Positions 1-64,000 of a DNA stretch of 64,000 bases are shown here, piece by piece. Made by a program: the position numbers and the translations under genes. The notes under the pieces were generated by a model, which did not search any database, was not told the DNA's origin, and saw nothing but the letters and a program-made list of their open reading frames with translations. Source of the stretch: an uncultured Gammaproteobacteria bacterium (GTDB lineage: Bacteria > Patescibacteriota > Patescibacteriia > UBA1558 > S5-K13); assembly GCA_964486685.1 (NCBI GenBank), contig CAZAOE010000001.1:12538-76537 (forward strand), given 5' to 3'. The stretch's first letter is position 1; every line of letters begins with the position of its first letter.

Positions 1-1
1 T

Positions 2-274
2 TATGGAATTGTACGGGATTTAGTTGGACATGGTGTGGGCTATAAAGTTCATGAAGAGCCCAAAATATATAATTTTAAGTCCAAAGAAAAAGGAGAAAAA
101 CTAAGACCAGGTATGGTTTTGGCCATTGAACCAATGATTAATTTAGGCGGTCCGGAAATCAAAGCTAAAGATAATGGTTGGGATATTATTACCCAAGATG
201 GCTCTATTTCGGCTCATTTTGAGCACACAGTGGTGATTACAAAAAATGGTTGTCGAGTTTTAACTAAAGTTTAA
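2..274 (+). CDS. map: Methionine aminopeptidase type I, C-terminal part (5' end lies outside the window)
   Basis: In-frame translation from nt 2 reads YGIVRDLVGHGVGYKVHEEP...HFEHTVVITKNGCRVLTK, the conserved MetAP C-terminus. A terminator follows. Confidence 0.8.
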   Translation, partial: YGIVRDLVGHGVGYKVHEEPKIYNFKSKEKGEKLRPGMVLAIEPMINLGGPEIKAKDNGWDIITQDGSISAHFEHTVVITKNGCRVLTKV

Positions 275-290
275 CCTCACCCCCTCTAAT

Positions 291-329
291 CCCCCTCTCC
301 TAAAATTAGGAGAGGGGGAGGGAGTTTTT
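291..329 (+). terminator. GC-rich hairpin plus T-run (rho-independent terminator) after map
   Basis: CCCCCTCTCCT aaaatt AGGAGAGGGGG stem followed by agggagTTTTT. Confidence 0.5.
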
Positions 330-402
330 GAATAATATTAAATATATATGAGATTTTTGGCCCCTCGACAAGCTCGGGACTTAATACTTAATTAAATAAC
401 AA

Positions 403-786
403 ATGTCTAGATTTTTAGGAATAGATCATGGAGATAAAAAGATTGGCTTGGCGCTTGGTGAAAACGAAGCTAATTTTGCTTTACCTTATAAAATTATTAA
501 AACCAAAGTTTTTTTTCAAGAAATAAAAGAGATTATTAAAGAAGAAAATATTGAGGAAATTGTTTTGGGCTTGCCTAAAAATTTAAATAATGAAGAAACC
601 CAACAGACCCAAAAGGTTTACGATTTTTTAAACGAATTAAGAAAAATAATCAATTTACCCATACATTTAGAAGACGAAAGAATGACTTCTCGGCAAGCTA
701 AAAATTTAATGATTGATAAAAAAGACGAGGATGCCTCAGCAGCAGCTATAATTTTAGATTCATTTTTAAAAAGAAACTGTAGTTAA
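403..786 (+). CDS. ruvX: Holliday junction resolvase-like YqgF/RuvX
   Basis: N-terminus LGIDHGDKKIGLALGE matches the YqgF/RuvX catalytic motif, and the length (~127 aa) fits. Confidence 0.8.
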   Translation: MSRFLGIDHGDKKIGLALGENEANFALPYKIIKTKVFFQEIKEIIKEENIEEIVLGLPKNLNNEETQQTQKVYDFLNELRKIINLPIHLEDERMTSRQAKNLMIDKKDEDASAAAIILDSFLKRNCS

Positions 787-963
787 ATTTGCAATTACCA
801 ATTACCAATTATCATTTATCAATTTTCATTAAATTTTTAATTAAACAATTACCAATTATCAAATTCTGTCTTTTTGAAAATTGGTTATTAAATGTAAATT
901 TCAAATTGTTAATTGTTTATTTAATGAAAATTTTAAATTTCAAATTGAAAATTAAAAAAATTT
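787..963. repeat. ~170-bp intergenic element, copy A (second copy at 54076-54238)
   Basis: The two copies share atcaattaccaattatcaatttt ... attggttattaaatg ... aatgaaaatttaaaatttcaaattgaaaattaaa. The element ends 0-3 nt before the ATG of the downstream gene with no SD. ORF 789-971 lies inside it and is judged spurious. Confidence 0.6.
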
Positions 964-2043
964 ATGCTTAGAATTATTATATATTTATTAGCTTTTTTTG
1001 CATCTCTTGGTTTGAGTTATTTTTTGGCTATATTTTTTAAAAAACTTTCTTTTAAATTGAATATTATTGATTTTCCAGACGCAGATAGAAAAATTCATGA
1101 ACGACCAGTCGCTTTATTGGGTGGTTGGGCAATTTATTTTAGTTTTGTTTTTTTAATTTTATGTTTGCTCATATTTTTCCCTCAGATAATTTTAACGCAT
1201 GGCATTAGCATTACTCAAATTGGAGGAATAATTATAGCTGGTCTGATTTTAATGCTGAGCGGAACTTTTGATGATAAAAAAAATATAAAACCAATTTGGC
1301 AAATTTTTTGGGTGGCCATTTCCTGTTTAGTTATTATTTTTTCTGGAATAACCATTAAGTTTATCACCAGACCTGGAGGAGGGATTATAGATTTAACAGG
1401 TCCAGAAATAAGCATTTTAGGGCAAAATATTTATTCTTTAGGAGCCCTTTTAACTTTTATTTGGTTGTTGATAATCACTAATACTACCAAACTTTTAGAT
1501 GGAGTAGACGGTTTGGCTAGTGGCGTAACTGGCATTGGAATGATTATTTTATTTATGGTTTCTCTTTTTTGGGACAAACCGCAGAGCGGAACCTCAATAA
1601 TGATTTTAATATTTGCTGGAAGTATTATGGGATTTTTATTATTGAATTTTTATCCAGCTAAAATATTTTTAGGTAATGGTGGTAGTAATTTATTGGGTTT
1701 AATGTTGGGCGTTTTGGCAATTATTAGTGGAGCTAAAATTGCGGCGGCTTTATTAGTTATGGCTCTGCCACTATTAGATATGCTCTGGGTAATTTTGCAG
1801 AGATTAAAAAAAGGAGAGTCGCCTTTTAAACATGCGGATAAAAAACATTTCCATTTTCGGTTATTAAATTTGGGCTTTTCCAAAAAGCAGGCTGTTTTAA
1901 TAATTTATTTAATATCTTTTATCTTTGGCCTAATAGCTTTATTTCAAGAAACTATTGGAAAATTATTTAGTTTAGGGGTTTTAATAATTTTTATATTAAT
2001 TATATTTTATTTTGTATATAAGAAAGATGAAAAAAATATTTAG
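964..2043 (+). CDS. Glycosyltransferase family 4 polyprenyl-phosphate sugar-1-phosphate transferase (MraY/WecA family)
   Basis: Polytopic membrane protein with LLDGVDGLASG (the DGxDGLA motif of the MraY/WecA family); ~359 aa. Confidence 0.65.
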   Translation: MLRIIIYLLAFFASLGLSYFLAIFFKKLSFKLNIIDFPDADRKIHERPVALLGGWAIYFSFVFLILCLLIFFPQIILTHGISITQIGGIIIAGLILMLSGTFDDKKNIKPIWQIFWVAISCLVIIFSGITIKFITRPGGGIIDLTGPEISILGQNIYSLGALLTFIWLLIITNTTKLLDGVDGLASGVTGIGMIILFMVSLFWDKPQSGTSIMILIFAGSIMGFLLLNFYPAKIFLGNGGSNLLGLMLGVLAIISGAKIAAALLVMALPLLDMLWVILQRLKKGESPFKHADKKHFHFRLLNLGFSKKQAVLIIYLISFIFGLIALFQETIGKLFSLGVLIIFILIIFYFVYKKDEKNI

Positions 2044-2458
2044 TTTGATTTTAATTTGTTTATTTTTGACTGCCTGTTTTAATGGTAGCCAATTTGTTAA
2101 TTTAAAAATAAAAGATACTAATATTCAAGCTGAATTAGTAGTTAATTTAAAACAAAAAGCCCAAGGTCTTTCCGGTCGGGAAAGTTTAGCAGATAATCAG
2201 GGAATGTTATTTTTATATCAAGAACCTGGTCGATATTCTTTTTGGATGAAGGGAATGAATTTCCCTTTAGATATAATTTATATTTATAATAATGAAATAA
2301 TAGAGATATTTAAAAATGTCCCTTTGAAAACAGAGGGTGAAATAACGGAAATTTTTCCAGCTCAAATAGCTGATAAAATTTTAGAAGTAAACGCTGGATT
2401 TTGTGATTTACATAATATCCAAATTAGTGATAAGATAGAGTTTAAAGATTTAGATTAG
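2012..2458 (+). CDS. DUF192-family secreted protein
   Basis: Signal peptide plus SFWMKGMNFPLDIIYI, resembling the DUF192 core motif (FWMKnT.iPLDiiF). Confidence 0.45.
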   Translation: MYIRKMKKIFSLILICLFLTACFNGSQFVNLKIKDTNIQAELVVNLKQKAQGLSGRESLADNQGMLFLYQEPGRYSFWMKGMNFPLDIIYIYNNEIIEIFKNVPLKTEGEITEIFPAQIADKILEVNAGFCDLHNIQISDKIEFKDLD

Positions 2459-2487
2459 CTTTATTTTAAAAATAATATATAAAAAAT

Positions 2488-3684
2488 ATGCACCTATCTC
2501 AAAGAGCAGAACGAATTCAGGAATCACCAATTCGGAAATTAAAACCTTATGCCGACCAAGCCCAAATTAAAGGATTAAAAATTTATTATTTAAATATTGG
2601 CCAGCCAGACATTCCCACTCCGCCAGAAATAATGGAGGCCTATAAAAATTATCCGGAAGAAATTTTAGCTTATGGTCCGGCCCAGGGTTTAGATTTTTAC
2701 AGGAAAAATTTAGTTAATTATTATAAGAATAATGGAATAAGAATAGAAGCCGATGATATTATAGTAACTAATTCTGGCTCTGAGGCAATTATTTTTGCCA
2801 TTTTGGCAATAGCCAATCCCGGAGAAGAAATAATTATTCCCGAGCCATTTTATACTAATTATAATGGTTTCGCTGATATGGCTGATATTAAAATTAAAGC
2901 GCTAACTACGCGTATTGAAAATAGTTACCAATTACCTAGCGACAAGGAGATCAAGAGTTTAATTAATCCAAAAACTAAGGCGATTTTAATTTGCAATCCC
3001 AATAATCCTACGGGTGCGGTTTATCCGCAAGCAGATTTACAAAGAATTATTAAAATTGCCCAAGAACATGATTTATTTATCATTTCCGACGAGGTTTATC
3101 GGGAATTTGTTTATGACAATTTAAAACATTATAGTTTTTTAAATTTTCTAGAAGCCCAAGACAGAGTAATTATGGTTGATAGTATTTCTAAAAGATATAG
3201 CGCTTGTGGAGCGCGAATAGGTTGCTTAATTTCTAAAAATAAAGAAGTTATGAAGTCAGTTTTAAAATTTGCTCAAGCTCGTTTATGTCCCCCAACTATT
3301 GATCAGTGGGCAGCTAATCAAGCAATTAGTTTGGGCGAGGAGTATTTCCAAAAGATTTTAGCTGAATATGATGCCCGACGCAATTTGGTTTTTGATGAAT
3401 TGAATAAAATAGAGGGTGTTGTTTGTCAAAAACCAGAAGGGGCTTTTTATGTTATGGCTAAATTGCCGATAGAAAATGCTGAAGATTTTGTAATTTGGTT
3501 ATTGCAAGATTTTAATATAAATAATGAAACCCTGATGTTGGCCCCAGCAGAGAATTTTTATGCCACTCCTGGATTAGGAAAAAACGAAGTTAGAATTGCT
3601 TATATTTTAAATCAAAAGGATTTGCAAAAAGCTTTAAATATTTTAAAGCAGGGCTTAGAAGAATATAAGAATATAAAAAAATAA
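2488..3684 (+). CDS. Class I/II PLP-dependent aminotransferase (aspartate aminotransferase-like)
   Basis: Fold-type I pattern with PLP-lysine motif SKRYSACGARIG and NPNNPTG. Confidence 0.8.
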   Translation: MHLSQRAERIQESPIRKLKPYADQAQIKGLKIYYLNIGQPDIPTPPEIMEAYKNYPEEILAYGPAQGLDFYRKNLVNYYKNNGIRIEADDIIVTNSGSEAIIFAILAIANPGEEIIIPEPFYTNYNGFADMADIKIKALTTRIENSYQLPSDKEIKSLINPKTKAILICNPNNPTGAVYPQADLQRIIKIAQEHDLFIISDEVYREFVYDNLKHYSFLNFLEAQDRVIMVDSISKRYSACGARIGCLISKNKEVMKSVLKFAQARLCPPTIDQWAANQAISLGEEYFQKILAEYDARRNLVFDELNKIEGVVCQKPEGAFYVMAKLPIENAEDFVIWLLQDFNINNETLMLAPAENFYATPGLGKNEVRIAYILNQKDLQKALNILKQGLEEYKNIKK

Positions 3685-3702
3685 AAAAGACAGGAGGCTA
3701 AG

Positions 3703-3873
3703 GTGATTACAATAGAAAAAGAGGAAAATGGTAAGGGATTGGGTGTTTTGGCTATTATTATAGTAATTTTGATAATTATCGCGATAATTACTTATCAAAT
3801 AATTCCTAGTTTTCATTTTTTTGTAGAAAAAATTGCTACCGATCTATATTGTTGGACAACCATTCCTCGCTAG
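3703..3873 (+). CDS. Small (56 aa) membrane protein with a GTG start
   Basis: AGGAGG SD (3692-3697) lies 5 nt before the GTG. A hydrophobic helix (LGVLAIIIVILIIIAIITY) is present. A perfect 10-bp hairpin terminator follows. The ORF is below the track's length cutoff. Confidence 0.4.
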   Translation: MITIEKEENGKGLGVLAIIIVILIIIAIITYQIIPSFHFFVEKIATDLYCWTTIPR

Positions 3874-3884
3874 AGCTACTTTTT

Positions 3885-3918
3885 AATTCCCAGATTATGG
3901 TCTGGGAATTTTCTTTTT
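3885..3918 (+). terminator. Rho-independent terminator
   Basis: AATTCCCAGA ttatgg TCTGGGAATT followed by ttcttttt. Confidence 0.55.
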
Positions 3919-4054
3919 AATCGGTCTTGACTTAATCTTCTACTTATAGTAAAATTTTATTACTTATTAATTAGTAACAAGTTAAAAGTTGCAAGTTGCA
4001 AGTATTATATTTAGATTGCTTTGGAATTTGTAACTGTAAGACAATAATTATATT

Positions 4055-4357
4055 ATGAAAATCGCTGTAGTAAAAACCGGTGGAAAACAATATAAAGTGC
4101 AAGTCGGTGATAAAATTAAAGTAGAAAAGTTAATTGGCAAAGAGGGCAAAGCCGTTAATTTAGAGGTGCTTTTGGTTGCTGAAGGCGATAAAGTTGATTT
4201 AGGCACTCCAAAATTAGAAGATAAAGTTGAGGCCAAAATTATCAAGCAATTTAGAGATAAAAAAATTAGAGTTGTTAAATATAAGAACAAAATTAGATAC
4301 CATAAAGTTTACGGCCATCGACAACATCTGACGGAGTTGGAAGTTACAAGTATTTAA
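4055..4357 (+). CDS. rplU: 50S ribosomal protein L21
   Basis: MKIAVVKTGGKQYKVQVGDKIKVEKL is the canonical L21 N-terminus; length 100 aa. Confidence 0.9.
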   Translation: MKIAVVKTGGKQYKVQVGDKIKVEKLIGKEGKAVNLEVLLVAEGDKVDLGTPKLEDKVEAKIIKQFRDKKIRVVKYKNKIRYHKVYGHRQHLTELEVTSI

Positions 4358-4375
4358 GTTACAAGTATTTTAAAA

Positions 4376-4406
4376 TAAAAATCCCGGTGTGAATCGGGGT
4401 TTTTTG
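4376..4406 (+). terminator. Rho-independent terminator after rplU
   Basis: aaatcccggtgtgaatcgggg hairpin followed by TTTTTT. Confidence 0.6.
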
Positions 4407-4416
4407 ATTTTAAATT

Positions 4417-4887
4417 TTAAAGTCTTAATAATATTTTGTCTATTGTTTCGGTTATAGATAGTTTAGTATTATCTATTTCAATTCCTTCTTTAATTTTGTT
4501 AGTAATTGAATAAACATATCTAACAGAACCCTCGCCATATACTTTTTTTCTTTGAGCATCTCTTTCAATACATTTTTCAACATTACTTATTAAGGAAAAG
4601 AATATTATATCATTTGGAAATTTGTTTTTTAAATCATTTATTTGTTTTTGATAATAAAAGCATCCATCAATGATGAATGTATTCGTACTGCCTTTAATTA
4701 TTTTTAGAATAATATTATTTGCTTGGAGAAAATTTTCAATTGGAATACCATCTTTTTTTTCTAAATTATTGTCTTTTAAAATCTGATCTAGTGATAAATA
4801 ATGAGCATTAATTTTTTTAGCTAGGAGTTTAGCAATAGTTGTTTTCCCAACCCCCAAGGGTCCGCGAATGACTATTATTTTTTTCAT
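4417..4887 (-). CDS. Small P-loop NTPase / nucleoside(-tide) kinase-like protein
   Basis: Walker A IRGPLGVGKTT at the N-terminus; ~156 aa kinase-sized protein. Confidence 0.55.
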   Translation of the reverse strand: MKKIIVIRGPLGVGKTTIAKLLAKKINAHYLSLDQILKDNNLEKKDGIPIENFLQANNIILKIIKGSTNTFIIDGCFYYQKQINDLKNKFPNDIIFFSLISNVEKCIERDAQRKKVYGEGSVRYVYSITNKIKEGIEIDNTKLSITETIDKILLRL

Positions 4888-4896
4888 GATTTATTT

Positions 4897-5454
4897 TTAT
4901 TTAAATAACTTACTAATAGTTTTAAATTCATCAGTACCAGCTTTTTTTAATAGTTGGAAAGTAAGCATTTCAGTAGATGAAATAAAAGCTTCGGTTTGTT
5001 CGATTCTTTTGATAGCAATATTTTTATTTTTTAATGTTCGAGATGATATAGCATCAGTGATTAAATGAATTTGGATATTGTTTTCTAAAGCATCTAGAAC
5101 GGTTTGTAATACACAAATATGAGCTTCTATGCCAGCAATAAAGAGGGTATCAATTTTCATATTCTTTATCAAAGTAGTAAATTCATCAGATCCAAAACAA
5201 CTAAAACTAATTTTTTCAATAATTTTTGTGTTTTTAGGTAAAGTGATTTTTTCAGTAGTATGACCTAAGCCCTGGGGATATTGTTCCGTAACAATTAAAG
5301 GGATATTAAGAGTTTCAGAGACTTTGCTGAGAATATTAATATTAGAAATGACTTGTTCAATATTGTCAATTACCGGAATAAAATTTTCCTGAACATCAAT
5401 AATTAAAAAAGCATTTTTATTTTTTTCCAATGAAGGAATTCCTAAATTATTCAT
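4897..5454 (-). CDS. Isochorismatase-family cysteine hydrolase (possible nicotinamidase-like)
   Basis: Isochorismatase/YcaC-like motif IAGIEAHICVLQT and N-terminal IIDVQENF; 185 aa. Confidence 0.75.
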   Translation of the reverse strand: MNNLGIPSLEKNKNAFLIIDVQENFIPVIDNIEQVISNINILSKVSETLNIPLIVTEQYPQGLGHTTEKITLPKNTKIIEKISFSCFGSDEFTTLIKNMKIDTLFIAGIEAHICVLQTVLDALENNIQIHLITDAISSRTLKNKNIAIKRIEQTEAFISSTEMLTFQLLKKAGTDEFKTISKLFK

Positions 5455-5497
5455 ATTATTTTATTTTAATTTTTTTATAATTTTGAAATTATTTTAT

Positions 5498-6052
5498 TTA
5501 ATATTTCAATGTTGATTTAATAATTTTGAATATTGAAACATAATCAATTTTACTAAAATTAGTAGTATCGATTTTGTAGACCTTACTACCAATATTTAAA
5601 GCAGGATATTCTTCTTTTAAGAGTGTCTTTTTAAATTCATTATAATTTAAATGATCAACGTGTCCAGGATGTCTCTCGCTAGATTCGGATCTTTTTTTAA
5701 AACGTTCAAAAAGAATCTCACCTTTAGTTTCACAAATTATTTGGAGTATTTCGAAATTATATTTGTTTTTTAGAGTATTGAATTTTTGATCAGCAAATTT
5801 TGGTTCAAAGTTATTTTCGACAATAAAGGTTTTGTTTGTTTGAAGAAGTAACTCGAGTGTTTGATATAATATTTTATAACTTGCAATACCAAGTTTTTTA
5901 GACCATTCTCGGTCTTTAATTCCTAAAGAATCAAAAAGAGATTCTTTAATATCGTCTTTACTAATCAATGGTAATTTAAATTTAGTAGATATTTTTTGGG
6001 CAAGAGTTGTTTTTCCAGTACAAGGAGCACCAGATATGATAATTAATTGCAT
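5498..6052 (-). CDS. Small P-loop NTPase / kinase-like protein
   Basis: Walker A ISGAPCTGKTT at the N-terminus. Confidence 0.55.
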   Translation of the reverse strand: MQLIIISGAPCTGKTTLAQKISTKFKLPLISKDDIKESLFDSLGIKDREWSKKLGIASYKILYQTLELLLQTNKTFIVENNFEPKFADQKFNTLKNKYNFEILQIICETKGEILFERFKKRSESSERHPGHVDHLNYNEFKKTLLKEEYPALNIGSKVYKIDTTNFSKIDYVSIFKIIKSTLKY

Positions 6053-6150
6053 GTTATTTTAATTATGATTTATTTATATTGTTTAATAAAATTTTCAATT
6101 CCTAGTTTTTTAAGTTTTTTATTATTTTTATGTCAAAGTCCATAAATTTA

Positions 6151-6173
6151 AATAATTTTATTTAGCTCGTGAA
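6151..6173. repeat. 23-bp direct repeat (left copy) flanking a 357-bp cassette
   Basis: aataattttatttagctcgtgaa; the partner aataatttaatttagctcgtgaa lies at 6531-6553. Confidence 0.5.
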
Positions 6174-6199
6174 TTTGAATATATGTTGTTATGTATTTA

Positions 6200-6526
6200 T
6201 TATTTTTTCTTTGGTCTGAATGGAGACATAAGAATATTGCCCATTGTTTCAAGTACGGGTAAGACTTTTAAGATATATTTTATTATAAAGAGTAATACTG
6301 CATATTGCCAATTTATAAATAGTAAGGCAATAAAGATTCCCCAACCTAAATATATAAATATGGCGACCCATGAAGGTAACATAGGGTCATCAGGTGTAAG
6401 TCTACCTGCTCGCTTTGCCTGTATAAGCCTGATGTCAAAAGCTACAATTGATTCAGCAATAAAATATATAATTGTAAGAATAATTATAGTGGGTGACTGT
6501 ATTACTGTTTTAAATAGTTCAACCAT
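6200..6526 (-). CDS. Small polytopic membrane protein (108 aa) of unknown function
   Basis: Three predicted TM helices. It fills the space between the two 23-bp direct repeats. The overlapping + strand ORF 6183-6545 looks less protein-like. Confidence 0.35.
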   Translation of the reverse strand: MVELFKTVIQSPTIIILTIIYFIAESIVAFDIRLIQAKRAGRLTPDDPMLPSWVAIFIYLGWGIFIALLFINWQYAVLLFIIKYILKVLPVLETMGNILMSPFRPKKK

Positions 6527-6530
6527 AAAA

Positions 6531-6553
6531 AATAATTTAATTTAGCTCGTGAA
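6531..6553. repeat. 23-bp direct repeat (right copy)
   Basis: aataatttaatttagctcgtgaa. Confidence 0.5.
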
Positions 6554-6567
6554 CTAGAGATACGCTG

Positions 6568-7038
6568 TTATATGAAGTGTTGTTTTTTTATTTGGTTAAA
6601 AATTTTATCAGTTGATATTATATCTGTATTAAAAATTAATTCATTTTTTAGTTTGTCTACTCGTTTACTAAACTGGTGTTTAATAGTTTTGGAACTCAGA
6701 TTATTTTTTCTAGATATAGCTGTTTTTTCACTACATTCTAATAATATATGTTGTATTTTATACTTCTTTATATTTTCAATCATTTGTAAGAATGTATTAA
6801 GATGTTTTTTGTCTAAGAAAGCTTCTTCGACAACAATGTTTTTACCCTGTTTTAATAATTCATTTGCCCTTTTACCGGCTTCTTTGAATATAGTTTCAGT
6901 GCGATTCGGCATCTTTGGTATTTCTTTTTTAATCTCATCAATAATTACCTTTTCAAATTTTAACTCTTGGGAAATTTTATTAACAAAACATGTTTTACCA
7001 GAGCCCATCCTACCCCTAATTATTATTATTTTTATCAT
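6568..7038 (-). CDS. Small P-loop NTPase / kinase-like protein
   Basis: Walker A IRGRMGSGKT at the N-terminus. Confidence 0.55.
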   Translation of the reverse strand: MIKIIIIRGRMGSGKTCFVNKISQELKFEKVIIDEIKKEIPKMPNRTETIFKEAGKRANELLKQGKNIVVEEAFLDKKHLNTFLQMIENIKKYKIQHILLECSEKTAISRKNNLSSKTIKHQFSKRVDKLKNELIFNTDIISTDKIFNQIKKQHFI

Positions 7039-7044
7039 GGGTTA

Positions 7045-7578
7045 TTATTTTAATTTTGTAGCCTCGGGCAGATATTCTAAAAATTGACGTCTATTATTAA
7101 AATCAAGTTTTAAATTAATGGTTGATTTTAGTATAGCTTTTCTATAATCGTCATTAAATATATCTGGATTTTTGGTACAAAACCACATTCTATAAATTAA
7201 TATTAATGGTGTGTGTTCATTAGTTATGTTTTGATACATAAAACAAGAGTCCCAAAGCAAGAATTCGGTTTGTTCTGTAATAAATTCTAATAATTTATTT
7301 GGATCTTTGTCGGCGTGTTTTAAAAAGTTTTCAGCTTCATTCCATTTATTTATACAACGTTTACGGTGCTCTGGTTTTACAAATTTTAGCATATAATCTT
7401 TCATATAGGATTCTTTTCCTTGTTTTTTTGACAAATCCCTGAGTATAGAATGTCCTGCTACGGTAAGAGTATGAATAGCTACTATATCAGAGTTATTCAT
7501 AAATAGTCTAATGGCAATTTCTAATTGTCTTTTGGCCGCATCTAGTTTGGATATATAAATATAATTAATCTTTTTCAT
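7045..7578 (-). CDS. Hypothetical protein
   Basis: 177-aa ORF with no recognisable motif. It is packed 6 nt from the upstream kinase gene. Confidence 0.4.
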   Translation of the reverse strand: MKKINYIYISKLDAAKRQLEIAIRLFMNNSDIVAIHTLTVAGHSILRDLSKKQGKESYMKDYMLKFVKPEHRKRCINKWNEAENFLKHADKDPNKLLEFITEQTEFLLWDSCFMYQNITNEHTPLILIYRMWFCTKNPDIFNDDYRKAILKSTINLKLDFNNRRQFLEYLPEATKLK

Positions 7579-7729
7579 ATTTTTAATTTAATTCAAACTT
7601 TTTAAAAATTTGATATGTGGATAAGTTATTTGACTTTTTTAGAGAATTGACGTATATTGAAAATACAGTATTTGGAATGAGGCGCCGACCGTTAGGACGG
7701 TGGCTTTTTTCCTTTTTAGGCGACTATTT

Positions 7730-8521
7730 TTAGTCGTTTTTGTATTTAAAGGATAATCTTTGTTTTAAATCTTGGTCAACAAAAATATTAAATTTTTTAT
7801 TACGAAATCCCTCAGTAAAGTTTTTCGTTCCTATATTTTCTTTAATAAATTTTACTAACTCTTTCTTATATTTATCTCCTTTACCAATAATGCCAGTGGC
7901 AATTTTTAGATCGTAGTTTATTGCTCCAATAAAAAGATCAACGACTTGTAATAAATCATTACCCCTGGAATCGAATCGACAAACTCCAGCCATTGCTAAT
8001 CTATTAGCTTTTTTATTTATTTTTTCTTTTACAGAAACTTCATAATGAATATTTTTAGGTGTTGTTACGTGGTCTGCTAAAAGTATTAAAATTTCATTTG
8101 GTGAAAGAGATGATTCTGCTAGTCGAATAGAAATTTGTTCGTAAGCAATCCATGGATTATTGTTAAATTTTTTTTGAAAATAATTTCCTTGTTTATCAAT
8201 TGTATAAGAATAAAACCAAATGCTCCTGGTGTCTAAAAAAGAATCAATAGCAAATTTAGCGAAATCAATATTAAGTCTAGATAATTTATTAAATTTCATT
8301 TCATCATGAAAGTTTCTTTTATTTCTTTCATAAGTTAATTTACTATATAAATAATAAGGTTGGCTACATTTTATTAGACCAATTGTAAAAAATGGAGCAG
8401 TTTTAGGATCGAGGCTTCCACTTTCATCAAGAAAACAAAATTTTGTCCAAATTTTGTCATAGTCTTTAAGTTTGATTTCCCCCGTTTCTTTTATTTTAAT
8501 TTTGTTCTTTCTAAAAAGCAT
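7730..8521 (-). CDS. DUF3800-family protein
   Basis: N-terminal FCFLDESGSL resembles the DUF3800 signature (y.DESG). Confidence 0.45.
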   Translation of the reverse strand: MLFRKNKIKIKETGEIKLKDYDKIWTKFCFLDESGSLDPKTAPFFTIGLIKCSQPYYLYSKLTYERNKRNFHDEMKFNKLSRLNIDFAKFAIDSFLDTRSIWFYSYTIDKQGNYFQKKFNNNPWIAYEQISIRLAESSLSPNEILILLADHVTTPKNIHYEVSVKEKINKKANRLAMAGVCRFDSRGNDLLQVVDLFIGAINYDLKIATGIIGKGDKYKKELVKFIKENIGTKNFTEGFRNKKFNIFVDQDLKQRLSFKYKND

Positions 8522-8530
8522 ATTTTTATT

Positions 8531-9124
8531 TTAATCCAACCTTTTCCTATTTTCCAAAGCAGAGGAAAGAGTGATTTCATCAGTATATTCAATATCTGAA
8601 CCCATGGGAATTCCACGAGCAAGACGGGAAATGGTTATATTAGAGTTTTTAAATATATTTTTGAGATAAGTGGTCGTGGCTTCGCCCTGGATATTAGAAT
8701 TAAAGGCCAGAATTAATTCTTTGGTCTGTTCATTTTTAACTCGATTGACCAATTCTTTAATAAAAAGTTTATCAGGAGTAATTCCAGAAAGAGGATCAAT
8801 TAAACCACCAAGAATATGATAAACACCATTAAATTTTCCAGTAGATTCCATAACTTCTAAATCACTGCTATTAGCAACAATACAAATAGTATCTTTTTGA
8901 CGACTAGCATCACTACAAATAGCACATGGGTTAGTATCTGAAAAATTATTGCATAATTGGCAGACCTTTAATTCCTTAGTATCGTCGATGCTTTTTATAA
9001 AATCATTAATTTTAGATTCTGGTTTAGAAGCCAAAAAAAGAGCAAGACGCTCAGCTGTTTTGGGTCCAATGCCCGGCAGAGTCATTAATTGCTCTATTAA
9101 GTTTTTTATTATGTTTGGATACAC
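8531..9124 (-). CDS. recR: Recombination protein RecR
   Basis: LPGIGPKTAERLALFL helix-hairpin-helix, C4 zinc finger CQLCNN...CAICSD and Toprim region; classic ybaB-recR synteny. Confidence 0.9.
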   Translation of the reverse strand: MYPNIIKNLIEQLMTLPGIGPKTAERLALFLASKPESKINDFIKSIDDTKELKVCQLCNNFSDTNPCAICSDASRQKDTICIVANSSDLEVMESTGKFNGVYHILGGLIDPLSGITPDKLFIKELVNRVKNEQTKELILAFNSNIQGEATTTYLKNIFKNSNITISRLARGIPMGSDIEYTDEITLSSALENRKRLD

Positions 9125-9189
9125 TTTGTGTAAATTTTAAATTTTAAGTTATAAATTTTAAATGAAAGGAAGGATTTGTGTAAATTTTA

Positions 9190-9266
9190 AATGAAAGGAA
9201 ATATTATATTAACCCCCACCATCTCCCCCTTACTAAGGGGGAGGGAGAGGGGGTGAATTTTAAATT
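9190..9266. repeat. 77-bp exact repeat (copy 1), containing a GC-rich palindromic hairpin
   Basis: aatgaaaggaaatattatattaacccccaccatctcccccttactaagggggagggagagggggtgaattttaaatt is identical to 29869-29945; core hairpin CTCCCCCTT act AAGGGGGAG. Confidence 0.7.
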
Positions 9267-9552
9267 AAAAATTGAAATTTGGCATGGATATTTCTCCATT
9301 CTTCATTTTTTCAGCCATTATTTTTTGAATTTTTTTAGTAGCATCATTAAATAATTCCGGAAGTGTATTTTCAATTGTTGAGTTTTCCATATCTTCAGGA
9401 ATTTTTATAGAGAGAACCGTTTGATTGCCATCCATTTTTAAAACAATTCCTTTTTTTTCTACTGCTACATTTTCTTGAGATAAGGCGTTTTGCATGTTTT
9501 TGGCCTGGGTCCTTAAATCTTTAATTTGATTTAGTTTTGAGAACATATTCAT
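9265..9552 (-). CDS. ybaB: Nucleoid-associated protein YbaB/EbfC
   Basis: 95-aa protein, MNMFSKLNQIKDLRTQAKNMQNALSQE..., with YbaB-like composition, located next to recR. Confidence 0.8.
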   Translation of the reverse strand: MNMFSKLNQIKDLRTQAKNMQNALSQENVAVEKKGIVLKMDGNQTVLSIKIPEDMENSTIENTLPELFNDATKKIQKIMAEKMKNGEISMPNFNF

Positions 9553-9811
9553 CCCGTTAGATATTATTTATTAAATGTTGATAAATTTAATCCCCTTCAG
9601 TTATATTAATTAGTCCCGTTTGTAAGATATAATTTTTATCTAACGGGATTCATATACAAATGTGTTAATACTAATATACTAATAATGCTAATAATACAAA
9701 TAGATTATACTAATAATACAAATGAATTCATATGATTGGTATATTACCCGCCATAATTTTATAAAAATTAAGGCGGGATTAGCATCACTTAATTCTCGTA
9801 TCATTAGTATT

Positions 9812-11209
9812 TTATTCTTCGGGTGGTGCAATGTCAGCGTGTTTTTCTAAGCTTTTAAAGCTAACCGTTTCTTCGTCAAAAAATAATTTAATCATGCCCG
9901 TAGGACCATTACGATGTTTGGCTATGTGAATTTCAGCAATGCCCTTTTCTTCTGCGCTTAAATCTTCAAATCTGTAACTTCTATCTGCTGCTTTGCGGTA
10001 AATAAACATAACGACATCTGCGTCTTGTTCTATTGTACCAGATTCTCGTAAATGAGACAGTTTAGGAATAGCGGGTTTGCTCATTTCTACAGCTCGAGAT
10101 AATTGAGATAAAGCAATAATTGGAATATTTAATTCCCGAGCAATATTTTTGAGACCTCTAGTGATTTCAGCTACTTCTTGAACCCGAGATTCTTTATTAC
10201 TATTACTTTCCATTAATTGTAAATAATCAACTATCAATAAAGAAAGGTTATGTTCTAATTTTAAACGGCGGGCCTTGGTTCTAATTTGCATAATATTTAA
10301 ACTGGCTGAGTCATCAATAAATATTTTAGCATCAGCTAAGGTACCCATGGCATTACCAATGCGTGGGAAATCATCATGTTCAGCACTGTCAGAAAGTTTG
10401 CCAGTGCGCATTTTCCATAAAGATACTCCAGCCTCAGAGCAAAGTATTCTATCTACTAATTCTTCTTTGCTCATTTCTAAAGAAAAGAGTCCTACCACTT
10501 CTTTATTTTTAATAGCGGCATGACGGGCTATATCTAAGGCCAAAGTAGTTTTACCTACACTGGGTCGGGAGGCAATAATGATTAAATTAGAATTTTGTAG
10601 GCCAGCTAATTTATTGTCTAAATCTGTATAGCCAGTAGGAATACCTCTTAATTTGCCTTTATTTTTATGAAGTTCGTCAATTCTTTCAAAAGTTTCATTT
10701 AAAATATTGGAAATGGGAATAAAATTTTCTCTGAGGAATTTTTGCGAAATTTGAAAAAGACTTCTTTCAGATTTATCTAAAATATCATCTACGGCCTCTT
10801 TTTCATTATAAGCCATGCCAGTTATTTCGGCAGAGGCCTTGATTAATTTTCTGAGAGTAGATTTTTTTTGTACTATTTCCGCATAATGTTTAACATTGCT
10901 GGCCGTAACTACGGCATTAGTTAAACTGGCTAAATATGATTTTCCACCCACCATTTTTGATTCTTTTCTTTCTTCTAAAAGATTACTAATGGATAAAATA
11001 TCTAAGGGTTCTCTTTTATCATATAAACTTAAACAACATTCAAATATTTTTTGATGGGATTGTTTATAAAAATCCTCAGGATTAATAATATCCGCTATTT
11101 TGTTCATAGCTTCATTGTCAATCAAAATAGAGCCCAAAACATTGGCCTCGGCCTCTAAATTATGAGGGGGTATTTTATCAATAGATTGTGAGTTTTGATT
11201 ATTAACCAT
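9812..11209 (-). CDS. dnaB: Replicative DNA helicase DnaB
   Basis: N-terminal PHNLEAEANVLGSILID, Walker A GKTT, Walker B DYLQLM and the RecA-like fold signature; 465 aa. Confidence 0.95.
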   Translation of the reverse strand: MVNNQNSQSIDKIPPHNLEAEANVLGSILIDNEAMNKIADIINPEDFYKQSHQKIFECCLSLYDKREPLDILSISNLLEERKESKMVGGKSYLASLTNAVVTASNVKHYAEIVQKKSTLRKLIKASAEITGMAYNEKEAVDDILDKSERSLFQISQKFLRENFIPISNILNETFERIDELHKNKGKLRGIPTGYTDLDNKLAGLQNSNLIIIASRPSVGKTTLALDIARHAAIKNKEVVGLFSLEMSKEELVDRILCSEAGVSLWKMRTGKLSDSAEHDDFPRIGNAMGTLADAKIFIDDSASLNIMQIRTKARRLKLEHNLSLLIVDYLQLMESNSNKESRVQEVAEITRGLKNIARELNIPIIALSQLSRAVEMSKPAIPKLSHLRESGTIEQDADVVMFIYRKAADRSYRFEDLSAEEKGIAEIHIAKHRNGPTGMIKLFFDEETVSFKSLEKHADIAPPEE

Positions 11210-11400
11210 AGTATTCCCATTTTAACAGAAAAAATTTATCTTTCAAGTATTTTTATGGACAGTTTATCCACTAAGTATAAACACTTGATTTTTTATAATA
11301 TCTATGTTATATTTTTATGTATAAAAATACAACTATTTGTGTTTTTTTGTTATAATTTAGTAGTCAGCGGTTGGTAGTATTTATGTATTCAAAATGTATT

Positions 11401-11665
11401 AAAAATTAAATATAGTTAATTAAGCGCCGTTAGCTCCCCCCTTCGCCAAAGCTACGGAGGGCAGGCAGTTGGTACCCAACTTCGCTAACAAAGTATATTG
11501 TAATAATTTTATATAGATATTAAAAATTAAATATAGTTAATTAAGCGCCGTTAGCTCCCCCCTTCGCCAAAGCTACGGAGGGCAGGCAGTTGGTACCCAA
11601 CTTCGCTAACAAAGTATATTGTAATAATTTTATATAGATATTAAAAATTAAATATAGTTAATTAA
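11401..11665 (+). repeat. Tandem array of 121-bp units (2.2 copies), each carrying the tRNA-Lys promoter and first 13 nt of the tRNA
   Basis: Units start at 11401, 11522 and 11643. Each has aaaaattaaatatagttaattaaGCGCCGTTAGCTC followed by a 53-nt GC-rich insert (ccccccttcgccaaagctacggagggcaggcagttggtacccaacttcgctaac). The third unit continues into the intact tRNA. Confidence 0.8.
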
Positions 11666-11741
11666 GCGCCGTTAGCTCAGTTGGTAGAGCAGCAGCCTTT
11701 TAAGCTGATGGTCGCAGGTTCGAATCCTGCACGGCGTACCA
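11666..11741 (+). tRNA. tRNA-Lys (anticodon UUU), with encoded CCA
   Basis: GCGCCGT-TA-GCTC-AGTTGGT-AGAGC-A-GCAGC-CTTTTAA-GCTGA-TGGTC-GCAGG-TTCGAAT-CCTGC-ACGGCGT-A-CCA. Cloverleaf with perfect D and T stems; 7-nt anticodon loop C-U-UUU-A-A. Confidence 0.9.
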
Positions 11742-11743
11742 TA

Positions 11744-11815
11744 AACCACTCACTGCGTTCGGGTTTATGGTAAACCATAAATTACTCACTGCGTTCGGGT
11801 TTATGGTAAACCATA
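11744..11815 (+). repeat. Tandem 35-bp repeat (x2) with internal hairpin, directly 3' of the tRNA
   Basis: ccactcactgcgttcgggtttatggtaaaccataa appears twice; tttatggtaaaccataaa is palindromic. Confidence 0.6.
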
Positions 11816-11957
11816 ACACATTTATTTTTGTAATATATTTCTCGATTTTATTTTCTCCACTCCGGTCGAAATTTTTGGCGGGATTTTTTTTATTCCCTTT
11901 TTTAAAATTAAGAGTATAATTAATTTTATTAAAAGTTAATAATTAAAATTTAATTAG

Positions 11958-13241
11958 ATGAATAAAAATTTTTTGTTTATATCCATTACTGGTTTAATAT
12001 CAGATATTGCTTGGATAGTTTCTAAAGAAGGAAATAATGTTAAATTCTATATTGCCGATAAAGAGGACCGAGATATTGGCATGGGCTTTGTGGAAAAAAT
12101 TGATGATTGGAGAGCAGAAGTTGGCTGGGCAGATGTGATTGTTTTTGATGATGTTCTTGGGCATGGTAAATTAGCTCAAGAATTAAGAGGACAGGGTAAA
12201 ATAGTAGTCGGTGGCACAGAATACACGGATTTATTAGAGGATGACCGGACCTTTGGACAAGAAGAATTAAAAAAATATGGCGTTAGTATTATTCCTTATC
12301 AAAATTTTATTTCTTTTGATGAGGCGATTAATTTTGTTAAACAAAATCCTTCTCGTTATGTAATTAAACCCTGTGGCGATGCTCCGAAAAAATTATTATT
12401 TGTCGGAGATGAAGATAACGGCCAGGACATTATTCAGGTTTTAGAGGGCTATAAAACTACTTGGTCAAATAAAATTAAAGTTTTTCAATTACAAAAAAGA
12501 GTGACTGGAGTAGAGGTAGCTGTTGGTGCCTTTTTTAACGGTAATGAATTTTTATATCCAATTAATGTTAATTTTGAAAATAAAAGAATGTTTGCCGGTA
12601 ATATCGGGCCCTCCACTGGAGAGATGGGCACCAGTATGTTTTGGAGTATGCCAAATAAAATTTTTAATGCTACCTTAAAAAAATTAGAAACAAAATTAGC
12701 TGAAGAAAATTTTGTTGGCTATATTGATGTTAATTGTATTGTGAATGGTAATGGTATTTATCCCTTGGAATTTACTTCCCGGTTTGGCTATCCAACTATA
12801 TTTATTCAGCAAGAAGGAATTAATATGCCGATGGGAGAATTTTTTTATCGTATGGCTAATGGAGAAAATTTTACTATTAAAACTAAAAGTGGTTTTCAGG
12901 TTGGAGTAAGAATTTTAATGCCTCCTTATCCTTTTGACGATGAAGAAACTTTTAATACTTATTCTAAAGACGCAGCTATAATTTTTAAAAAGCCAAATTA
13001 TGAGGGGGCGCATATTGAAGATGCAAAAATGATAGATGGTCAGTGGACAGTGGCTGGTAGTGCGGGTGTGGTTTTAACAATAGTAGGCACGGGTCAGACC
13101 ATGAGGCAGGCTCAATCCCAGGTTTATAATCGGATTACTAATATTTTAATTCCCAATATGTATTATCGGACTGATATTGGTGACCGCTGGTATGAAGATA
13201 GCGACCGTTTGCATAATTGGGGTTATTTGCGGGACTTTTAA
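11958..13241 (+). CDS. PurD-like ATP-grasp enzyme (phosphoribosylamine--glycine ligase family)
   Basis: Collinear with PurD: N-domain, then YVIKPCGDAPKK, NKRMFAGNIGPSTGEMG and EFTSRFGYP ATP-grasp motifs. Confidence 0.5.
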   Translation: MNKNFLFISITGLISDIAWIVSKEGNNVKFYIADKEDRDIGMGFVEKIDDWRAEVGWADVIVFDDVLGHGKLAQELRGQGKIVVGGTEYTDLLEDDRTFGQEELKKYGVSIIPYQNFISFDEAINFVKQNPSRYVIKPCGDAPKKLLFVGDEDNGQDIIQVLEGYKTTWSNKIKVFQLQKRVTGVEVAVGAFFNGNEFLYPINVNFENKRMFAGNIGPSTGEMGTSMFWSMPNKIFNATLKKLETKLAEENFVGYIDVNCIVNGNGIYPLEFTSRFGYPTIFIQQEGINMPMGEFFYRMANGENFTIKTKSGFQVGVRILMPPYPFDDEETFNTYSKDAAIIFKKPNYEGAHIEDAKMIDGQWTVAGSAGVVLTIVGTGQTMRQAQSQVYNRITNILIPNMYYRTDIGDRWYEDSDRLHNWGYLRDF

Positions 13242-13259
13242 ACTTTTGACTTTTGACTT

Positions 13260-14216
13260 TTAATCATTTTCATCTTCAATTTCACCAACGATTTCTTCTA
13301 ATATGTCTTCTAAAGTCACAATTCCTAATAATTGGTCTTCTCTATACACTAAAGCAATATGGTTTTTTTCTTTTTGCATTTTTCTAAATATAGTATCAAT
13401 TTTTTGCTCGGCTCGAACTTTTAAAATGGGCTGAACATATTTTTCAATAGTATTTTCTCGATGGTCACTATTTAATATTTTCATAATATCAATTAAATGT
13501 ACATAGCCGATAATATTATCTTCTTGATTGTGAAAAACCGGATAACGGCTTAGGCCCTCATGAGCCATAAAATAAGCAATTTGGTCTATTTCCGTATCGG
13601 CATTGACTATGGACATTTTATAGCGCGGAGTCATTATTTCTTTAGCGGTTTTATCATTGAATTTTAAAATATTCATAATCATTTCATGTTCTTGAAATTC
13701 AATTTCGCCCTCTTCTACAGCTAAACGGCTAAAGGCCTTTAATTCTTTTTCAGAAACGATTTTTTCGGGTTTGTTTTTGGTTATTAGTAATAATAATTTT
13801 TCCAAAATAATTATAATTGGAAAAGTTACAATTTCTAATATATATACAAGAGGACTAAAGAAAAGAGCCATTTTTTCAGCATTAATTTGAAAATATACCT
13901 TAGGATACATTTCTCCAAAGATTAATATTAAAAGAGTCATGACACCAATAGCCACACCTAAGGTAGCAGAACCTAATTTTTCTTGAATCCATAAAGTAGC
14001 CGCACTAGCTGCGGCAATATTGACTAAATTGTTTCCCAATAAAATAGTTACTAATAATCTTTTTTTATTTTTTAGCAGTTTTTGTAATAAATGGGAATTT
14101 TTTTTCTGAGCTAAAACCAAAGATTTAACTTTTGAAGCCGATAAAGAAAAAAGAGCTATTTCCATGCCCGAGAACCAGGCAGACAAACAAATTAAAATTA
14201 TAATTGCTAAAATCAT
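13260..14216 (-). CDS. DUF21 (CNNM) transmembrane domain plus tandem CBS domain protein (HlyC/CorC-type)
   Basis: N-terminal 4-TM DUF21 (LAIIILICLSAWFSGMEIALFSLS) followed by two CBS modules. Confidence 0.7.
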   Translation of the reverse strand: MILAIIILICLSAWFSGMEIALFSLSASKVKSLVLAQKKNSHLLQKLLKNKKRLLVTILLGNNLVNIAAASAATLWIQEKLGSATLGVAIGVMTLLILIFGEMYPKVYFQINAEKMALFFSPLVYILEIVTFPIIIILEKLLLLITKNKPEKIVSEKELKAFSRLAVEEGEIEFQEHEMIMNILKFNDKTAKEIMTPRYKMSIVNADTEIDQIAYFMAHEGLSRYPVFHNQEDNIIGYVHLIDIMKILNSDHRENTIEKYVQPILKVRAEQKIDTIFRKMQKEKNHIALVYREDQLLGIVTLEDILEEIVGEIEDEND

Positions 14217-14430
14217 TGTTTTGTTTTAAGGTTTTAATAGTTTAATCATAGCGGATAAATAGATTTAGGTAAAATAGATTTTTTTGTTATAATGAGGTTA
14301 GTTTAGGGTTATCTGCCTACGCCAATACTTCTCCCTGCGCTAAAGCTTCTCCCTGCGCTAAAGCTTCGGGAGACAGGTTGGGAGACAGGTCGGGAGACAG
14401 GAAAGTTAAAAATAAAAAGTTTTTAAGAGT

Positions 14431-17130
14431 ATGAAAAAAAATTATCACAGTTTAGAAACCAAAAAAGTTTTAGATATTTTAAAATCAAACGAACAAGGAC
14501 TTAGCGAAGACGAAGCCCAGAAGAGATTAAAAAAATACGGACCTAATAAAATTATAGAGCAAAAAAAGATTTCTAAATTGTTAATATTTTTTAGCCAGTT
14601 TAATAATATTTTAATTTATATTTTATTATTGGCTTCTTTAATTTCTTTTATTTTTGGTGAACATATTGATGCCGCAGTTATTTTAGTTGCGGTATTTTTA
14701 AATACTATTATTGGTTATTTTCAAGAAAGCAGGGCGCAGAGTGATCTTTCTAAATTAAGGCATTATATTAAACAGCAGGTTTTTGTCCGGCGTAATAATC
14801 GACAATATTTAATCAATGTTGAAGAATTAGTTCCTGGAGATATTATTTTAGTTCAATCTGGGTCGCGCGTGGCGGCTGATGCCCGAGTTTTAGAGGCCAA
14901 TGAATTAAAAGCACATGAAGCGGCCTTGACCGGCGAATCAATTGCAGTTGATAAAAGTTTAGAAAAAGTAGCTGTGGGAGCAGTAACTAGTGACCGAACC
15001 AATATGTTATATATGGGTACAAGTATTGTGCGCGGTAATGCTGTTGCCGTAGTTACGGCCACTGCTATGGAGACAGAAATAGGAAAAATTGCTGGTTATA
15101 TTAGCGAAACTGAAGATGAACAAACTCCTTTACAAATTAGATTAAAAAAATTAGGAACGATTATTGGAATTTTTTCTTTAATTGCCTGTAGTTTAATTTT
15201 TATTTTAGGAATTGTTTCAGGTCGAAGTGCTTTAGAAATGTTTTTAATTAGCGTCGCCATTGCGGTTTCTTCTATTCCCGAGGGTTTGCCAGTAGCAATT
15301 ACGGTTATTTTAGCAATTGGCATGCAAAGGATTTTGAAAAAAAAGTCCTTGGTGCGTAGATTAGTAGCTGCGGAAACTTTGGGCTCAACTACGGTTATTT
15401 GTACAGATAAAACCGGTACTTTAACGGTTGGGCAAATGGCGGTTAGCAATATTATTTTAGACAATGAAATCGTTGATATTCTTTCTAAAAAAGACCAGAC
15501 CCTTTCTAACAGAGTTAAAGAAATTTTAAGGATTGGTTTTTTGTGCAATGATGCTTTTTTAGAAGAGCAAGATTTATCCCAAGAATTATTAAAAGAATTA
15601 AAAATGTCTGGTTCACCAACTGACCAGGCCTTGTTATCAGCTGGTTTGGATTTTGGCTTTTCTTTAGATGAAGAAAAAAAGAATTATCCGCAATTAGCTG
15701 AAGTTACCTTTGATAGTGCTAAAAAATACATGTTAAGTTTACATGAAAATAAAGCCGAACAAGTTAATGACCGGGTGATTTTTTGTAAGGGAGCTCCCGA
15801 AGTAATTTTAGAACATTGTAGTTTCATTAATACTAAAGACGGAGTTAAAAAATTAACCGACAAACAAAAACAAAAAATTATTGCTACGCAGAATAGTTTT
15901 ACCGCCAAGGGCTTGCGTTTATTAGCAGTTGCGGAAAGAAGGATGAGCAGTAAAATCTTAAAAGAAAATTTAGATGATAATTTTGAGCATTTAGTTTTAC
16001 TGGGTCTGATTACTTTAAAAGATCCTTTGCGTCAATCATCCAAAGAAACTATTCAAGTTTGTCTGCGGGCAGGCATTAGGCCAATCATTATTACTGGCGA
16101 CCATAAATTAACTGCCAAGGCCATTGCTTTAGAATTGGGTTTAAAGGCCAAGGAAGAGCATATTTTAAGTGGTGAAGATTTAGATAAATTAAATGATGAT
16201 GATTTAAGAGAAAAGGTGAAAACTGTTAATTTATATGTTCGAGTTAATCCGCATCATAAATTAAGAATTGTTCAGGCCTTGCAGGAAAATAATGAAGTAG
16301 TGGCTATGGCTGGAGATGGAATTAACGATGCTCCGGCAATCCAAATGGCCGATATTGGCATTGCTTTAGGTTCAGGAACAGACATTGCCAAAGAGACCGC
16401 GGAGATTGTGCTTTTAGAAAATAATTTTTCGGTGATTGTAGAGGCGGTTAAGCAGGGTCGAATAATTTTTGATAATTTGAAAAAAATTGTGGTCTATTTA
16501 TTGTCAGATTCTTTTTCGGGTATGCTTTTAATTTCCACGGCCATTATTATGGGTCTGCCCTTGCCTTTATTACCAGCGCAGATTTTATGGATTAATATTG
16601 TCAACGATGCTTTACCCAACTTTGCTTTGGCTTTTGAAAAAGGAGACAAAGATACTATGCAGAGAAAGCCCTTGCCTAAGCATGCTCCGATTTTAGATAA
16701 GGAAATGAAGTTTTTAATTTTTGTAATTGGGGTTTTTACAGATATTGGAATTATTGTTTTATTTTTATATTTATTAAAATCTGGTCATGATATTGAACAT
16801 GTCCGAACTTTTATGTTTGCCGCCCTAGGAATTGATTCTTTGATTTATGTTTATTCTTGTAAAAATTTACGCAGGTCAATTTGGAATTATAAATTGTTTG
16901 ATAATAAATTTTTAATATTAGGCACCTTAATTAGTTTTATGCTTTTAATGATAGGTCTTTATGTTCCTTTTTTCCAAACTGTTTTGCGTACAGTTCCTTT
17001 GGGGGCAGAGGGTTGGACCATTATGCTCGTTGTAGCTGTTTTTGAAGTAATTTCCATTGAGTTTGGGAAGTGGCTGTTTATACGTCGCAGTGGAGAGGTT
17101 AATGGTCAAAGGTCAAAGGTCAACGCTTAA
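14431..17130 (+). CDS. P-type cation-transporting ATPase (P2-type, Ca2+/cation)
   Basis: DKTGTLT phosphorylation motif, TGES, MAGDGINDAPA hinge and 10 TM segments; 899 aa. Confidence 0.9.
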   Translation: MKKNYHSLETKKVLDILKSNEQGLSEDEAQKRLKKYGPNKIIEQKKISKLLIFFSQFNNILIYILLLASLISFIFGEHIDAAVILVAVFLNTIIGYFQESRAQSDLSKLRHYIKQQVFVRRNNRQYLINVEELVPGDIILVQSGSRVAADARVLEANELKAHEAALTGESIAVDKSLEKVAVGAVTSDRTNMLYMGTSIVRGNAVAVVTATAMETEIGKIAGYISETEDEQTPLQIRLKKLGTIIGIFSLIACSLIFILGIVSGRSALEMFLISVAIAVSSIPEGLPVAITVILAIGMQRILKKKSLVRRLVAAETLGSTTVICTDKTGTLTVGQMAVSNIILDNEIVDILSKKDQTLSNRVKEILRIGFLCNDAFLEEQDLSQELLKELKMSGSPTDQALLSAGLDFGFSLDEEKKNYPQLAEVTFDSAKKYMLSLHENKAEQVNDRVIFCKGAPEVILEHCSFINTKDGVKKLTDKQKQKIIATQNSFTAKGLRLLAVAERRMSSKILKENLDDNFEHLVLLGLITLKDPLRQSSKETIQVCLRAGIRPIIITGDHKLTAKAIALELGLKAKEEHILSGEDLDKLNDDDLREKVKTVNLYVRVNPHHKLRIVQALQENNEVVAMAGDGINDAPAIQMADIGIALGSGTDIAKETAEIVLLENNFSVIVEAVKQGRIIFDNLKKIVVYLLSDSFSGMLLISTAIIMGLPLPLLPAQILWINIVNDALPNFALAFEKGDKDTMQRKPLPKHAPILDKEMKFLIFVIGVFTDIGIIVLFLYLLKSGHDIEHVRTFMFAALGIDSLIYVYSCKNLRRSIWNYKLFDNKFLILGTLISFMLLMIGLYVPFFQTVLRTVPLGAEGWTIMLVVAVFEVISIEFGKWLFIRRSGEVNGQRSKVNA

Positions 17131-17157
17131 GGATTAAGGTGTTTTATAGTTATTATT

Positions 17158-17186
17158 AATCTCGTTTGTTAGCGGGATTTTTTTGT
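17158..17186 (+). terminator. Rho-independent terminator after the P-type ATPase
   Basis: AATCTCG tttgttag CGGGATT followed by TTTTTTT. Confidence 0.5.
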
Positions 17187-17389
17187 TTATCCCTCACCAT
17201 TTTTACTAAAATAGTGAAGGATTTACAAAACAAGCTAAAAGTTATATTCTTTAAATATAATAATGTTAATTAAATAAGATTAAATAAAAAAATATGGATT
17301 TGCGGGAGTTTAAGAAATAATTTATATGCGAAGAATTAGAAATTACAGAAGATTATGGAAGAATTTTTTCTTTTATAGATTTTTCTAAT

Positions 17390-17959
17390 GTGAATAATTG
17401 GTTTGAAAAAGATAATCAAGATTGGAACAATAAATTACTTACTGAAGATGAAAAAATAAAAATAGACCTTGAAAAATTAAAATCATTTACAGATATCTTT
17501 AGCGATAGAATTAAAATATACTATGGTGAAGATCCAAAAAATACTGGTTCGCTTAATTTTACTTATGCAATTAGAAAAATATTTGGTAAACGCAATACTA
17601 TAACGAAAGATTTACAAAGAATAAAACATTATCTTGATTTAAATGAATCACAAAATAATAGTCCATATATATCTGTAGATAAAAATGGTAAAAAATATAT
17701 AGAAATTAGAAAATGTAATTTTGATGTGGAAATTTCCGTTGATGCTATTAAAATGTTGAAAAATTATAATACTTTTTGTATTTTTTCAAGTGATGCGGAT
17801 TTTGTTTATTTAAATAGATTTTTGAAGATAAATAATAAAAAAATTATTATTGTTAAGGGTGGATATATCACCACTAAATTAAAAGAAACAGCTGATTTAG
17901 TTATTAATGCCCAAAAAATTAAAAAGCACATAGCTAAGATAGAAAAAACAAAAACCTGA
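17390..17959 (+). CDS. NYN/PIN-like domain protein
   Basis: C-terminal FCIFSSDADFVYLNRFLKINNKKIIIVKGG resembles the NYN (LabA-like) core; GTG start. Confidence 0.35.
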   Translation: MNNWFEKDNQDWNNKLLTEDEKIKIDLEKLKSFTDIFSDRIKIYYGEDPKNTGSLNFTYAIRKIFGKRNTITKDLQRIKHYLDLNESQNNSPYISVDKNGKKYIEIRKCNFDVEISVDAIKMLKNYNTFCIFSSDADFVYLNRFLKINNKKIIIVKGGYITTKLKETADLVINAQKIKKHIAKIEKTKT

Positions 17960-18184
17960 CATAGTCAGGCCCTTGTGGAAAGTTTTCCCGAATTAACCTC
18001 GGGCAGGTATAAATTAAATATAGTCAATTAAGTCAATTAAGTCAATTAAGTTATCCACAATTAAAATAAAAAATAAATTTAAATATATGGCTGATAAAAA
18101 ATTAGAACAAATTTTAATTAATTTAAGGAAAAAGGGGTTGACTAATCGTATATAATCGTATATAATCAGATATATATAAAATGT

Positions 18185-19264
18185 ATGATTAAAAACAGAC
18201 TAAATCAAAGAATAAAGATTTCTCATGAAATAATTTTAAAAGTTTCTCAAATTGATGAATTAAAGGGACAGTGGAATGGCTCTTTGGTTTTGAATCCTAA
18301 AATTTTATATCAATTACAAAAATCAGTGGTGATTACTAGCTCGGCTTCTTCCACTCGAATTGAAGGAGCACAGATGACCGATCAAGAAGTGGAGCGTTTT
18401 CTGCGTGGCATTAAGCAAAAAACTCCTCAAAACAGAGATGAGGCAGAAGTGGCTGGTTATGCTGACTTATTGGGTAGGGTTTTTGATAATTATTCCAGCT
18501 TAGAGATTACTGAAGGCCAAATTTTGGGGTTTCATAAAATCATGTTATCTTTTTCAGAAAAGGATAAAGAACATTGCGGAAAGTATAAAAACAAAAATAA
18601 TACCGTCGCTATTATTGAACAGGGTAAAATTAAAAAAATTCTTTTTCAACCTACTCTGCCTTACTTAGTTAAAAAAGAAATGGATGATTTATTAGTATGG
18701 TGGCAAGAAAGACAGGGGAATAATGATTTGCATCCTTTGGTGATGATTGCTAATTTTATTTTTGAATTTTTAGCTATCCATCCTTTTGTTGACGGCAACG
18801 GCCGTCTCTCGCGAATTTTGATTAATTTATTAATGTTGCAAAAAGGTTATGGTTTTGTTCCTTATGTTTCTTTAGAAGAAATTTTTGAGGAAAGGCAGTC
18901 AGAATATTATTTAGCTCTAAGAAAAACCCAAAAAAGTCATAAAACTAAAAATGAAGATATTACACCTTGGTTAAATTTTTTTCTTGATGTTATTTTAGTA
19001 CAAACCAAAAAAGCTTTGAATTTATTGGCAGGGAATGAAAACAGAAAATTGCTTTCTGAAGCACAAGAAAAAGTTTATAATTTATTTGTTGATGGTATTG
19101 AATTGAAGGTTTCTGAAATTCAAAAGGAAATAAAAATTCCATTACCAACAGTGAAGCAATCTATGTCTAAATTAGTAGAATATAAATTAGTTGAAAAAAA
19201 TGGACAAGGTCCAGCAACCAGATATAAAAAGATAAAAAAGATTCTAGAGAAAGATAAAAAATGA
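18185..19264 (+). CDS. Fic family protein (Fic/DOC AMPylation fold) with C-terminal winged-helix
   Basis: Canonical Fic motif HPFVDGNGRLSR. Confidence 0.85.
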   Translation: MIKNRLNQRIKISHEIILKVSQIDELKGQWNGSLVLNPKILYQLQKSVVITSSASSTRIEGAQMTDQEVERFLRGIKQKTPQNRDEAEVAGYADLLGRVFDNYSSLEITEGQILGFHKIMLSFSEKDKEHCGKYKNKNNTVAIIEQGKIKKILFQPTLPYLVKKEMDDLLVWWQERQGNNDLHPLVMIANFIFEFLAIHPFVDGNGRLSRILINLLMLQKGYGFVPYVSLEEIFEERQSEYYLALRKTQKSHKTKNEDITPWLNFFLDVILVQTKKALNLLAGNENRKLLSEAQEKVYNLFVDGIELKVSEIQKEIKIPLPTVKQSMSKLVEYKLVEKNGQGPATRYKKIKKILEKDKK

Positions 19265-19341
19265 TTGTTTAGAAAGTTTTATGAAGGTTGAAAATAGTAA
19301 ATTGATTAATTAAATAATTTAAATAATTAAAAATATTAAAT

Positions 19342-22300
19342 ATGTTTAAAGAATATTTTAAGAATATTTTAAAAACTTTAAAGCCTGGAGATGCCCGAGA
19401 AGAAAGTTTTTATCCAGCATTAAAGATATTTATAGAAAATCTCAGTGAGTTTGAAAATAAAAAAATTAGCGTTACATTATTACCCAAAAAACACGAGGGG
19501 CAGAGTCCAGATTTTAGGATTAGAGAAGGCAACAAGATCATTGGTTATATTGAAGCAAAGGATTTTCAAAAACACTCAGATGATCTTGATGAAATAGAGG
19601 ACAGTAATCAGTTGAAAAGATATAAAAAGGCATTTCCTAATTTAATATTGACTAATTTTTTTGAATTTAGATTGTATAGAAAGGGTATATTAGCAGATAA
19701 GGTACGGATTGGGCGACCTTTTATATCATATGAATTAAAAGTAGTGCCCCCAGTTGAAAATGAAAAAAAATTTATATCACTAATATCGGAGTTTTTTGCT
19801 TTTTCCATTCCAGAAATAAAAAAACCAAAAGAATTGGCCATTGAACTTGGCAATAGAACGCATTTTTTAAAAGAAAAAATATTAGAAGAAATAAAAAACG
19901 ACAATTCAGAAATTATTGGTTTTTATCAAGCATTTAAAAAGCATTTGATTATTAATTTAACAGAAGATCAATTCGCTGATCTTTATGCTCAAACCATTAC
20001 TTATGGTTTATTCACAGCCAGAACGCGGACTGCATGTAAAGAATTTAGGAGGGAAACAGCGGTAAAATTTATTCCTCAAAGCATTCCATTGCTTAAAAAA
20101 ATATTTGCTTTTATCTCGTCTGAAGAATTGCCAAAATCAATGGAATGGATTGTAGATGAAATTTCGCAAGTATTAGCCGTCGCTAATATATCTAAAATAA
20201 TAAAGGATTTTTATAAGAAAGGAAAAGGCACCGACCCTATTATCCATTTCTATGAAACATTTTTAGGTGAGTATGATCCCAAAGAAAGAGAGAAGAGGGG
20301 AGTTTATTATACACCAGAGCCAGTTGTTTCTTATATTGTTCGCTCAGTTAATCAAATTTTAAAAGAAAAATTTAATAAAAAGGATGGGTTTGCTACTTCA
20401 TCTGTAACGGTTTTAGACCCAGCTGCTGGTACGCTCACTTTTCCGGCTGAAGCAATAAAATTAGCTAAAAAGGAGATTCAAAAAAAGTATGGACCTGGTA
20501 TTTGGCAAAGCACTGTAAAGGGTCATATTTTAAAAAATTTTTATGCCTTTGAACTTTTAATGGCACCGTATGTCATAGGACACTTAAAAATTTCTTTACT
20601 TCTCGAAGAATTAGGTTATAAGATGAGAAATGATGATAAATTTAATTTTTATCTTACAAACACTTTGGAAAATGAAGCACCTGACCCAAATCAATTTCCG
20701 GGTATTTTTGAAAGAGTTTTGGCTAAAGAATCAGAGCAAGCATTAGAGGTTAAAGAAAAAATTCCCATTATGGTAGTTATGGGCAATCCACCATATTCTG
20801 GAGTTTCTGAAAATAAAGGGGACTGGATTTTGGAACAGATTAAAGAATATAGACAAATTAGGGGTAAACCACTTGGCGAAAGAAAAGATTGGCTACAGGA
20901 TGATTATGTAAAATTTTTTCGCTTTGCCCAGTGGAAAATTGAAAAATTAGGAACTGGTATTTTGGGCTTTATTACTAATCATGCCTGGATTGATAATCCA
21001 ACTTTTAGGGGAATGCGTTATTCTTTAATGAAAACATTTGATGAAATTTATATTCTTAATTTGCATGGTAGTGTTTTAAAAAAAGAAAAAACGCCAGAAG
21101 GCCAAAAAGACGAAAATGTTTTTGATATTCAACCAGGTGTAGCAATTACAATTTGTATAAAACATCAAGAAAAAATTGATGAAAAAAAAGTTTTATATGC
21201 TGAACTTTGGGGATTACGGGGAGACATTAATAAACCAAAGACGAAATATTATTATTTAAATAAGAATGATGTTAAATCGACGAAGTGGCAACCAATTATT
21301 CCTAAAAAGCCTTACTATTTTTTTGTTCCAAAATCAGAAAAAGGACATAAAGAGTATGATAAGTTTTGGAAAATTACAAACATCTTTCCTATAAATAGTA
21401 CTGGTATTGTTACTGCCCATGATCATTTTGCTATTGATTTTAAATATGAAGAATTGAAAAATAAAATTAGCGCTTTTAAATTTTCACCGCACGATGATAA
21501 TTACGTAAAAAAAGATTATCAACTTAAAGAAAATTATGCATGGCGTGTCTCTAAAGCAAGATATGAGTTAAAACAAGTTGATAACTGGCAGAATTATTTT
21601 ACTAAAATTTTGTATCGTCCTTTTGATGAACGATGGATTTATTATCATTCTTCTGTGGTCTGGCGAGTTAGAAAAAATGTTATGAAACATATGTTAAAAC
21701 AGAATTTAGCCCTTACTACTTGCCGCCAACAATCAATTGCTGGATTTCAGCACGTATTAGTAACTAATTTAATTACAGAATCTTGTTATGTCTCAAACAG
21801 AACAAAAGAGATAGGATATGTTTTTCCCCTATACCTTTACTCTTCTGAAAATAAGCAACAAACTATCCTTGATGGACAAGAAAAATTAGATTTAAAGGGA
21901 GCTCAACATAAATTAAAAATTAAGAAAGAAAAAGAACCAAATATCAATCCAGAATTATTTGACGCGCTTAAAAGTTGTTTTGACAAAGAGCCAACGCCGG
22001 AAGAAATTTTTTATTACATTTATGGTACCCTGTATTCAAATACATATAGGAAAAAATATGAGGAATTTCTTAAAATTGATTTTCCGAAAGTTCCTTTTAC
22101 AAAGGATTACAAATTATTCAAAAAAATTTCTAAACTTGGTGAGGAGTTAGTGAATTTACATCTACTAAAATCACCAAAATTGAATAAACCGTTAGCTAAA
22201 TTTTATGGAAAGAATGATAATAGTGTAAAAATCCGTAAATATGATAAAAATAAAAGACGAATCTATATAAATGAAAAGCAATATTTTGAACCAATAAATA

Positions 22301-22497
22301 AAGAAATTTGGGAATATATGATTGGAGGATATCAAGTTTTGGATAAATGGCTTAAATATAAAAAAGGCGAAACTCTGTCTACTGATGACATAAAACATTA
22401 TTGCCGGATTGCCACAACCCTAGTGGAAACAATTAAAATACAGAAAGAAATAGATAATATCTATCCTGAGATTGAAAAAAAATTAATTAATTCATGA
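19342..22497 (+). CDS. Type IIG/IIL single-chain restriction-modification enzyme (MmeI-like)
   Basis: N-terminal PD-(D/E)xK (PDFRI ... GYIEAKD), then gamma-class N6-adenine methyltransferase motifs (VLDPAAGTLTF as motif I, VVMGNPPYSG as motif IV) and a long C-terminal target-recognition region; 1051 aa. Confidence 0.6.
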   Translation: MFKEYFKNILKTLKPGDAREESFYPALKIFIENLSEFENKKISVTLLPKKHEGQSPDFRIREGNKIIGYIEAKDFQKHSDDLDEIEDSNQLKRYKKAFPNLILTNFFEFRLYRKGILADKVRIGRPFISYELKVVPPVENEKKFISLISEFFAFSIPEIKKPKELAIELGNRTHFLKEKILEEIKNDNSEIIGFYQAFKKHLIINLTEDQFADLYAQTITYGLFTARTRTACKEFRRETAVKFIPQSIPLLKKIFAFISSEELPKSMEWIVDEISQVLAVANISKIIKDFYKKGKGTDPIIHFYETFLGEYDPKEREKRGVYYTPEPVVSYIVRSVNQILKEKFNKKDGFATSSVTVLDPAAGTLTFPAEAIKLAKKEIQKKYGPGIWQSTVKGHILKNFYAFELLMAPYVIGHLKISLLLEELGYKMRNDDKFNFYLTNTLENEAPDPNQFPGIFERVLAKESEQALEVKEKIPIMVVMGNPPYSGVSENKGDWILEQIKEYRQIRGKPLGERKDWLQDDYVKFFRFAQWKIEKLGTGILGFITNHAWIDNPTFRGMRYSLMKTFDEIYILNLHGSVLKKEKTPEGQKDENVFDIQPGVAITICIKHQEKIDEKKVLYAELWGLRGDINKPKTKYYYLNKNDVKSTKWQPIIPKKPYYFFVPKSEKGHKEYDKFWKITNIFPINSTGIVTAHDHFAIDFKYEELKNKISAFKFSPHDDNYVKKDYQLKENYAWRVSKARYELKQVDNWQNYFTKILYRPFDERWIYYHSSVVWRVRKNVMKHMLKQNLALTTCRQQSIAGFQHVLVTNLITESCYVSNRTKEIGYVFPLYLYSSENKQQTILDGQEKLDLKGAQHKLKIKKEKEPNINPELFDALKSCFDKEPTPEEIFYYIYGTLYSNTYRKKYEEFLKIDFPKVPFTKDYKLFKKISKLGEELVNLHLLKSPKLNKPLAKFYGKNDNSVKIRKYDKNKRRIYINEKQYFEPINKEIWEYMIGGYQVLDKWLKYKKGETLSTDDIKHYCRIATTLVETIKIQKEIDNIYPEIEKKLINS

Positions 22498-22547
22498 ATT
22501 TTTAGGAATTAATGGAGGTGGGAGGGAATTTAAAGTAAACAATAATC

Positions 22548-23135
22548 ATGGAAATAAAAAAAGCAAAATATCAAATAGAAATTACTACTATAGCTACCGA
22601 CCACAGGCTTATTAGGGATAAGTGGTTGAATATAAAAAGAATTCTTGATGCAATTTATAAAGAACTTTCTCCATTAATAGATGATCAACAAACGATATCT
22701 ATAAATAAATTTTTTTTGCCAATAGAACAGAAAAAATTATTTCAATCTGTGCTAGAAAAAATGTGGGAAGATAATATAATAGATTATTATAATTACGAAA
22801 CACCTGGTATAACAACTTCTGAATCGATTCGTAAATTTTTAAGAGGCGAAAATTTTGTAGTAAAAAATAGAAATATTTTTGAAAATTACAGAAAAAAAAT
22901 TTCAGAGTTTTATGATTTTATTGAAAAAGATGGGAGAAAAAGATTTCCAGAAGTATATAGTATAACACAATCAAACAGTAAAAAAATAATAAATAATAAA
23001 TTAGCAGACACTAATCAACAAAACAGAAAAATTGAACCAAAATGGTGGGAAAAAACTTGGATACAAATTATAGTATTACTGGGTTCATGCGCTGGAATTA
23101 TTGGATTGTTTTTTTTGTTTACAAGTAAAAAGTGA
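22548..23135 (+). CDS. Hypothetical tail-anchored membrane protein
   Basis: Single C-terminal TM helix (IQIIVLLGSCAGIIGLFFLF); sits immediately upstream of the ftsK-like ORFs. Confidence 0.4.
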   Translation: MEIKKAKYQIEITTIATDHRLIRDKWLNIKRILDAIYKELSPLIDDQQTISINKFFLPIEQKKLFQSVLEKMWEDNIIDYYNYETPGITTSESIRKFLRGENFVVKNRNIFENYRKKISEFYDFIEKDGRKRFPEVYSITQSNSKKIINNKLADTNQQNRKIEPKWWEKTWIQIIVLLGSCAGIIGLFFLFTSKK

Positions 23136-23150
23136 TTTAGAAAAAATAAC

Positions 23151-24236
23151 ATGATAGTTGAACTACAAAAAGCTTTTGAATCAAAACAATTTCAAAATCG
23201 TCAAACAGAAACTTTAATTCCTATTGGGGTAAGTTTTAATTTTGAATATGTTTTTGAGGATTTAAAAGATTTAAGATCTATAATAATAGCTGGAGCCACT
23301 GGTTCTGGAAAATCAACCTTTAATCATTGTTTAATAACTAGTTTATTAAAACAAAATAATAATATTTCTCTGATTTTATATGATGCTAAAAGAGTAGAGC
23401 TTTTCCCTTATAATGGAATAGAATGTTTGTTGGGAGAGGTTACTACTAAGACAGATGATATAAAAGAGCAATTTGAATATTTAGAAAAAGAATTTTCTAT
23501 TAGATCTGCTAGTAAAAAAGAAGGTGTTGATATATATAAAAATTATGATCCTATAATTATAGTTATTGAAGAATGTTCGAGTATTATGTGTCAGCAAGGA
23601 GAGTATTTTAATCAAATAATTCCTAAAATCGCCAAGGAGGGTCCAGATTTGAATATGTATATAATTATATCTACTGCCCGACCAGCGATCAATGTTTTTA
23701 CTGAAGAAATAAAAGAATCCTTTTTCGCTAAAATAGCTTTTGCCACCGCTAGTTTAGATAATTCAGACACTATAATAGGAGAAACTGGAGCAGAAAAACT
23801 TTTAGGTGAGGGAGATATGTTATTTAAAAAAGGAGACGAGCCCATAAGAAGATTACAGGGTTTTTATGTTAGTGATGAAGAGGTGAAAAATGTTGTTAAT
23901 GAGGATATGGCTGGGCAGAAAGGATTAAATAATGAGCAAGATGAAATAAAAAATGAATTGGAACCAATTGATTCTAAAATTGATATTAGTAAAGAAAGAA
24001 TTAAAAGAACATTTGATCATTTTGATATTAAAGTGAAAATGGGGAAAGTTAATATTGGTCCAATGGTAACTCAATTTATAATAAAGCCTAAAAATGGAGT
24101 TAAATTATCTAAAATAATGGCCCTAGAAAATGTTTTAGCTATGAATCTAACAGCAAGGAGTGTTAGAATAGATGTTTCTTTTTTTGAAAAAGGTTTAATT
24201 AGTATTGAAGTGTCTAATTATAATTTAACTAAATAA
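23151..24236 (+). CDS. FtsK/SpoIIIE-family DNA translocase fragment: intact motor (beta) domain followed by an alpha domain
   Basis: Walker A IIIAGATGSGKST, Walker B IIIVIEE and the beta-domain end motif GEGDMLFKKGDEPIRRLQGFYVSDEEV. The C-terminal KVNIGPMVTQFIIKPKNGVKLSKIMALENVLAMNLTARSVRID matches the FtsK alpha-domain signature. Confidence 0.7.
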   Translation: MIVELQKAFESKQFQNRQTETLIPIGVSFNFEYVFEDLKDLRSIIIAGATGSGKSTFNHCLITSLLKQNNNISLILYDAKRVELFPYNGIECLLGEVTTKTDDIKEQFEYLEKEFSIRSASKKEGVDIYKNYDPIIIVIEECSSIMCQQGEYFNQIIPKIAKEGPDLNMYIIISTARPAINVFTEEIKESFFAKIAFATASLDNSDTIIGETGAEKLLGEGDMLFKKGDEPIRRLQGFYVSDEEVKNVVNEDMAGQKGLNNEQDEIKNELEPIDSKIDISKERIKRTFDHFDIKVKMGKVNIGPMVTQFIIKPKNGVKLSKIMALENVLAMNLTARSVRIDVSFFEKGLISIEVSNYNLTK

Positions 24237-24237
24237 T

Positions 24238-25266
24238 ATGCCTCATATAGATATAAATAAAAAGAGAAATGACCCCAATGCTAGAGTACCTCTGAGTTTG
24301 GCTTGGAAAGAGGAAATAATGCATTTAAATAAAGATGAACTTATAATCCCCCTAGGAAGAGACAAAAGTCAAAAACTGCATTTTATAAATTTAAAAGAAT
24401 GGCTTCATATTTTAAGTGCGGGAATGGCTCTTTCTGGTGTGGGTATGTTTAGTAGGGTTACTCTTTTTTCTCTAATTAAACAAAGATCTCATCAAGATTT
24501 AAGAATTATTTTAATTGATCCTATTCGTAGATTTAGTAATTTTAATAATATTTCTCATTTATTATTTCCAATTATTCATAAAGCTAAAAAAGCTTTATCG
24601 GCTTTAGAATGGTGCGTTTTTGAAATAGAAAGAAGATATCAGATATTATTTAAAACAAGGAAAAAAGATATATATTCTTATAATGAAAAGGGAAATCAAG
24701 TTGTATTTCCTAATATTGTAATATTTATTAGTGAGTTAGGAGAACTTATGCCCGATAGAGATATAGAAACAGCTTTGGTTAGAATAGCACAAATGGCTAA
24801 GGCCGTAGGAATACATCTTATCATAGGAACCCAGATGTTAAATAAAGAAATTATTACCGATTTAATATTTTCTAATATATCAGTTAGGGTAGGATTTCAA
24901 GTCCCTTCAGAAGAAGAAGCAGAGGTTTTAGAAATATCTGGAATGGAAACACTTATTGGTCAAGGAGATATGATTTATCAAGATTATAATGGTAAGAGAT
25001 TAGAATTACAAGGATTCCATATTAGTGATGAAGAAATAGAAGAATTTATTAAAAATGAAATTACAGATGATAGAGTGAATGAAGAATGGTTATATAAAAA
25101 AGCTAAGAAAATTATTTTAGACCAAAAGCAAGCTTCGGCTACTCTTTTACAGAGAAGATTGAGTATTGGTTATGCTAAAGCCTCTAGAATAATTGACAAA
25201 ATGGAAGAAGAAGGTTTAGTGAGTCCTCAGAATGGTCCTAAACCACGAAAGATTTTAAAACAATGA
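24238..25266 (+). CDS. FtsK-family fragment: beta domain with degenerate Walker A plus a gamma (winged-helix KOPS-binding) domain
   Basis: LHILSAGMALSGVGMFS stands where AGTTGSGKS is expected (no Lys). IILIDPI, GQGDMIYQ...LQGFHISDEE and a C-terminal ATLLQRRLSIGYAKASRIIDKMEEEGLVSP gamma motif are present. It starts 1 nt after the stop of the previous ORF. Confidence 0.7.
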   Translation: MPHIDINKKRNDPNARVPLSLAWKEEIMHLNKDELIIPLGRDKSQKLHFINLKEWLHILSAGMALSGVGMFSRVTLFSLIKQRSHQDLRIILIDPIRRFSNFNNISHLLFPIIHKAKKALSALEWCVFEIERRYQILFKTRKKDIYSYNEKGNQVVFPNIVIFISELGELMPDRDIETALVRIAQMAKAVGIHLIIGTQMLNKEIITDLIFSNISVRVGFQVPSEEEAEVLEISGMETLIGQGDMIYQDYNGKRLELQGFHISDEEIEEFIKNEITDDRVNEEWLYKKAKKIILDQKQASATLLQRRLSIGYAKASRIIDKMEEEGLVSPQNGPKPRKILKQ

Positions 25267-25628
25267 ATATCTATCTTGACATTGATGGTGTCTTATTAAA
25301 AAAGCATGGCGAACCCGCTGACAATGTTTTAGATTTTTTAAAAGAAATGACAGATAATCACGATTGCTATTGGCTAACTACTCATTGTCGTAATGGTGAA
25401 AGTAATGCCGTAGAATATTTAGAAGATAAATTACCCAATGAAGCTTTAGAATATCTAAATAAAATAAAACCAGCTTATTGGGATACTTTAAAAACTGAGG
25501 CCATAGATTTTTCAAAGAAGTTTAAATGGTATGATGATTATATAATGGAAGCAGAGGAGAGCGTTTTAAAAGAAAATAATTGTTTGGATAGTTTTGTGAG
25601 GGTTGAGAATAGTAAATTAATATATTAA
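25263..25628 (+). CDS. Small HAD-like protein
   Basis: N-terminal IYLDIDGVLL resembles HAD motif I (DxDGVL); 121 aa; overlaps the upstream stop by 4 nt. Confidence 0.3.
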   Translation: MNIYLDIDGVLLKKHGEPADNVLDFLKEMTDNHDCYWLTTHCRNGESNAVEYLEDKLPNEALEYLNKIKPAYWDTLKTEAIDFSKKFKWYDDYIMEAEESVLKENNCLDSFVRVENSKLIY

Positions 25629-25632
25629 ATAT

Positions 25633-26046
25633 ATGTCTAAAAAATTAAAATTGTTTTTTATAGTGGCTTTGTTTTTTATTATATTAACTCCCCAAATTTC
25701 TCAAGCTACAATGGCAGTTAATGAAATGATTATTAATCCCGAAACTAAAGAGTGTACTTGGTTTAATAGTGGAGATGAATGTCAGGAATGTGAAAAGCCT
25801 AGAGGGTGGGTAACTTATTCAGGGGGTGATGAAAGTTATGTAGAAGGAGAAGAATGTCCGCTGGGATATAAAAGGATCAAAGATTTAAAAATAAATTGTC
25901 ATGTTCGAGATTGGAGAGCTTTTTCTAATGCGATGTGTTCTGGTTTTATTGCTAGTAGATATGCCTTCTGGTATAAAATTTTCCCTATCATTTTAATAGG
26001 ATTAATAATAATTTTAATTATATTTTTGAAGAAAAGAAAAAAATAA
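25633..26046 (+). CDS. Cys-rich secreted protein with C-terminal membrane anchor
   Basis: Signal peptide, eight Cys in the ectodomain and a C-terminal TM IFPIILIGLIIILIIFL followed by KKRKK. Confidence 0.4.
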   Translation: MSKKLKLFFIVALFFIILTPQISQATMAVNEMIINPETKECTWFNSGDECQECEKPRGWVTYSGGDESYVEGEECPLGYKRIKDLKINCHVRDWRAFSNAMCSGFIASRYAFWYKIFPIILIGLIIILIIFLKKRKK

Positions 26047-26061
26047 AATAATTTTTCAAAA

Positions 26062-26097
26062 ATCACTTCAAGTAATATGTCTGAGGTGATTTTTTTG
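26062..26097 (+). terminator. Hairpin plus T-run terminator
   Basis: AATCACTTCAAG ... CTGAGGTGATT followed by TTTTTTT. Confidence 0.4.
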
Positions 26098-26112
26098 TTT
26101 ACTATTGAATTC

Positions 26113-26160
26113 TGTCAAGTTTAAGTTTTATTGACAAGTTGTTAATAATTAAGATACAAT
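26113..26160 (+). promoter_or_regulatory. Sigma70-like promoter (TTGACA-18-TACAAT) overlapped by inverted repeat TGTCAA-N12-TTGACA; candidate autoregulatory operator
   Basis: The -35 TTGACA at 26131-26136 is the right half of the inverted repeat; the -10 TACAAT lies at 26155-26160. Confidence 0.35.
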
Positions 26161-26169
26161 TAAATTAGG

Positions 26170-26946
26170 GTGTGGATAAGTAATAATTTTAAAAATATGC
26201 ATAAAATACAACAAAAAATTCTAAATCTTGCTGGAGACAAAAACTTGGCAAATTTAACTTTGCGTAAAATAGGAGAATTTATCGGAGAAAAAGGAAGTCC
26301 GCAAAAGATAAAACATCATTTAGAAAAATTAAAAGAAAAAGGGCTTTTGATTCAAAGTATTGATGGCAAAGAGATTAAAAGAATAAGTTCAAATAATATT
26401 GATAAAAACACGAAGTTAATATCATTACCAATTTATGGCTCGGCTAATTGTGGGCAGGCCTTGGAATTGGCTAATAATACTATAGAAGAATATTTGAAAG
26501 TTTCTAAAAGCATTTTGGGAGAGAGTTTGCTTAAAAAAATTAAAGATTTATTTGTTTTAAAAGCAGTAGGGAATTCTATGAATCAAGCCAATATTGATGG
26601 TGATTCAATTGAAGATGGAGATTATGTTATTATTGATAGAAAACAAAAAAGTCCAGATAATAGCGATTATGTTGTTTCGATAATTGATGGGGCTGCAAAT
26701 ATAAAAAAGTTTTTTGTTGATAAAAATAATAAACAAGTTGTCTTGGTTTCGGAGTCATTTTCTGATACTGCTCCAATACATATACATAAAAATGATTTAA
26801 ATGATTATTCTATTTGTGGTCGAGTGGTAAAAGTAATGAAAAGACCAGAAAATTTAGAGGCCTGGCATAATGCCGGAGCTAAGGATACTTTAAAAAATTT
26901 AGGCCCCATATCCAAAGAAGAACATAAGTATTATATGAATTTATAA
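26170..26946 (+). CDS. LexA-like repressor (N-terminal winged-helix plus S24 peptidase domain)
   Basis: LexA-type N-terminal DNA-binding domain (KIQQKILNLA...TLRKIGEFIG...HHLEKLKEKGLL). C-terminal S24 Ser/Lys dyad context (AVGNSMNQANIDGDSIEDGDYVIIDR ... ANIKKF). Confidence 0.7.
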   Translation: MWISNNFKNMHKIQQKILNLAGDKNLANLTLRKIGEFIGEKGSPQKIKHHLEKLKEKGLLIQSIDGKEIKRISSNNIDKNTKLISLPIYGSANCGQALELANNTIEEYLKVSKSILGESLLKKIKDLFVLKAVGNSMNQANIDGDSIEDGDYVIIDRKQKSPDNSDYVVSIIDGAANIKKFFVDKNNKQVVLVSESFSDTAPIHIHKNDLNDYSICGRVVKVMKRPENLEAWHNAGAKDTLKNLGPISKEEHKYYMNL

Positions 26947-27281
26947 AACAGAAGGAAATTTGGTTAGTTCAATATCCCCAAGATTCAGTCGGTCATGAAT
27001 ATCGAAAAGAACGGCCGGCTTTGGTTATTGAATCTGATTCACAAATAAAAAGAACGAAGGTTTTTAGTGTTATTCCCTTGACTTCAAATTTAAATAATAA
27101 AACCAGGGATGATATTTTAGTTAAAACAAATAAGAATAATAATTTATTCCGTGATTCAATTTTAAAAGTTCACCATTTAGAATCCTTTGATCAATTTAGA
27201 TTTATTAAAAAAATAGGCGAGATTAATGATAAGATTTTAGATAAAGTAAAAAATTATTTAAAAATTCATTTTGATTTTTGA
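26928..27281 (+). pseudogene. MazF/PemK-family toxin homolog with no canonical start codon
   Basis: The in-frame reading EIWLVQYPQDSVGHEYRKERPALVIESD...VIPLTS matches MazF (IWlVdf.P..G.E..K.RPalVis...ViPiTs). The frame opens after a TAA at 26925-26927 and has no ATG/GTG/TTG until the TTG at 27021, which is already inside the conserved core. The 5' end overlaps the lexA-like stop. Confidence 0.5.
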
Positions 27282-27443
27282 TATATTTATACATAAAAAG
27301 CGGTAATCTTTAAGCTATAAGCCATAAGAAAGATGGTCAATCCTGTTTAACGATGGGATTTTTTGATTTGATTTCTTCCAATATTTATGTTAGAATATGA
27401 GCACTTTTAGTAAAAAAAAGATTATTTTTTAGTATAAAATAGC

Positions 27444-28070
27444 ATGAAAAACAAAGCAGAAAAAGATTTAACAGCAATAGAAACAACTGAGAAAAAAAGC
27501 CATTTTTGGAAATCATCGCTCAGTTTTGTTTTAGAAATTGTTAAAACCGTGATTATATCTTTAGCTATTATTTTACCAATTAGATATTTTATTATTCAGC
27601 CCTTTATGGTAGATGGGGCCTCTATGGAGCCCAATTTTTTTGATAATGAATATTTAATTATTAATGAAATTTCCTATCGTTTCACTGAACCACAAAGAGG
27701 AGATGTAATAGTATTTAAAAATCCAGAAAACGAGACCCAATTTTTTATAAAAAGAGTAATTGCTTTGCCTAAAGAAACTATTAAAATAGAAGAAGGAGAT
27801 ATTTATATTAGAACTCAAGGGGAAGAGAACTTTATTAAAATAAATGAAAGTGATTATTTGCCAGAGATTACAAAAACATTTGGTAATATAAAAGAAATTA
27901 AATTAACAAATGATGAATATTTTGTTTTAGGTGATAATCGTAAGAATAGTAAGGATTCTCGAATCATCGGGCCGATTAAGGAAAATTTAATTATGGGTAA
28001 GGCCTGGATTAGGGGTTTTCCGATAGATAGAATTTCTGTTTTTAAAACAAATTATAATTATGGTTTTTAA
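27444..28070 (+). CDS. lepB: Signal peptidase I
   Basis: S26 motifs GASMEPNF (catalytic Ser) and GDNRKNSKDSR (catalytic Lys box), with an N-terminal TM. Confidence 0.85.
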   Translation: MKNKAEKDLTAIETTEKKSHFWKSSLSFVLEIVKTVIISLAIILPIRYFIIQPFMVDGASMEPNFFDNEYLIINEISYRFTEPQRGDVIVFKNPENETQFFIKRVIALPKETIKIEEGDIYIRTQGEENFIKINESDYLPEITKTFGNIKEIKLTNDEYFVLGDNRKNSKDSRIIGPIKENLIMGKAWIRGFPIDRISVFKTNYNYGF

Positions 28071-28072
28071 AT

Positions 28073-29458
28073 ATGTCTAAAACTAAATCAAAAGTAAAAA
28101 AAATGAGTTTGCCTAAAGCCAAAGCCAGGACTAAATCAAATAAATCTAAAGCCAAAGCGAATAAAAATAGAAAATATTTTTTAGTAAAGGGTTTTAGGGA
28201 CATTCTTCCTGAAGAGCAAAAATATTGGGATTTTATTCGCGATAAAGTAATTAGTATTGCTCGGGCCTATGGTTTTAAAAGAATAGATTTACCTGTTTTA
28301 GAAGATGCGGGACTTTTTGTAAAAGGAGTGGGTCCAGATACAGATATTGTAAGTAATGAAATGTTTTCTTTTAGTACTTTGGGTAGGGAGAGGGTAAGTT
28401 TAAGACCAGAGGGAACAGCAGGCATTGTTCGGGCTTATATCCAACATGGAATGTTAAACAAACCCAAGCCAGTAAAATTATTTTATATTGGTCCAATGTT
28501 TAGATATGATAAGCCCCAAGCCGGAAGATATAGACAATTCTATCAATTTGGAGCAGAAGTTTTTGGAACAGATGATCCGATTATAGATGCTCAATTGATA
28601 TATATGATTTATCAAATTTATCAGGCCCTTAAGATACCTATTAATATTCAGATTAATAGCATTGGATGTAAAATTTGTCGTAATAGATATGCCAAGGCCT
28701 TAAAAAATTATTTAAAAAAGAATCGTTCTAAATTATGCGCAAATTGTAAGGCCAGATACATTAAAAATACTTTAAGAGTTTTAGATTGTAAGCAAAAAAA
28801 ATGTCAAGAGCTTATTTTAGAGGCCCCGCAAATTGTAGATTATTTATGTGAAGATTGTAATAAACATTTTGTTAAGGTTTTGGAATATTTAGAAGATATT
28901 GAAGTTCCTTATATTTTAAATCCATTTATTGTTCGGGGCTTAGATTATTATAATAGAACTACTTTTGAAATTTTTCCCCAAAACGAAGAAGCTGGTAGTC
29001 AAAGTGCTTTAGCCGGTGGTGGTCGTTATGATAAATTAGTTAAGAATTTAAAGGGGCAAGATACTCCAGCCATAGGATTTTCAATGGGCTTAGAAAGAAC
29101 AATAAATAGTTTGAAAAAAGTTGAGAATTTAAAAATAAAATCTAAGGATAAATGTGATATATTTATTGCTCAATTAGGCGAAAGAGCTAAAAAAAAGGTT
29201 TTGGTTTTATTTGAGAAATTAAGACAAGCTGGTTTTAAAATAGCAGAAAATATTTCTAAAGCAGATTTAAAATCGCAGTTAGAAAGCGCTAATAAATTAA
29301 ATGTTAAATTAGCATTAATTATTGGTCAAAAAGAAATTTTAGACAATACAATTTTAATTAGAGATATGGAAAGCGGAAACCAAGAAGTAGTGCCAGAGGA
29401 TAAGATAAATAAAGTTTTAAAAAGGCGTTTAAAAAGTTTAAATATTAAAAAGAAGTAA
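28073..29458 (+). CDS. hisS: Histidyl-tRNA synthetase (class II) with Lys-rich N-terminal extension and a Cys-rich insertion
   Basis: Motif 1/2 region FRYDKPQAGRYRQFYQFGAEVFG, HisA-like GGGRYD and a C-terminal anticodon-binding domain. The insertion has eight Cys (CKICRN...CANCK...CKQKKCQE...CEDCNKH). Confidence 0.9.
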   Translation: MSKTKSKVKKMSLPKAKARTKSNKSKAKANKNRKYFLVKGFRDILPEEQKYWDFIRDKVISIARAYGFKRIDLPVLEDAGLFVKGVGPDTDIVSNEMFSFSTLGRERVSLRPEGTAGIVRAYIQHGMLNKPKPVKLFYIGPMFRYDKPQAGRYRQFYQFGAEVFGTDDPIIDAQLIYMIYQIYQALKIPINIQINSIGCKICRNRYAKALKNYLKKNRSKLCANCKARYIKNTLRVLDCKQKKCQELILEAPQIVDYLCEDCNKHFVKVLEYLEDIEVPYILNPFIVRGLDYYNRTTFEIFPQNEEAGSQSALAGGGRYDKLVKNLKGQDTPAIGFSMGLERTINSLKKVENLKIKSKDKCDIFIAQLGERAKKKVLVLFEKLRQAGFKIAENISKADLKSQLESANKLNVKLALIIGQKEILDNTILIRDMESGNQEVVPEDKINKVLKRRLKSLNIKKK

Positions 29459-29620
29459 GCGATACCAATATAGCGATACCAATATACGAATTTACCCTTG
29501 AACCAGAAATCGGTTCAGGGTGAATACGAATTATACTAATATACCAATCATTAGTATTTAATTAGTATATTAGTATCACAATATTAGTATTATTAGTATA
29601 GAAAGGAAGGTAAAAATAAA

Positions 29621-29839
29621 GTGGTAGAAGTTAAACAAAAAATTAATGAATCTTTTGAAAAATTAATTAGAAGATTTACTAAAAAAATAATCCAGAGCGG
29701 TAAATTATTGCAGGCCCGAAAGGTTAGATTTCAAAACGAAAGAAAAAATAAAAGAAAATTTAAGTCCGCGGCCATTTATCGTTTAAAAGCCCAAGACCAA
29801 AGAGATTACTTGAAAAAAATTGGCAAAATAGAAGAATAA
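29621..29839 (+). CDS. rpsU: 30S ribosomal protein S21
   Basis: 72 aa, basic, S21-like FEKLIRRFTKK...KRKFKSAAIYRLKA. Confidence 0.7.
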   Translation: MVEVKQKINESFEKLIRRFTKKIIQSGKLLQARKVRFQNERKNKRKFKSAAIYRLKAQDQRDYLKKIGKIEE

Positions 29840-29868
29840 GAAATAATTTTGAATTACGAATGAAAGGA

Positions 29869-29945
29869 AATATTATATTAACCCCCACCATCTCCCCCTT
29901 ACTAAGGGGGAGGGAGAGGGGGTGAATTTTAAATTTAAAATTAAT
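29869..29945. repeat. 77-bp exact repeat (copy 2) with GC-rich hairpin
   Basis: Identical to 9190-9266; lies 30 nt after rpsU. Confidence 0.7.
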
Positions 29946-29956
29946 AATTCAAAGAA

Positions 29957-30406
29957 ATGTCTTTAAAAGAGAAAATTGAAAAAGATTGTATTCAGGCCTT
30001 AAAATTAAGAAACCAGGACGAGCTGGGAGTTTTAAGATTGTTAAAAAGTGCTATTCAGAATAAAGAAATAGAAAAAAAAGCAAAATTAAAAGATGAGGAT
30101 ATTATTAAAATTTTAATGTCTGAGATAAAAAAGAGAAAGGATAGCATTGAGCAGTTTAAAAAAGGCGAACGCAATGATTTAGTATCTAAAGAAGAAAAAG
30201 AGATTAAAATCATTGACCAATATTTGCCGGAAATGAAATCTAAGGAAGAGATAAAAAAAATTATTTGTGATATAATAAAAAGAGAGAATATAGAGAGGTC
30301 TGTAAGCAATTTTGGACAACTAATGAAATTGGCTATGCAAGAATTATCTGGTCAGGCCGAAGGAAATTTTGTTTCGCAGATTGTTAAGGAAGAATTGAAT
30401 AAATGA
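29957..30406 (+). CDS. GatB/YqeY domain protein
   Basis: ~149 aa K/E-rich helical protein with a YqeY-like N-terminus (LKEKIEKDCIQALKLRNQDELGVLRLLKSAIQN). Confidence 0.65.
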   Translation: MSLKEKIEKDCIQALKLRNQDELGVLRLLKSAIQNKEIEKKAKLKDEDIIKILMSEIKKRKDSIEQFKKGERNDLVSKEEKEIKIIDQYLPEMKSKEEIKKIICDIIKRENIERSVSNFGQLMKLAMQELSGQAEGNFVSQIVKEELNK

Positions 30407-30502
30407 GTTGCGAGCTGTAAGTTTCAAGTTTTAGGTCAAAGATTTGGGGGTCAAAAGTCAAAGATTAATTAGTTATTTAAAATTAGACATTATATTATAA
30501 TA

Positions 30503-32188
30503 ATGTTATTAAAAGCAAAAATAAAAAATAGTTTTAACTTTTCTAAAATAACTGTTGTCAGTTTAGTTTTAATGTCAGCGGTTATTTTTTTATTACCCAG
30601 CATTTCTCAAGCCCAAATTTTAGTTCCCCAAGTAGATAATTTAAGTACGGGCAGTATTGAAGAGATAGCTGGGACTGTTATTCAATTGGTTTTGGGCTTA
30701 TTGGGCTTAATTGCTTTAGTTATTGTTTTATATGCCGGTTTTATGTGGATGACTTCTGGAGGAAATGAAGAAAAAATATCTAAGGCCAAAAAAATCTTAA
30801 GTGCTGGAGTAATTGGACTTTTAATTATTTTGGCCTCTTATGCTATCACCAGCTTTATTTTACAAGTAGCTCAAGGAGGAGGTGGCGGTGGTGGTGGACA
30901 CGGAGATTATACGGAAGGATTGGGTGGATTTGGCGGAGGAGCATTAGGCGGAGGGGTAATTGAATATCATTATCCGGCTCGAGATGCTACTAATATTCCG
31001 CGTAATACTTTAATTATGATTAGTTTTAAAGTTAGGGTTGCTACTAGTAGTGTAATAGCAGAATCTTTTACTGATAATCCGGGGCTTGGGCTTTGTAATA
31101 ATTATACAGAAAACAACACTAATGGTAATGAATGTGGAATTTTAAGTAGCGATATAGAGATAATTGATTATGGTTCTGAAAATATTCCCTTGGATCCAGA
31201 AGATGTAGTTGCTGTTTTAACTGCAGATGGAAAAAATATTTTACTTAGGCCCATAGAGTATTTAGGAAACGGAGAAAATTCTACTGATACAATTGTGTAT
31301 TTGGGAGCAGGAATGGTAACTGCTGATGGTAAGGACTTATTTGGCGGTTTAGAAAATGGATATGCTTGGCAATTTGAAGTCAGTACTTTTTTAGATCTTA
31401 CGCCTCCAACTGTTAGTTTTGTCTGGCCAGGGCAAGACCAGATAGTGGCACGTAATGCTATTATTCAAGTTAATTTTTCGGAACCCATAAATATTTTAAG
31501 CGTAGATGGAAATATTATTGTTACAAATTTACCAGATGAAATTTTAGCAGGAGAATTAAAAATTAGTAATCAGTATAAAACAATAGAATTTTTAGCTGCT
31601 GGAGACTGCGGAGGAGCAAGGGTTAATTCCTGCGGTGAAGAAATATTTTGTTTACCAGCTTTGGCAAATATTGAAACTTTAGTTGAAGCCGGAGAAGCCG
31701 ACGATCCTTTAAGTGGAATTAGTGATGCGGCTGGTAATTTATTGGCAGAAGATTATATTTGGGATTTTAATACTACTAATAATGTTTATACTATTTCTCC
31801 AATAATAGAATCTACTGGTCCAGTTAATAATGAAGAAAATGTTCAGCTGAATCCAAATATTTGGGCTTTATTTGATTTAACAGATGTCAATATTTCGCCT
31901 AGTTCTTTAAATACAGATAGTTTTTATATTTATGATGCTGATAGTTGTGTTGATTTAGGTCAAGACGATCCAGATTTAGAAGCTGGGCACAAAGAAAATA
32001 TTGCTGGAGATAATTGTTTCCCAGCTTATTCCGTTTACATGAGCGATGACAATAAGAAGTGTAATATTCAAATATATAATGCCTTAGAAAATAATATTCT
32101 TTATTATCCGCGAATTACTTCTGAAATTAAGGATTCTTATGGAAATTGTTTTAATCCAGCTGAGGGTCCAGGCGGGAGCGAGCGGTAA
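30503..32188 (+). CDS. Surface protein with VirB2/TrbC-like pilin-type N-terminal anchor domain, poly-Gly linker and Ig-like (Big) extracellular domains
   Basis: Signal peptide, then two hydrophobic helices separated by a short charged loop (VIQLVLGLLGLIALVIVLYAGFMWM - TSGGNEEKISKAKKIL - SAGVIGLLIILASYAITSFIL), which is VirB2/TrbC topology. GGGGGGGG linker follows. TPPTVSFVWPGQDQIV...VNFSEPIN is an SbsA/Big_5-like Ig domain. Confidence 0.55.
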   Translation: MLLKAKIKNSFNFSKITVVSLVLMSAVIFLLPSISQAQILVPQVDNLSTGSIEEIAGTVIQLVLGLLGLIALVIVLYAGFMWMTSGGNEEKISKAKKILSAGVIGLLIILASYAITSFILQVAQGGGGGGGGHGDYTEGLGGFGGGALGGGVIEYHYPARDATNIPRNTLIMISFKVRVATSSVIAESFTDNPGLGLCNNYTENNTNGNECGILSSDIEIIDYGSENIPLDPEDVVAVLTADGKNILLRPIEYLGNGENSTDTIVYLGAGMVTADGKDLFGGLENGYAWQFEVSTFLDLTPPTVSFVWPGQDQIVARNAIIQVNFSEPINILSVDGNIIVTNLPDEILAGELKISNQYKTIEFLAAGDCGGARVNSCGEEIFCLPALANIETLVEAGEADDPLSGISDAAGNLLAEDYIWDFNTTNNVYTISPIIESTGPVNNEENVQLNPNIWALFDLTDVNISPSSLNTDSFYIYDADSCVDLGQDDPDLEAGHKENIAGDNCFPAYSVYMSDDNKKCNIQIYNALENNILYYPRITSEIKDSYGNCFNPAEGPGGSER

Positions 32189-32204
32189 TAGTTTAATTGT
32201 TAAA

Positions 32205-32301
32205 CCCCTCACCTTTTGATTAAGAATATATTATTTTATTTTCTAATATTTTTTAAAAATAATAATGCTTAATATAATTTATTTTAGAAAAGGTGATGGG
32301 G
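32205..32301. mobile_element. MITE-like non-coding element (97 bp) with 13-bp terminal inverted repeats and a 10-bp flanking direct repeat
   Basis: TIRs cccctcacctttt ... aaaaggtgatgggg. Flanks aattgttaaa (32195-32204) and aattgttaaa (32304-32313). A second copy in inverse orientation lies at 60322-60419. Confidence 0.55.
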
Positions 32302-32340
32302 TAAATTGTTAAAATTAAGAGTAACTTGTAACTAATTATC

Positions 32341-35300
32341 ATGCTTAAGAAAAGAAAAAATTTATTTTTAATCTTTATACTATTTATAGTAATAGGTTTT
32401 GTATTACCAAATATTTCATCTGCTCAAATTTTAGTTCCACAAGTAGATAATCTTAGTACAGGTAGCATTGAAGAGATAGCTGGGACTGTTATTCAATTGG
32501 TTTTGGGCTTATTGGGCTTAATTGCTTTAGTTATTGTTTTATATGCCGGTTTTATGTGGATGACTTCTGGAGGAAATGAAGAAAAAATATCTAAGGCCAA
32601 AAAAATCTTAAGTGCCGGAGTAATTGGTCTGATTATTATTTTGGCCTCTTATGCTATAACCAGCTTTATTTTACAAGCAGCCCAAGGAGGAGGTGGCGGT
32701 GGAGGCGGTGGAGGTCAAGGATGTACTCCTAATGAATGTACGGGTTGTTATCGGTGTGATCTTGATGGTAATTCTCATTATGACGAGACTTGTCCTACCT
32801 GTGGTTCTGGTGGGGAAACATATAATTTTAGTGTAATTACTAATAGTCCTCAAGGAGAAAATATTTCTTTGTGCAGTTTAATTCAAGTTAAATTTAATAA
32901 TATTGTTGATGAAACTACAGTTAATTCTCAAAATTTTGGTTTATATGACTGTGGAGCCAATTCTTGTGCTGGCAATTTAATCAACAATTTAACGCCAGAT
33001 GGACAGTTTATAATAGAAGAAGATATAATTCAGTTTATTTTAGGAGAGGATTATGAGCAGAAGCATTATTATGCAGTTAATATCATACATGATGGGATTG
33101 CAGATGAAGACGGAGAGGCCTTGTTAGTAGATTATTATTGGGAGTTTAAAACTGGGAATGAAACAGATACAGAGCCACCTACTGTTATTTCAGTATTTCC
33201 TAAAGATGATCAAGAAGATGTTTGTTTAACTTCATATATTACCGCCGAATTTTCAGAAGATATGGATATGCTTTCTTTAAGAAATGCCTCGTCCTTTTAT
33301 TTATATGAAGACATTGACACTCTATCAGATATAGATTTTTTTCATCAGGTTTATAATGACTCCTTAATTTTATATCCTAACTCTAACTATGAAGCAGTTG
33401 AAGATTACTTCCCTTTATTAAATGGCAGTATTATTAAAGATACTTGTGGTAATTATTTAGATGGTGATGGTGATGGCACTCATCAAGATTCAGATATTGA
33501 TAATTATCCTTCAGAAGGTCCTAGTGAAGAATGGAATTTTATTACCGGAGATAATTTATATTGTACGCCAGAAATTACTGGAGTTGAAAATAATCAAACC
33601 TATTATGACGCCACAGAGAATTTAATTATTTCTGGTCATTATTTAGGGAATAATCCAGTTTTAATTTTTGATAATTCCATAGTCGTAAACCAAACAAGTA
33701 ATTTATGTATGGGAAATGAATATTGGTATGATGGCGCTTGTGTTATTTGGGCCTGGACAGAAGAAGAAATAAAAGTAGCTATACCAGTGACTGGGGGCGA
33801 TAATAACGGAGTTAGGGCCGGAGAAAATTTAGTGGAAGTGCAAACTGATGAAGGCAATGTTAGCGCTAATTTTGATTTATTAAGTCCGCGTATTAATGCT
33901 TTATATCCAGACCAAGGTGGAGTTGGACAATTTATCAGTATTTGGGGAATAAATTTTAAAGAAGATGAAAACATTAATTTAAGTGCTTCCGAGGTTTATT
34001 TTCGTTTTAATCAAGATGAATACATAGAAGCAGATTTACCTTGTGGCCAAGATGCCTGGGAAGATGAACAAATTATTATTTCTGCTCCTAATAATTTGAA
34101 TATAAATAATGTTTATGCTGTGCAAATTAAAAAAGTTTATGATGACGGTACAGAGCGCTGGAGTAATTTAGCGGATTTTTATTTTAATGATGAAGAAGCT
34201 GGACCAGGTCTATGCTCTATTGATAAGGATGAGCTTTTTTTTGAAGACGAATTTAATTTAAATGGAATTAAATTAGGGGACGATATCTTTTATAATAGAG
34301 AAGTAATTTTAGGCGATGATTATAGTTCCATACAAGCTGATGTCTTAGAGTGGACCGGAAACGATGGTGATGGACACAATACAGATGTTGAGGCCATAAC
34401 TCCCTTAATGGGTTCGGCTACAGGAGTAGGCGTTAGAGTAATGGTAGAGGAAACAGCAGGTGAACAAAGATTTAGTAATTATTTAAATGTAGAGATATTG
34501 GCAGATGAATCAACAAATTTTTATATAAATTATACTTCTCCAACCTCAACTCCAATAGGGGGCTATGTGACGATTTATGGTTCTGGGTTTGGAAATAGCC
34601 AAGATGATAAGATGGTTAAGTTTAATATAGGCGGAGATGATTGGACAGATGGAGATTTTGATTTTCCAGATGAATGTTCTACGGCTTTTTGGAGTGATGA
34701 ACAAGTAATTGTTAAAGTACCGGAAACATTTAATGGTTTTGGGTTTCCATTTTCTTCAAAAATAAAAATTATAGATTCAGCTAATTATTTAGAAACTAAT
34801 GCAGTAAATTTTGAAGTTAATAATGAAGGACTTGCTCCTTGTATTTGTAGTGTAAACCCTGAATTTGGAACAAAAGAAAATGAAATTGAAATTGCTGGTG
34901 AGTATTTTGAAGATCCCGATGATGTAGATAACTTTTACTTTAACACAATTTTTGATAACAGCGGAAATTTTATATCTGGAGATTATGCGGATTTTATTAT
35001 AGATTCAGATGAGTTAATGTTTGTAACAGTAACATCAACGCAAACTGGTTTAATTTCAGCTCGCAATATTAATGGCTATGGCAATACTTGGAATTTTGAA
35101 TATATTGAAGCAGGAGCAGACATAACAGGTGTTTGGGATTTTTATGGCTGGAATTTTACTACTTGTGCAGATTGTGAAAATCCAAGAGTGAGTAGAAAAA
35201 TATGTAATTCTAATAACGGTATATCTTTTCCTTCGCCAGAACCAGGAAGTACAGATGTACCACAAGACACTAAACAGGTTTATGCGGCTTTTGAATATCC

Positions 35301-38300
35301 TAGTAGTATGGCCTTACAGATGGACACCAATACCTTGATTACAAATAATATTAATGTTTATAAATGTGCTAGTGGAGAAAATCCAGGAGATTGTAATGCC
35401 CGTGTTTCAATTGATAATATAACAGCAACTCCTATATTTTTATTGTTTAAAACCGTTAATTCTTTAGAAGCAGATTATTGGTATAAGATAGAATTAAACA
35501 CAGACATTACCGATAATGAGGGCTCTAGTTTAATTCCTAATAATAGTGATAATAATGCTTATGAATGGTATTTTCATATAAATAAAGAGGGCGGGCAATG
35601 TGAACCAGAGCAACTAAGTATTGTTCCTGAAAATTATAGTTTGGCTTATCTGACCCCCAAATCAATTTTATATAAAGGATTTTTAATTGATGATGGTTGC
35701 TATATATGTAATGATAGTGGATATAATTATGTATGGGATAAAGATGATCCAAACGGCTTGGTTAATTTTTCAAGTCGTTCGGGTGTTAGTTCTGAAATCA
35801 GTGTTCATCTAAACCAAAATTATAAAATTGGTGATTTACAAATTAGTGCAACATCAACGGATGCTGGTGGCAACGGACAAGAATTATTTGATAAAACTAA
35901 TTTATATATTACAGCAAATTGTGCTTTATTTAATGATGATTGGTCGTCTTGTATTGATAATAATGCTCATCAGGGCTTTGCTTGTTGTTGGGATGATATT
36001 AGTAGTCAATGTGTGAATGATGGTAGCCCAATTTGTATGCGACCATTTGTAAAAGAAATTGCTTGTCAGCCCACTATCACATTAGGTTCGCCTTCCCCAG
36101 TAGCTAGTAGCACAGATGTAGTTAGTAATGCTTTAATTTATATGGAATTTGCTAAAAGCGGAACCAGCACAGTTGATATGGATTTAAACACATATACTGA
36201 TAATTTAGAAATTTATAATTGTACTGATGTTAATGGCAGTTTTGCTGATGATATTTGCGGAAATAATTTATATAATAATTTAAGTTTTAATTATGATGCC
36301 ATTCAAAGCAGTAATTCAGTAGTTTTATATAATCATAATAATTTTATTTTAAACACTTGGTATAAATTAATTGCTACAGAAAATATTCAAGATAAATATG
36401 GTAGTAGTTTACAACCCAAAGAATGGCATTTTAAAGTTGGGGCTGGTTTATGTGACCCAACTAATTTAGAAGTTTCACCAAGTAATTGGACTTTAGAAAT
36501 TGATGAGTCAAAAAAATATACTACCTATTGTTATGACGAACAATGTAATGTTTGTTTGAATAATTATACTTATGAATGGGAGGTGGCAAATCCTAGTATA
36601 GCAGAGCTTAATCCAGATCCAGGTACTAATTCTAGTGCCACTAGCACAGGAAAGGCAATTGGATTTACGCAGATTACTGCTACAACAACCATTAACGGAG
36701 AAGAAATTTCTGACTTTGGAGATTTAACAGTTACTGCTAGTATTGATAATTGTTCTAATTATGGTAGTATAACTCCTTGTAATAACAGTGGTAGTTGTTG
36801 CTGGGATGGTAGTGATTGTTTAACGGGTGTAGGTAATCCAGCTTGCGATGATGAAGAATCATGTAATGATTATGGTGATGAAACAGCGTGTAATGATAGT
36901 CATGGTAGCGATCATCCAAGTCTTAATTGTTGCTGGGCTTTGGACGGTTATTGTACAAGTAATTTATCGGTCTGTGAAATATTTTATAATTGTTCTCAAT
37001 TTAAAGAAGCACTTGATTGTGAACATAGTATAAATAATTGTTGTTGGGGAGAAGACGGTGAATGTTATGGAGACGGCTCGCCAATGTGTAGTAATTTTAA
37101 AGTAATAGAAAATTATCCAGAAGACGCAAGCACAGAGGTTTGTCCAAATACTTTAATTAGAGCCATATTTAATAAAGTTTTAGACGCTGATAGCTTAGCA
37201 GGAAACGTAAATTTATATGTTGAGGAGGGTGTAGGAAATTGGAGTAGTGTAACAACAACTCTTAATTTGTATAATAATTTTGCTGGGCAAGCAGTTTTAA
37301 AAATAATACCAGAATTTTTATTAGATAAAAATGCTGATTATAAAGTTGAATTAACTGATGGAGCAGACGGAATTAAATCAACTTATGGAAATGTTTTAAA
37401 TTGTAGTAATGGAAAATGTTCTTGGATTTTTGCAACAGCAAATACTGTATGCGAATTAAATTATATAGAAATTATAGATCCAATAGATAAGTATTATTTA
37501 TTTACCCAGCCAAATGAGGACAAAAATTTTATAGCGGAAGGAAGAGATATAAATGGAAATACGATAGTATCAATGGCAGGTTATGACTGGTCTTGGTATT
37601 GGGAATCACTTGATGAAGATTTAGTTGATTTGGGAGGCCCATATTCTGATAATGTTACTGCTACAGCTGAAAATGCTAATGGTAATACCATCGTAAGAGT
37701 AAGCGCCCTACCCATACCATCGGAATTAAGGTGTTCGCAAATTGTTAACCAAATTCAATGTGAAGGCGACTCTTGTTGTTGGTTTAATGGGGCTTGTATG
37801 GCTGATTTTACGGAATGTCAAAATACTTGTTCGGTTTTAACAACAGAAGACGATTGTTTAATTAATGATAATTGTATTTGGCAAGACAATATGTGTCATT
37901 TTGAAAACAAGTGGGATTATGATAATAAAGATGGGTATAAAAGTGGGTTAGTTTATCCGGATGAGGCAGAAGTAGAATTATTTATGTGTGAGAATATATG
38001 GCCGAATGTAGGTTCTTTTGAAGATGACGAATATCATTTTAGATTAAAATATTGTCGGGATGGAGGATTGGGTTATTTAGCAACTACCCAGGCAGAAGGT
38101 TTAATAACTACGAATGGGGACGGAAATGAATTATTAAGAGAATATATTTTTAAATATAATAACCCTGTGGCCTTGGAGCTAGAAGATATGAAAGACGAAA
38201 AAACAATTTTAGCTCAAGTAGGATTTTTAGAATTATTTGATAGTCGTTTGAGTTGGAAATTATTGGGTCGAATGTTTGGCCAGTTTATTGATTTATTTAA

Positions 38301-41157
38301 AGGAACCAGTGTTTATGCCCAAGAAAATAACAATGATATTATTGGTTTGAGAATATATCAGAACTTAAAACATTTATCACCTTTAGATTGGTATTATGAG
38401 TCAGCGCCAGTAATTAAGGGAAATCCTCAACCAATAAAAGTTGGTTCTTATAATGGTTTGCAAGATGGCCGGACAGTTTATGTGAATGTGGGTGAATTAG
38501 GTAATGATGGTAATTTATATACTAATATGTTATTAATATCTCATTCTCAGGATGTCAGTCCAGCTACTATTAATATATTTAATCAATTAATTGATAATTG
38601 GGATTTTAATATTAATATAGACGACTTAGACCAAAGAAATGAATTGGTAGATGATGTACAAAGATGGCAAGATATAAGAAGTATTGAGAAAAAATTAAAT
38701 GATTATGCTGATGGAAATAAATTTTGTGCTTATGTAACTGATCCATTAGGGGCTTCCTGTCCATCAGGTTATCATCATTTTGATATAAATGGTGATGGAG
38801 TGATTGATGATGAAGAATGTTATGATGTTTCTTCAAATGTAACTTGTAGATGGGATTCTGATTGTGAAAAGCATGAAATGGGTTTTCAGAAATGTGTGGG
38901 TGTATATCCAGAATTAAATGATGGTAGTTTTTTACAAGGTATTTCAACATCTAAATGGCCTTCTTGGGCATCTACTTTAGGTAATGATTTGGGTTCTGTT
39001 TTGCCCCATGATCCTATAAATGAATTTAATAGTTGTCCGACAGATTATGATGAACAAACTTGCTGGCATTCTGTTAATGAAGAGTTTTATTGTGCTTTTG
39101 GTTCACAAATTTACTATTATAGGGCTGATGGTAAAGAAGATTTAGATAATAGAGCTTTGGGTTTTGATTTATTTTCTGAATTTAATTCTCAAGAAAATTG
39201 GAATGGCCCATCATCATCATTAACAAATCATGCTTTAGATTTATATAATACTATTAAAATTGATAATCAAGATGTTTGTGATGATGGAGAAATTGGTATC
39301 TTATGTGGTAATGGAAGTTTGGATACTGGCGAACAATGCGATTATAGTAGTGCTAATAACACTTTAACATTATGTTCTGGTGGTTATAATGAAAGAACAG
39401 TTGGCTGTGATAGTAATTGTCAATGGCCTGATTATGTAGAATCCTATCAATGTTTAAGCTGTGGTGATGGATTGTTTAGCCCTCTTTATGAAGAATGTGA
39501 AATCGGATGGGGCGATATGATTTGTGCAGATGGCTGGAATCCACAACCCGTAAATTGTGTTGCTTGTGAATGGGACTCAGCAGTGGATCCTTGTGAATAT
39601 TGTGGTGATAATATTTGTCAAAATGGTACTAATAGTACTAATGATTATGGGGAAAATTATTCTACATGCATACAAGATTGTCATTGTCAGATTGGAGCTG
39701 ATATTGGTATTTGTCAACCAGCGTATGGTGAAAATAGTGAAGTCACTAGTCTGGGATATTGCGATGATTGTTCTTGTGGAGATGGAGTAGTTGATTCTAC
39801 AGAGGATTGTGATGATATGATTAGTATTGGTGAAGTTTGTGAAATTGATGATTATGCCGGGCATATAGATTGTATAGGTTGTGCTTGGGATGGTTGTTTA
39901 GCAGACGGAGAATGTGGGGATAATGTTGTTGATGGAAATGAACTTTGTGAAATTGGAGAAATAACTATTTGTAAGGAAGAGACAACTGGATATTTTGGTG
40001 AGAAGGCATGTCTAGCGGGTTGTTTAGCTTGGGGAAATTGTGTGGCTACAGAATGGTGTGGAGATGATATTATAAATGGCCCTGAAGGCCTTGAAGAATG
40101 TGATGATGGAATGCATTGTGAGAATGGAGATTCTTGTTTTGACAATTCTGTATGTAATGGTATTGGTGATGGACTTTGCAAGCCTCGGAATAATGATGGC
40201 TGTGATGCAAATTGCAAGATTGAACCTGTTTGCGGTGATGGTGTTAAAGAAGGAGCAGAACAATGTGATGATGGAAATACTAATGATTGTGATGGATGTA
40301 AAGGAGATTGTTTAAGAGTTGATAATGTTTGTGGTGATACAAATCTAGAATGCGAGGAAGTTTGCGATGATGGAAATACAAAAACTGAACGATGTGGAGA
40401 TGGAGAAAAAAATGATGGTGATTTTTGTAATGCTAATTGTACAGAGGGGTTTACTTTAAATGAACAATGTGATGATGAAGTTATGGGCCCAGATGATGAT
40501 ACTTATCATATTGAAGATTCAGGCGATGATGATGGAGCTTGTGTAATTGATTATATGCATTCATATTATTCATGTAAGAACAACGTATGTGGAGATGGAT
40601 ATTTAGATTTAAGCTCTGAAGAATGTGATTTTGGAGAGTATCCTGCTCCTAATGATGGATGTAATGACAGTAGTTGCGAGATTGAACCTGTTTGTGGAGA
40701 TGGCGTTCCTGGGCTAGGCGAACAATGTGATGATGGAGATGATCAAGATACAGTTTATACACTTGATCCTAATAATAATGATGGAGTTTGTGTAATTGAT
40801 TACACAAATTGGAATATTTCTTGTAAAATCAATATATGTGGTGATGGATATTTAAATCAAGTTTTTGAGAAGTGTGATGATGGAAATAGAATTTTTGGTG
40901 ATGGCTGTGATGCAGATTGTGATATTGAGCCCTGTAATGATTTAAATATAAATAATTGGGGCGCTTTTTTCTATGCGTCCAATAGTAGTGTTTGTGAGAA
41001 TTTACAAAATTGTCATTGTGTGTGGTGGGGTGAATGTTGTTGTGATTGTTTAAATAGTGGTGGGTGTAATCCCGCATTTTCTTGTAGTTGTACTGGTATT
41101 AATTGTGAGCCACCAACTTGGACTCCTAATCAATATTGTGTTTGTACTGAAAATTAA
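32341..41157 (+). CDS. Giant (2938 aa) surface protein: pilin-like N-terminal anchor, poly-Gly linker, multiple Ig-like domains and a C-terminal array of Cys-rich CGDG...CDDGN repeats
   Basis: The N-terminal ~120 aa are near-identical to the 30503 protein. Big-like domains (PPTVISVFPKDDQEDV...). Many C-terminal repeats of the 'Myxococcus cysteine-rich repeat' type (CGDGVKEGAEQCDDGNTNDCDGC, CGDGVPGLGEQCDDGD, CGDGYLNQVFEKCDDGN ...). The 8.8-kb ORF is uninterrupted. Confidence 0.7.
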   Translation: MLKKRKNLFLIFILFIVIGFVLPNISSAQILVPQVDNLSTGSIEEIAGTVIQLVLGLLGLIALVIVLYAGFMWMTSGGNEEKISKAKKILSAGVIGLIIILASYAITSFILQAAQGGGGGGGGGGQGCTPNECTGCYRCDLDGNSHYDETCPTCGSGGETYNFSVITNSPQGENISLCSLIQVKFNNIVDETTVNSQNFGLYDCGANSCAGNLINNLTPDGQFIIEEDIIQFILGEDYEQKHYYAVNIIHDGIADEDGEALLVDYYWEFKTGNETDTEPPTVISVFPKDDQEDVCLTSYITAEFSEDMDMLSLRNASSFYLYEDIDTLSDIDFFHQVYNDSLILYPNSNYEAVEDYFPLLNGSIIKDTCGNYLDGDGDGTHQDSDIDNYPSEGPSEEWNFITGDNLYCTPEITGVENNQTYYDATENLIISGHYLGNNPVLIFDNSIVVNQTSNLCMGNEYWYDGACVIWAWTEEEIKVAIPVTGGDNNGVRAGENLVEVQTDEGNVSANFDLLSPRINALYPDQGGVGQFISIWGINFKEDENINLSASEVYFRFNQDEYIEADLPCGQDAWEDEQIIISAPNNLNINNVYAVQIKKVYDDGTERWSNLADFYFNDEEAGPGLCSIDKDELFFEDEFNLNGIKLGDDIFYNREVILGDDYSSIQADVLEWTGNDGDGHNTDVEAITPLMGSATGVGVRVMVEETAGEQRFSNYLNVEILADESTNFYINYTSPTSTPIGGYVTIYGSGFGNSQDDKMVKFNIGGDDWTDGDFDFPDECSTAFWSDEQVIVKVPETFNGFGFPFSSKIKIIDSANYLETNAVNFEVNNEGLAPCICSVNPEFGTKENEIEIAGEYFEDPDDVDNFYFNTIFDNSGNFISGDYADFIIDSDELMFVTVTSTQTGLISARNINGYGNTWNFEYIEAGADITGVWDFYGWNFTTCADCENPRVSRKICNSNNGISFPSPEPGSTDVPQDTKQVYAAFEYPSSMALQMDTNTLITNNINVYKCASGENPGDCNARVSIDNITATPIFLLFKTVNSLEADYWYKIELNTDITDNEGSSLIPNNSDNNAYEWYFHINKEGGQCEPEQLSIVPENYSLAYLTPKSILYKGFLIDDGCYICNDSGYNYVWDKDDPNGLVNFSSRSGVSSEISVHLNQNYKIGDLQISATSTDAGGNGQELFDKTNLYITANCALFNDDWSSCIDNNAHQGFACCWDDISSQCVNDGSPICMRPFVKEIACQPTITLGSPSPVASSTDVVSNALIYMEFAKSGTSTVDMDLNTYTDNLEIYNCTDVNGSFADDICGNNLYNNLSFNYDAIQSSNSVVLYNHNNFILNTWYKLIATENIQDKYGSSLQPKEWHFKVGAGLCDPTNLEVSPSNWTLEIDESKKYTTYCYDEQCNVCLNNYTYEWEVANPSIAELNPDPGTNSSATSTGKAIGFTQITATTTINGEEISDFGDLTVTASIDNCSNYGSITPCNNSGSCCWDGSDCLTGVGNPACDDEESCNDYGDETACNDSHGSDHPSLNCCWALDGYCTSNLSVCEIFYNCSQFKEALDCEHSINNCCWGEDGECYGDGSPMCSNFKVIENYPEDASTEVCPNTLIRAIFNKVLDADSLAGNVNLYVEEGVGNWSSVTTTLNLYNNFAGQAVLKIIPEFLLDKNADYKVELTDGADGIKSTYGNVLNCSNGKCSWIFATANTVCELNYIEIIDPIDKYYLFTQPNEDKNFIAEGRDINGNTIVSMAGYDWSWYWESLDEDLVDLGGPYSDNVTATAENANGNTIVRVSALPIPSELRCSQIVNQIQCEGDSCCWFNGACMADFTECQNTCSVLTTEDDCLINDNCIWQDNMCHFENKWDYDNKDGYKSGLVYPDEAEVELFMCENIWPNVGSFEDDEYHFRLKYCRDGGLGYLATTQAEGLITTNGDGNELLREYIFKYNNPVALELEDMKDEKTILAQVGFLELFDSRLSWKLLGRMFGQFIDLFKGTSVYAQENNNDIIGLRIYQNLKHLSPLDWYYESAPVIKGNPQPIKVGSYNGLQDGRTVYVNVGELGNDGNLYTNMLLISHSQDVSPATINIFNQLIDNWDFNINIDDLDQRNELVDDVQRWQDIRSIEKKLNDYADGNKFCAYVTDPLGASCPSGYHHFDINGDGVIDDEECYDVSSNVTCRWDSDCEKHEMGFQKCVGVYPELNDGSFLQGISTSKWPSWASTLGNDLGSVLPHDPINEFNSCPTDYDEQTCWHSVNEEFYCAFGSQIYYYRADGKEDLDNRALGFDLFSEFNSQENWNGPSSSLTNHALDLYNTIKIDNQDVCDDGEIGILCGNGSLDTGEQCDYSSANNTLTLCSGGYNERTVGCDSNCQWPDYVESYQCLSCGDGLFSPLYEECEIGWGDMICADGWNPQPVNCVACEWDSAVDPCEYCGDNICQNGTNSTNDYGENYSTCIQDCHCQIGADIGICQPAYGENSEVTSLGYCDDCSCGDGVVDSTEDCDDMISIGEVCEIDDYAGHIDCIGCAWDGCLADGECGDNVVDGNELCEIGEITICKEETTGYFGEKACLAGCLAWGNCVATEWCGDDIINGPEGLEECDDGMHCENGDSCFDNSVCNGIGDGLCKPRNNDGCDANCKIEPVCGDGVKEGAEQCDDGNTNDCDGCKGDCLRVDNVCGDTNLECEEVCDDGNTKTERCGDGEKNDGDFCNANCTEGFTLNEQCDDEVMGPDDDTYHIEDSGDDDGACVIDYMHSYYSCKNNVCGDGYLDLSSEECDFGEYPAPNDGCNDSSCEIEPVCGDGVPGLGEQCDDGDDQDTVYTLDPNNNDGVCVIDYTNWNISCKINICGDGYLNQVFEKCDDGNRIFGDGCDADCDIEPCNDLNINNWGAFFYASNSSVCENLQNCHCVWWGECCCDCLNSGGCNPAFSCSCTGINCEPPTWTPNQYCVCTEN

Positions 41158-41352
41158 TAAGAATGAAATAATTTTGGTTTGAAAATAAAATTATAAAGAA
41201 TAATAGTGTTTATAATGATTAATTAAAATTAATGAAATAAATTGTTTTTTATATTATTAATTTATCCCCACACTTATTTCTAAGTCGTGGGGATTTATCC
41301 CCACTACCTTTTCAAGGTGTGAGGATATATGTTATAATAAAATCACTAATAA

Positions 41353-42579
41353 GTGATTTTTATGTTTGAAGATTTAGAGCCAGAAAAGGATTTTTCACAA
41401 AATAAATTGAACAATAAATTAGTTCAACCGGAAAATGAAAATATCGGCGATTTTTCACATTCTCAAAAAAATAAGTCCTATCAAGAGAAATTAAAAGATA
41501 CTCAATTTTCTGAAAATAAAAAAAATACTGAAGATATTTTTGCAGACACAGAAGGAAGTACTGCTGCTCAAAAAAATGTCAAACTTCCTAATGTTTTACC
41601 TTCTAAAGAAGGTCTTTCCCCAGTCCAGCCCTTAAAAGATTATCAGGAATTAATTACTGCTGGAGACAGTATTCAAGGAGATAAAATAAAGCCCCATTAT
41701 TTTATTTTGGGTTTGATTATTATTTTAATTTTTTTAGGTAGTTTTGGCGTTTGGGCCTATCAAAAATTATTTACGGGTGAAAATAATACTGGAAATATAA
41801 TTTTAAATACTGAGCCAGAAATTATAGATTTAGTAGAGCAAAAGGAGGAAAAAATAGTAGAAGAAGGTATTAGTGTCAATGAGCCAGCAATTCCCAATGA
41901 TATTGATGGTGATGGTCTTAGTAATGAAGAAGAAGAGGCCCTAGGCACCAACCCTAAAGACGCAGATACAGATGGTGATGGATTATCTGACCGAGAAGAA
42001 GTCAAAATTTATCATACAGAAGCGCTAGAGTGGGATACAGATGGAGACTCTTATTCTGACGGAGAAGAAGTAGCAGCGGGCTATGATCCTTTGGGCCCAG
42101 GAAGATTATTTGATTTTAGTTTGATTACCGGTGATAATTCCGCCAAAGAAAAAATTAAATCTCTAATCTATCCAGAAATAGATATATCAGAATGGAATAA
42201 TTTTAATAGTGAAAAGTTTAATTTTTCTTTTAAATATCCAAATACTTGGGAAATTCAGGAAAAAGATAATAAAGTTATTATTAATAAAGATGGTTCTAAT
42301 TTTATTGAGATTGAATTAAGAGAAAATAAATTAGAGTTAGATTTAGTTGATTGGATTGTTACCCAAAATGATTATCCAGATTTTATACAAGACCAAATAT
42401 ATGTTCATGAAAAACTCTCTCTTTTAGTTAATAGTAATGATCCGGATTGGTTGGCCCAGAGCTCTATATTTATCGGGGTTGGGGACAGAGTTTACAATTA
42501 TAATCTTTTTTCTGACGATGGTTCTGAGGAAAATTTTAATATATTTCAGGCCCTAATATTATCAACAAATTTTAAATAA
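41353..42579 (+). CDS. Single-pass membrane protein with thrombospondin-type-3-like Ca-binding repeats
   Basis: N-terminal cytoplasmic part, a TM ([22 protein letters not shown]), then [34 protein letters not shown]...[19 protein letters not shown] (DxDxDG repeats). Confidence 0.5.
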
Positions 42580-42580
42580 T

Positions 42581-44080
42581 ATGGATATTGAACAAAAAAA
42601 TATTGAAAGCGAAGACATTTTTAAAAAAACCGATTTAGAGCCGGAAAATATTCAAGTTAATAATTTAAATTCTCCCCAAAATCAATTCAATATACCCACT
42701 AAGACCCCAAATAATAATGGTTTAGAAAATAATAAAGTTATTTTTAAAGAAGCTGATGAAAAAGTATTTAATCAAGAAGAGGGGGCTTCGGAGGTTGAAG
42801 AGGGGGCTTCGGAGGTTAAAGATTCTAATATTCATAGCATGCCAGATAAATTTTTAAAACCAGAAAAAGAAAATCAAGAAAAAAATTGGTTTTTGATAAT
42901 TGGGATTGCTTTAGTTTTTGTGATTATTTTAGCGGTAGCTGGATTTGCCTTTTTTGTCTTAAGAGATAAGGATAATCCAGACGAGATATTAAATATTGAA
43001 AATAAAACAAACCAAAATGTCAATACAAACACTGATTCAGCTGATGAAAATGAGTTTAATTTAGATACAGCAAGGGGTAGAGACGAGAAACGATTAAATG
43101 ATATTTTGGACATTAAAAACGCCTTAAGTTTTTATTATCATGATCATACAGAATATCCGGCTAATTTATCATCTTTACTAGATAAATATTTGAAAGATTC
43201 TCCTAAAAATCCTCAACCCGGTGGCGAGGCCTATGATTATCAAAGACAAGAAGATGGTCAAAATTATATATTAGTTTTTAGTTTAGAATCTGGTGGCAAT
43301 TTTGGAAATTTAGTTTTAGGAGAGGGTAAATATGAATTAACATCAATAGATGGAATTCAAATTTATTCAGAAGATGAAGAAGAAGATGAAAATGAAAATA
43401 ATAATTTAGAAAATAACGAAAATAACGAAAATACAAATGTTAATAATACCAATACCAACCAGGAGCTTATAATTCCGCCCAAGGGTCCAGATAGCGATAA
43501 TGATGGTTTAACCAATGCCGAAGAAATTTTATTTGGAACAAAATTTGATTTACCAGATAGTGATTTTGATGGCTATATTGATGGTGAAGAGCTTCTTGCG
43601 CTTTATGACCCAAATACAGCTGACCAAAGATTGGCTAATAATATAGATTTAGTGCGAGTTTATAATAATGATATTTATAAATATTCAGTTTTATATCCAG
43701 CCAAATGGTTGGCCACAGAAAAAACTTCAGAATTTGATGAAACGACTTTTTATGATAATGAGAATGGGGATTTTTTTAACATTCAAGTAGAAGAAAATCC
43801 TCAGGGCCTAAGTTTGCAAAAATGGTATTTATATTTTTCCCCAGGAGCCCAAATAGGACATTTAGAATATTTTCAAAATCCTAATGTTTCTGGATTAAAA
43901 ACTAAAGATGGGTTTAATATTTATATTGCTAATGAGGATAAAATATATGTAATTTCTTATATTTTAGTTGACATAGAAGAGTTAAATTATTTTAGAACTT
44001 TTGAAATGTTAGTCCAAAGTTTTAGATTTATAAATCAACAAGCAGGAGACGAAGAAGGTGGAGGAGACGAGGAAATATAA
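42581..44080 (+). CDS. Paralogous single-pass membrane protein with TSP3-like Ca-binding repeats
   Basis: TM (WFLIIGIALVFVIILAVAGFAFFVL), then PDSDNDGLTNAEEILFGTKFDLPDSDFDGYIDGEELLALYDP. Architecture is parallel to 41353-42579. Confidence 0.5.
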   Translation: MDIEQKNIESEDIFKKTDLEPENIQVNNLNSPQNQFNIPTKTPNNNGLENNKVIFKEADEKVFNQEEGASEVEEGASEVKDSNIHSMPDKFLKPEKENQEKNWFLIIGIALVFVIILAVAGFAFFVLRDKDNPDEILNIENKTNQNVNTNTDSADENEFNLDTARGRDEKRLNDILDIKNALSFYYHDHTEYPANLSSLLDKYLKDSPKNPQPGGEAYDYQRQEDGQNYILVFSLESGGNFGNLVLGEGKYELTSIDGIQIYSEDEEEDENENNNLENNENNENTNVNNTNTNQELIIPPKGPDSDNDGLTNAEEILFGTKFDLPDSDFDGYIDGEELLALYDPNTADQRLANNIDLVRVYNNDIYKYSVLYPAKWLATEKTSEFDETTFYDNENGDFFNIQVEENPQGLSLQKWYLYFSPGAQIGHLEYFQNPNVSGLKTKDGFNIYIANEDKIYVISYILVDIEELNYFRTFEMLVQSFRFINQQAGDEEGGGDEEI

Positions 44081-44081
44081 T

Positions 44082-44519
44082 ATGAAAGATAATTTAAATT
44101 TATTGGCCAATAAAAGAATTGAATTGGATTTTAATAAGATTAGAAAATGGTTAGAAAAAAAGATTAAGGCCTTGGAAAAATTAGAAAAAATTAAAGCAGA
44201 ACAGATATCTATAGTTATTACTGATGATAAAAATATAAAATTTTTAAATCAGAAATATCGTCAACAAAATAAAATTACAGATGTTTTAAGTTTTGTTCAA
44301 TCTGATATTAAAGAAGATTTAAAAACAACCTTGGATAATTTTTTAGGAGAAATATTTATAAATTTTGAACAAGCCCAAAGACAGTCCGACAATCTTCAAG
44401 AAGAATTAATAAAATTATTAGTACATGGTTATTTGCACGCTCGAGGTTATTTGCACAAGACAGAGAAACAAAGAAAAGATATGGATGGACGAGCTAAGGA
44501 AATTATTTTAAAGTTATGA
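44082..44519 (+). CDS. ybeY: rRNA maturation endoribonuclease YbeY
   Basis: Metal-binding motif HGYLHARGYLH (H..H.....H). The ATG at 44082 with a GAGGA SD 8 nt upstream is preferred over the track's GTG at 44058, which overlaps the upstream gene. Confidence 0.7.
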   Translation: MKDNLNLLANKRIELDFNKIRKWLEKKIKALEKLEKIKAEQISIVITDDKNIKFLNQKYRQQNKITDVLSFVQSDIKEDLKTTLDNFLGEIFINFEQAQRQSDNLQEELIKLLVHGYLHARGYLHKTEKQRKDMDGRAKEIILKL

Positions 44520-44890
44520 GTTTTTTTAATATTAAAAAATTTGTGGGAAGCATAAAATTTGCTTTTCGAGGATTGAAATCTGTTTGTAAAACAGAACAGA
44601 ATTTTAGATTTCAGGTAGCAATTTCTATTCTAGTAATAATTTTAATGTTTGCTTTTCAGGTTAGTAAAAAAGAGTCCGTGGTTTTAATTTTAATGATTGC
44701 CTTTGTTTTAGTAATGGAGTTGATTAATTCTGTTTTTGAAAAAATGGCTGATATGATGCAACCTCGAGTTCATATTTATGCAGAATTAATAAAGAATATT
44801 ATGTCGGGAGTCGTTCTTATTTCCGCCCTAGCTTCTTTGATTATTGGTTTAATGATTTTTATTCCTTATTTTGAAAAATTATTCGTTTAA
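44516..44890 (+). CDS. dgkA: Diacylglycerol kinase family (DgkA/undecaprenol kinase-like)
   Basis: ~124 aa, three TM helices, conserved ELINSVFE (E..N.aiE) pattern. ybeY-dgkA synteny with a 4-nt overlap. Confidence 0.6.
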   Translation: MSFFNIKKFVGSIKFAFRGLKSVCKTEQNFRFQVAISILVIILMFAFQVSKKESVVLILMIAFVLVMELINSVFEKMADMMQPRVHIYAELIKNIMSGVVLISALASLIIGLMIFIPYFEKLFV

Positions 44891-45027
44891 GAAAGTAAAA
44901 AATCAAGGAATTAAGAAAGTAATTTGATTTTTTGTTCAATTGATTTATTGATTATTTGAGCCAATGGTTTAACAATTAATTTTATTTAATATATAATTAA
45001 TATAACAAATAAATATTATTTAAAAAT

Positions 45028-46269
45028 ATGAGCAGAACTAATATTATAACAGGTTTAGATGTAGGTTCTAATAAGATTAGAGTTGTTGTCGGCCAATATG
45101 GCGGAGAGCAAAATGCTTTGCAGATAATTGGTGCTACGGAAAGTGAGTCCCACGGTATTATTAATGGTAATATTGTGAGCATAGAAGATGTGGTAAGTTC
45201 TATATCTATTGCTTTAGAAAAAATAGAAAAAATTATAGGTCTGCCTATTAATAAAGCCGGTGTAGGAATATCAGGTTCAAAAATAAAATCCATTATTAGC
45301 CAGGGCGTGGTGGCTGTGGCTAAGGCCGACGGAGAAATTAAGGATGAAGACATAACGAGAGTAATTGAAGCCGCAGAGGCAGTGTCTACTCCGCCAAATT
45401 ATGAAATTTTACACACCGCCCCTAGAAATTATAAAGTAGATAATCAAGAGGACATTAAAGATCCCATAGGAATGAATGGGGTAAGATTAGAAGTTAATGT
45501 TCAAATTATAATGGTTTTGAGTTCGCAAATAAAAACAATTACTAAATGTATTTATAGAACGGGTGTGGAAGTAAAGGATCTTGTTTTTTCAATTTTAGCA
45601 GATGCTGAGTCGGTTTTAAACAAAGAACAAAAAGAATTAGGATGTGTGCTTGTCAATATTGGTGCCTCTACTACCGATGTAGCCATTTATGAAGAGGGAG
45701 ATTTAATGCACGCAGCTGTTTTGCCAATTGGCAGCTCACATATTACTAATGATTTAGCTATTGGTTTAAGAACATCTATAAAAGTGGCTGAACAAGTTAA
45801 GATAGAATATGCAACTTGTCTGCCGGAAATGATTAGAAAAAGAGAAGAGATTAATTTAAATACCATAGACCCCACGGAAGATAGAAAGGTTCTTGTTTCT
45901 AAATTAGAAATTGCCAAAATAACCCAAGCTAGAGTAGAAGAGATATTTGAATTAGTAGCCGAGGAATTAAAGGCCGTTGATAGATTTGGAATGTTACCGG
46001 CGGGAGTTATTTTAACTGGTGGGGGCTCTAAATTAAATGGTTTAGTTGAGCATGTTAAAAATCAATTAGAGTTGCCTGTTTTTTTAGCCAAACCAATTAA
46101 AATAAATTCTATTGTAGATAAAGTTTATGATTTGTCTTATAGTAATGCTTTGGGTTTGGTTTTATGGCAATATCATAAACAGGGCAAGTGGCCAGGTCGA
46201 AAATCAGATCAGGGCATATTTTCTACAATTATTGATTGGATAAAATCATTAATTCCTAGCAGACATTAA
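45028..46269 (+). CDS. ftsA: Cell division protein FtsA
   Basis: Actin-fold ATPase GLDVGSNKIRVVVG at the N-terminus; lies upstream of ftsZ. Confidence 0.85.
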   Translation: MSRTNIITGLDVGSNKIRVVVGQYGGEQNALQIIGATESESHGIINGNIVSIEDVVSSISIALEKIEKIIGLPINKAGVGISGSKIKSIISQGVVAVAKADGEIKDEDITRVIEAAEAVSTPPNYEILHTAPRNYKVDNQEDIKDPIGMNGVRLEVNVQIIMVLSSQIKTITKCIYRTGVEVKDLVFSILADAESVLNKEQKELGCVLVNIGASTTDVAIYEEGDLMHAAVLPIGSSHITNDLAIGLRTSIKVAEQVKIEYATCLPEMIRKREEINLNTIDPTEDRKVLVSKLEIAKITQARVEEIFELVAEELKAVDRFGMLPAGVILTGGGSKLNGLVEHVKNQLELPVFLAKPIKINSIVDKVYDLSYSNALGLVLWQYHKQGKWPGRKSDQGIFSTIIDWIKSLIPSRH

Positions 46270-46322
46270 TTTTAAAAATTATAAGATAATTTGATTTTTA
46301 ATAAATTAAATAATTAAATAAG

Positions 46323-47510
46323 ATGGTTAAGAAAAATAGAGAAATAAAACCAGATATTGAGACCTTTGCCAAAATTAAAGTAGTGGGGGTTGGTGGTTCG
46401 GGCGGTTCAGCTATCAACAGGATGGTTTCAAATAGAATAAGGGGAGTTGATTTTATTGCAATTAATACTGACGCCCAGGCTTTAAATACCTCTAAGGCTA
46501 AAGAAAATGTTCAGATTGGATTAGAAACTACTAAGGGTTTGGGGGCTGGTATGGATCCAGATATTGGCGCTAGATCGGCTGAAGAAAATATAGAAAATAT
46601 TGAAAAGGTTTTAGATGGTTCAGATATGGTTTTTATTACTTGTGGTTTAGGTGGTGGTACTGGAACAGGAGCAGCTCCTATTATTGCAGATATTGCTAAA
46701 AATCAAGATGCCTTAACAGTGGCAGTAGTAACAAGACCATTTAGTTTTGAAGGAGCCCAAAGAAAAAGCATTGCCGAAAGAGGATTAGCAGAATTAGAAA
46801 GTAGAGTAGATACTATAATTACCATTCCTAATGATAGAATTTTAAATATTATAGATAGAAAAACTTCACTATTAGATTCATTCAAAACAGTAGACGAGGT
46901 TTTGTATCAAGGTATTCAAGGAATATCAGAAATAATAACTGTTCCAGGTTTAGTTAATGTTGATTTTGCAGATGTTAAAGCCATTATGGTGGACGCTGGC
47001 TCAGCCTTAATGGGCATTGGCAAGGCCACTGGTGAGGATAGAGCCAAAAGGGCAGCTAAAGAAGCGATTGATAGCCCTTTGTTAGATGTTTCTATTGCTG
47101 GAGCTAAGGGAATATTATTTACGGTTACTGGTGGTAATGATTTAACTATGTATGAGGTCAATGAAATAGCAGAAATAATCACTGCTTCTGCTGATGGCAA
47201 TGCTAAAATTATTTTTGGAACAGTTATTGACGAAAGTTTAAAAGGAGAAATTAAGGTCATGGTTATTGCTACTGGATTTGAGAGTTTTAATCTTTCTGCT
47301 AAAGAGGTTAGAAAATCAAGCGCTATGCCCTACAGTCCTAATTCTTATATGAATAAAACTCGAGTAGAACAAGTAGAAGATAAGGATGATGAAGACATAG
47401 TAAACGATGGTATAGAAGACGGAGAGGAAGATGAATATATAGAAGACGATTCTGATAAAGTTCAAAATGATTTAGACATCCCGGCCTTTATTCGTCGTAA
47501 GATGAAGTAG
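46323..47510 (+). CDS. ftsZ: Cell division GTPase FtsZ
   Basis: Tubulin signature [10 protein letters not shown], plus [15 protein letters not shown] and the acidic C-terminal tail with DIPAFIRR. Confidence 0.95.
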
Positions 47511-47584
47511 TAACTGAGTAGAAAGGTAAAAGGTGAAGGGTGAAAGTACTTTAAACTTTTACCTTTATACTTTATACTAACTAT

Positions 47585-48046
47585 ATGAAGTGTCCTATTT
47601 GTGGCAATGAAAATACCAAAGTTTTAGATTCTCGGGTCGCTAGCGATGGAATTACTGTTCGGCGACGCAGAGAATGTACAAAAAAACGTTGCGGTTTTCG
47701 TTTTTCCACGATTGAAGAAATAGAAATTTTGGACTTTATTATTATTAAAAGAGATGGCAGAAGAGAGGTTTATAATAAAGAAAAATTAAAAGAAGGCATT
47801 AAAAAGGCCTTAGAAAAAAGACCCTATTCAGAAGAAGATTTTGCTCAATTAATTAGAGATATAGAAATGGATATTCAAAAAATTAGAAAGAATGAAGTAG
47901 AATCTTCTGTAGTAGGAGATATAGTAATGAAACATTTGAAAAAATTTGATAAAATCGCTTATATTCGCTATGCTTCAGTTTATCGTTCTTTTGAAGACGT
48001 TCAAACCTTTGAAAAAGAATTAAAAATTTTAAAAAATGGTAAATAA
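47585..48046 (+). CDS. nrdR: Transcriptional repressor NrdR
   Basis: MKCPICGNENTKVLDSR...RRRECTKKRCGFRFSTIE zinc ribbon plus ATP-cone. Confidence 0.9.
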   Translation: MKCPICGNENTKVLDSRVASDGITVRRRRECTKKRCGFRFSTIEEIEILDFIIIKRDGRREVYNKEKLKEGIKKALEKRPYSEEDFAQLIRDIEMDIQKIRKNEVESSVVGDIVMKHLKKFDKIAYIRYASVYRSFEDVQTFEKELKILKNGK

Positions 48047-48203
48047 ATCCCCACACCTATAATTGAAAAATTATAGTATAAGGGAAAATATATTTAAAAT
48101 TTAAATATCAAACCCAATTTATTAAACCTAATTTACCCCCCACCTTTTAAGAAAGCAAAAAGGTGAGGGATGAAAAAATAATTAGGTGTGGAGATAAGTT
48201 ATC

Positions 48204-48527
48204 ATGGAAAATAAAATCAAAAATAATTTAAAACCAGTTCTTAAGAAAGATAATTTTTCAGAATTTAAGAAACTTTTAGAAGAAAATTTAGTTTTAAATA
48301 GGGCTATTTATGAAAGTTCTAAAAAGACCGAAAAATATATCCATTTTGTAAAGATACTTAATATTATTAAATTTATTTTAATATTTTTACCCATTATTTT
48401 AGGAATACTATATTTAATACCCTTTTTAGGTGAATTTATAGATATGTATAAAGGATTTTTTAATGATGTTTCTGGTCAAGCGGGAATTTTAGAAAATATT
48501 AAAGAAGTACAAAATTTAACTAATTAA
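48204..48527 (+). CDS. Hypothetical small membrane protein
   Basis: 107 aa with a central hydrophobic hairpin (ILIFLPIILGILYLIPFLG). Confidence 0.35.
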   Translation: MENKIKNNLKPVLKKDNFSEFKKLLEENLVLNRAIYESSKKTEKYIHFVKILNIIKFILIFLPIILGILYLIPFLGEFIDMYKGFFNDVSGQAGILENIKEVQNLTN

Positions 48528-48548
48528 AATTTTTGAAGATGTTTTTTT

Positions 48549-48572
48549 CTACCTTTTTCTAGAAAAAGGTAG
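48549..48572. other. Perfect 24-bp palindrome
   Basis: ctacctttttctagaaaaaggtag is its own reverse complement; T-run on the 5' side. Confidence 0.4.
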
Positions 48573-48942
48573 AACTAAAAAGTCGCGAACTGTACAAAAA
48601 TTTAGATAATTTAATCATTCGTCATCCTAAAACTTTGAAACTCGTCGTTTCATTATCATTCCACTCCTCAAACAAGTCAAAGTTTTTTAACGGATGCCTC
48701 ATTCAAATTATAGTTAAATTTTTGTAATGTTCGCAGAAACTATAATTAAATATAATAGCAATAATTAGTCGGTATAATAGAAACAACCAGCCTTTGGCTG
48801 GTTGTAATTCATAATAACTTTTTATATGAGTTCATTGGGATTGGAGTAGTGGATATGAAGTTTTAAAATTTATAGTCATAAACAGTAAAAGTATAGGTAC
48901 CTATAGTATTGGCTTGAATAAAATATTCACCACTGCTGACTG

Positions 48943-49650
48943 TTATAGACCAACCGCATTAGCTCCATACTCTGCTTGTGCTTGTGTAAATTTCTCATAC
49001 AGTAACTGTTCAATCAACCCGCCACGCGAAAATGCTGAATATTCCATATATGATTGGGCTTTCTTAACTGCTTGTTCATTCCAGTTAGCACCACAATTAT
49101 CTGCACCATAAACGGCATCAGCGTGTGAAAATTGTTCGTACTCTAATTGATCAACTAGTCCACCATAGGAAAATGCTGAGTATCCTAAATAAGTTTTTGC
49201 TTTAGCAACTGCATTTTTTTGACTAACCGTTTCACTTGATGTCGGTTCTGGTTCCGGTGTTGGGGTCGGAGCTGGAGTTAATTCTGGCTCCGGCTCTGGT
49301 ATTGGAGTTGGTTCTGGTTCAGGTTGAACTTCTGTAATTACTGGTTCATTCGGCTGTTCTTCGACTAACTGCTCATTATTTTGATTATCTTCTATTGTTT
49401 TCTCGCTGTTATTTATAATTGGTTCTTGTTGGTTTTCTATATTACCTATATCTTGATTTGATAATTGTGGAGTATCTGCGACACCACCGCATATTATAAG
49501 AAACAATACTGTAAAACTACCAAAAGTTAATAGAATCTTTTTTCTATTCGGTTCTTTCTTAAAAAACTTTGATAATGATTTTGGTTTTACTAAACCAACT
49601 ATCAATAACAGAAAACATGCTAAGGATAGTAAAAAAAATAAAACATCCAT
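48943..49650 (-). CDS. Ltp-family (host cell surface-exposed lipoprotein / superinfection-exclusion type) protein with two Ltp repeats
   Basis: N-terminal TM/signal, a Pro/Thr/Glu-rich linker, then two copies of the ...SY.EYSAFS.GGL..QL.YE.F......YG... motif joined by NWNEQAVKKA. This is the Lipoprotein_Ltp repeat pattern. Confidence 0.7.
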   Translation of the reverse strand: MDVLFFLLSLACFLLLIVGLVKPKSLSKFFKKEPNRKKILLTFGSFTVLFLIICGGVADTPQLSNQDIGNIENQQEPIINNSEKTIEDNQNNEQLVEEQPNEPVITEVQPEPEPTPIPEPEPELTPAPTPTPEPEPTSSETVSQKNAVAKAKTYLGYSAFSYGGLVDQLEYEQFSHADAVYGADNCGANWNEQAVKKAQSYMEYSAFSRGGLIEQLLYEKFTQAQAEYGANAVGL

Positions 49651-49680
49651 TTTTTTATTAATTAATTATTATATCTAAGC

Positions 49681-50433
49681 TTATATTATTTGATTATTAT
49701 CTTCAATAAATATCTTTTTTTCGGTCGTTTTTTTCTTTATGATGTTCAATGGCATTTTTGGTTTTATAGAATCAATTTTAGTTGTAATGATTTTATTTAT
49801 TGAATCCAGAATATCATCATCGCCAAATAATAATCCCGTATTCTTTTTCAATATCCTCTTAAGAAACCTTACTATCTCTATTGAATAGAAGTTTTTGCTT
49901 AGATCAGTTGGCTCCAGAGCACTAAACCTTTTCCAAAATTTATCAAGTTCATTTTTGATAACCGCTTTTTTTGTAAGATAAACCAGAAATTCAACAGACT
50001 TCTTTAACTCTTTTAAATCCATTAAATTAAAATTAAAGATCCTTTTATTGTCTATTGGTTTAGCAAAAATAACCTTATGTAATTGAATTTGTCTTCCATT
50101 TGTGAGTAAAACCCAATCTATACCTTCGTTAGCTGCATAATTAAGAGCCTGCCTTAAATGATTTTCCGTTAAATCTATTTGTATTGCTTTTACTTCTACA
50201 ACAAAATGTTTCTTTTTTGCTAGTTGAATAACATAATCTGCATACTCTCCCTTTATTCTATATTCAGTTCTTATTTCTTCTAACTCTACATACCCCAAAA
50301 CATCAATCAGAAAATTATTTACCATTAAACGTGTTGCAGATTCATCTAATTCTGCATACTGTTCCCTTAAATATCTTTTTTTGTAATCGTTTAATTTTTT
50401 ATATAATTTACTTTTTTCTTTTTCTAAATACAT
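49681..50433 (-). CDS. PD-(D/E)xK nuclease-fold protein (HsdR-N/Mrr-like)
   Basis: EYRIKGEYADYVIQ...HFVVEVKAIQ gives a D...E-V-K arrangement on alternating strands, typical of restriction-endonuclease-like folds. Confidence 0.5.
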   Translation of the reverse strand: MYLEKEKSKLYKKLNDYKKRYLREQYAELDESATRLMVNNFLIDVLGYVELEEIRTEYRIKGEYADYVIQLAKKKHFVVEVKAIQIDLTENHLRQALNYAANEGIDWVLLTNGRQIQLHKVIFAKPIDNKRIFNFNLMDLKELKKSVEFLVYLTKKAVIKNELDKFWKRFSALEPTDLSKNFYSIEIVRFLKRILKKNTGLLFGDDDILDSINKIITTKIDSIKPKMPLNIIKKKTTEKKIFIEDNNQII

Positions 50434-50965
50434 AATTTTTTGATTATTAATTAAATAAAAAACTATTAGTTATTGGGAAATTAAAAAAGGTTTCCCAAAC
50501 CAGCTGACAAGTCCTTGCGAAAATGCCACTACACCCTTTCGAGCATAGACCTATCCTACAAGTACTGGTTGGAAAACCATTTTTATGTAGGATAGGATTT
50601 TTAACCATACCTTATGAAAACATAGGGGTTAGGTCAATCTAATCGTTATTTTAATATTAACTCAAAAAATTTTAAAAGTAAAATAAATATATGCCCCTTT
50701 TTCCTAACTAGGAGGAGAAGGGGGTTGGTTTACTAAAAGCGAAATTTATGCGAAAATATATATATAATAAGTTTTTAATTTTCAATTTTTTAATTATCAA
50801 TCCTAAAGACGTTAGGCACCTTTCAGATATTAAACGTTTTTCCAAATTTTATTATTTACTTAGGTTGTATAATTTAAAAAAAGATTAGAGTTATAATTAA
50901 GGACTGGGGGACAGAGAGGTTAATTGGTAATTTGAAATTGTAAATTTTTATTTTTAAATTTAGAT

Positions 50966-51349
50966 ATGAAAGTTAAAGATTTTTGGATGAATGTATTTAA
51001 AATTATCTTTATAGATATAATTTGGGAAGTTTTTTATTTACCTTTTTGGTGGTATTCCCTTGGATTCTATAGGGTTATTGTTTTTTTTATTAAAACAATA
51101 AAAAGGGAATGGTATAATTTGGGAATGGGCATACATTTTAAATTTTTATTTAAACCCATGTATGCTCAGAGAGATTTTGCCGGAAGATTAATCAGCTTTT
51201 TTGCTCGAATAATACAATTAATTTTTAAATTGATTGTATTTTTAATAATATTTTTTATATTTTTAATTTTTTTAATATTGTGGATTCTTTTGCCGGCCAT
51301 TATTGTTTGGCAAATATATATAAATTTCAATTTTATCATAAATGTTTAA
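50966..51349 (+). CDS. Small polytopic membrane protein, translationally coupled to the downstream Clp-family ATPase
   Basis: Three or four TM helices; its stop overlaps the start of 51342. Confidence 0.4.
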   Translation: MKVKDFWMNVFKIIFIDIIWEVFYLPFWWYSLGFYRVIVFFIKTIKREWYNLGMGIHFKFLFKPMYAQRDFAGRLISFFARIIQLIFKLIVFLIIFFIFLIFLILWILLPAIIVWQIYINFNFIINV

Positions 51350-54032
51350 CGAACAAAGAGTAAAAATTATTAGGTGTGATGAATGCGATGGTCAAAATAA
51401 TTGTCCATATTGTTTGAGTCATCAAAATTATATTCTTTTAGGAAAATATCTCATTTATTGGAATAAGTATTATAATGATTTAAGCATTTCCATAGATAAA
51501 ACTAATAAATTTATTAAAATATTTGTTAATACAATTTTATTTTTAATTGCTATTATTGGTTTTGCGGCTCTAGGGTATCATATTTATTTGTTAATAATTA
51601 ATTCGGCAGATTTATTATTTTTAGGTAATTGGCAGGGAAAATATTTGTTTGTTTTTTGGTTGAGTTTAATTTTTGATATGTTTTTATTTTATAGAATCCA
51701 AAGAAATTTTGGCTATTTAGAAAAAGTAGTAGGTCCTCATAATTTAATCTCAGCTGAACATATTATTGTTTCTAAAAAGTTTAAAGAAAAAAATATATAT
51801 GACGCCCTATCTAAAACTTCTCGAAAAATTATCATTGATTCTTGGTTTATTGCTAAAAAGAATAGGCATATTTTAATTAGTCCTTTAGATTTGCTTTTAT
51901 CTGTTTTAAATAACTCAGAAATAATTTTAATTCTAAATCGCTTGGGCATAGATAAAAGAATTTTTAAAGAAAAAATAAAAAGATTAATGGAAACCACCCA
52001 ATTAAGTTATGACAACTTAGATAATTTAGAAATAATTATGTTTAATAGCTATTGGTTTGCTAATCAATCTAGGTCAGAATATATCAGAGTTAGTGATATT
52101 TTAAAAGCCTTAATTTGTGTTAATGAATATGTAATAGATTTATTTTTAGATTCTGGTGTTGGTTATGAACAAGTAATGAATGTTTTGATGTGGATTAAAC
52201 TAGGGGATGAATTAAGAGATAGATATAAAAGATACAAGTCCCGTTCTTTGTTTAGGCCTAAAGGAAGTATGAATAGAGCCATGACAGCTATTGCCACTCC
52301 CTTTCTAGATCATTTTAGTAGAGATTTAACTTCTTTAGCTCAGCGTGGATATTTAGAATTAAGCGTGGCCAGAGAGGAAAAAATTGAAGAAATATATAGA
52401 ATTGTACAAACTAGTAGTAGCTTTGTTTTGGTTGGTTTACCGGGTATAGGTAAGGACAATATAGTTGATGGTTTGGCCAATAGAATGGCGGCCGAAGAGG
52501 TTCCAGATAATTTAAGAGATAAACGTTTAGTTTCCTTATCACTCTCTAGATTAGTTTCCGAATCTTCGGCCTCAGGCAAAATTGAAAAAAATTTAATTAG
52601 AATTGTTAATGAAATTGTTCGGGCCGGCAACATTATATTAGTTATAGAAGATATTCACAATATAGTTGGCGTGACATCTATTGGCACAGAAAATATTGAT
52701 TTATCAGAGGTTTTATCAGATTTAATTACTAAATATAATATCACAGTAATCGGCACTACTAATCCTAGAGATTATACTAAATATTTAGAAAATAATCCTT
52801 TGGCCAGTAATTTATTAAAAATAGAGATACTTGAGCCAGATTTTAATCAGACCGTTCAAATATTAGAGGCCAAAACTTTTGCAGTGGAATATAAATATAA
52901 AGTTTATTTTTCATATCAGGCCCTGGAAAAAATTGTGAAATTAACTAGTAATTATATCCATGACCAATACCAGCCTATTAAGTCCATTAAAATTTTAGAG
53001 GAAGTAGCAGTAATGGTTAAGGAAAAGAAGGGGGCAAATCATTTAGTTACCAAAGAAGATATAGCTAAACTTATTTCGGATAAGATTCATATGCCCTTGA
53101 CCGAAATTAAGGCCTCAGAATCAGAAAAATTAATGCATTTAGAAGAGCTTATTCACCAGAGAATCATTGGACAGGATGAGGCAGTAATTATGGTTGCTTC
53201 AGCATTAAGAAGAGCCAGAACCGAATTAAGAGATCAAGACAAACCTATAACTAATTTATTGTTTTTGGGACCCACTGGTGTAGGTAAGACAGAATTAGCT
53301 AAAACCGTAGCAGAAATATTTTTTAATAGTGAAGATAATATGATTAGATTAGATATGTCTGAATATCAAGAAAAATCTAGTTTATCTCGATTAATAGGAG
53401 CAGAAGGAAGCAATGAGGGAGGAGTTTTAACAGAGGCAATTAGAAAAAGACCATTTTCTTTATTGCTTTTAGATGAAATAGAAAAGGCCCACCCAGATAT
53501 ATTAAATGTATTTTTACAAGTTATGGATGATGGAAGATTAACGGATTCCAGCGGTAGGACGGTTGATTTTTCTAATTGTATAATTATAGCCACTTCTAAT
53601 GCTGCTGCTTTTTATTTGCAAGACAAAATAAGAGAGGGAGTTGCTTTAGAAAAAATTAAAGAAGATTTATTGCAAACAGAATTAAGACCTTATTTTAAAC
53701 CAGAATTTTTAAATCGTTTTAATGGTATTGTTTTATTTAGGCCATTAATGCCTAAAGAAATAGAAAAGATTACTTCTTTAATGCTTAGAAAAGTAGCGAA
53801 AAGATTAGAAGATAAAGGTATTGATTTTAGGGCTTCAGATTTAGCTATTAAAGAGTTGGCCAGCATTGGTTTTTCCAAAGATTTTGGAGCCCGACCATTA
53901 TCCAGAACCATTCAACAAAGAGTTGATGATGCCTTGGCAGATTTTTTATTAACTGGTAAGATTGGTCGCAGAGATAAGGTTATTTTAGAAAAAGGAGGCG
54001 AAATACGCATAGAAAAGGCTCGGAAGCTTTGA
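51342..54032 (+). CDS. Clp/Hsp100-family AAA+ ATPase with N-terminal zinc ribbon and 2 TM helices, degenerate D1 and intact D2
   Basis: CDECDGQNNCPYC, TM LFLIAIIGFAALGYHIYLLII and Clp_N-like repeats. D1 has GLPGIGKD (Walker A Thr replaced by Asp) and IEDIH (Walker B DE swapped). D2 has GPTGVGKTELAK, LLLDEIEKAH and sensor/Arg-finger. Confidence 0.7.
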   Translation: MFNEQRVKIIRCDECDGQNNCPYCLSHQNYILLGKYLIYWNKYYNDLSISIDKTNKFIKIFVNTILFLIAIIGFAALGYHIYLLIINSADLLFLGNWQGKYLFVFWLSLIFDMFLFYRIQRNFGYLEKVVGPHNLISAEHIIVSKKFKEKNIYDALSKTSRKIIIDSWFIAKKNRHILISPLDLLLSVLNNSEIILILNRLGIDKRIFKEKIKRLMETTQLSYDNLDNLEIIMFNSYWFANQSRSEYIRVSDILKALICVNEYVIDLFLDSGVGYEQVMNVLMWIKLGDELRDRYKRYKSRSLFRPKGSMNRAMTAIATPFLDHFSRDLTSLAQRGYLELSVAREEKIEEIYRIVQTSSSFVLVGLPGIGKDNIVDGLANRMAAEEVPDNLRDKRLVSLSLSRLVSESSASGKIEKNLIRIVNEIVRAGNIILVIEDIHNIVGVTSIGTENIDLSEVLSDLITKYNITVIGTTNPRDYTKYLENNPLASNLLKIEILEPDFNQTVQILEAKTFAVEYKYKVYFSYQALEKIVKLTSNYIHDQYQPIKSIKILEEVAVMVKEKKGANHLVTKEDIAKLISDKIHMPLTEIKASESEKLMHLEELIHQRIIGQDEAVIMVASALRRARTELRDQDKPITNLLFLGPTGVGKTELAKTVAEIFFNSEDNMIRLDMSEYQEKSSLSRLIGAEGSNEGGVLTEAIRKRPFSLLLLDEIEKAHPDILNVFLQVMDDGRLTDSSGRTVDFSNCIIIATSNAAAFYLQDKIREGVALEKIKEDLLQTELRPYFKPEFLNRFNGIVLFRPLMPKEIEKITSLMLRKVAKRLEDKGIDFRASDLAIKELASIGFSKDFGARPLSRTIQQRVDDALADFLLTGKIGRRDKVILEKGGEIRIEKARKL

Positions 54033-54075
54033 TATTTTGGTAGAAATAAAATTATTAAGTTATTTTAATAATATG

Positions 54076-54238
54076 GGATTATCAATTACCAATTATCAAT
54101 TTTCAATTCTCATTTAATTTTCAATAATTAAATTTACAATAGTTTTTATGAAATAAATAGCTTAGCAAAAATTGATTATTGTAATATTGGTTATTAAATG
54201 AAAATTTAAAATTTCAAATTGAAAATTAAATAATATAT
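54076..54238. repeat. ~170-bp intergenic element, copy B
   Basis: Homologous to 787-963; ends at the glyS ATG. Confidence 0.6.
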
Positions 54239-55630
54239 ATGTCTAAAAAAGAAGATAATAAAATGGACAAAATTATATCTTTAGCGAAAAGAAGGGGTTT
54301 TGTTTTTCCATCTTCAGAAATCTACGGCGGTTTTGCAGCTGTTTACGATTATGGTCCCTATGGAGTAGAATTGGCTAATAATATTAAAGAGACCTGGTGG
54401 AAAGATATGGTCCAGAATAGAGAAGATATTATTGGTTTAGATTCAGCAATTTTTATGAGTCCTAAGGTTTGGGAAGCCAGTGGCCATGTTAGCGGATTTT
54501 CCGATCCCTTAGCAGAATGTAAAAAATGTCATGCTCGAATTAGAGTGGATGCTCTTTTAGAAGATATTGGTGTGTCAGCTGATGAAAAAATGAGCGAGGA
54601 AGAGATTAATAAATTATTTAAAGAAAATAAAAATAAATTTAAATGTCCAAAATGTGGTCAGAATGATTTCACAGAAGCTAGAAGTTTTAATTTATTAGTT
54701 AAATCTAATCTTGGCAATTTTACTGGCAGGTGGGACAAGAATCCAGTTTATTTAAGAGGAGAGACCTGTCAGGGAATTTATATTAATTTTAAAAATATTT
54801 TGGACTCTACTCGAATGAAAATTCCTTTTGGAATAGCTCAAATCGGCAAGGCCTTTAGAAATGAAATCACTGCTCGACAATTTATTTTTAGAACCCGAGA
54901 GTTTGAACAAATGGAAATGCAATATTTTATTAAGCCAGAAGATGAAATGTCGGAGTATAAAAAATTAAAAGAATATCGCTGGGATTTTTATTTAAATTTA
55001 GGAATAGACAAGAAGAATTTAAAATGGCACAAGCATGAAAATTTAGCTTTTTATGCTCAAGAGGCCTATGATATTGAATATAATTTTCCGTTCGGATTTA
55101 AGGAATTAGAGGGAGTTCATGCTCGCGGTAATTATGATTTAACACAGCATTCCAAATACTCACAAGAAAAATTAGAATATTTAGACCCAGATACTAATGA
55201 AAAATATATTCCACATATAATAGAGGCCTCTGGTGGTGTGGGCCGTACCTTTTTAGCTTTACTATCTGAAGCCTATACAGAAGAAAAGGTTAAAGATGGA
55301 CAAAGAGTAGTATTAAAATTAAAACCAAGTTTAGCCCCAATTAAAATAGCCATATTTCCATTATTAAGGAATAAACCTAAATTAGTTCAAAAAGCTAAAG
55401 AGATTTTTAATAATTTGAAAACCAAGTATATGTGTGAATTTGATGATAATGGCAATGTGGGTAAGAGATATAGAAGGCAAGATGAAATTGGTACGCCATA
55501 TTGTATTACCGTGGATTTTGATAGTTTAGAAAATAATGATGTTACGGTTAGAGATAGAGATAGCATGGAACAGGAGAGGATTAAAGTTGATAAATTAGAA
55601 GAATATTTTAGAAATAAATTTAATGGCTAA
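54239..55630 (+). CDS. glyS: Glycyl-tRNA synthetase, alpha2 (eukaryote/archaeal-like) type
   Basis: RRGFVFPSSEIYGGFAAVYDYGPYG N-terminus and class II motifs; 463 aa. Confidence 0.85.
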   Translation: MSKKEDNKMDKIISLAKRRGFVFPSSEIYGGFAAVYDYGPYGVELANNIKETWWKDMVQNREDIIGLDSAIFMSPKVWEASGHVSGFSDPLAECKKCHARIRVDALLEDIGVSADEKMSEEEINKLFKENKNKFKCPKCGQNDFTEARSFNLLVKSNLGNFTGRWDKNPVYLRGETCQGIYINFKNILDSTRMKIPFGIAQIGKAFRNEITARQFIFRTREFEQMEMQYFIKPEDEMSEYKKLKEYRWDFYLNLGIDKKNLKWHKHENLAFYAQEAYDIEYNFPFGFKELEGVHARGNYDLTQHSKYSQEKLEYLDPDTNEKYIPHIIEASGGVGRTFLALLSEAYTEEKVKDGQRVVLKLKPSLAPIKIAIFPLLRNKPKLVQKAKEIFNNLKTKYMCEFDDNGNVGKRYRRQDEIGTPYCITVDFDSLENNDVTVRDRDSMEQERIKVDKLEEYFRNKFNG

Positions 55631-55640
55631 TATAAAAAAT

Positions 55641-55676
55641 AAAACTAAGTTTCTAGTACTAGAAACTTAGTTTTTT
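55641..55676. terminator. Bidirectional terminator: 34-nt perfect palindrome centred on GTAC, flanked by an A-run and a T-run
   Basis: aaaactaagtttctagtactagaaacttagttttTT sits between the convergent glyS and 55692-56033. Confidence 0.6.
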
Positions 55677-55691
55677 GGTATAAAAATTTAA

Positions 55692-56033
55692 TTATTCTTC
55701 GTACATTAATTCGTTATTTTTCCAAATTTGACAAAGATAAATATCTTCAATATCTTCTTCGCCAGTATAATCATTTGGAATTTGAACAGTTACTTCTACT
55801 TTATCCTCTCCCTCTAAAAATATAAAATATTGATTGTCTTTATCTTTAGTCACACGATTAAATTCAAAGTTTTCGTAATTAGGTAATTTGTGGTAGTCGG
55901 GATCGTCTTTTAAAGCATCCCAGTCAGGTATTTCATCAAGAGAATCCCATACATGTTCTAATAATCCTTTATATTTTTGATTAGTTTCCTTCCTTTCGGT
56001 ATTATTGTTTAGATCTCCCAATTTTTCTTTCAT
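55692..56033 (-). CDS. Hypothetical acidic protein
   Basis: 113-aa ORF with no recognisable motif. Confidence 0.4.
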   Translation of the reverse strand: MKEKLGDLNNNTERKETNQKYKGLLEHVWDSLDEIPDWDALKDDPDYHKLPNYENFEFNRVTKDKDNQYFIFLEGEDKVEVTVQIPNDYTGEEDIEDIYLCQIWKNNELMYEE

Positions 56034-56166
56034 AATTTTTAAATTAATTGTTTAACTCCTTCTTAATTTAAGATTAGCAAAATCTAAAAAAAAAAACAAG
56101 TTTAAAGGGGGTGTTTTAAAAAGATATTATTTGATATACTGAGAATAGTTAAATTAATTGAGTATC

Positions 56167-56202
56167 CAAAGCTTAGCTTCGGGTACCCGAAGCTAAGCTT
56201 TG
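56167..56202. promoter_or_regulatory. Perfect 36-nt palindrome centred on GGGTACCC in the divergent promoter region, 14 nt upstream of the radA ATG
   Basis: caaagcttagcttcgggtacccgaagctaagctttg equals its own reverse complement; no SD before radA. Confidence 0.4.
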
Positions 56203-56215
56203 TTTTATAAATATC

Positions 56216-57559
56216 ATGTCTAAGATAAAAACAATTTATGCTTGTTCTAAATGTGGTGCTCAGACCGCAAAATGGGAAGGGCGTTGTCCAGAATGTGGAG
56301 CTTGGGGTAGTTTAGAAAAAGAAAGCATTGCAGATTCAGACAAAAAAGACAAAGAAAGTCAACTTAAAGATTTAAAAGTTGATTTTATTGATTTAGATAA
56401 GCTTAAGAAAACCGATACCCAAAGATTAAAAACTGGCTTTGATTCTTTTAATGTTGCGATTAATGGTGGAATTGTCCGGGCTTCTTTAGTTTTAATTGGT
56501 GGTAATCCCGGAATTGGTAAATCAACTTTAATTTCACAAATAGTTTCTAATAATTTTAAAACTTTATATGTTTCTGGAGAAGAAACTGCTTCTTCAGTTA
56601 AATCTCGAATAGATAGATTAGGAGCTAAGGTTGGAGATTTAAAGTTTTTAGCAGAAAATAATTTAGAGAAAATATTAGCCGGAGCCATGAAAGCTAAACC
56701 TGATTTATTAATTATTGATTCTATTCAAACCATGTATACTTCCGAAATTGATTCAGATCCCGGAGGTGTTTCTCAAGTGCGGGCTTGTACAGTGAAATTA
56801 ATGGAGATTGCTCGGAAATTAGACATGGCAGTTTTAATAGCCAGTCACGTTAATAAAGCTGGAGATTTAGCTGGCCCAAAGGCCTTAGAGCATTTAGTTG
56901 ATTGTGTTATTTCTCTAGAGGGCGATAGGCTCAATAGATATAGAATGTTAAGGGTTATTAAAAATCGTTATGGAGCAACAGATAATTCCGAGGTTTTGGA
57001 AATGACCAGCAAGGGTTTTAAAAAAGTTTTAAATCCATCGAACATTTATCTTTCTAATACTAGTGTGGATAAAGGAACCGTTATTACTTCAATTGTTGAT
57101 GGAAATCAAGTTTTAATGTTAGAATTACAGGCCTTGGTTAATAAAACAAATTTTGGTTATCCAAAAAGAACTACTTCTGGTTTTGACCAAAAGCGCTTAG
57201 AATTATTATTAGCGGTTTTATCTAAACAAGCCAGTTTAAAATTAGGAGCTTATGATGTGTATATTAATTTAACTGGTGGTTTTAAAGTCAAAGACCGTTC
57301 TTTAGATTTAGCAGTTTGTTTAGCGATTATGTCGGCTTATCATGATAAAGTAGTTAAGGAGAGTACTATTGCTTTTGGAGAGGTTGGTTTAAGTGGCGAG
57401 GTTCGTTCTATACCAAAAACCAAAGAAAGAATTAAAGAAGCAATTGCCTTAGGATTTAAAAATATTATTATTCCTAAATTCGACAAGAAGGTTGATATTA
57501 AAGGAGTTAATTTAATTGAAGTTGAAAAAATTAAGGATTTGGAAAAATATTTGGGATAG
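56216..57559 (+). CDS. radA: DNA repair protein RadA/Sms
   Basis: C4 zinc finger CSKCGAQTAKWEGRCPECGAWGS, RecA-like Walker A GGNPGIGKSTL, KNRYG motif and a Lon-protease-like C-terminal domain. Confidence 0.9.
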   Translation: MSKIKTIYACSKCGAQTAKWEGRCPECGAWGSLEKESIADSDKKDKESQLKDLKVDFIDLDKLKKTDTQRLKTGFDSFNVAINGGIVRASLVLIGGNPGIGKSTLISQIVSNNFKTLYVSGEETASSVKSRIDRLGAKVGDLKFLAENNLEKILAGAMKAKPDLLIIDSIQTMYTSEIDSDPGGVSQVRACTVKLMEIARKLDMAVLIASHVNKAGDLAGPKALEHLVDCVISLEGDRLNRYRMLRVIKNRYGATDNSEVLEMTSKGFKKVLNPSNIYLSNTSVDKGTVITSIVDGNQVLMLELQALVNKTNFGYPKRTTSGFDQKRLELLLAVLSKQASLKLGAYDVYINLTGGFKVKDRSLDLAVCLAIMSAYHDKVVKESTIAFGEVGLSGEVRSIPKTKERIKEAIALGFKNIIIPKFDKKVDIKGVNLIEVEKIKDLEKYLG

Positions 57560-57624
57560 GAATAACGAATTAAGAATTAAGAACTAAGAATTAAAAATTA
57601 AGGATAAAATTAAAATTACTAAAA

Positions 57625-59157
57625 ATGAGAAAACAATTTAACATAGTCCAAATCGTTTCAGAATTTTATCCATTTACAAAAACTGGTGGATTAGCTGATG
57701 TTGTAAAATCATTGTCTGAGGCACAAAAAAGACTTGGATATAATGTTTGCATATTCACTCCATTTTATGAAAAAGTAATTGACCAAAAAAAATACAAATT
57801 CGAGAAAATAATATCAAATTTTAAAATAGATACTTATAAGGGAAAATTAGTAAGAATTAATGTTTTAAAAAATTATTTAATTCCTAATTTGCCAGTTTAT
57901 TTTATTCAAAATACAGAATTTTTTTCTAGAAATAAAAATTTGTACGGCTCTAGTTATGAAAATACAAAATTTTATTTTTTTAATACTGCTTGTATAAAAA
58001 TTATAAAAAAATTAAATATTGAGCCAGATATTATACATTGTCATGATTGGCATCCTGGACTAATTCCTTACTTATTAAAAACTAAATATAAAAAAAGTGA
58101 ATTAAATAAAAAAAGTTCAATTGTATTTACAATACATAATCTTATATTTCAGATGGGGCGTAATTGGTGGAAGATAAGTTTAAAGAAAAGAGATTTTGGA
58201 AAAACCTCACTTCCAAAGCTTGATGATTCGAAAATAGAAAATATAAATTTTACAAAAAGAGCCATACTAAACGCTGATGTAATTAATACTGTTTCAGAGT
58301 CTTATGCTCAAGAAATTATGACTAAAGAGCATGGACAGAATTTAAATAGGATATTATTCAATAGGAGAGAAAGAGTATTTGGAATAGTAAATGGTATTGA
58401 TTATGATGCTTATAATCCGTTAACAGATCCGGGCTTGTATAAAAATTTTAGTTATAAAGAAATATTTTTTAAAAAAAATAACAAATCATATCTCCAAAAA
58501 AAACTTAAATTCAAATTAAGTGAGACAATTCCAGTTATAAGCATGACTTCTAGAATTACTGAACAAAAAGGATTTGAACTTGTTATGGAAAAAATTAATC
58601 ACCTGTTAAAACTTAATCTTCAATTTATAATTATGGGTGACGGTGATAAGAAATATATAAATGAATTTAAAAAATTAAACAAGAAGTACCCAAAAAAATT
58701 TAAATATTTACCTTTTGATAATAATTTTGAAACTTCAATCTATGCTGGTAGCGATCTAATTTTACTGCCATCTCGTTATGAACCATGCGGTATAAATATA
58801 TTAATTGCAATGAGATACGGTTGTATACCCATTGTTTATCCAATAGGCGGTTTAGCTGATATAGTAACTAATTATAGCCCAATAAAAAATATAGGTACTG
58901 GATTCACACTAAAAGATTATTCTGGTAGAGAGCTTTATATTACTGTAGTTAAGGCATTAGAGCATTTTAAGCATAAAAAAGATTGGGAAATTTTTGTAAA
59001 AAAAGTAATGCAAATCTCTACTTCCTGGAAAATACCGGCTAAAAAATATATTAAGCTTTATAGAAAGGCAATAAAATTTCATAAAGCCTCATTGAACAAT
59101 AAAACATTCAATCAGGGTAAAAATAATAATCACTTTAAAAATGGGAAATTGGATTAA
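57625..59157 (+). CDS. Glycogen/starch synthase-like glycosyltransferase (GT5)
   Basis: N-terminal KTGGLADV (K-x-GGL) motif and the GT-B fold C-terminal half. Confidence 0.7.
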   Translation: MRKQFNIVQIVSEFYPFTKTGGLADVVKSLSEAQKRLGYNVCIFTPFYEKVIDQKKYKFEKIISNFKIDTYKGKLVRINVLKNYLIPNLPVYFIQNTEFFSRNKNLYGSSYENTKFYFFNTACIKIIKKLNIEPDIIHCHDWHPGLIPYLLKTKYKKSELNKKSSIVFTIHNLIFQMGRNWWKISLKKRDFGKTSLPKLDDSKIENINFTKRAILNADVINTVSESYAQEIMTKEHGQNLNRILFNRRERVFGIVNGIDYDAYNPLTDPGLYKNFSYKEIFFKKNNKSYLQKKLKFKLSETIPVISMTSRITEQKGFELVMEKINHLLKLNLQFIIMGDGDKKYINEFKKLNKKYPKKFKYLPFDNNFETSIYAGSDLILLPSRYEPCGINILIAMRYGCIPIVYPIGGLADIVTNYSPIKNIGTGFTLKDYSGRELYITVVKALEHFKHKKDWEIFVKKVMQISTSWKIPAKKYIKLYRKAIKFHKASLNNKTFNQGKNNNHFKNGKLD

Positions 59158-60280
59158 TATTCTGCATTTTTATCAACCATTTTGGCAGGATAAAAATACT
59201 TTAGATAAAGTAATAAGAGAAAGCTATTCCTTTCTTTTAAATTTATTAGAAGAATTTCCAACATTTAAAATTACAATAAATTTTTCTGGATCTCTTTTAG
59301 AATTATTAAATGATAGAAAATATTGTAATATTATCAAAAAATTTAATCATTTTGTAAAAAATGGACAAGTAGAGCTAATGGGTAGTGCTATGTATCATCC
59401 CATATTAGCAAAACTTCCAGAAGATGAAATTATTAGACAAATAAAATTGAATGAAAAGATTATAAATAAATATTTTGGTAAAAATAATAAAATTAATGGA
59501 TTTTTTATCCCGGAACTCGCTTATCATCCCAAAGTGGGTAAAATTATAAAAAACCTTGGTTATAAATGGGTAATTCTTGATAGTATATGCGCTAAAGAAA
59601 GAATTTCATATAATACTAAATATATTGATAAAAATTCTAAACTTGATATTATTTTTAGGAATAGAATAATCTCTAAAACTTTTGCTCCAGAATTTTTTTC
59701 TTCTCAAGTGAAATTAAATAAAATCTATATAACTGCAAGTGATGCTGAATTATACGGTCATTGGCATCATGATTGGCAGCAACATTCTCGAAAAGTATTA
59801 AATAATAATTTAATAAAAACAATACATGCTAGTGAATGGCTTGAGATTATAAAAAAGAGTAAACAGATAATTTTAAGGTCGGGCAATTGGGAATCAACAT
59901 TAAAACAAATAAAAAATAAAAATTATTATTTTGTCTGGGATAATTCTGAAAATAAAATTCAAAAAAATTTATGGATTCTATGTAATTTAGCATATAAATC
60001 ATTAAAACAAAATAAAAAAGATTCTAACTTTGATTGGTGTAGAAAGTCAATGGATAAAGCATGGTCAAGCTGTTTTTGGTGGTGGGCTAGTGGGGAAAAA
60101 TTAAGCACTTTTTCTCCTATAGCCTGGCATCCGGATGTTATTATTAGAGGATTAGACATAATGATAAATGTTGTCAGATCTCTTCAGAAGCTAGATAAGA
60201 ACACAAGATTAAAAGCAGAAAGAATTTATGCTAATACCGTTTATTTAATTTGGAAAAAACATTGGACTCAATATCAATAG
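59141..60280 (+). CDS. Glycoside hydrolase family 57-like protein
   Basis: N-terminal ILHFYQPFWQ (GH57 region 1, HxHQP-like) and SDAELYGHWHHDW (GH57 region 4). Confidence 0.6.
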   Translation: MGNWINILHFYQPFWQDKNTLDKVIRESYSFLLNLLEEFPTFKITINFSGSLLELLNDRKYCNIIKKFNHFVKNGQVELMGSAMYHPILAKLPEDEIIRQIKLNEKIINKYFGKNNKINGFFIPELAYHPKVGKIIKNLGYKWVILDSICAKERISYNTKYIDKNSKLDIIFRNRIISKTFAPEFFSSQVKLNKIYITASDAELYGHWHHDWQQHSRKVLNNNLIKTIHASEWLEIIKKSKQIILRSGNWESTLKQIKNKNYYFVWDNSENKIQKNLWILCNLAYKSLKQNKKDSNFDWCRKSMDKAWSSCFWWWASGEKLSTFSPIAWHPDVIIRGLDIMINVVRSLQKLDKNTRLKAERIYANTVYLIWKKHWTQYQ

Positions 60281-60321
60281 AACACAAGAAGATAAAAACA
60301 CTCAAACATTAAAGCAATAAA

Positions 60322-60419
60322 CCCCTCACCTTTTTAAAATAAATTATGCTATGAATTATTATTCTTACTTAATATATTTAAAAATGAAACATTTTATTCT
60401 TAATCAAAAGGTGATGGGG
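60322..60419. mobile_element. MITE-like element (98 bp), inverse-orientation copy of 32205-32301
   Basis: TIRs cccctcacctttt ... aaaaggtgatgggg. The interior is ~70% identical to the reverse complement of the other copy. Flanked by aaagcaa direct repeats and by longer ~35-bp direct repeats (60282-60320 / 60437-60470). Confidence 0.55.
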
Positions 60420-60541
60420 TAAAGCAAGAAATCAATAAAACACAAGAATATTAAAACATTAAAGCATAAAAACAATATAACAATTTACCCCATCAACCCA
60501 GCTTAGCTGGGTGAGGGATTTAATAATTAAACAATTATCCA

Positions 60542-61105
60542 ATGTCTATTCATCTAATTTTCGAAGGAGCAGAATTAACTGGCAAAAGTTTTATAATGAG
60601 TCAGGTTTATGATTTTATTGAAAAAAAGTATAATACAAACAAAAATATTTTAGACGGTTGTTATTGGTTTAATTTAGATATCGGAGTTTTTGGAGGGAAA
60701 TATGCTAATCAATATATAAAACAATATCTACCAATTCTATCTTCACTCAGAGAAAAGAATTTGATTTTAGAAAAATTTTATATAACAGATCAGGTTTATC
60801 AAAAATTTTATAATAATAAAAATGTAAAATATACCACCATTGAACAAAAATTAAAAAGATTAAATTTTAGAATTATATTATGTACTATTGAAAAAAATGA
60901 GGACTTGATTAAGCAAAGGCTAAAAGATAGAATTAATTTATATCCTCATTACAGAAGAATTGCTACAAAACCGAAGGACTACATAAGACAGCAAGAGTTA
61001 TATGTGGAATTCACAAAAAAAAGTAAATTACCTTATTTGGAAGTTAATTTAACAAAATTACCAAACAAAAAAGTAGTAGATAAAATATTAAAGTATGTGC
61101 TGTGA
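60542..61105 (+). CDS. P-loop nucleoside/nucleotide kinase (dTMP kinase/deoxynucleoside kinase-like)
   Basis: LIFEGAELTGKS Walker A in the dTMP-kinase-like context. Confidence 0.45.
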   Translation: MSIHLIFEGAELTGKSFIMSQVYDFIEKKYNTNKNILDGCYWFNLDIGVFGGKYANQYIKQYLPILSSLREKNLILEKFYITDQVYQKFYNNKNVKYTTIEQKLKRLNFRIILCTIEKNEDLIKQRLKDRINLYPHYRRIATKPKDYIRQQELYVEFTKKSKLPYLEVNLTKLPNKKVVDKILKYVL

Positions 61106-61311
61106 AAATGTACTGTATATATTTCAATAAAGTAATAAAACCCGTTAGATAGATATGTTTTGATTGTTCAGGCGGGTTAATGAATTGGATTGCTAATAAA
61201 TAAATCTCCACACTTAATTTAAAAAGTTATATTGATGGGAATAAAATATATGGAAAATAAAAAAGATCTATTTAGGGGGTTGAATCCCGTAAGATACTTA
61301 ATATCAACGGA

Positions 61312-62775
61312 ATGAATAAAATTAGAGTATTAATGACAGCATCTGAATGTTATCCTATCGCTAAGGCTGGCGGTTTAGGTGATGTTTTGAATTCTTTGCC
61401 AAAGGGTTTAATAAAACAAGGAGTAGAAATTAAAATAGCTATACCAAAATATAAATTCATAGACAAAAAATATTCAGGAAAGCTGTTTATGAAAAATATC
61501 AAAACAACTATTGAAAATAAAACAATTTATTTTAATGTCTATAAAACAAAATTGTGTAGAACAGATATTGAGGTATTACTTATAGATAATAAATTACTCA
61601 AAACAAATAAAATATATGTTGGTGTAAGAAAATATATGAAAGGTAAATATTCCAGAGCAGCAAAAGACATTGAAAGATTTACTTTGTTCTCAAAATTAAT
61701 AATGGACTTTTTAATAAAATCAAAATGGCAGCCAGATATTATACATTGTCATGACTGGCATACAGCTTTATTACCTAATTTAATAGATGAATATTATCTT
61801 AAAAATAAAACAGATAAGTATTATAAAACATTATTAACAATACACAACCTAGCGTCTCAAGGAATAGCTAATTTGAATATTTTAGAATATGCTGAGTTGG
61901 AAAATAGTAATTTGCCTGCAATTCTCGAAGATAAATTGGATGATAATCAGATTAATATGCTAAAACTTGGGATATTGTCCGCTGATTTAATCAATACAGT
62001 AAGTCCAACATATTCAAAAGAAATTTTAACCAAAGAATATGGTGCTGGACTTGAAAATTATTTAAAACGCAGAAAAAATGATTTATTTGGAATATTAAAC
62101 GGAATTGATGAAAATTTATTTAATCCAAACCAAGATAATGCATTGAAACAAAAATACAATGCCAAAAATATTATTTCAGGTAAAAAAATTAATAAAAAAT
62201 ATTTACAAAAAAAATTAAATTTAAAACAAGATAAAAATATACCATTATTTGGACTAGTATCAAGATTAGTGCAACAAAAAGGTATTGATGTATTAGTAAA
62301 AGCAATTGAAAAAATAAGAAACAAAAAAGATTTTCAAATTGTAGTATTGGGTTCAGGACAGAAAAAAATAGAAAATGAGCTGGTTAATTTAGCAAAAAAA
62401 TATCCCGACAGAATTTCTGTAAATATAAAATATGATGCAAAACTTGCACAGCAAATATATGCTGGATGTGATTTTTTTCTGATGCCATCAAATTTTGAGC
62501 CCTGTGGATTGGGACAAATGATTGCTTTAAAATACGGAACACTCCCGATTGTAAGATTAACAGGCGGATTAAAAGACACAATTTTAAATTTAAAAAACGG
62601 TTTTACATATAAAAACCAAAAGCCAGAAAATTTAGCAGAAGCAATACAAACCGCAATAAGCACTTTTAAGAATAAGAAAAAAATGCAAAATATGATAAAA
62701 TATGGGATGAAACAGGATTTTTCATGGAACCAAAGCGCGAAAAAATACATAAAACTTTATAAAAAGTTAATATAA
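61312..62775 (+). CDS. glgA: Glycogen synthase (GT5)
   Basis: KAGGLGDV motif and a glycogen synthase-like C-terminus (EPCGLGQMIALKYGTLPIV). Confidence 0.8.
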   Translation: MNKIRVLMTASECYPIAKAGGLGDVLNSLPKGLIKQGVEIKIAIPKYKFIDKKYSGKLFMKNIKTTIENKTIYFNVYKTKLCRTDIEVLLIDNKLLKTNKIYVGVRKYMKGKYSRAAKDIERFTLFSKLIMDFLIKSKWQPDIIHCHDWHTALLPNLIDEYYLKNKTDKYYKTLLTIHNLASQGIANLNILEYAELENSNLPAILEDKLDDNQINMLKLGILSADLINTVSPTYSKEILTKEYGAGLENYLKRRKNDLFGILNGIDENLFNPNQDNALKQKYNAKNIISGKKINKKYLQKKLNLKQDKNIPLFGLVSRLVQQKGIDVLVKAIEKIRNKKDFQIVVLGSGQKKIENELVNLAKKYPDRISVNIKYDAKLAQQIYAGCDFFLMPSNFEPCGLGQMIALKYGTLPIVRLTGGLKDTILNLKNGFTYKNQKPENLAEAIQTAISTFKNKKKMQNMIKYGMKQDFSWNQSAKKYIKLYKKLI

Positions 62776-62804
62776 AATTTACCTTATCGACCCAGCTTAG
62801 CTGG

Positions 62805-63779
62805 GTGAGGGGTTTAATAACACTTAATATCAAATATAATAAAATTATGCTACAAAAATCAGAACTTAGAAAAGATTATATTCAAAACAAATATGTTATT
62901 ATCGCTCCCAAAAGGTCTCAACGTCCTAATATTCATAAAATTAAAAAATTAGGAACAAGAAAAAATAAAGAAGACCAAAAATGTCCCTTTTGTCCTATAA
63001 ATGTTAATAAAGTAAAAGATTTGTTTACAATTGGTTCTAAAAACGATTGGCAGGTTAAAGTAATAAAAAATATATTTCCAGCAGTAAGTTTGGATAATGA
63101 CAAGGCCTACGGACAACAAGAAATAATTATTGACACTCCAGATCATTCATTAGAAATTGAAAATTTACCTATTAAGCAGATTGTAAAAATTTTTGATGCC
63201 TATTCTGAGAGAACAAGAATTATTAGTAAAAATAAAAAAATCAGCTACATTATAATATTTAAAAACAATGGCGGAATAGCCGGGGCTTCTTTAGAACACT
63301 CTCATTCTCAAATTTTTGCAACAAACTTTATCCCCCCGCACTTAGCTGATAAATCACAAAAACAGCAAGAGTATAAATTAAAATATGGAACCTGTATTTA
63401 TTGTGACGTTATTAAGAAAGAATCAAATGGGCCAAGAAAAATATACCAAGATAAAAATATTATTGCATTTTGCCCATATGCTTCTATGTATAATTATGAG
63501 GCCTGGATTATTCCAAAAAGACACTTAGACAACATTACATTATTAAATAAACCCGAAAAAGAATCTTTTGCAAAGGCATTAAAATTAATTTTATCAAAAA
63601 TAAATTTACTAAATTTACCATATAATTTCTATTTTCATCAGGTAATACACGATGAAGACCAACATCTATATATGAAAATAGTTCCTAGAGGAAGCGTATG
63701 GGCTGGATTGGAAGTAGGTTCAGGTGTTGTTATTAACCCAATAGACCCTGATCAGGCTGCTAAATTTTATAGGTCATAA
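62805..63779 (+). CDS. GalT-like HIT-superfamily nucleotidyltransferase (galactose-1-P uridylyltransferase / ADP-glucose phosphorylase family)
   Basis: CPFCP zinc site and H-S-H-S-Q active-site motif (LEHSHSQIFA); 324 aa. Confidence 0.65.
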   Translation: MRGLITLNIKYNKIMLQKSELRKDYIQNKYVIIAPKRSQRPNIHKIKKLGTRKNKEDQKCPFCPINVNKVKDLFTIGSKNDWQVKVIKNIFPAVSLDNDKAYGQQEIIIDTPDHSLEIENLPIKQIVKIFDAYSERTRIISKNKKISYIIIFKNNGGIAGASLEHSHSQIFATNFIPPHLADKSQKQQEYKLKYGTCIYCDVIKKESNGPRKIYQDKNIIAFCPYASMYNYEAWIIPKRHLDNITLLNKPEKESFAKALKLILSKINLLNLPYNFYFHQVIHDEDQHLYMKIVPRGSVWAGLEVGSGVVINPIDPDQAAKFYRS

Positions 63780-63785
63780 AAATGA

Positions 63786-63947
63786 AGAGACGAAGCAGTA
63801 GCTCTAGGTTTTAAAAATATTATCATTCCTAAGTTTGATTTACCCCCACAACTTAGAGGTAAGTGTGGGGGTAAAAAAGTAAATGTTAAAGGAGTTAATT
63901 TAATTGAAGTGGAGAAGATTAAGGATTTGAAGAAATATTTGGGGTAA
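63786..63947 (+). pseudogene. Duplicated 3'-terminal fragment of radA (53 codons), carrying an in-frame 36-nt palindromic insertion
   Basis: Translates RDEAVALGFKNIIIPKFD-LPPQLRGKCGGK-KVNVKGVNLIEVEKIKDLKKYLG*, against the radA C-terminus AIALGFKNIIIPKFDKKVDIKGVNLIEVEKIKDLEKYLG*. It is preceded directly by an in-frame TGA. The insert ttacccccacaacttagaggtaagtgtgggggtaaa (63840-63875) is a hairpin. Confidence 0.6.
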
Positions 63948-64000
63948 GTATTAAGTATTATGTATTAAGAACGTAAAGTAGCAAAGCTACTAACGTTCTT

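Follow-up and report, generated by a model that had tools for sequence, protein, structure and literature searches.

Genes and Repeats Downstream of radA

The window, that is, the whole stretch of 64,000 nucleotides analyzed here, comes from a member of the Patescibacteria with a tiny genome and contains an intact and functional-looking radA gene (56216–57559, 447 amino acids) with Pfam Zn ribbon, KaiC/AAA_25 ATPase, and ChlI/Lon_C domains; RadA homologs in sister lineages are 85–89% identical. The 3′ end of radA occurs a second time further downstream, and the 6.2 kb between the two tails encode two GT5 glycogen synthases, a GH57 enzyme, a 187-residue protein, and a GalT-like enzyme. All window features given with coordinates here lie on the forward (+) strand.

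Glycogen synthase 1 (GS1, GlgA type, 57625–59157; PF08323, E = 6e-62; TIGR02095, 460 bits) follows the radA stop codon after a gap of 65 nt. Next is the GH57-family enzyme (59141–60280, 379 amino acids; PF03065, E = 8e-29), which weakly matches branching enzymes. The adjoining scar region (60273–60477) consists of 47-nt direct repeats (60273–60319 and 60431–60477, 83% identical) around a 106-nt element (60320–60425) with terminal inverted repeats (fold −24.3 kcal/mol, z = −3.4). A GC-rich hairpin (60484–60522) precedes the gene for the 187-residue protein (k187, 60542–61105) and has a second copy at 62778–62816; the pair belongs to a 63-nt repeat with 87% identity (fold z = −4.2 and −2.6). Glycogen synthase 2 (GS2, also GT5 and GlgA type, 61312–62775; PF08323, E = 9e-64; TIGR02095, 526 bits) is followed by the GalT-like HIT-superfamily nucleotidyltransferase (62847–63779; PF01087, and TIGR00209 above cut-off), which has 310 amino acids as called on public contigs, an alternative upstream GTG being possible at 62805. 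Its best solved structure is 1z84 (E = 6e-46, vs. 1e-20 for Escherichia coli GalT), deposited as a galactose-1-phosphate uridylyltransferase-like protein. These profile matches bear out the two GT5 enzymes, the GH57 enzyme, and the GalT-like enzyme proposed in an earlier sequence-only reading of the window. The protein it called a P-loop kinase, k187, is a conserved cluster member that has only a Walker-A-like motif and no match in Pfam, NCBIfam, PHROGs, or PDB.

The same reading had reported an in-frame repeat of the radA tail after the GalT-like gene, and alignment, blastn, and tblastn all confirmed it. Approximately 160 nt are repeated in frame (57423–57584 and 63778–63972), and copy 2 contains an inserted hairpin of 33 nt (11 codons, 63840–63872), not 36 nt as first given. 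The ungapped blocks are 57485–57584/63873–63972 (82% identity) and 57423–57483/63778–63838 (77%), and the longest identical block between the copies is 25 nt. Self-blastn of the window detected the repeat with E = 4e-18, and tblastn with the last 60 RadA residues found the second copy at 71% amino acid identity (E = 3e-17). Copy 1 is the working radA 3′ end, approximately its last 45 codons, with a codon-exact start at 57440 in place of the 57441 given earlier. Copy 2 is a displaced, untranslated "orphan" that reads in frame RDEAVALGFKNIIIPKFD-LPPQLRGKCGG-KKVNVKGVNLIEVEKIKDLKKYLG up to a TAA stop (63945–63947). Similarity extends approximately 25 nt beyond the stop codon in both copies (TAG in copy 1), to 57584 and 63972. 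The orphan lies 6 nt from the GalT-like gene, whose TAA stop (63777–63779) is followed by AAA and by the TGA (63783–63785) after which the copy had been said to begin. It has no start codon and is missing from all ORF lists; the next ORF begins approximately 210 nt downstream of 63947.

With flanking bases, the palindrome inserted in the orphan forms a perfect 12-bp stem (63839–63875, −23.4 kcal/mol, z = −4.5), and another hairpin lies 3′ of the tail (63967–64000, z = −3.0). Two tandem terminator-like sites were found just beyond the window edge, at window-equivalent positions of approximately 64014–64096 (11168–11188 and 11229–11250 in the scan on contig L001). The terminator scan detected no such site between radA and GS1, only after the orphan. 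It is probable that radA and the operon now form one transcription unit ending after the orphan.

Relocation and Exchange of the Glycogen Operon

In related lineages, the convergent radA and recG genes enclose a slot with contents that differ among sister lineages. In L158 the slot is empty and radA directly faces recG; elsewhere it contains unrelated genes, namely a single gene in L088, a pair of small ORFs in L087, and a GH130 gene plus a glycosyltransferase gene in L086. No second radA tail was found in the last three. The comparison of relatives suggested in the sequence-only reading therefore identifies the 6.2-kb block as an insertion between radA and recG relative to the sister lineages. 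Each of the 21 contigs with the identical RadA carries it.

The usual site of the operon is elsewhere. Of 36 loci that could be assessed, 29 have RuvC immediately upstream of either the glycogen cluster or a lone GalT-like gene, and three have RadA in that position; an operon behind radA is confined to the window lineage and three of its sisters. L161, which has the GalT-like gene nearest to that of the window (92% amino acid identity), has cluster proteins 79–92% identical to the window's. Its genes are in the order YebC-RuvC-GS1-GH57-APH-k187-GS2-GalT, followed by a terminator and lacking any radA tail. The scar region of the window occupies the place of the APH-family gene of L161 and is missing from L093. 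The 187-residue protein is also found in glycogen clusters of other Patescibacteria, and island GC3 is no different from that of the remaining window. What fills the 6.2 kb is the ordinary glycogen operon of Patescibacteria, native to the clade and not foreign cargo; its canonical site is directly after yebC-ruvC, from which it was relocated to the radA–recG slot in a small subclade, with loss of the APH-family gene on the way. A candidate remnant of the ruvC tail 5′ of GS1 reaches only P ~ 0.03.

Between the window and L093, the flanking GlyRS, RadA, and RecG genes have pS values of 0.48–0.50 (0.47–0.51 at 4-fold sites), compared with 0.26–0.49 for the island genes, four of five being at 0.40 or below (0.19–0.29 at 4-fold sites); the island genes of these sister species are approximately twice as similar as the flanking genes. 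The island is also mosaic: part of GS2 is 95% identical at the nucleotide level to L161 and 89–90% to L093. Divergence of this kind shows the operon as having been exchanged among sister lineages later than the flanking genes diverged.

Two radA Tails and Probable Erosion of the Orphan

In the substitution comparison proposed with the sequence-only reading, synonymous changes dominate 16:4 (Sd = 16, Nd = 4; pS = 0.69, pN = 0.043), with neither a stop codon nor a frameshift. Orthologous radA tails of different species show the same synonymous-dominated pattern, and the ten codons remaining in the L093 orphan differ from that genome's own radA tail at five synonymous and no nonsynonymous sites. 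The orphan is 83% identical to the tail in its own genome and 85–86% to tails of other species. Because of the 16 synonymous versus 4 nonsynonymous differences, the two tails are, to judge by their sequences, distinct functional-looking alleles rather than a duplicate that decayed in place. A phylogeny of the tails (117 nt) gave no resolved grouping.

The junction TCATAAAAAT directly after the GalT-like gene is common to the window, L093/L164, and L165, which suggests that it had a single origin and that the orphan was eroded afterward. L093/L164 and L165 have lost approximately 100 nt of the orphan, the truncated form being identical in the independent assemblies L093 and L164. The hairpin of L165 is different from that of the window, and insertions lie at different points between lineages. 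Between the window and L093, what remains of the orphan is 84–86% identical over 57 nt, compared with 68% at radA third codon positions; intergenic regions of the island could not be aligned between the window and sister lineages, and the window orphan is far better kept. The lineages that share the junction differ at 19–29% of 4-fold sites in their island genes; from this, a rough Poisson estimate for a neutral orphan in the window lineage gives approximately 9–15 expected nonsynonymous changes against 4 observed (P roughly 0.003–0.07). The sequence-only reading had named as evidence against itself the glycogen genes beside radA with no duplicated tail, combined with a tail copy belonging to a longer gene: L163 indeed has the radA-operon arrangement and no orphan tail, but the window's copy ends at 63947 and is not part of a longer gene.

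Proposed Origin of the Second radA 3′ End

Taken together, the insertion between radA and recG, the two functional-looking alleles, and the terminator-like sites found only after the downstream copy imply that radA received a replacement 3′ end and that the other tail was displaced. We lean toward a 3′-end displacement scar left by recombination between related lineages. The incoming DNA would have been a radA 3′ part plus the operon from a related lineage with the L163-type, orphan-free arrangement, and the recipient a genome whose radA 3′ flank was vacant. Homologous recombination inside radA would account for the left side, and a join from just after the GalT-like stop to recipient radA at approximately codon 405 for the right side. 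This may have occurred by homology-facilitated illegitimate recombination (HFIR) or, with the same outcome, by a Campbell-type single crossover of a circular fragment; a dedicated recombinase would be unnecessary. RadA would then read into the supplied tail, the other tail and its terminators having been shifted 6.3 kb downstream, and the orphan, having no coding role, would be worn down lineage by lineage through deletion and insertion of GC-rich palindromes. The right-hand junction has no clear microhomology, and the orphan resembles radA only weakly over its initial ~20 nt, so an illegitimate join and old, decayed homology look alike here. At 83% identity, a 160-nt stretch would be a very poor target for RecA-type recombination, which favors either long anchoring homology in the body of radA or the action of a site-specific enzyme. 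Given the few nonsynonymous changes and the old shared junction, displacement also requires something more: either a later crossover with a working allele renewed the orphan, or the tail alternated between working and orphan states.

The main rival, which we regard as unlikely, is a degenerate or trans-mobilized site-specific island of the e14/icd or CIME type, in which an integrase-bearing element targeting the radA 3′ end captured the operon, supplied the tail, and later lost its recombination module or uses an integrase encoded elsewhere. The arrangement at radA corresponds exactly to that of e14 in E. coli (PMC13626634); the repeat of ~160–185 nt including post-stop sequence, with the 25-nt identical block as a possible core, and the presence or absence of the block among sister lineages agree with it, and a functional-looking orphan would be expected if excision periodically rejoined it to the gene. 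However, no integrase, excisionase, transposase, phage, or conjugation gene was found in the block, within 10 kb on either side, or among slot occupants of six related lineages. The sequence-only reading had seen no integrase in the window and advised looking beyond it; precomputed Pfam hits over the source contig extended by 10 kb each way gave no integrase, transposase, or phage gene, and Pfam, NCBIfam, and PHROGs scans of ORFs of unknown function and of slot occupants in relatives gave no recombinase. The end gaps of 65 and 6 nt leave no room for a lost recombination module and hold no remnant of one. What the block contains is the clade's native operon, otherwise located at the ruvC site, with indistinct GC3; a protein-detectable second tail occurs in the window lineage alone among 87 radA loci, and a degenerate radA-tail pattern had zero matches in 2.9 million viral contigs.

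It is less probable still that the orphan is kept for a function, either as an operon 3′ UTR or terminator platform or as a "spare" 3′ end that takes over as the working end of radA whenever recombination between the repeats removes the operon, the block then being a reversible integrase-free cassette; we give these two ideas together little weight. The good preservation of the window orphan relative to island intergenic DNA, its similarity to the L093 remnant above that of radA third codon positions, and the terminator-like sites directly following are consistent with a function; the losses in L093/L164 and L165, its absence from L163, and the hairpins at differing points argue against one. 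Island-less variants number 0 of 21 contigs in the window population, and identical stretches of at most 25 nt are a poor substrate for homologous pop-out. In-place duplication, whether long target-site or local tandem duplication of the radA end at operon insertion followed by drift of the unused copy, is disfavored and very improbable. Direct repeats do border the insert, as the smaller 47-nt duplication borders another inside the island, but the substitution pattern is wrong: in a neutral-decay simulation, P for four or fewer amino acid changes was at most 0.01 (~0.01 if half of the 20 differences are neutral orphan hits, smaller with more), and the orphan is as far from its own tail as from those of other species. 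The metagenomic origin of the data raises the thought of an assembly chimera of two co-occurring strains, which we consider scarcely credible. Eight aligned contigs of the window lineage from three sources (JGI, ENA, Logan; several samples) are 99.99–100% identical across the region, the L093 and L164 assemblies agree on the truncated orphan, and identical blocks of up to 25 nt are too short to mislead assemblies, some of which have k141-named contigs; an artifact was dismissed on these grounds.

Displacement of 3′ ends has published precedent. HFIR has been put forward to explain C-terminal displacement, with the orphaned 3′ regions that it yields, at rhs loci and in T6SS effector-immunity arrays of Vibrio cholerae (PMC5361080). 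As at radA, homology is shared in the 5′ or body part, a new 3′ end arrives with downstream genes, the resident 3′ end persists downstream as an orphan lacking a start codon, recombinases play no part, and the copies are different alleles; in both cases the mechanism is deduced. Those systems differ in that the displaced ends are toxin tips of differing function, accompanied by immunity genes, and in that arrays build up, whereas radA has equivalent tails, a metabolic operon as passenger, and a single orphan. In E. coli, icd extends into prophage e14, at the opposite end of which is the C-terminal pseudogene icdC, and the tails differ mostly synonymously (PMC13626634). The radA case shares the working gene that runs into a supplied 3′ end and the mainly synonymous differences; in contrast to e14, a prophage that has its own integrase and excises, the radA island has a native operon and no recombinase or mobile-element gene. 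Phage 21 in icd is similar to e14. CIMEs are cis-mobilizable, att-flanked elements that lack integration and conjugation genes, with examples at the 3′ end of fda in Streptococcus thermophilus. They resemble the island as recombinase-free cargo blocks between direct repeats at a housekeeping gene 3′ end, but they lie next to or originate from integrase-supplying ICEs, and no partner of that sort was found here; CIME repeats are short and identical, not long and diverged like the radA tails. At recombination hotspots between conserved core genes, flanking homology drives the swapping of variable gene sets. The radA–recG contents likewise vary by sister lineage, and the island's coalescence is more recent and mosaic than that of the flanks; unlike the radA case, simple double-crossover replacement leaves no duplicated gene end.

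Of the sequence-only reading, the geometry has support: an insertion, a supplied replacement 3′ end, and a displaced tail. The integrating element with metabolic cargo has none, given the absence of a recombinase within 10 kb, the short end gaps, an operon native to the clade, and unremarkable GC3. The arrangement flanking radA is best read as a recombination scar of a known kind and not as a new mobile element.

The repeated radA 3' end

The sequence-only reading had described a repeat of the radA 3' end with an in-frame second copy, and this arrangement was confirmed. The last ~45 codons of radA (56216-57559, plus strand), together with 25 nt past the stop (57423-57584, here tail 1), recur at 63778-63972 (here the orphan) in ungapped blocks that are 82% and 77% identical. 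The two copies were paired when the window was compared with itself by blastn (E = 4e-18), and a tblastn search with the RadA tail also found the orphan (E = 3e-17), whose in-frame translation is RDEAVALGFKNIIIPKFD[LPPQLRGKCGG]KKVNVKGVNLIEVEKIKDLKKYLG*. The longest identical stretch between the tails (~25 nt, TTAAAGGAGTTAATTTAATTGAAGT), a candidate core for strand exchange, belongs to a conserved coding stretch in which identity is expected anyway. These direct repeats, which include the radA 3' end, bracket a block of ~6.2 kb (the island) as attL and attR would.

The orphan has no start codon and is missing from every ORF list, and in-frame TAA and TGA codons lie upstream of it. The preceding GalT-like gene ends with TAA (63777-79), followed by AAA and then TGA; the right-hand junction lies 6 nt past this stop, in A-rich, weakly radA-like sequence. 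The orphan is also in the reading frame of the GalT-like gene, with TAA AAA TGA in between (63777-63795), which is probably due to chance (1 in 3). The palindromic insertion noted earlier in the second copy is present and in frame, but it measures 33 nt (63840-63872) and not 36 nt; with its flanks it gives a 12-bp GC-rich stem (-23.4 kcal/mol, z = -4.5). Terminator-like sites are located 3' of the orphan, and none was found between radA and GS1, the first of two glycogen synthase genes in the block. An assembly artefact was ruled out by eight contigs of the window lineage; they come from several samples and three separate sources and are 99.99-100% identical over the region. No polymorphism was found among them in the orphan or the hairpin, all copies being identical.

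Imperfect heptamer repeats (GAATTAA, GTATTAA, GTATTAT) follow both radA stops (57560-57624 and 63948-63972). They are also present in L093, a contig of a sister lineage (4608-4650 and 10990-11035), and are thus common to working and orphan copies in two species, with a number of units that varies by lineage. A dif/Xer-type site at the repeat was set aside because these post-stop repeats, judged by eye, are direct GTATTAA-like heptamers and not inverted arms. Insertion of a transposon or MITE was also rejected: it would leave a target-site duplication of 2-14 bp that is initially identical, and the repeat here is ~160 nt long and allelic. No inverted repeats were found at the block ends, and the small palindromic elements inside the block do not bound it. 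Scans of the extended locus detected no tRNA and no relevant Rfam match, so a tRNA/tmRNA-type integration site was discarded.

Several other repeats were observed. A family of GC-rich palindromes occurs in this genome of 28% GC (9190-9279, 29859-29949, 60484-60522, 62778-62816, and 63839-63875), and its first two members form a 91-nt pair with 97% identity. The motif ACCCCNWCA was detected seven times (1.7 expected), four of the seven in the island region. In the related contig L087 (1535-1600), a ~32-nt GC-rich hairpin lies in the last codons of the working radA with GATTTA duplicated on both sides; RadA now ends there in ...KDLSTHLF*, and the original DLEKYLK* is displaced directly past the new stop. 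The orphan of another lineage, L165, carries a different hairpin at nearly the same spot. Small palindromic insertions seem to have hit the radA 3' end repeatedly. Elsewhere in the window, an intergenic tandem repeat with a 121-nt unit (11397-11678) has copies that are 100% identical, and a 307-nt repeat with 93% identity (30586-30891 and 32397-32702) covers the 5' ends of two adjacent genes, representing the paralogous N-termini of their 561-aa and 2938-aa products.

The radA-recG interval and the glycogen operon in related lineages

On the source contig, the window is followed by a hairpin, a tandem pair of terminator-like sites, an ORF of 227 aa without assigned function, and recG (minus strand), and then by rubrerythrin, desulfoferrodoxin, fpg, and prepilin peptidase; ftsA, ftsZ, nrdR, clpB, and glyS are the upstream neighbors of the radA region. 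To compare the locus, sister-lineage contexts were chosen via RadA homologs of graded identity. The interval is empty in L158 (RadA 66%), in which radA and recG face each other ~100 nt apart, and is occupied by one 156-aa gene in L088 (78%), by two small ORFs in L087 (88%), and by a GH130 phosphorylase and a 733-aa glycosyltransferase in L086 (89%). All four lack both the 6.2-kb block and a second radA tail, indicating that radA-recG is the ancestral adjacency and that, compared with these lineages, the window has gained the block by insertion. No empty site was found within the window population.

The part of the interval beyond the orphan keeps turning over. At the position of the 227-aa ORF, L093 (11250-11960) has two small ORFs which, by eye, resemble a HicB/HicA-type toxin-antitoxin pair. 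Three small called ORFs are present in L164, assigned to the L093 lineage by its identical orphan, a 234-aa ORF in L165, and two large genes in L163. On the other side of radA, a 113-aa minus-strand ORF without a family match lies between glyS and radA (55631-56215) and is flanked by perfect palindromes (55641-55674 and 56167-56202). Both L086, in which glyS and radA overlap, and L093, in which the gap is ~65 nt, lack this ORF; it is another lineage-specific insertion beside radA. In more distant relatives (L088:1296-9992, L158, L159, and L160; RadA 66-78%), a conserved type IV secretion-like cluster (PrgI, a TraC-like protein, a VirB4/TraG-type ATPase, a T4SS pilin with amidase, and a thioredoxin-like protein) is located directly before radA, a place taken by glyS in the window lineage. 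The independent assemblies L159 and L160 both break ~90 nt past the radA stop, which may reflect strain-level variation in the interval.

The gene content proposed for the block was borne out for two GlgA-type GT5 synthases (GS1 and GS2), a GH57 enzyme, and a GalT-like enzyme; the proposed P-loop kinase gene encodes k187, a 187-aa protein with a Walker-A-like motif. No family match was found for k187, and its single-sequence structure prediction (pLDDT 34) was unusable. The best solved structure for the GalT-like enzyme is 1z84 (E = 6e-46; E. coli GalT, 1e-20), which is Arabidopsis At5g18200, reported to be an ADP-glucose phosphorylase, in agreement with the earlier guess.

We surveyed the operon by a metagenome scan with the GalT-like protein followed by mapping of the window's proteins, and added its close relatives through protein searches and context look-ups. 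The cluster GS1-GH57-(APH)-k187-GS2-GalT was detected in many Patescibacteria contigs with 45-69% identity (up to 92% at the amino acid level when close relatives are included). In 29 of the 36 loci with a readable upstream side, ruvC, preceded by yebC, is directly upstream; 16 of these have GS1 first and 13 have the GalT-like gene alone after ruvC. The order yebC-ruvC-GalT-like persists in Patescibacteria without glycogen synthases (these 13 loci, e.g., L107, L123, L127, L136-L141, L146, and L148) and looks like a deep conserved synteny. The locus with the closest GalT-like gene, L161 (92% aa; other cluster proteins 79-87%), still has the order YebC-RuvC-GS1-GH57-APH-k187-GS2-GalT. A terminator comes next, and radA sequence is absent. 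RadA takes the place of RuvC upstream of the operon in the window, L093, and L163. This position behind radA was found only in the window lineage, L093/L164, L163, and probably L165-L168, and all radA-linked operons lack the APH gene. No bracketing direct repeats were found around the cluster in 14 other long loci, indicating that it is not generally repeat-flanked. These gene orders show that the block is the clade's own glycogen operon, moved from the ruvC site. Its composition fits an origin within the clade: the GC content is slightly lower in the island than in the rest of the window (26.2% vs. 29.8%, p = 0.013), a weak signal, and GC3 (0.185 vs. 0.207) is not significantly different. We do not claim that a remnant of the ruvC 3' end lies before GS1, since the local alignment (P ~0.03) lies in low-complexity sequence and is absent in L093 and L163.

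Where L161 has the APH-family gene, the window (60273-60477) contains two 47-nt direct repeats, each consisting of the final 8 nt of the gene for the GH57 enzyme and 39 nt downstream, around a 106-nt inverted-repeat element. The element has terminal inverted repeats (AACCCCTCACCTTTT...AAAAGGTGATGGGGT) and is missing from L093. This region is a miniature of the layout in which a gene end is duplicated around an insert.

Origin of the two tails

One explanation for the two tails is duplication in place followed by drift. Nei-Gojobori comparison of tail 1 and the orphan (39 codons, hairpin removed) gave 16 synonymous and 4 non-synonymous differences (pS 0.69, pN 0.043), a ratio within the range of orthologous tails from different species. 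In a neutral-decay simulation, four or fewer amino acid changes had a probability of ~0.01 even when no more than half of the 20 differences fell at random on a copy not in use. Moreover, the orphan is no closer to its own genome's tail (83% identity) than to those of L093 and L086 (85-86%). A similar pattern was observed in the orphan remnant of L093: compared with the working tail of L093, its ten codons show five synonymous and no protein-altering changes. Duplication in place was rejected on these grounds; the two tails are distinct alleles, of which one or both evolved in a different lineage while serving there as the working end of radA. Nucleotide identity to relatives does not single out the native tail, all values lying at 82-86% over 117 nt. 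Both window tails end in Gly, which otherwise occurs only in the L165 orphan (K, N, S, or F in other lineages); this common ending suggests a short conversion patch.

Island and flanks also differ in their divergence. Between the window and L093, pS is 0.48-0.50 (0.47-0.51 at 4-fold sites) for the flanking GlyRS, RadA, and RecG genes, and 0.26-0.49 (0.19-0.29 at 4-fold sites) for the island genes, four of five being at or below 0.40. The block is a mosaic in identity: part of GS2 is 95% identical at the nucleotide level to the ruvC-linked L161 and 89-90% to L093, and in L163 the divergence of both synthases (pS 0.66-0.70) far exceeds that of the GH57, k187, and GalT-like genes. These values show exchange of the operon between sister species. 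By contrast, the window and L093 have not recently shared their working radA tails (pS 0.70), which places the left boundary of the exchanged segment near the radA stop.

The best-supported origin is 3'-end displacement through recombination between related lineages. Incoming DNA carrying the 3' part of radA and the operon, arranged as in L163, would pair with the recipient radA on the left, and its right side would join the recipient radA at about codon 405, just past the GalT-like stop, either by homology-facilitated illegitimate recombination or through a circular fragment and a Campbell-type crossover. The radA gene would then read into the supplied tail, and the other tail and the terminators would stay downstream. 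What was observed corresponds to this layout: the start-less orphan is downstream and is the sole holder of the terminator-like sites, the tails are allelic, and the island shows exchange. Of the genes by which the host would take up and recombine DNA, those noted were radA and recG. A displacement of this kind has been put forward to explain the orphaned 3' regions of rhs and T6SS loci (PMC5361080).

The main rival is a degenerate or trans-mobilized site-specific element, because the geometry of radA and the orphan equals that of e14 in icd/icdC (PMC13626634). The integration geometry with a replacement 3' end, as suggested by the sequence-only reading, is indeed supported by the allelic tails, the terminators after the orphan, and the status of the block as an insertion, but its proposal of a mobile element with metabolic cargo was not upheld. 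In the island and the 10 kb to its left and right, neither a recombinase family nor any gene for an integrase, transposase, or phage or conjugation function was found, and the end gaps of 65 nt (left) and 6 nt (right) offer no room for one. The cargo is native, being the glycogen operon that the clade usually has next to ruvC, and its GC3 is not distinct. No second tail was found at 86 other radA loci; 80 of the loci searched were diverse ones from a scan of genome contigs with RadA, whose relatives at ≤47% identity are uninformative for synteny. An integrase-bearing element using a radA att site was found neither at 87 radA loci nor among the relatives' interval occupants, and viral contigs contained nothing that fits a degenerate radA-tail pattern.

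The orphan in sister lineages and its meaning

In L163, two unrelated genes begin 13 nt past the radA-linked operon, recG comes after them, and the orphan is absent. The junction that follows the GalT-like stop in the window (TCATAAAAAT...) is also present in L093/L164 and L165, and their orphans have lost ~100 nt, keeping the last ~10 codons and the post-stop sequence; the L165 remnant contains its different GC-rich hairpin. The common junction, the deletions, and the absence in L163 indicate that the junction arose once, that the full-length orphan is older, and that the orphan is dispensable.

The lineages sharing this junction have diverged at 19-29% of 4-fold sites in their island genes, and the intergenic DNA of the island can no longer be aligned between them. 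The window orphan has only four amino acid differences and no stop, and a rough Poisson estimate, not formally computed, would expect ~9-15 non-synonymous changes (P roughly 0.003-0.07). Its preservation is possibly due to a later crossover with the working allele of an island-less relative that renewed it, to alternation with tail 1 as the working end via excision and re-insertion, or to constraint for another reason. A broader reading, which we consider improbable, is that the radA-tail repeats make the operon a recombinase-free cassette that moves in and out between Patescibacteria species by host homologous recombination during DNA uptake, with the orphan alternating as the working radA end. 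If true, it would explain the functional-looking orphan, the junction common to diverged lineages, and an island that coalesces more recently than its flanks.

Patescibacteria (CPR) have tiny genomes, most of their lineages are uncultured, and little is known about their gene flow. Under the displacement reading, the scar is a new example of an already known kind of recombination scar, and neither a new kind of mobile element nor a new biochemical system. The locus provides a clean, datable example of gene-order change in this group: the operon left its place behind yebC-ruvC, which is conserved in a large part of the Patescibacteria loci sampled, for a variable interval between two DNA-repair genes. 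It also offers direct sequence evidence of interspecies recombination, for which the orphan may serve as a tracing marker. The value of the finding is modest, and lies in documenting operon relocation and recombination between species in Patescibacteria.
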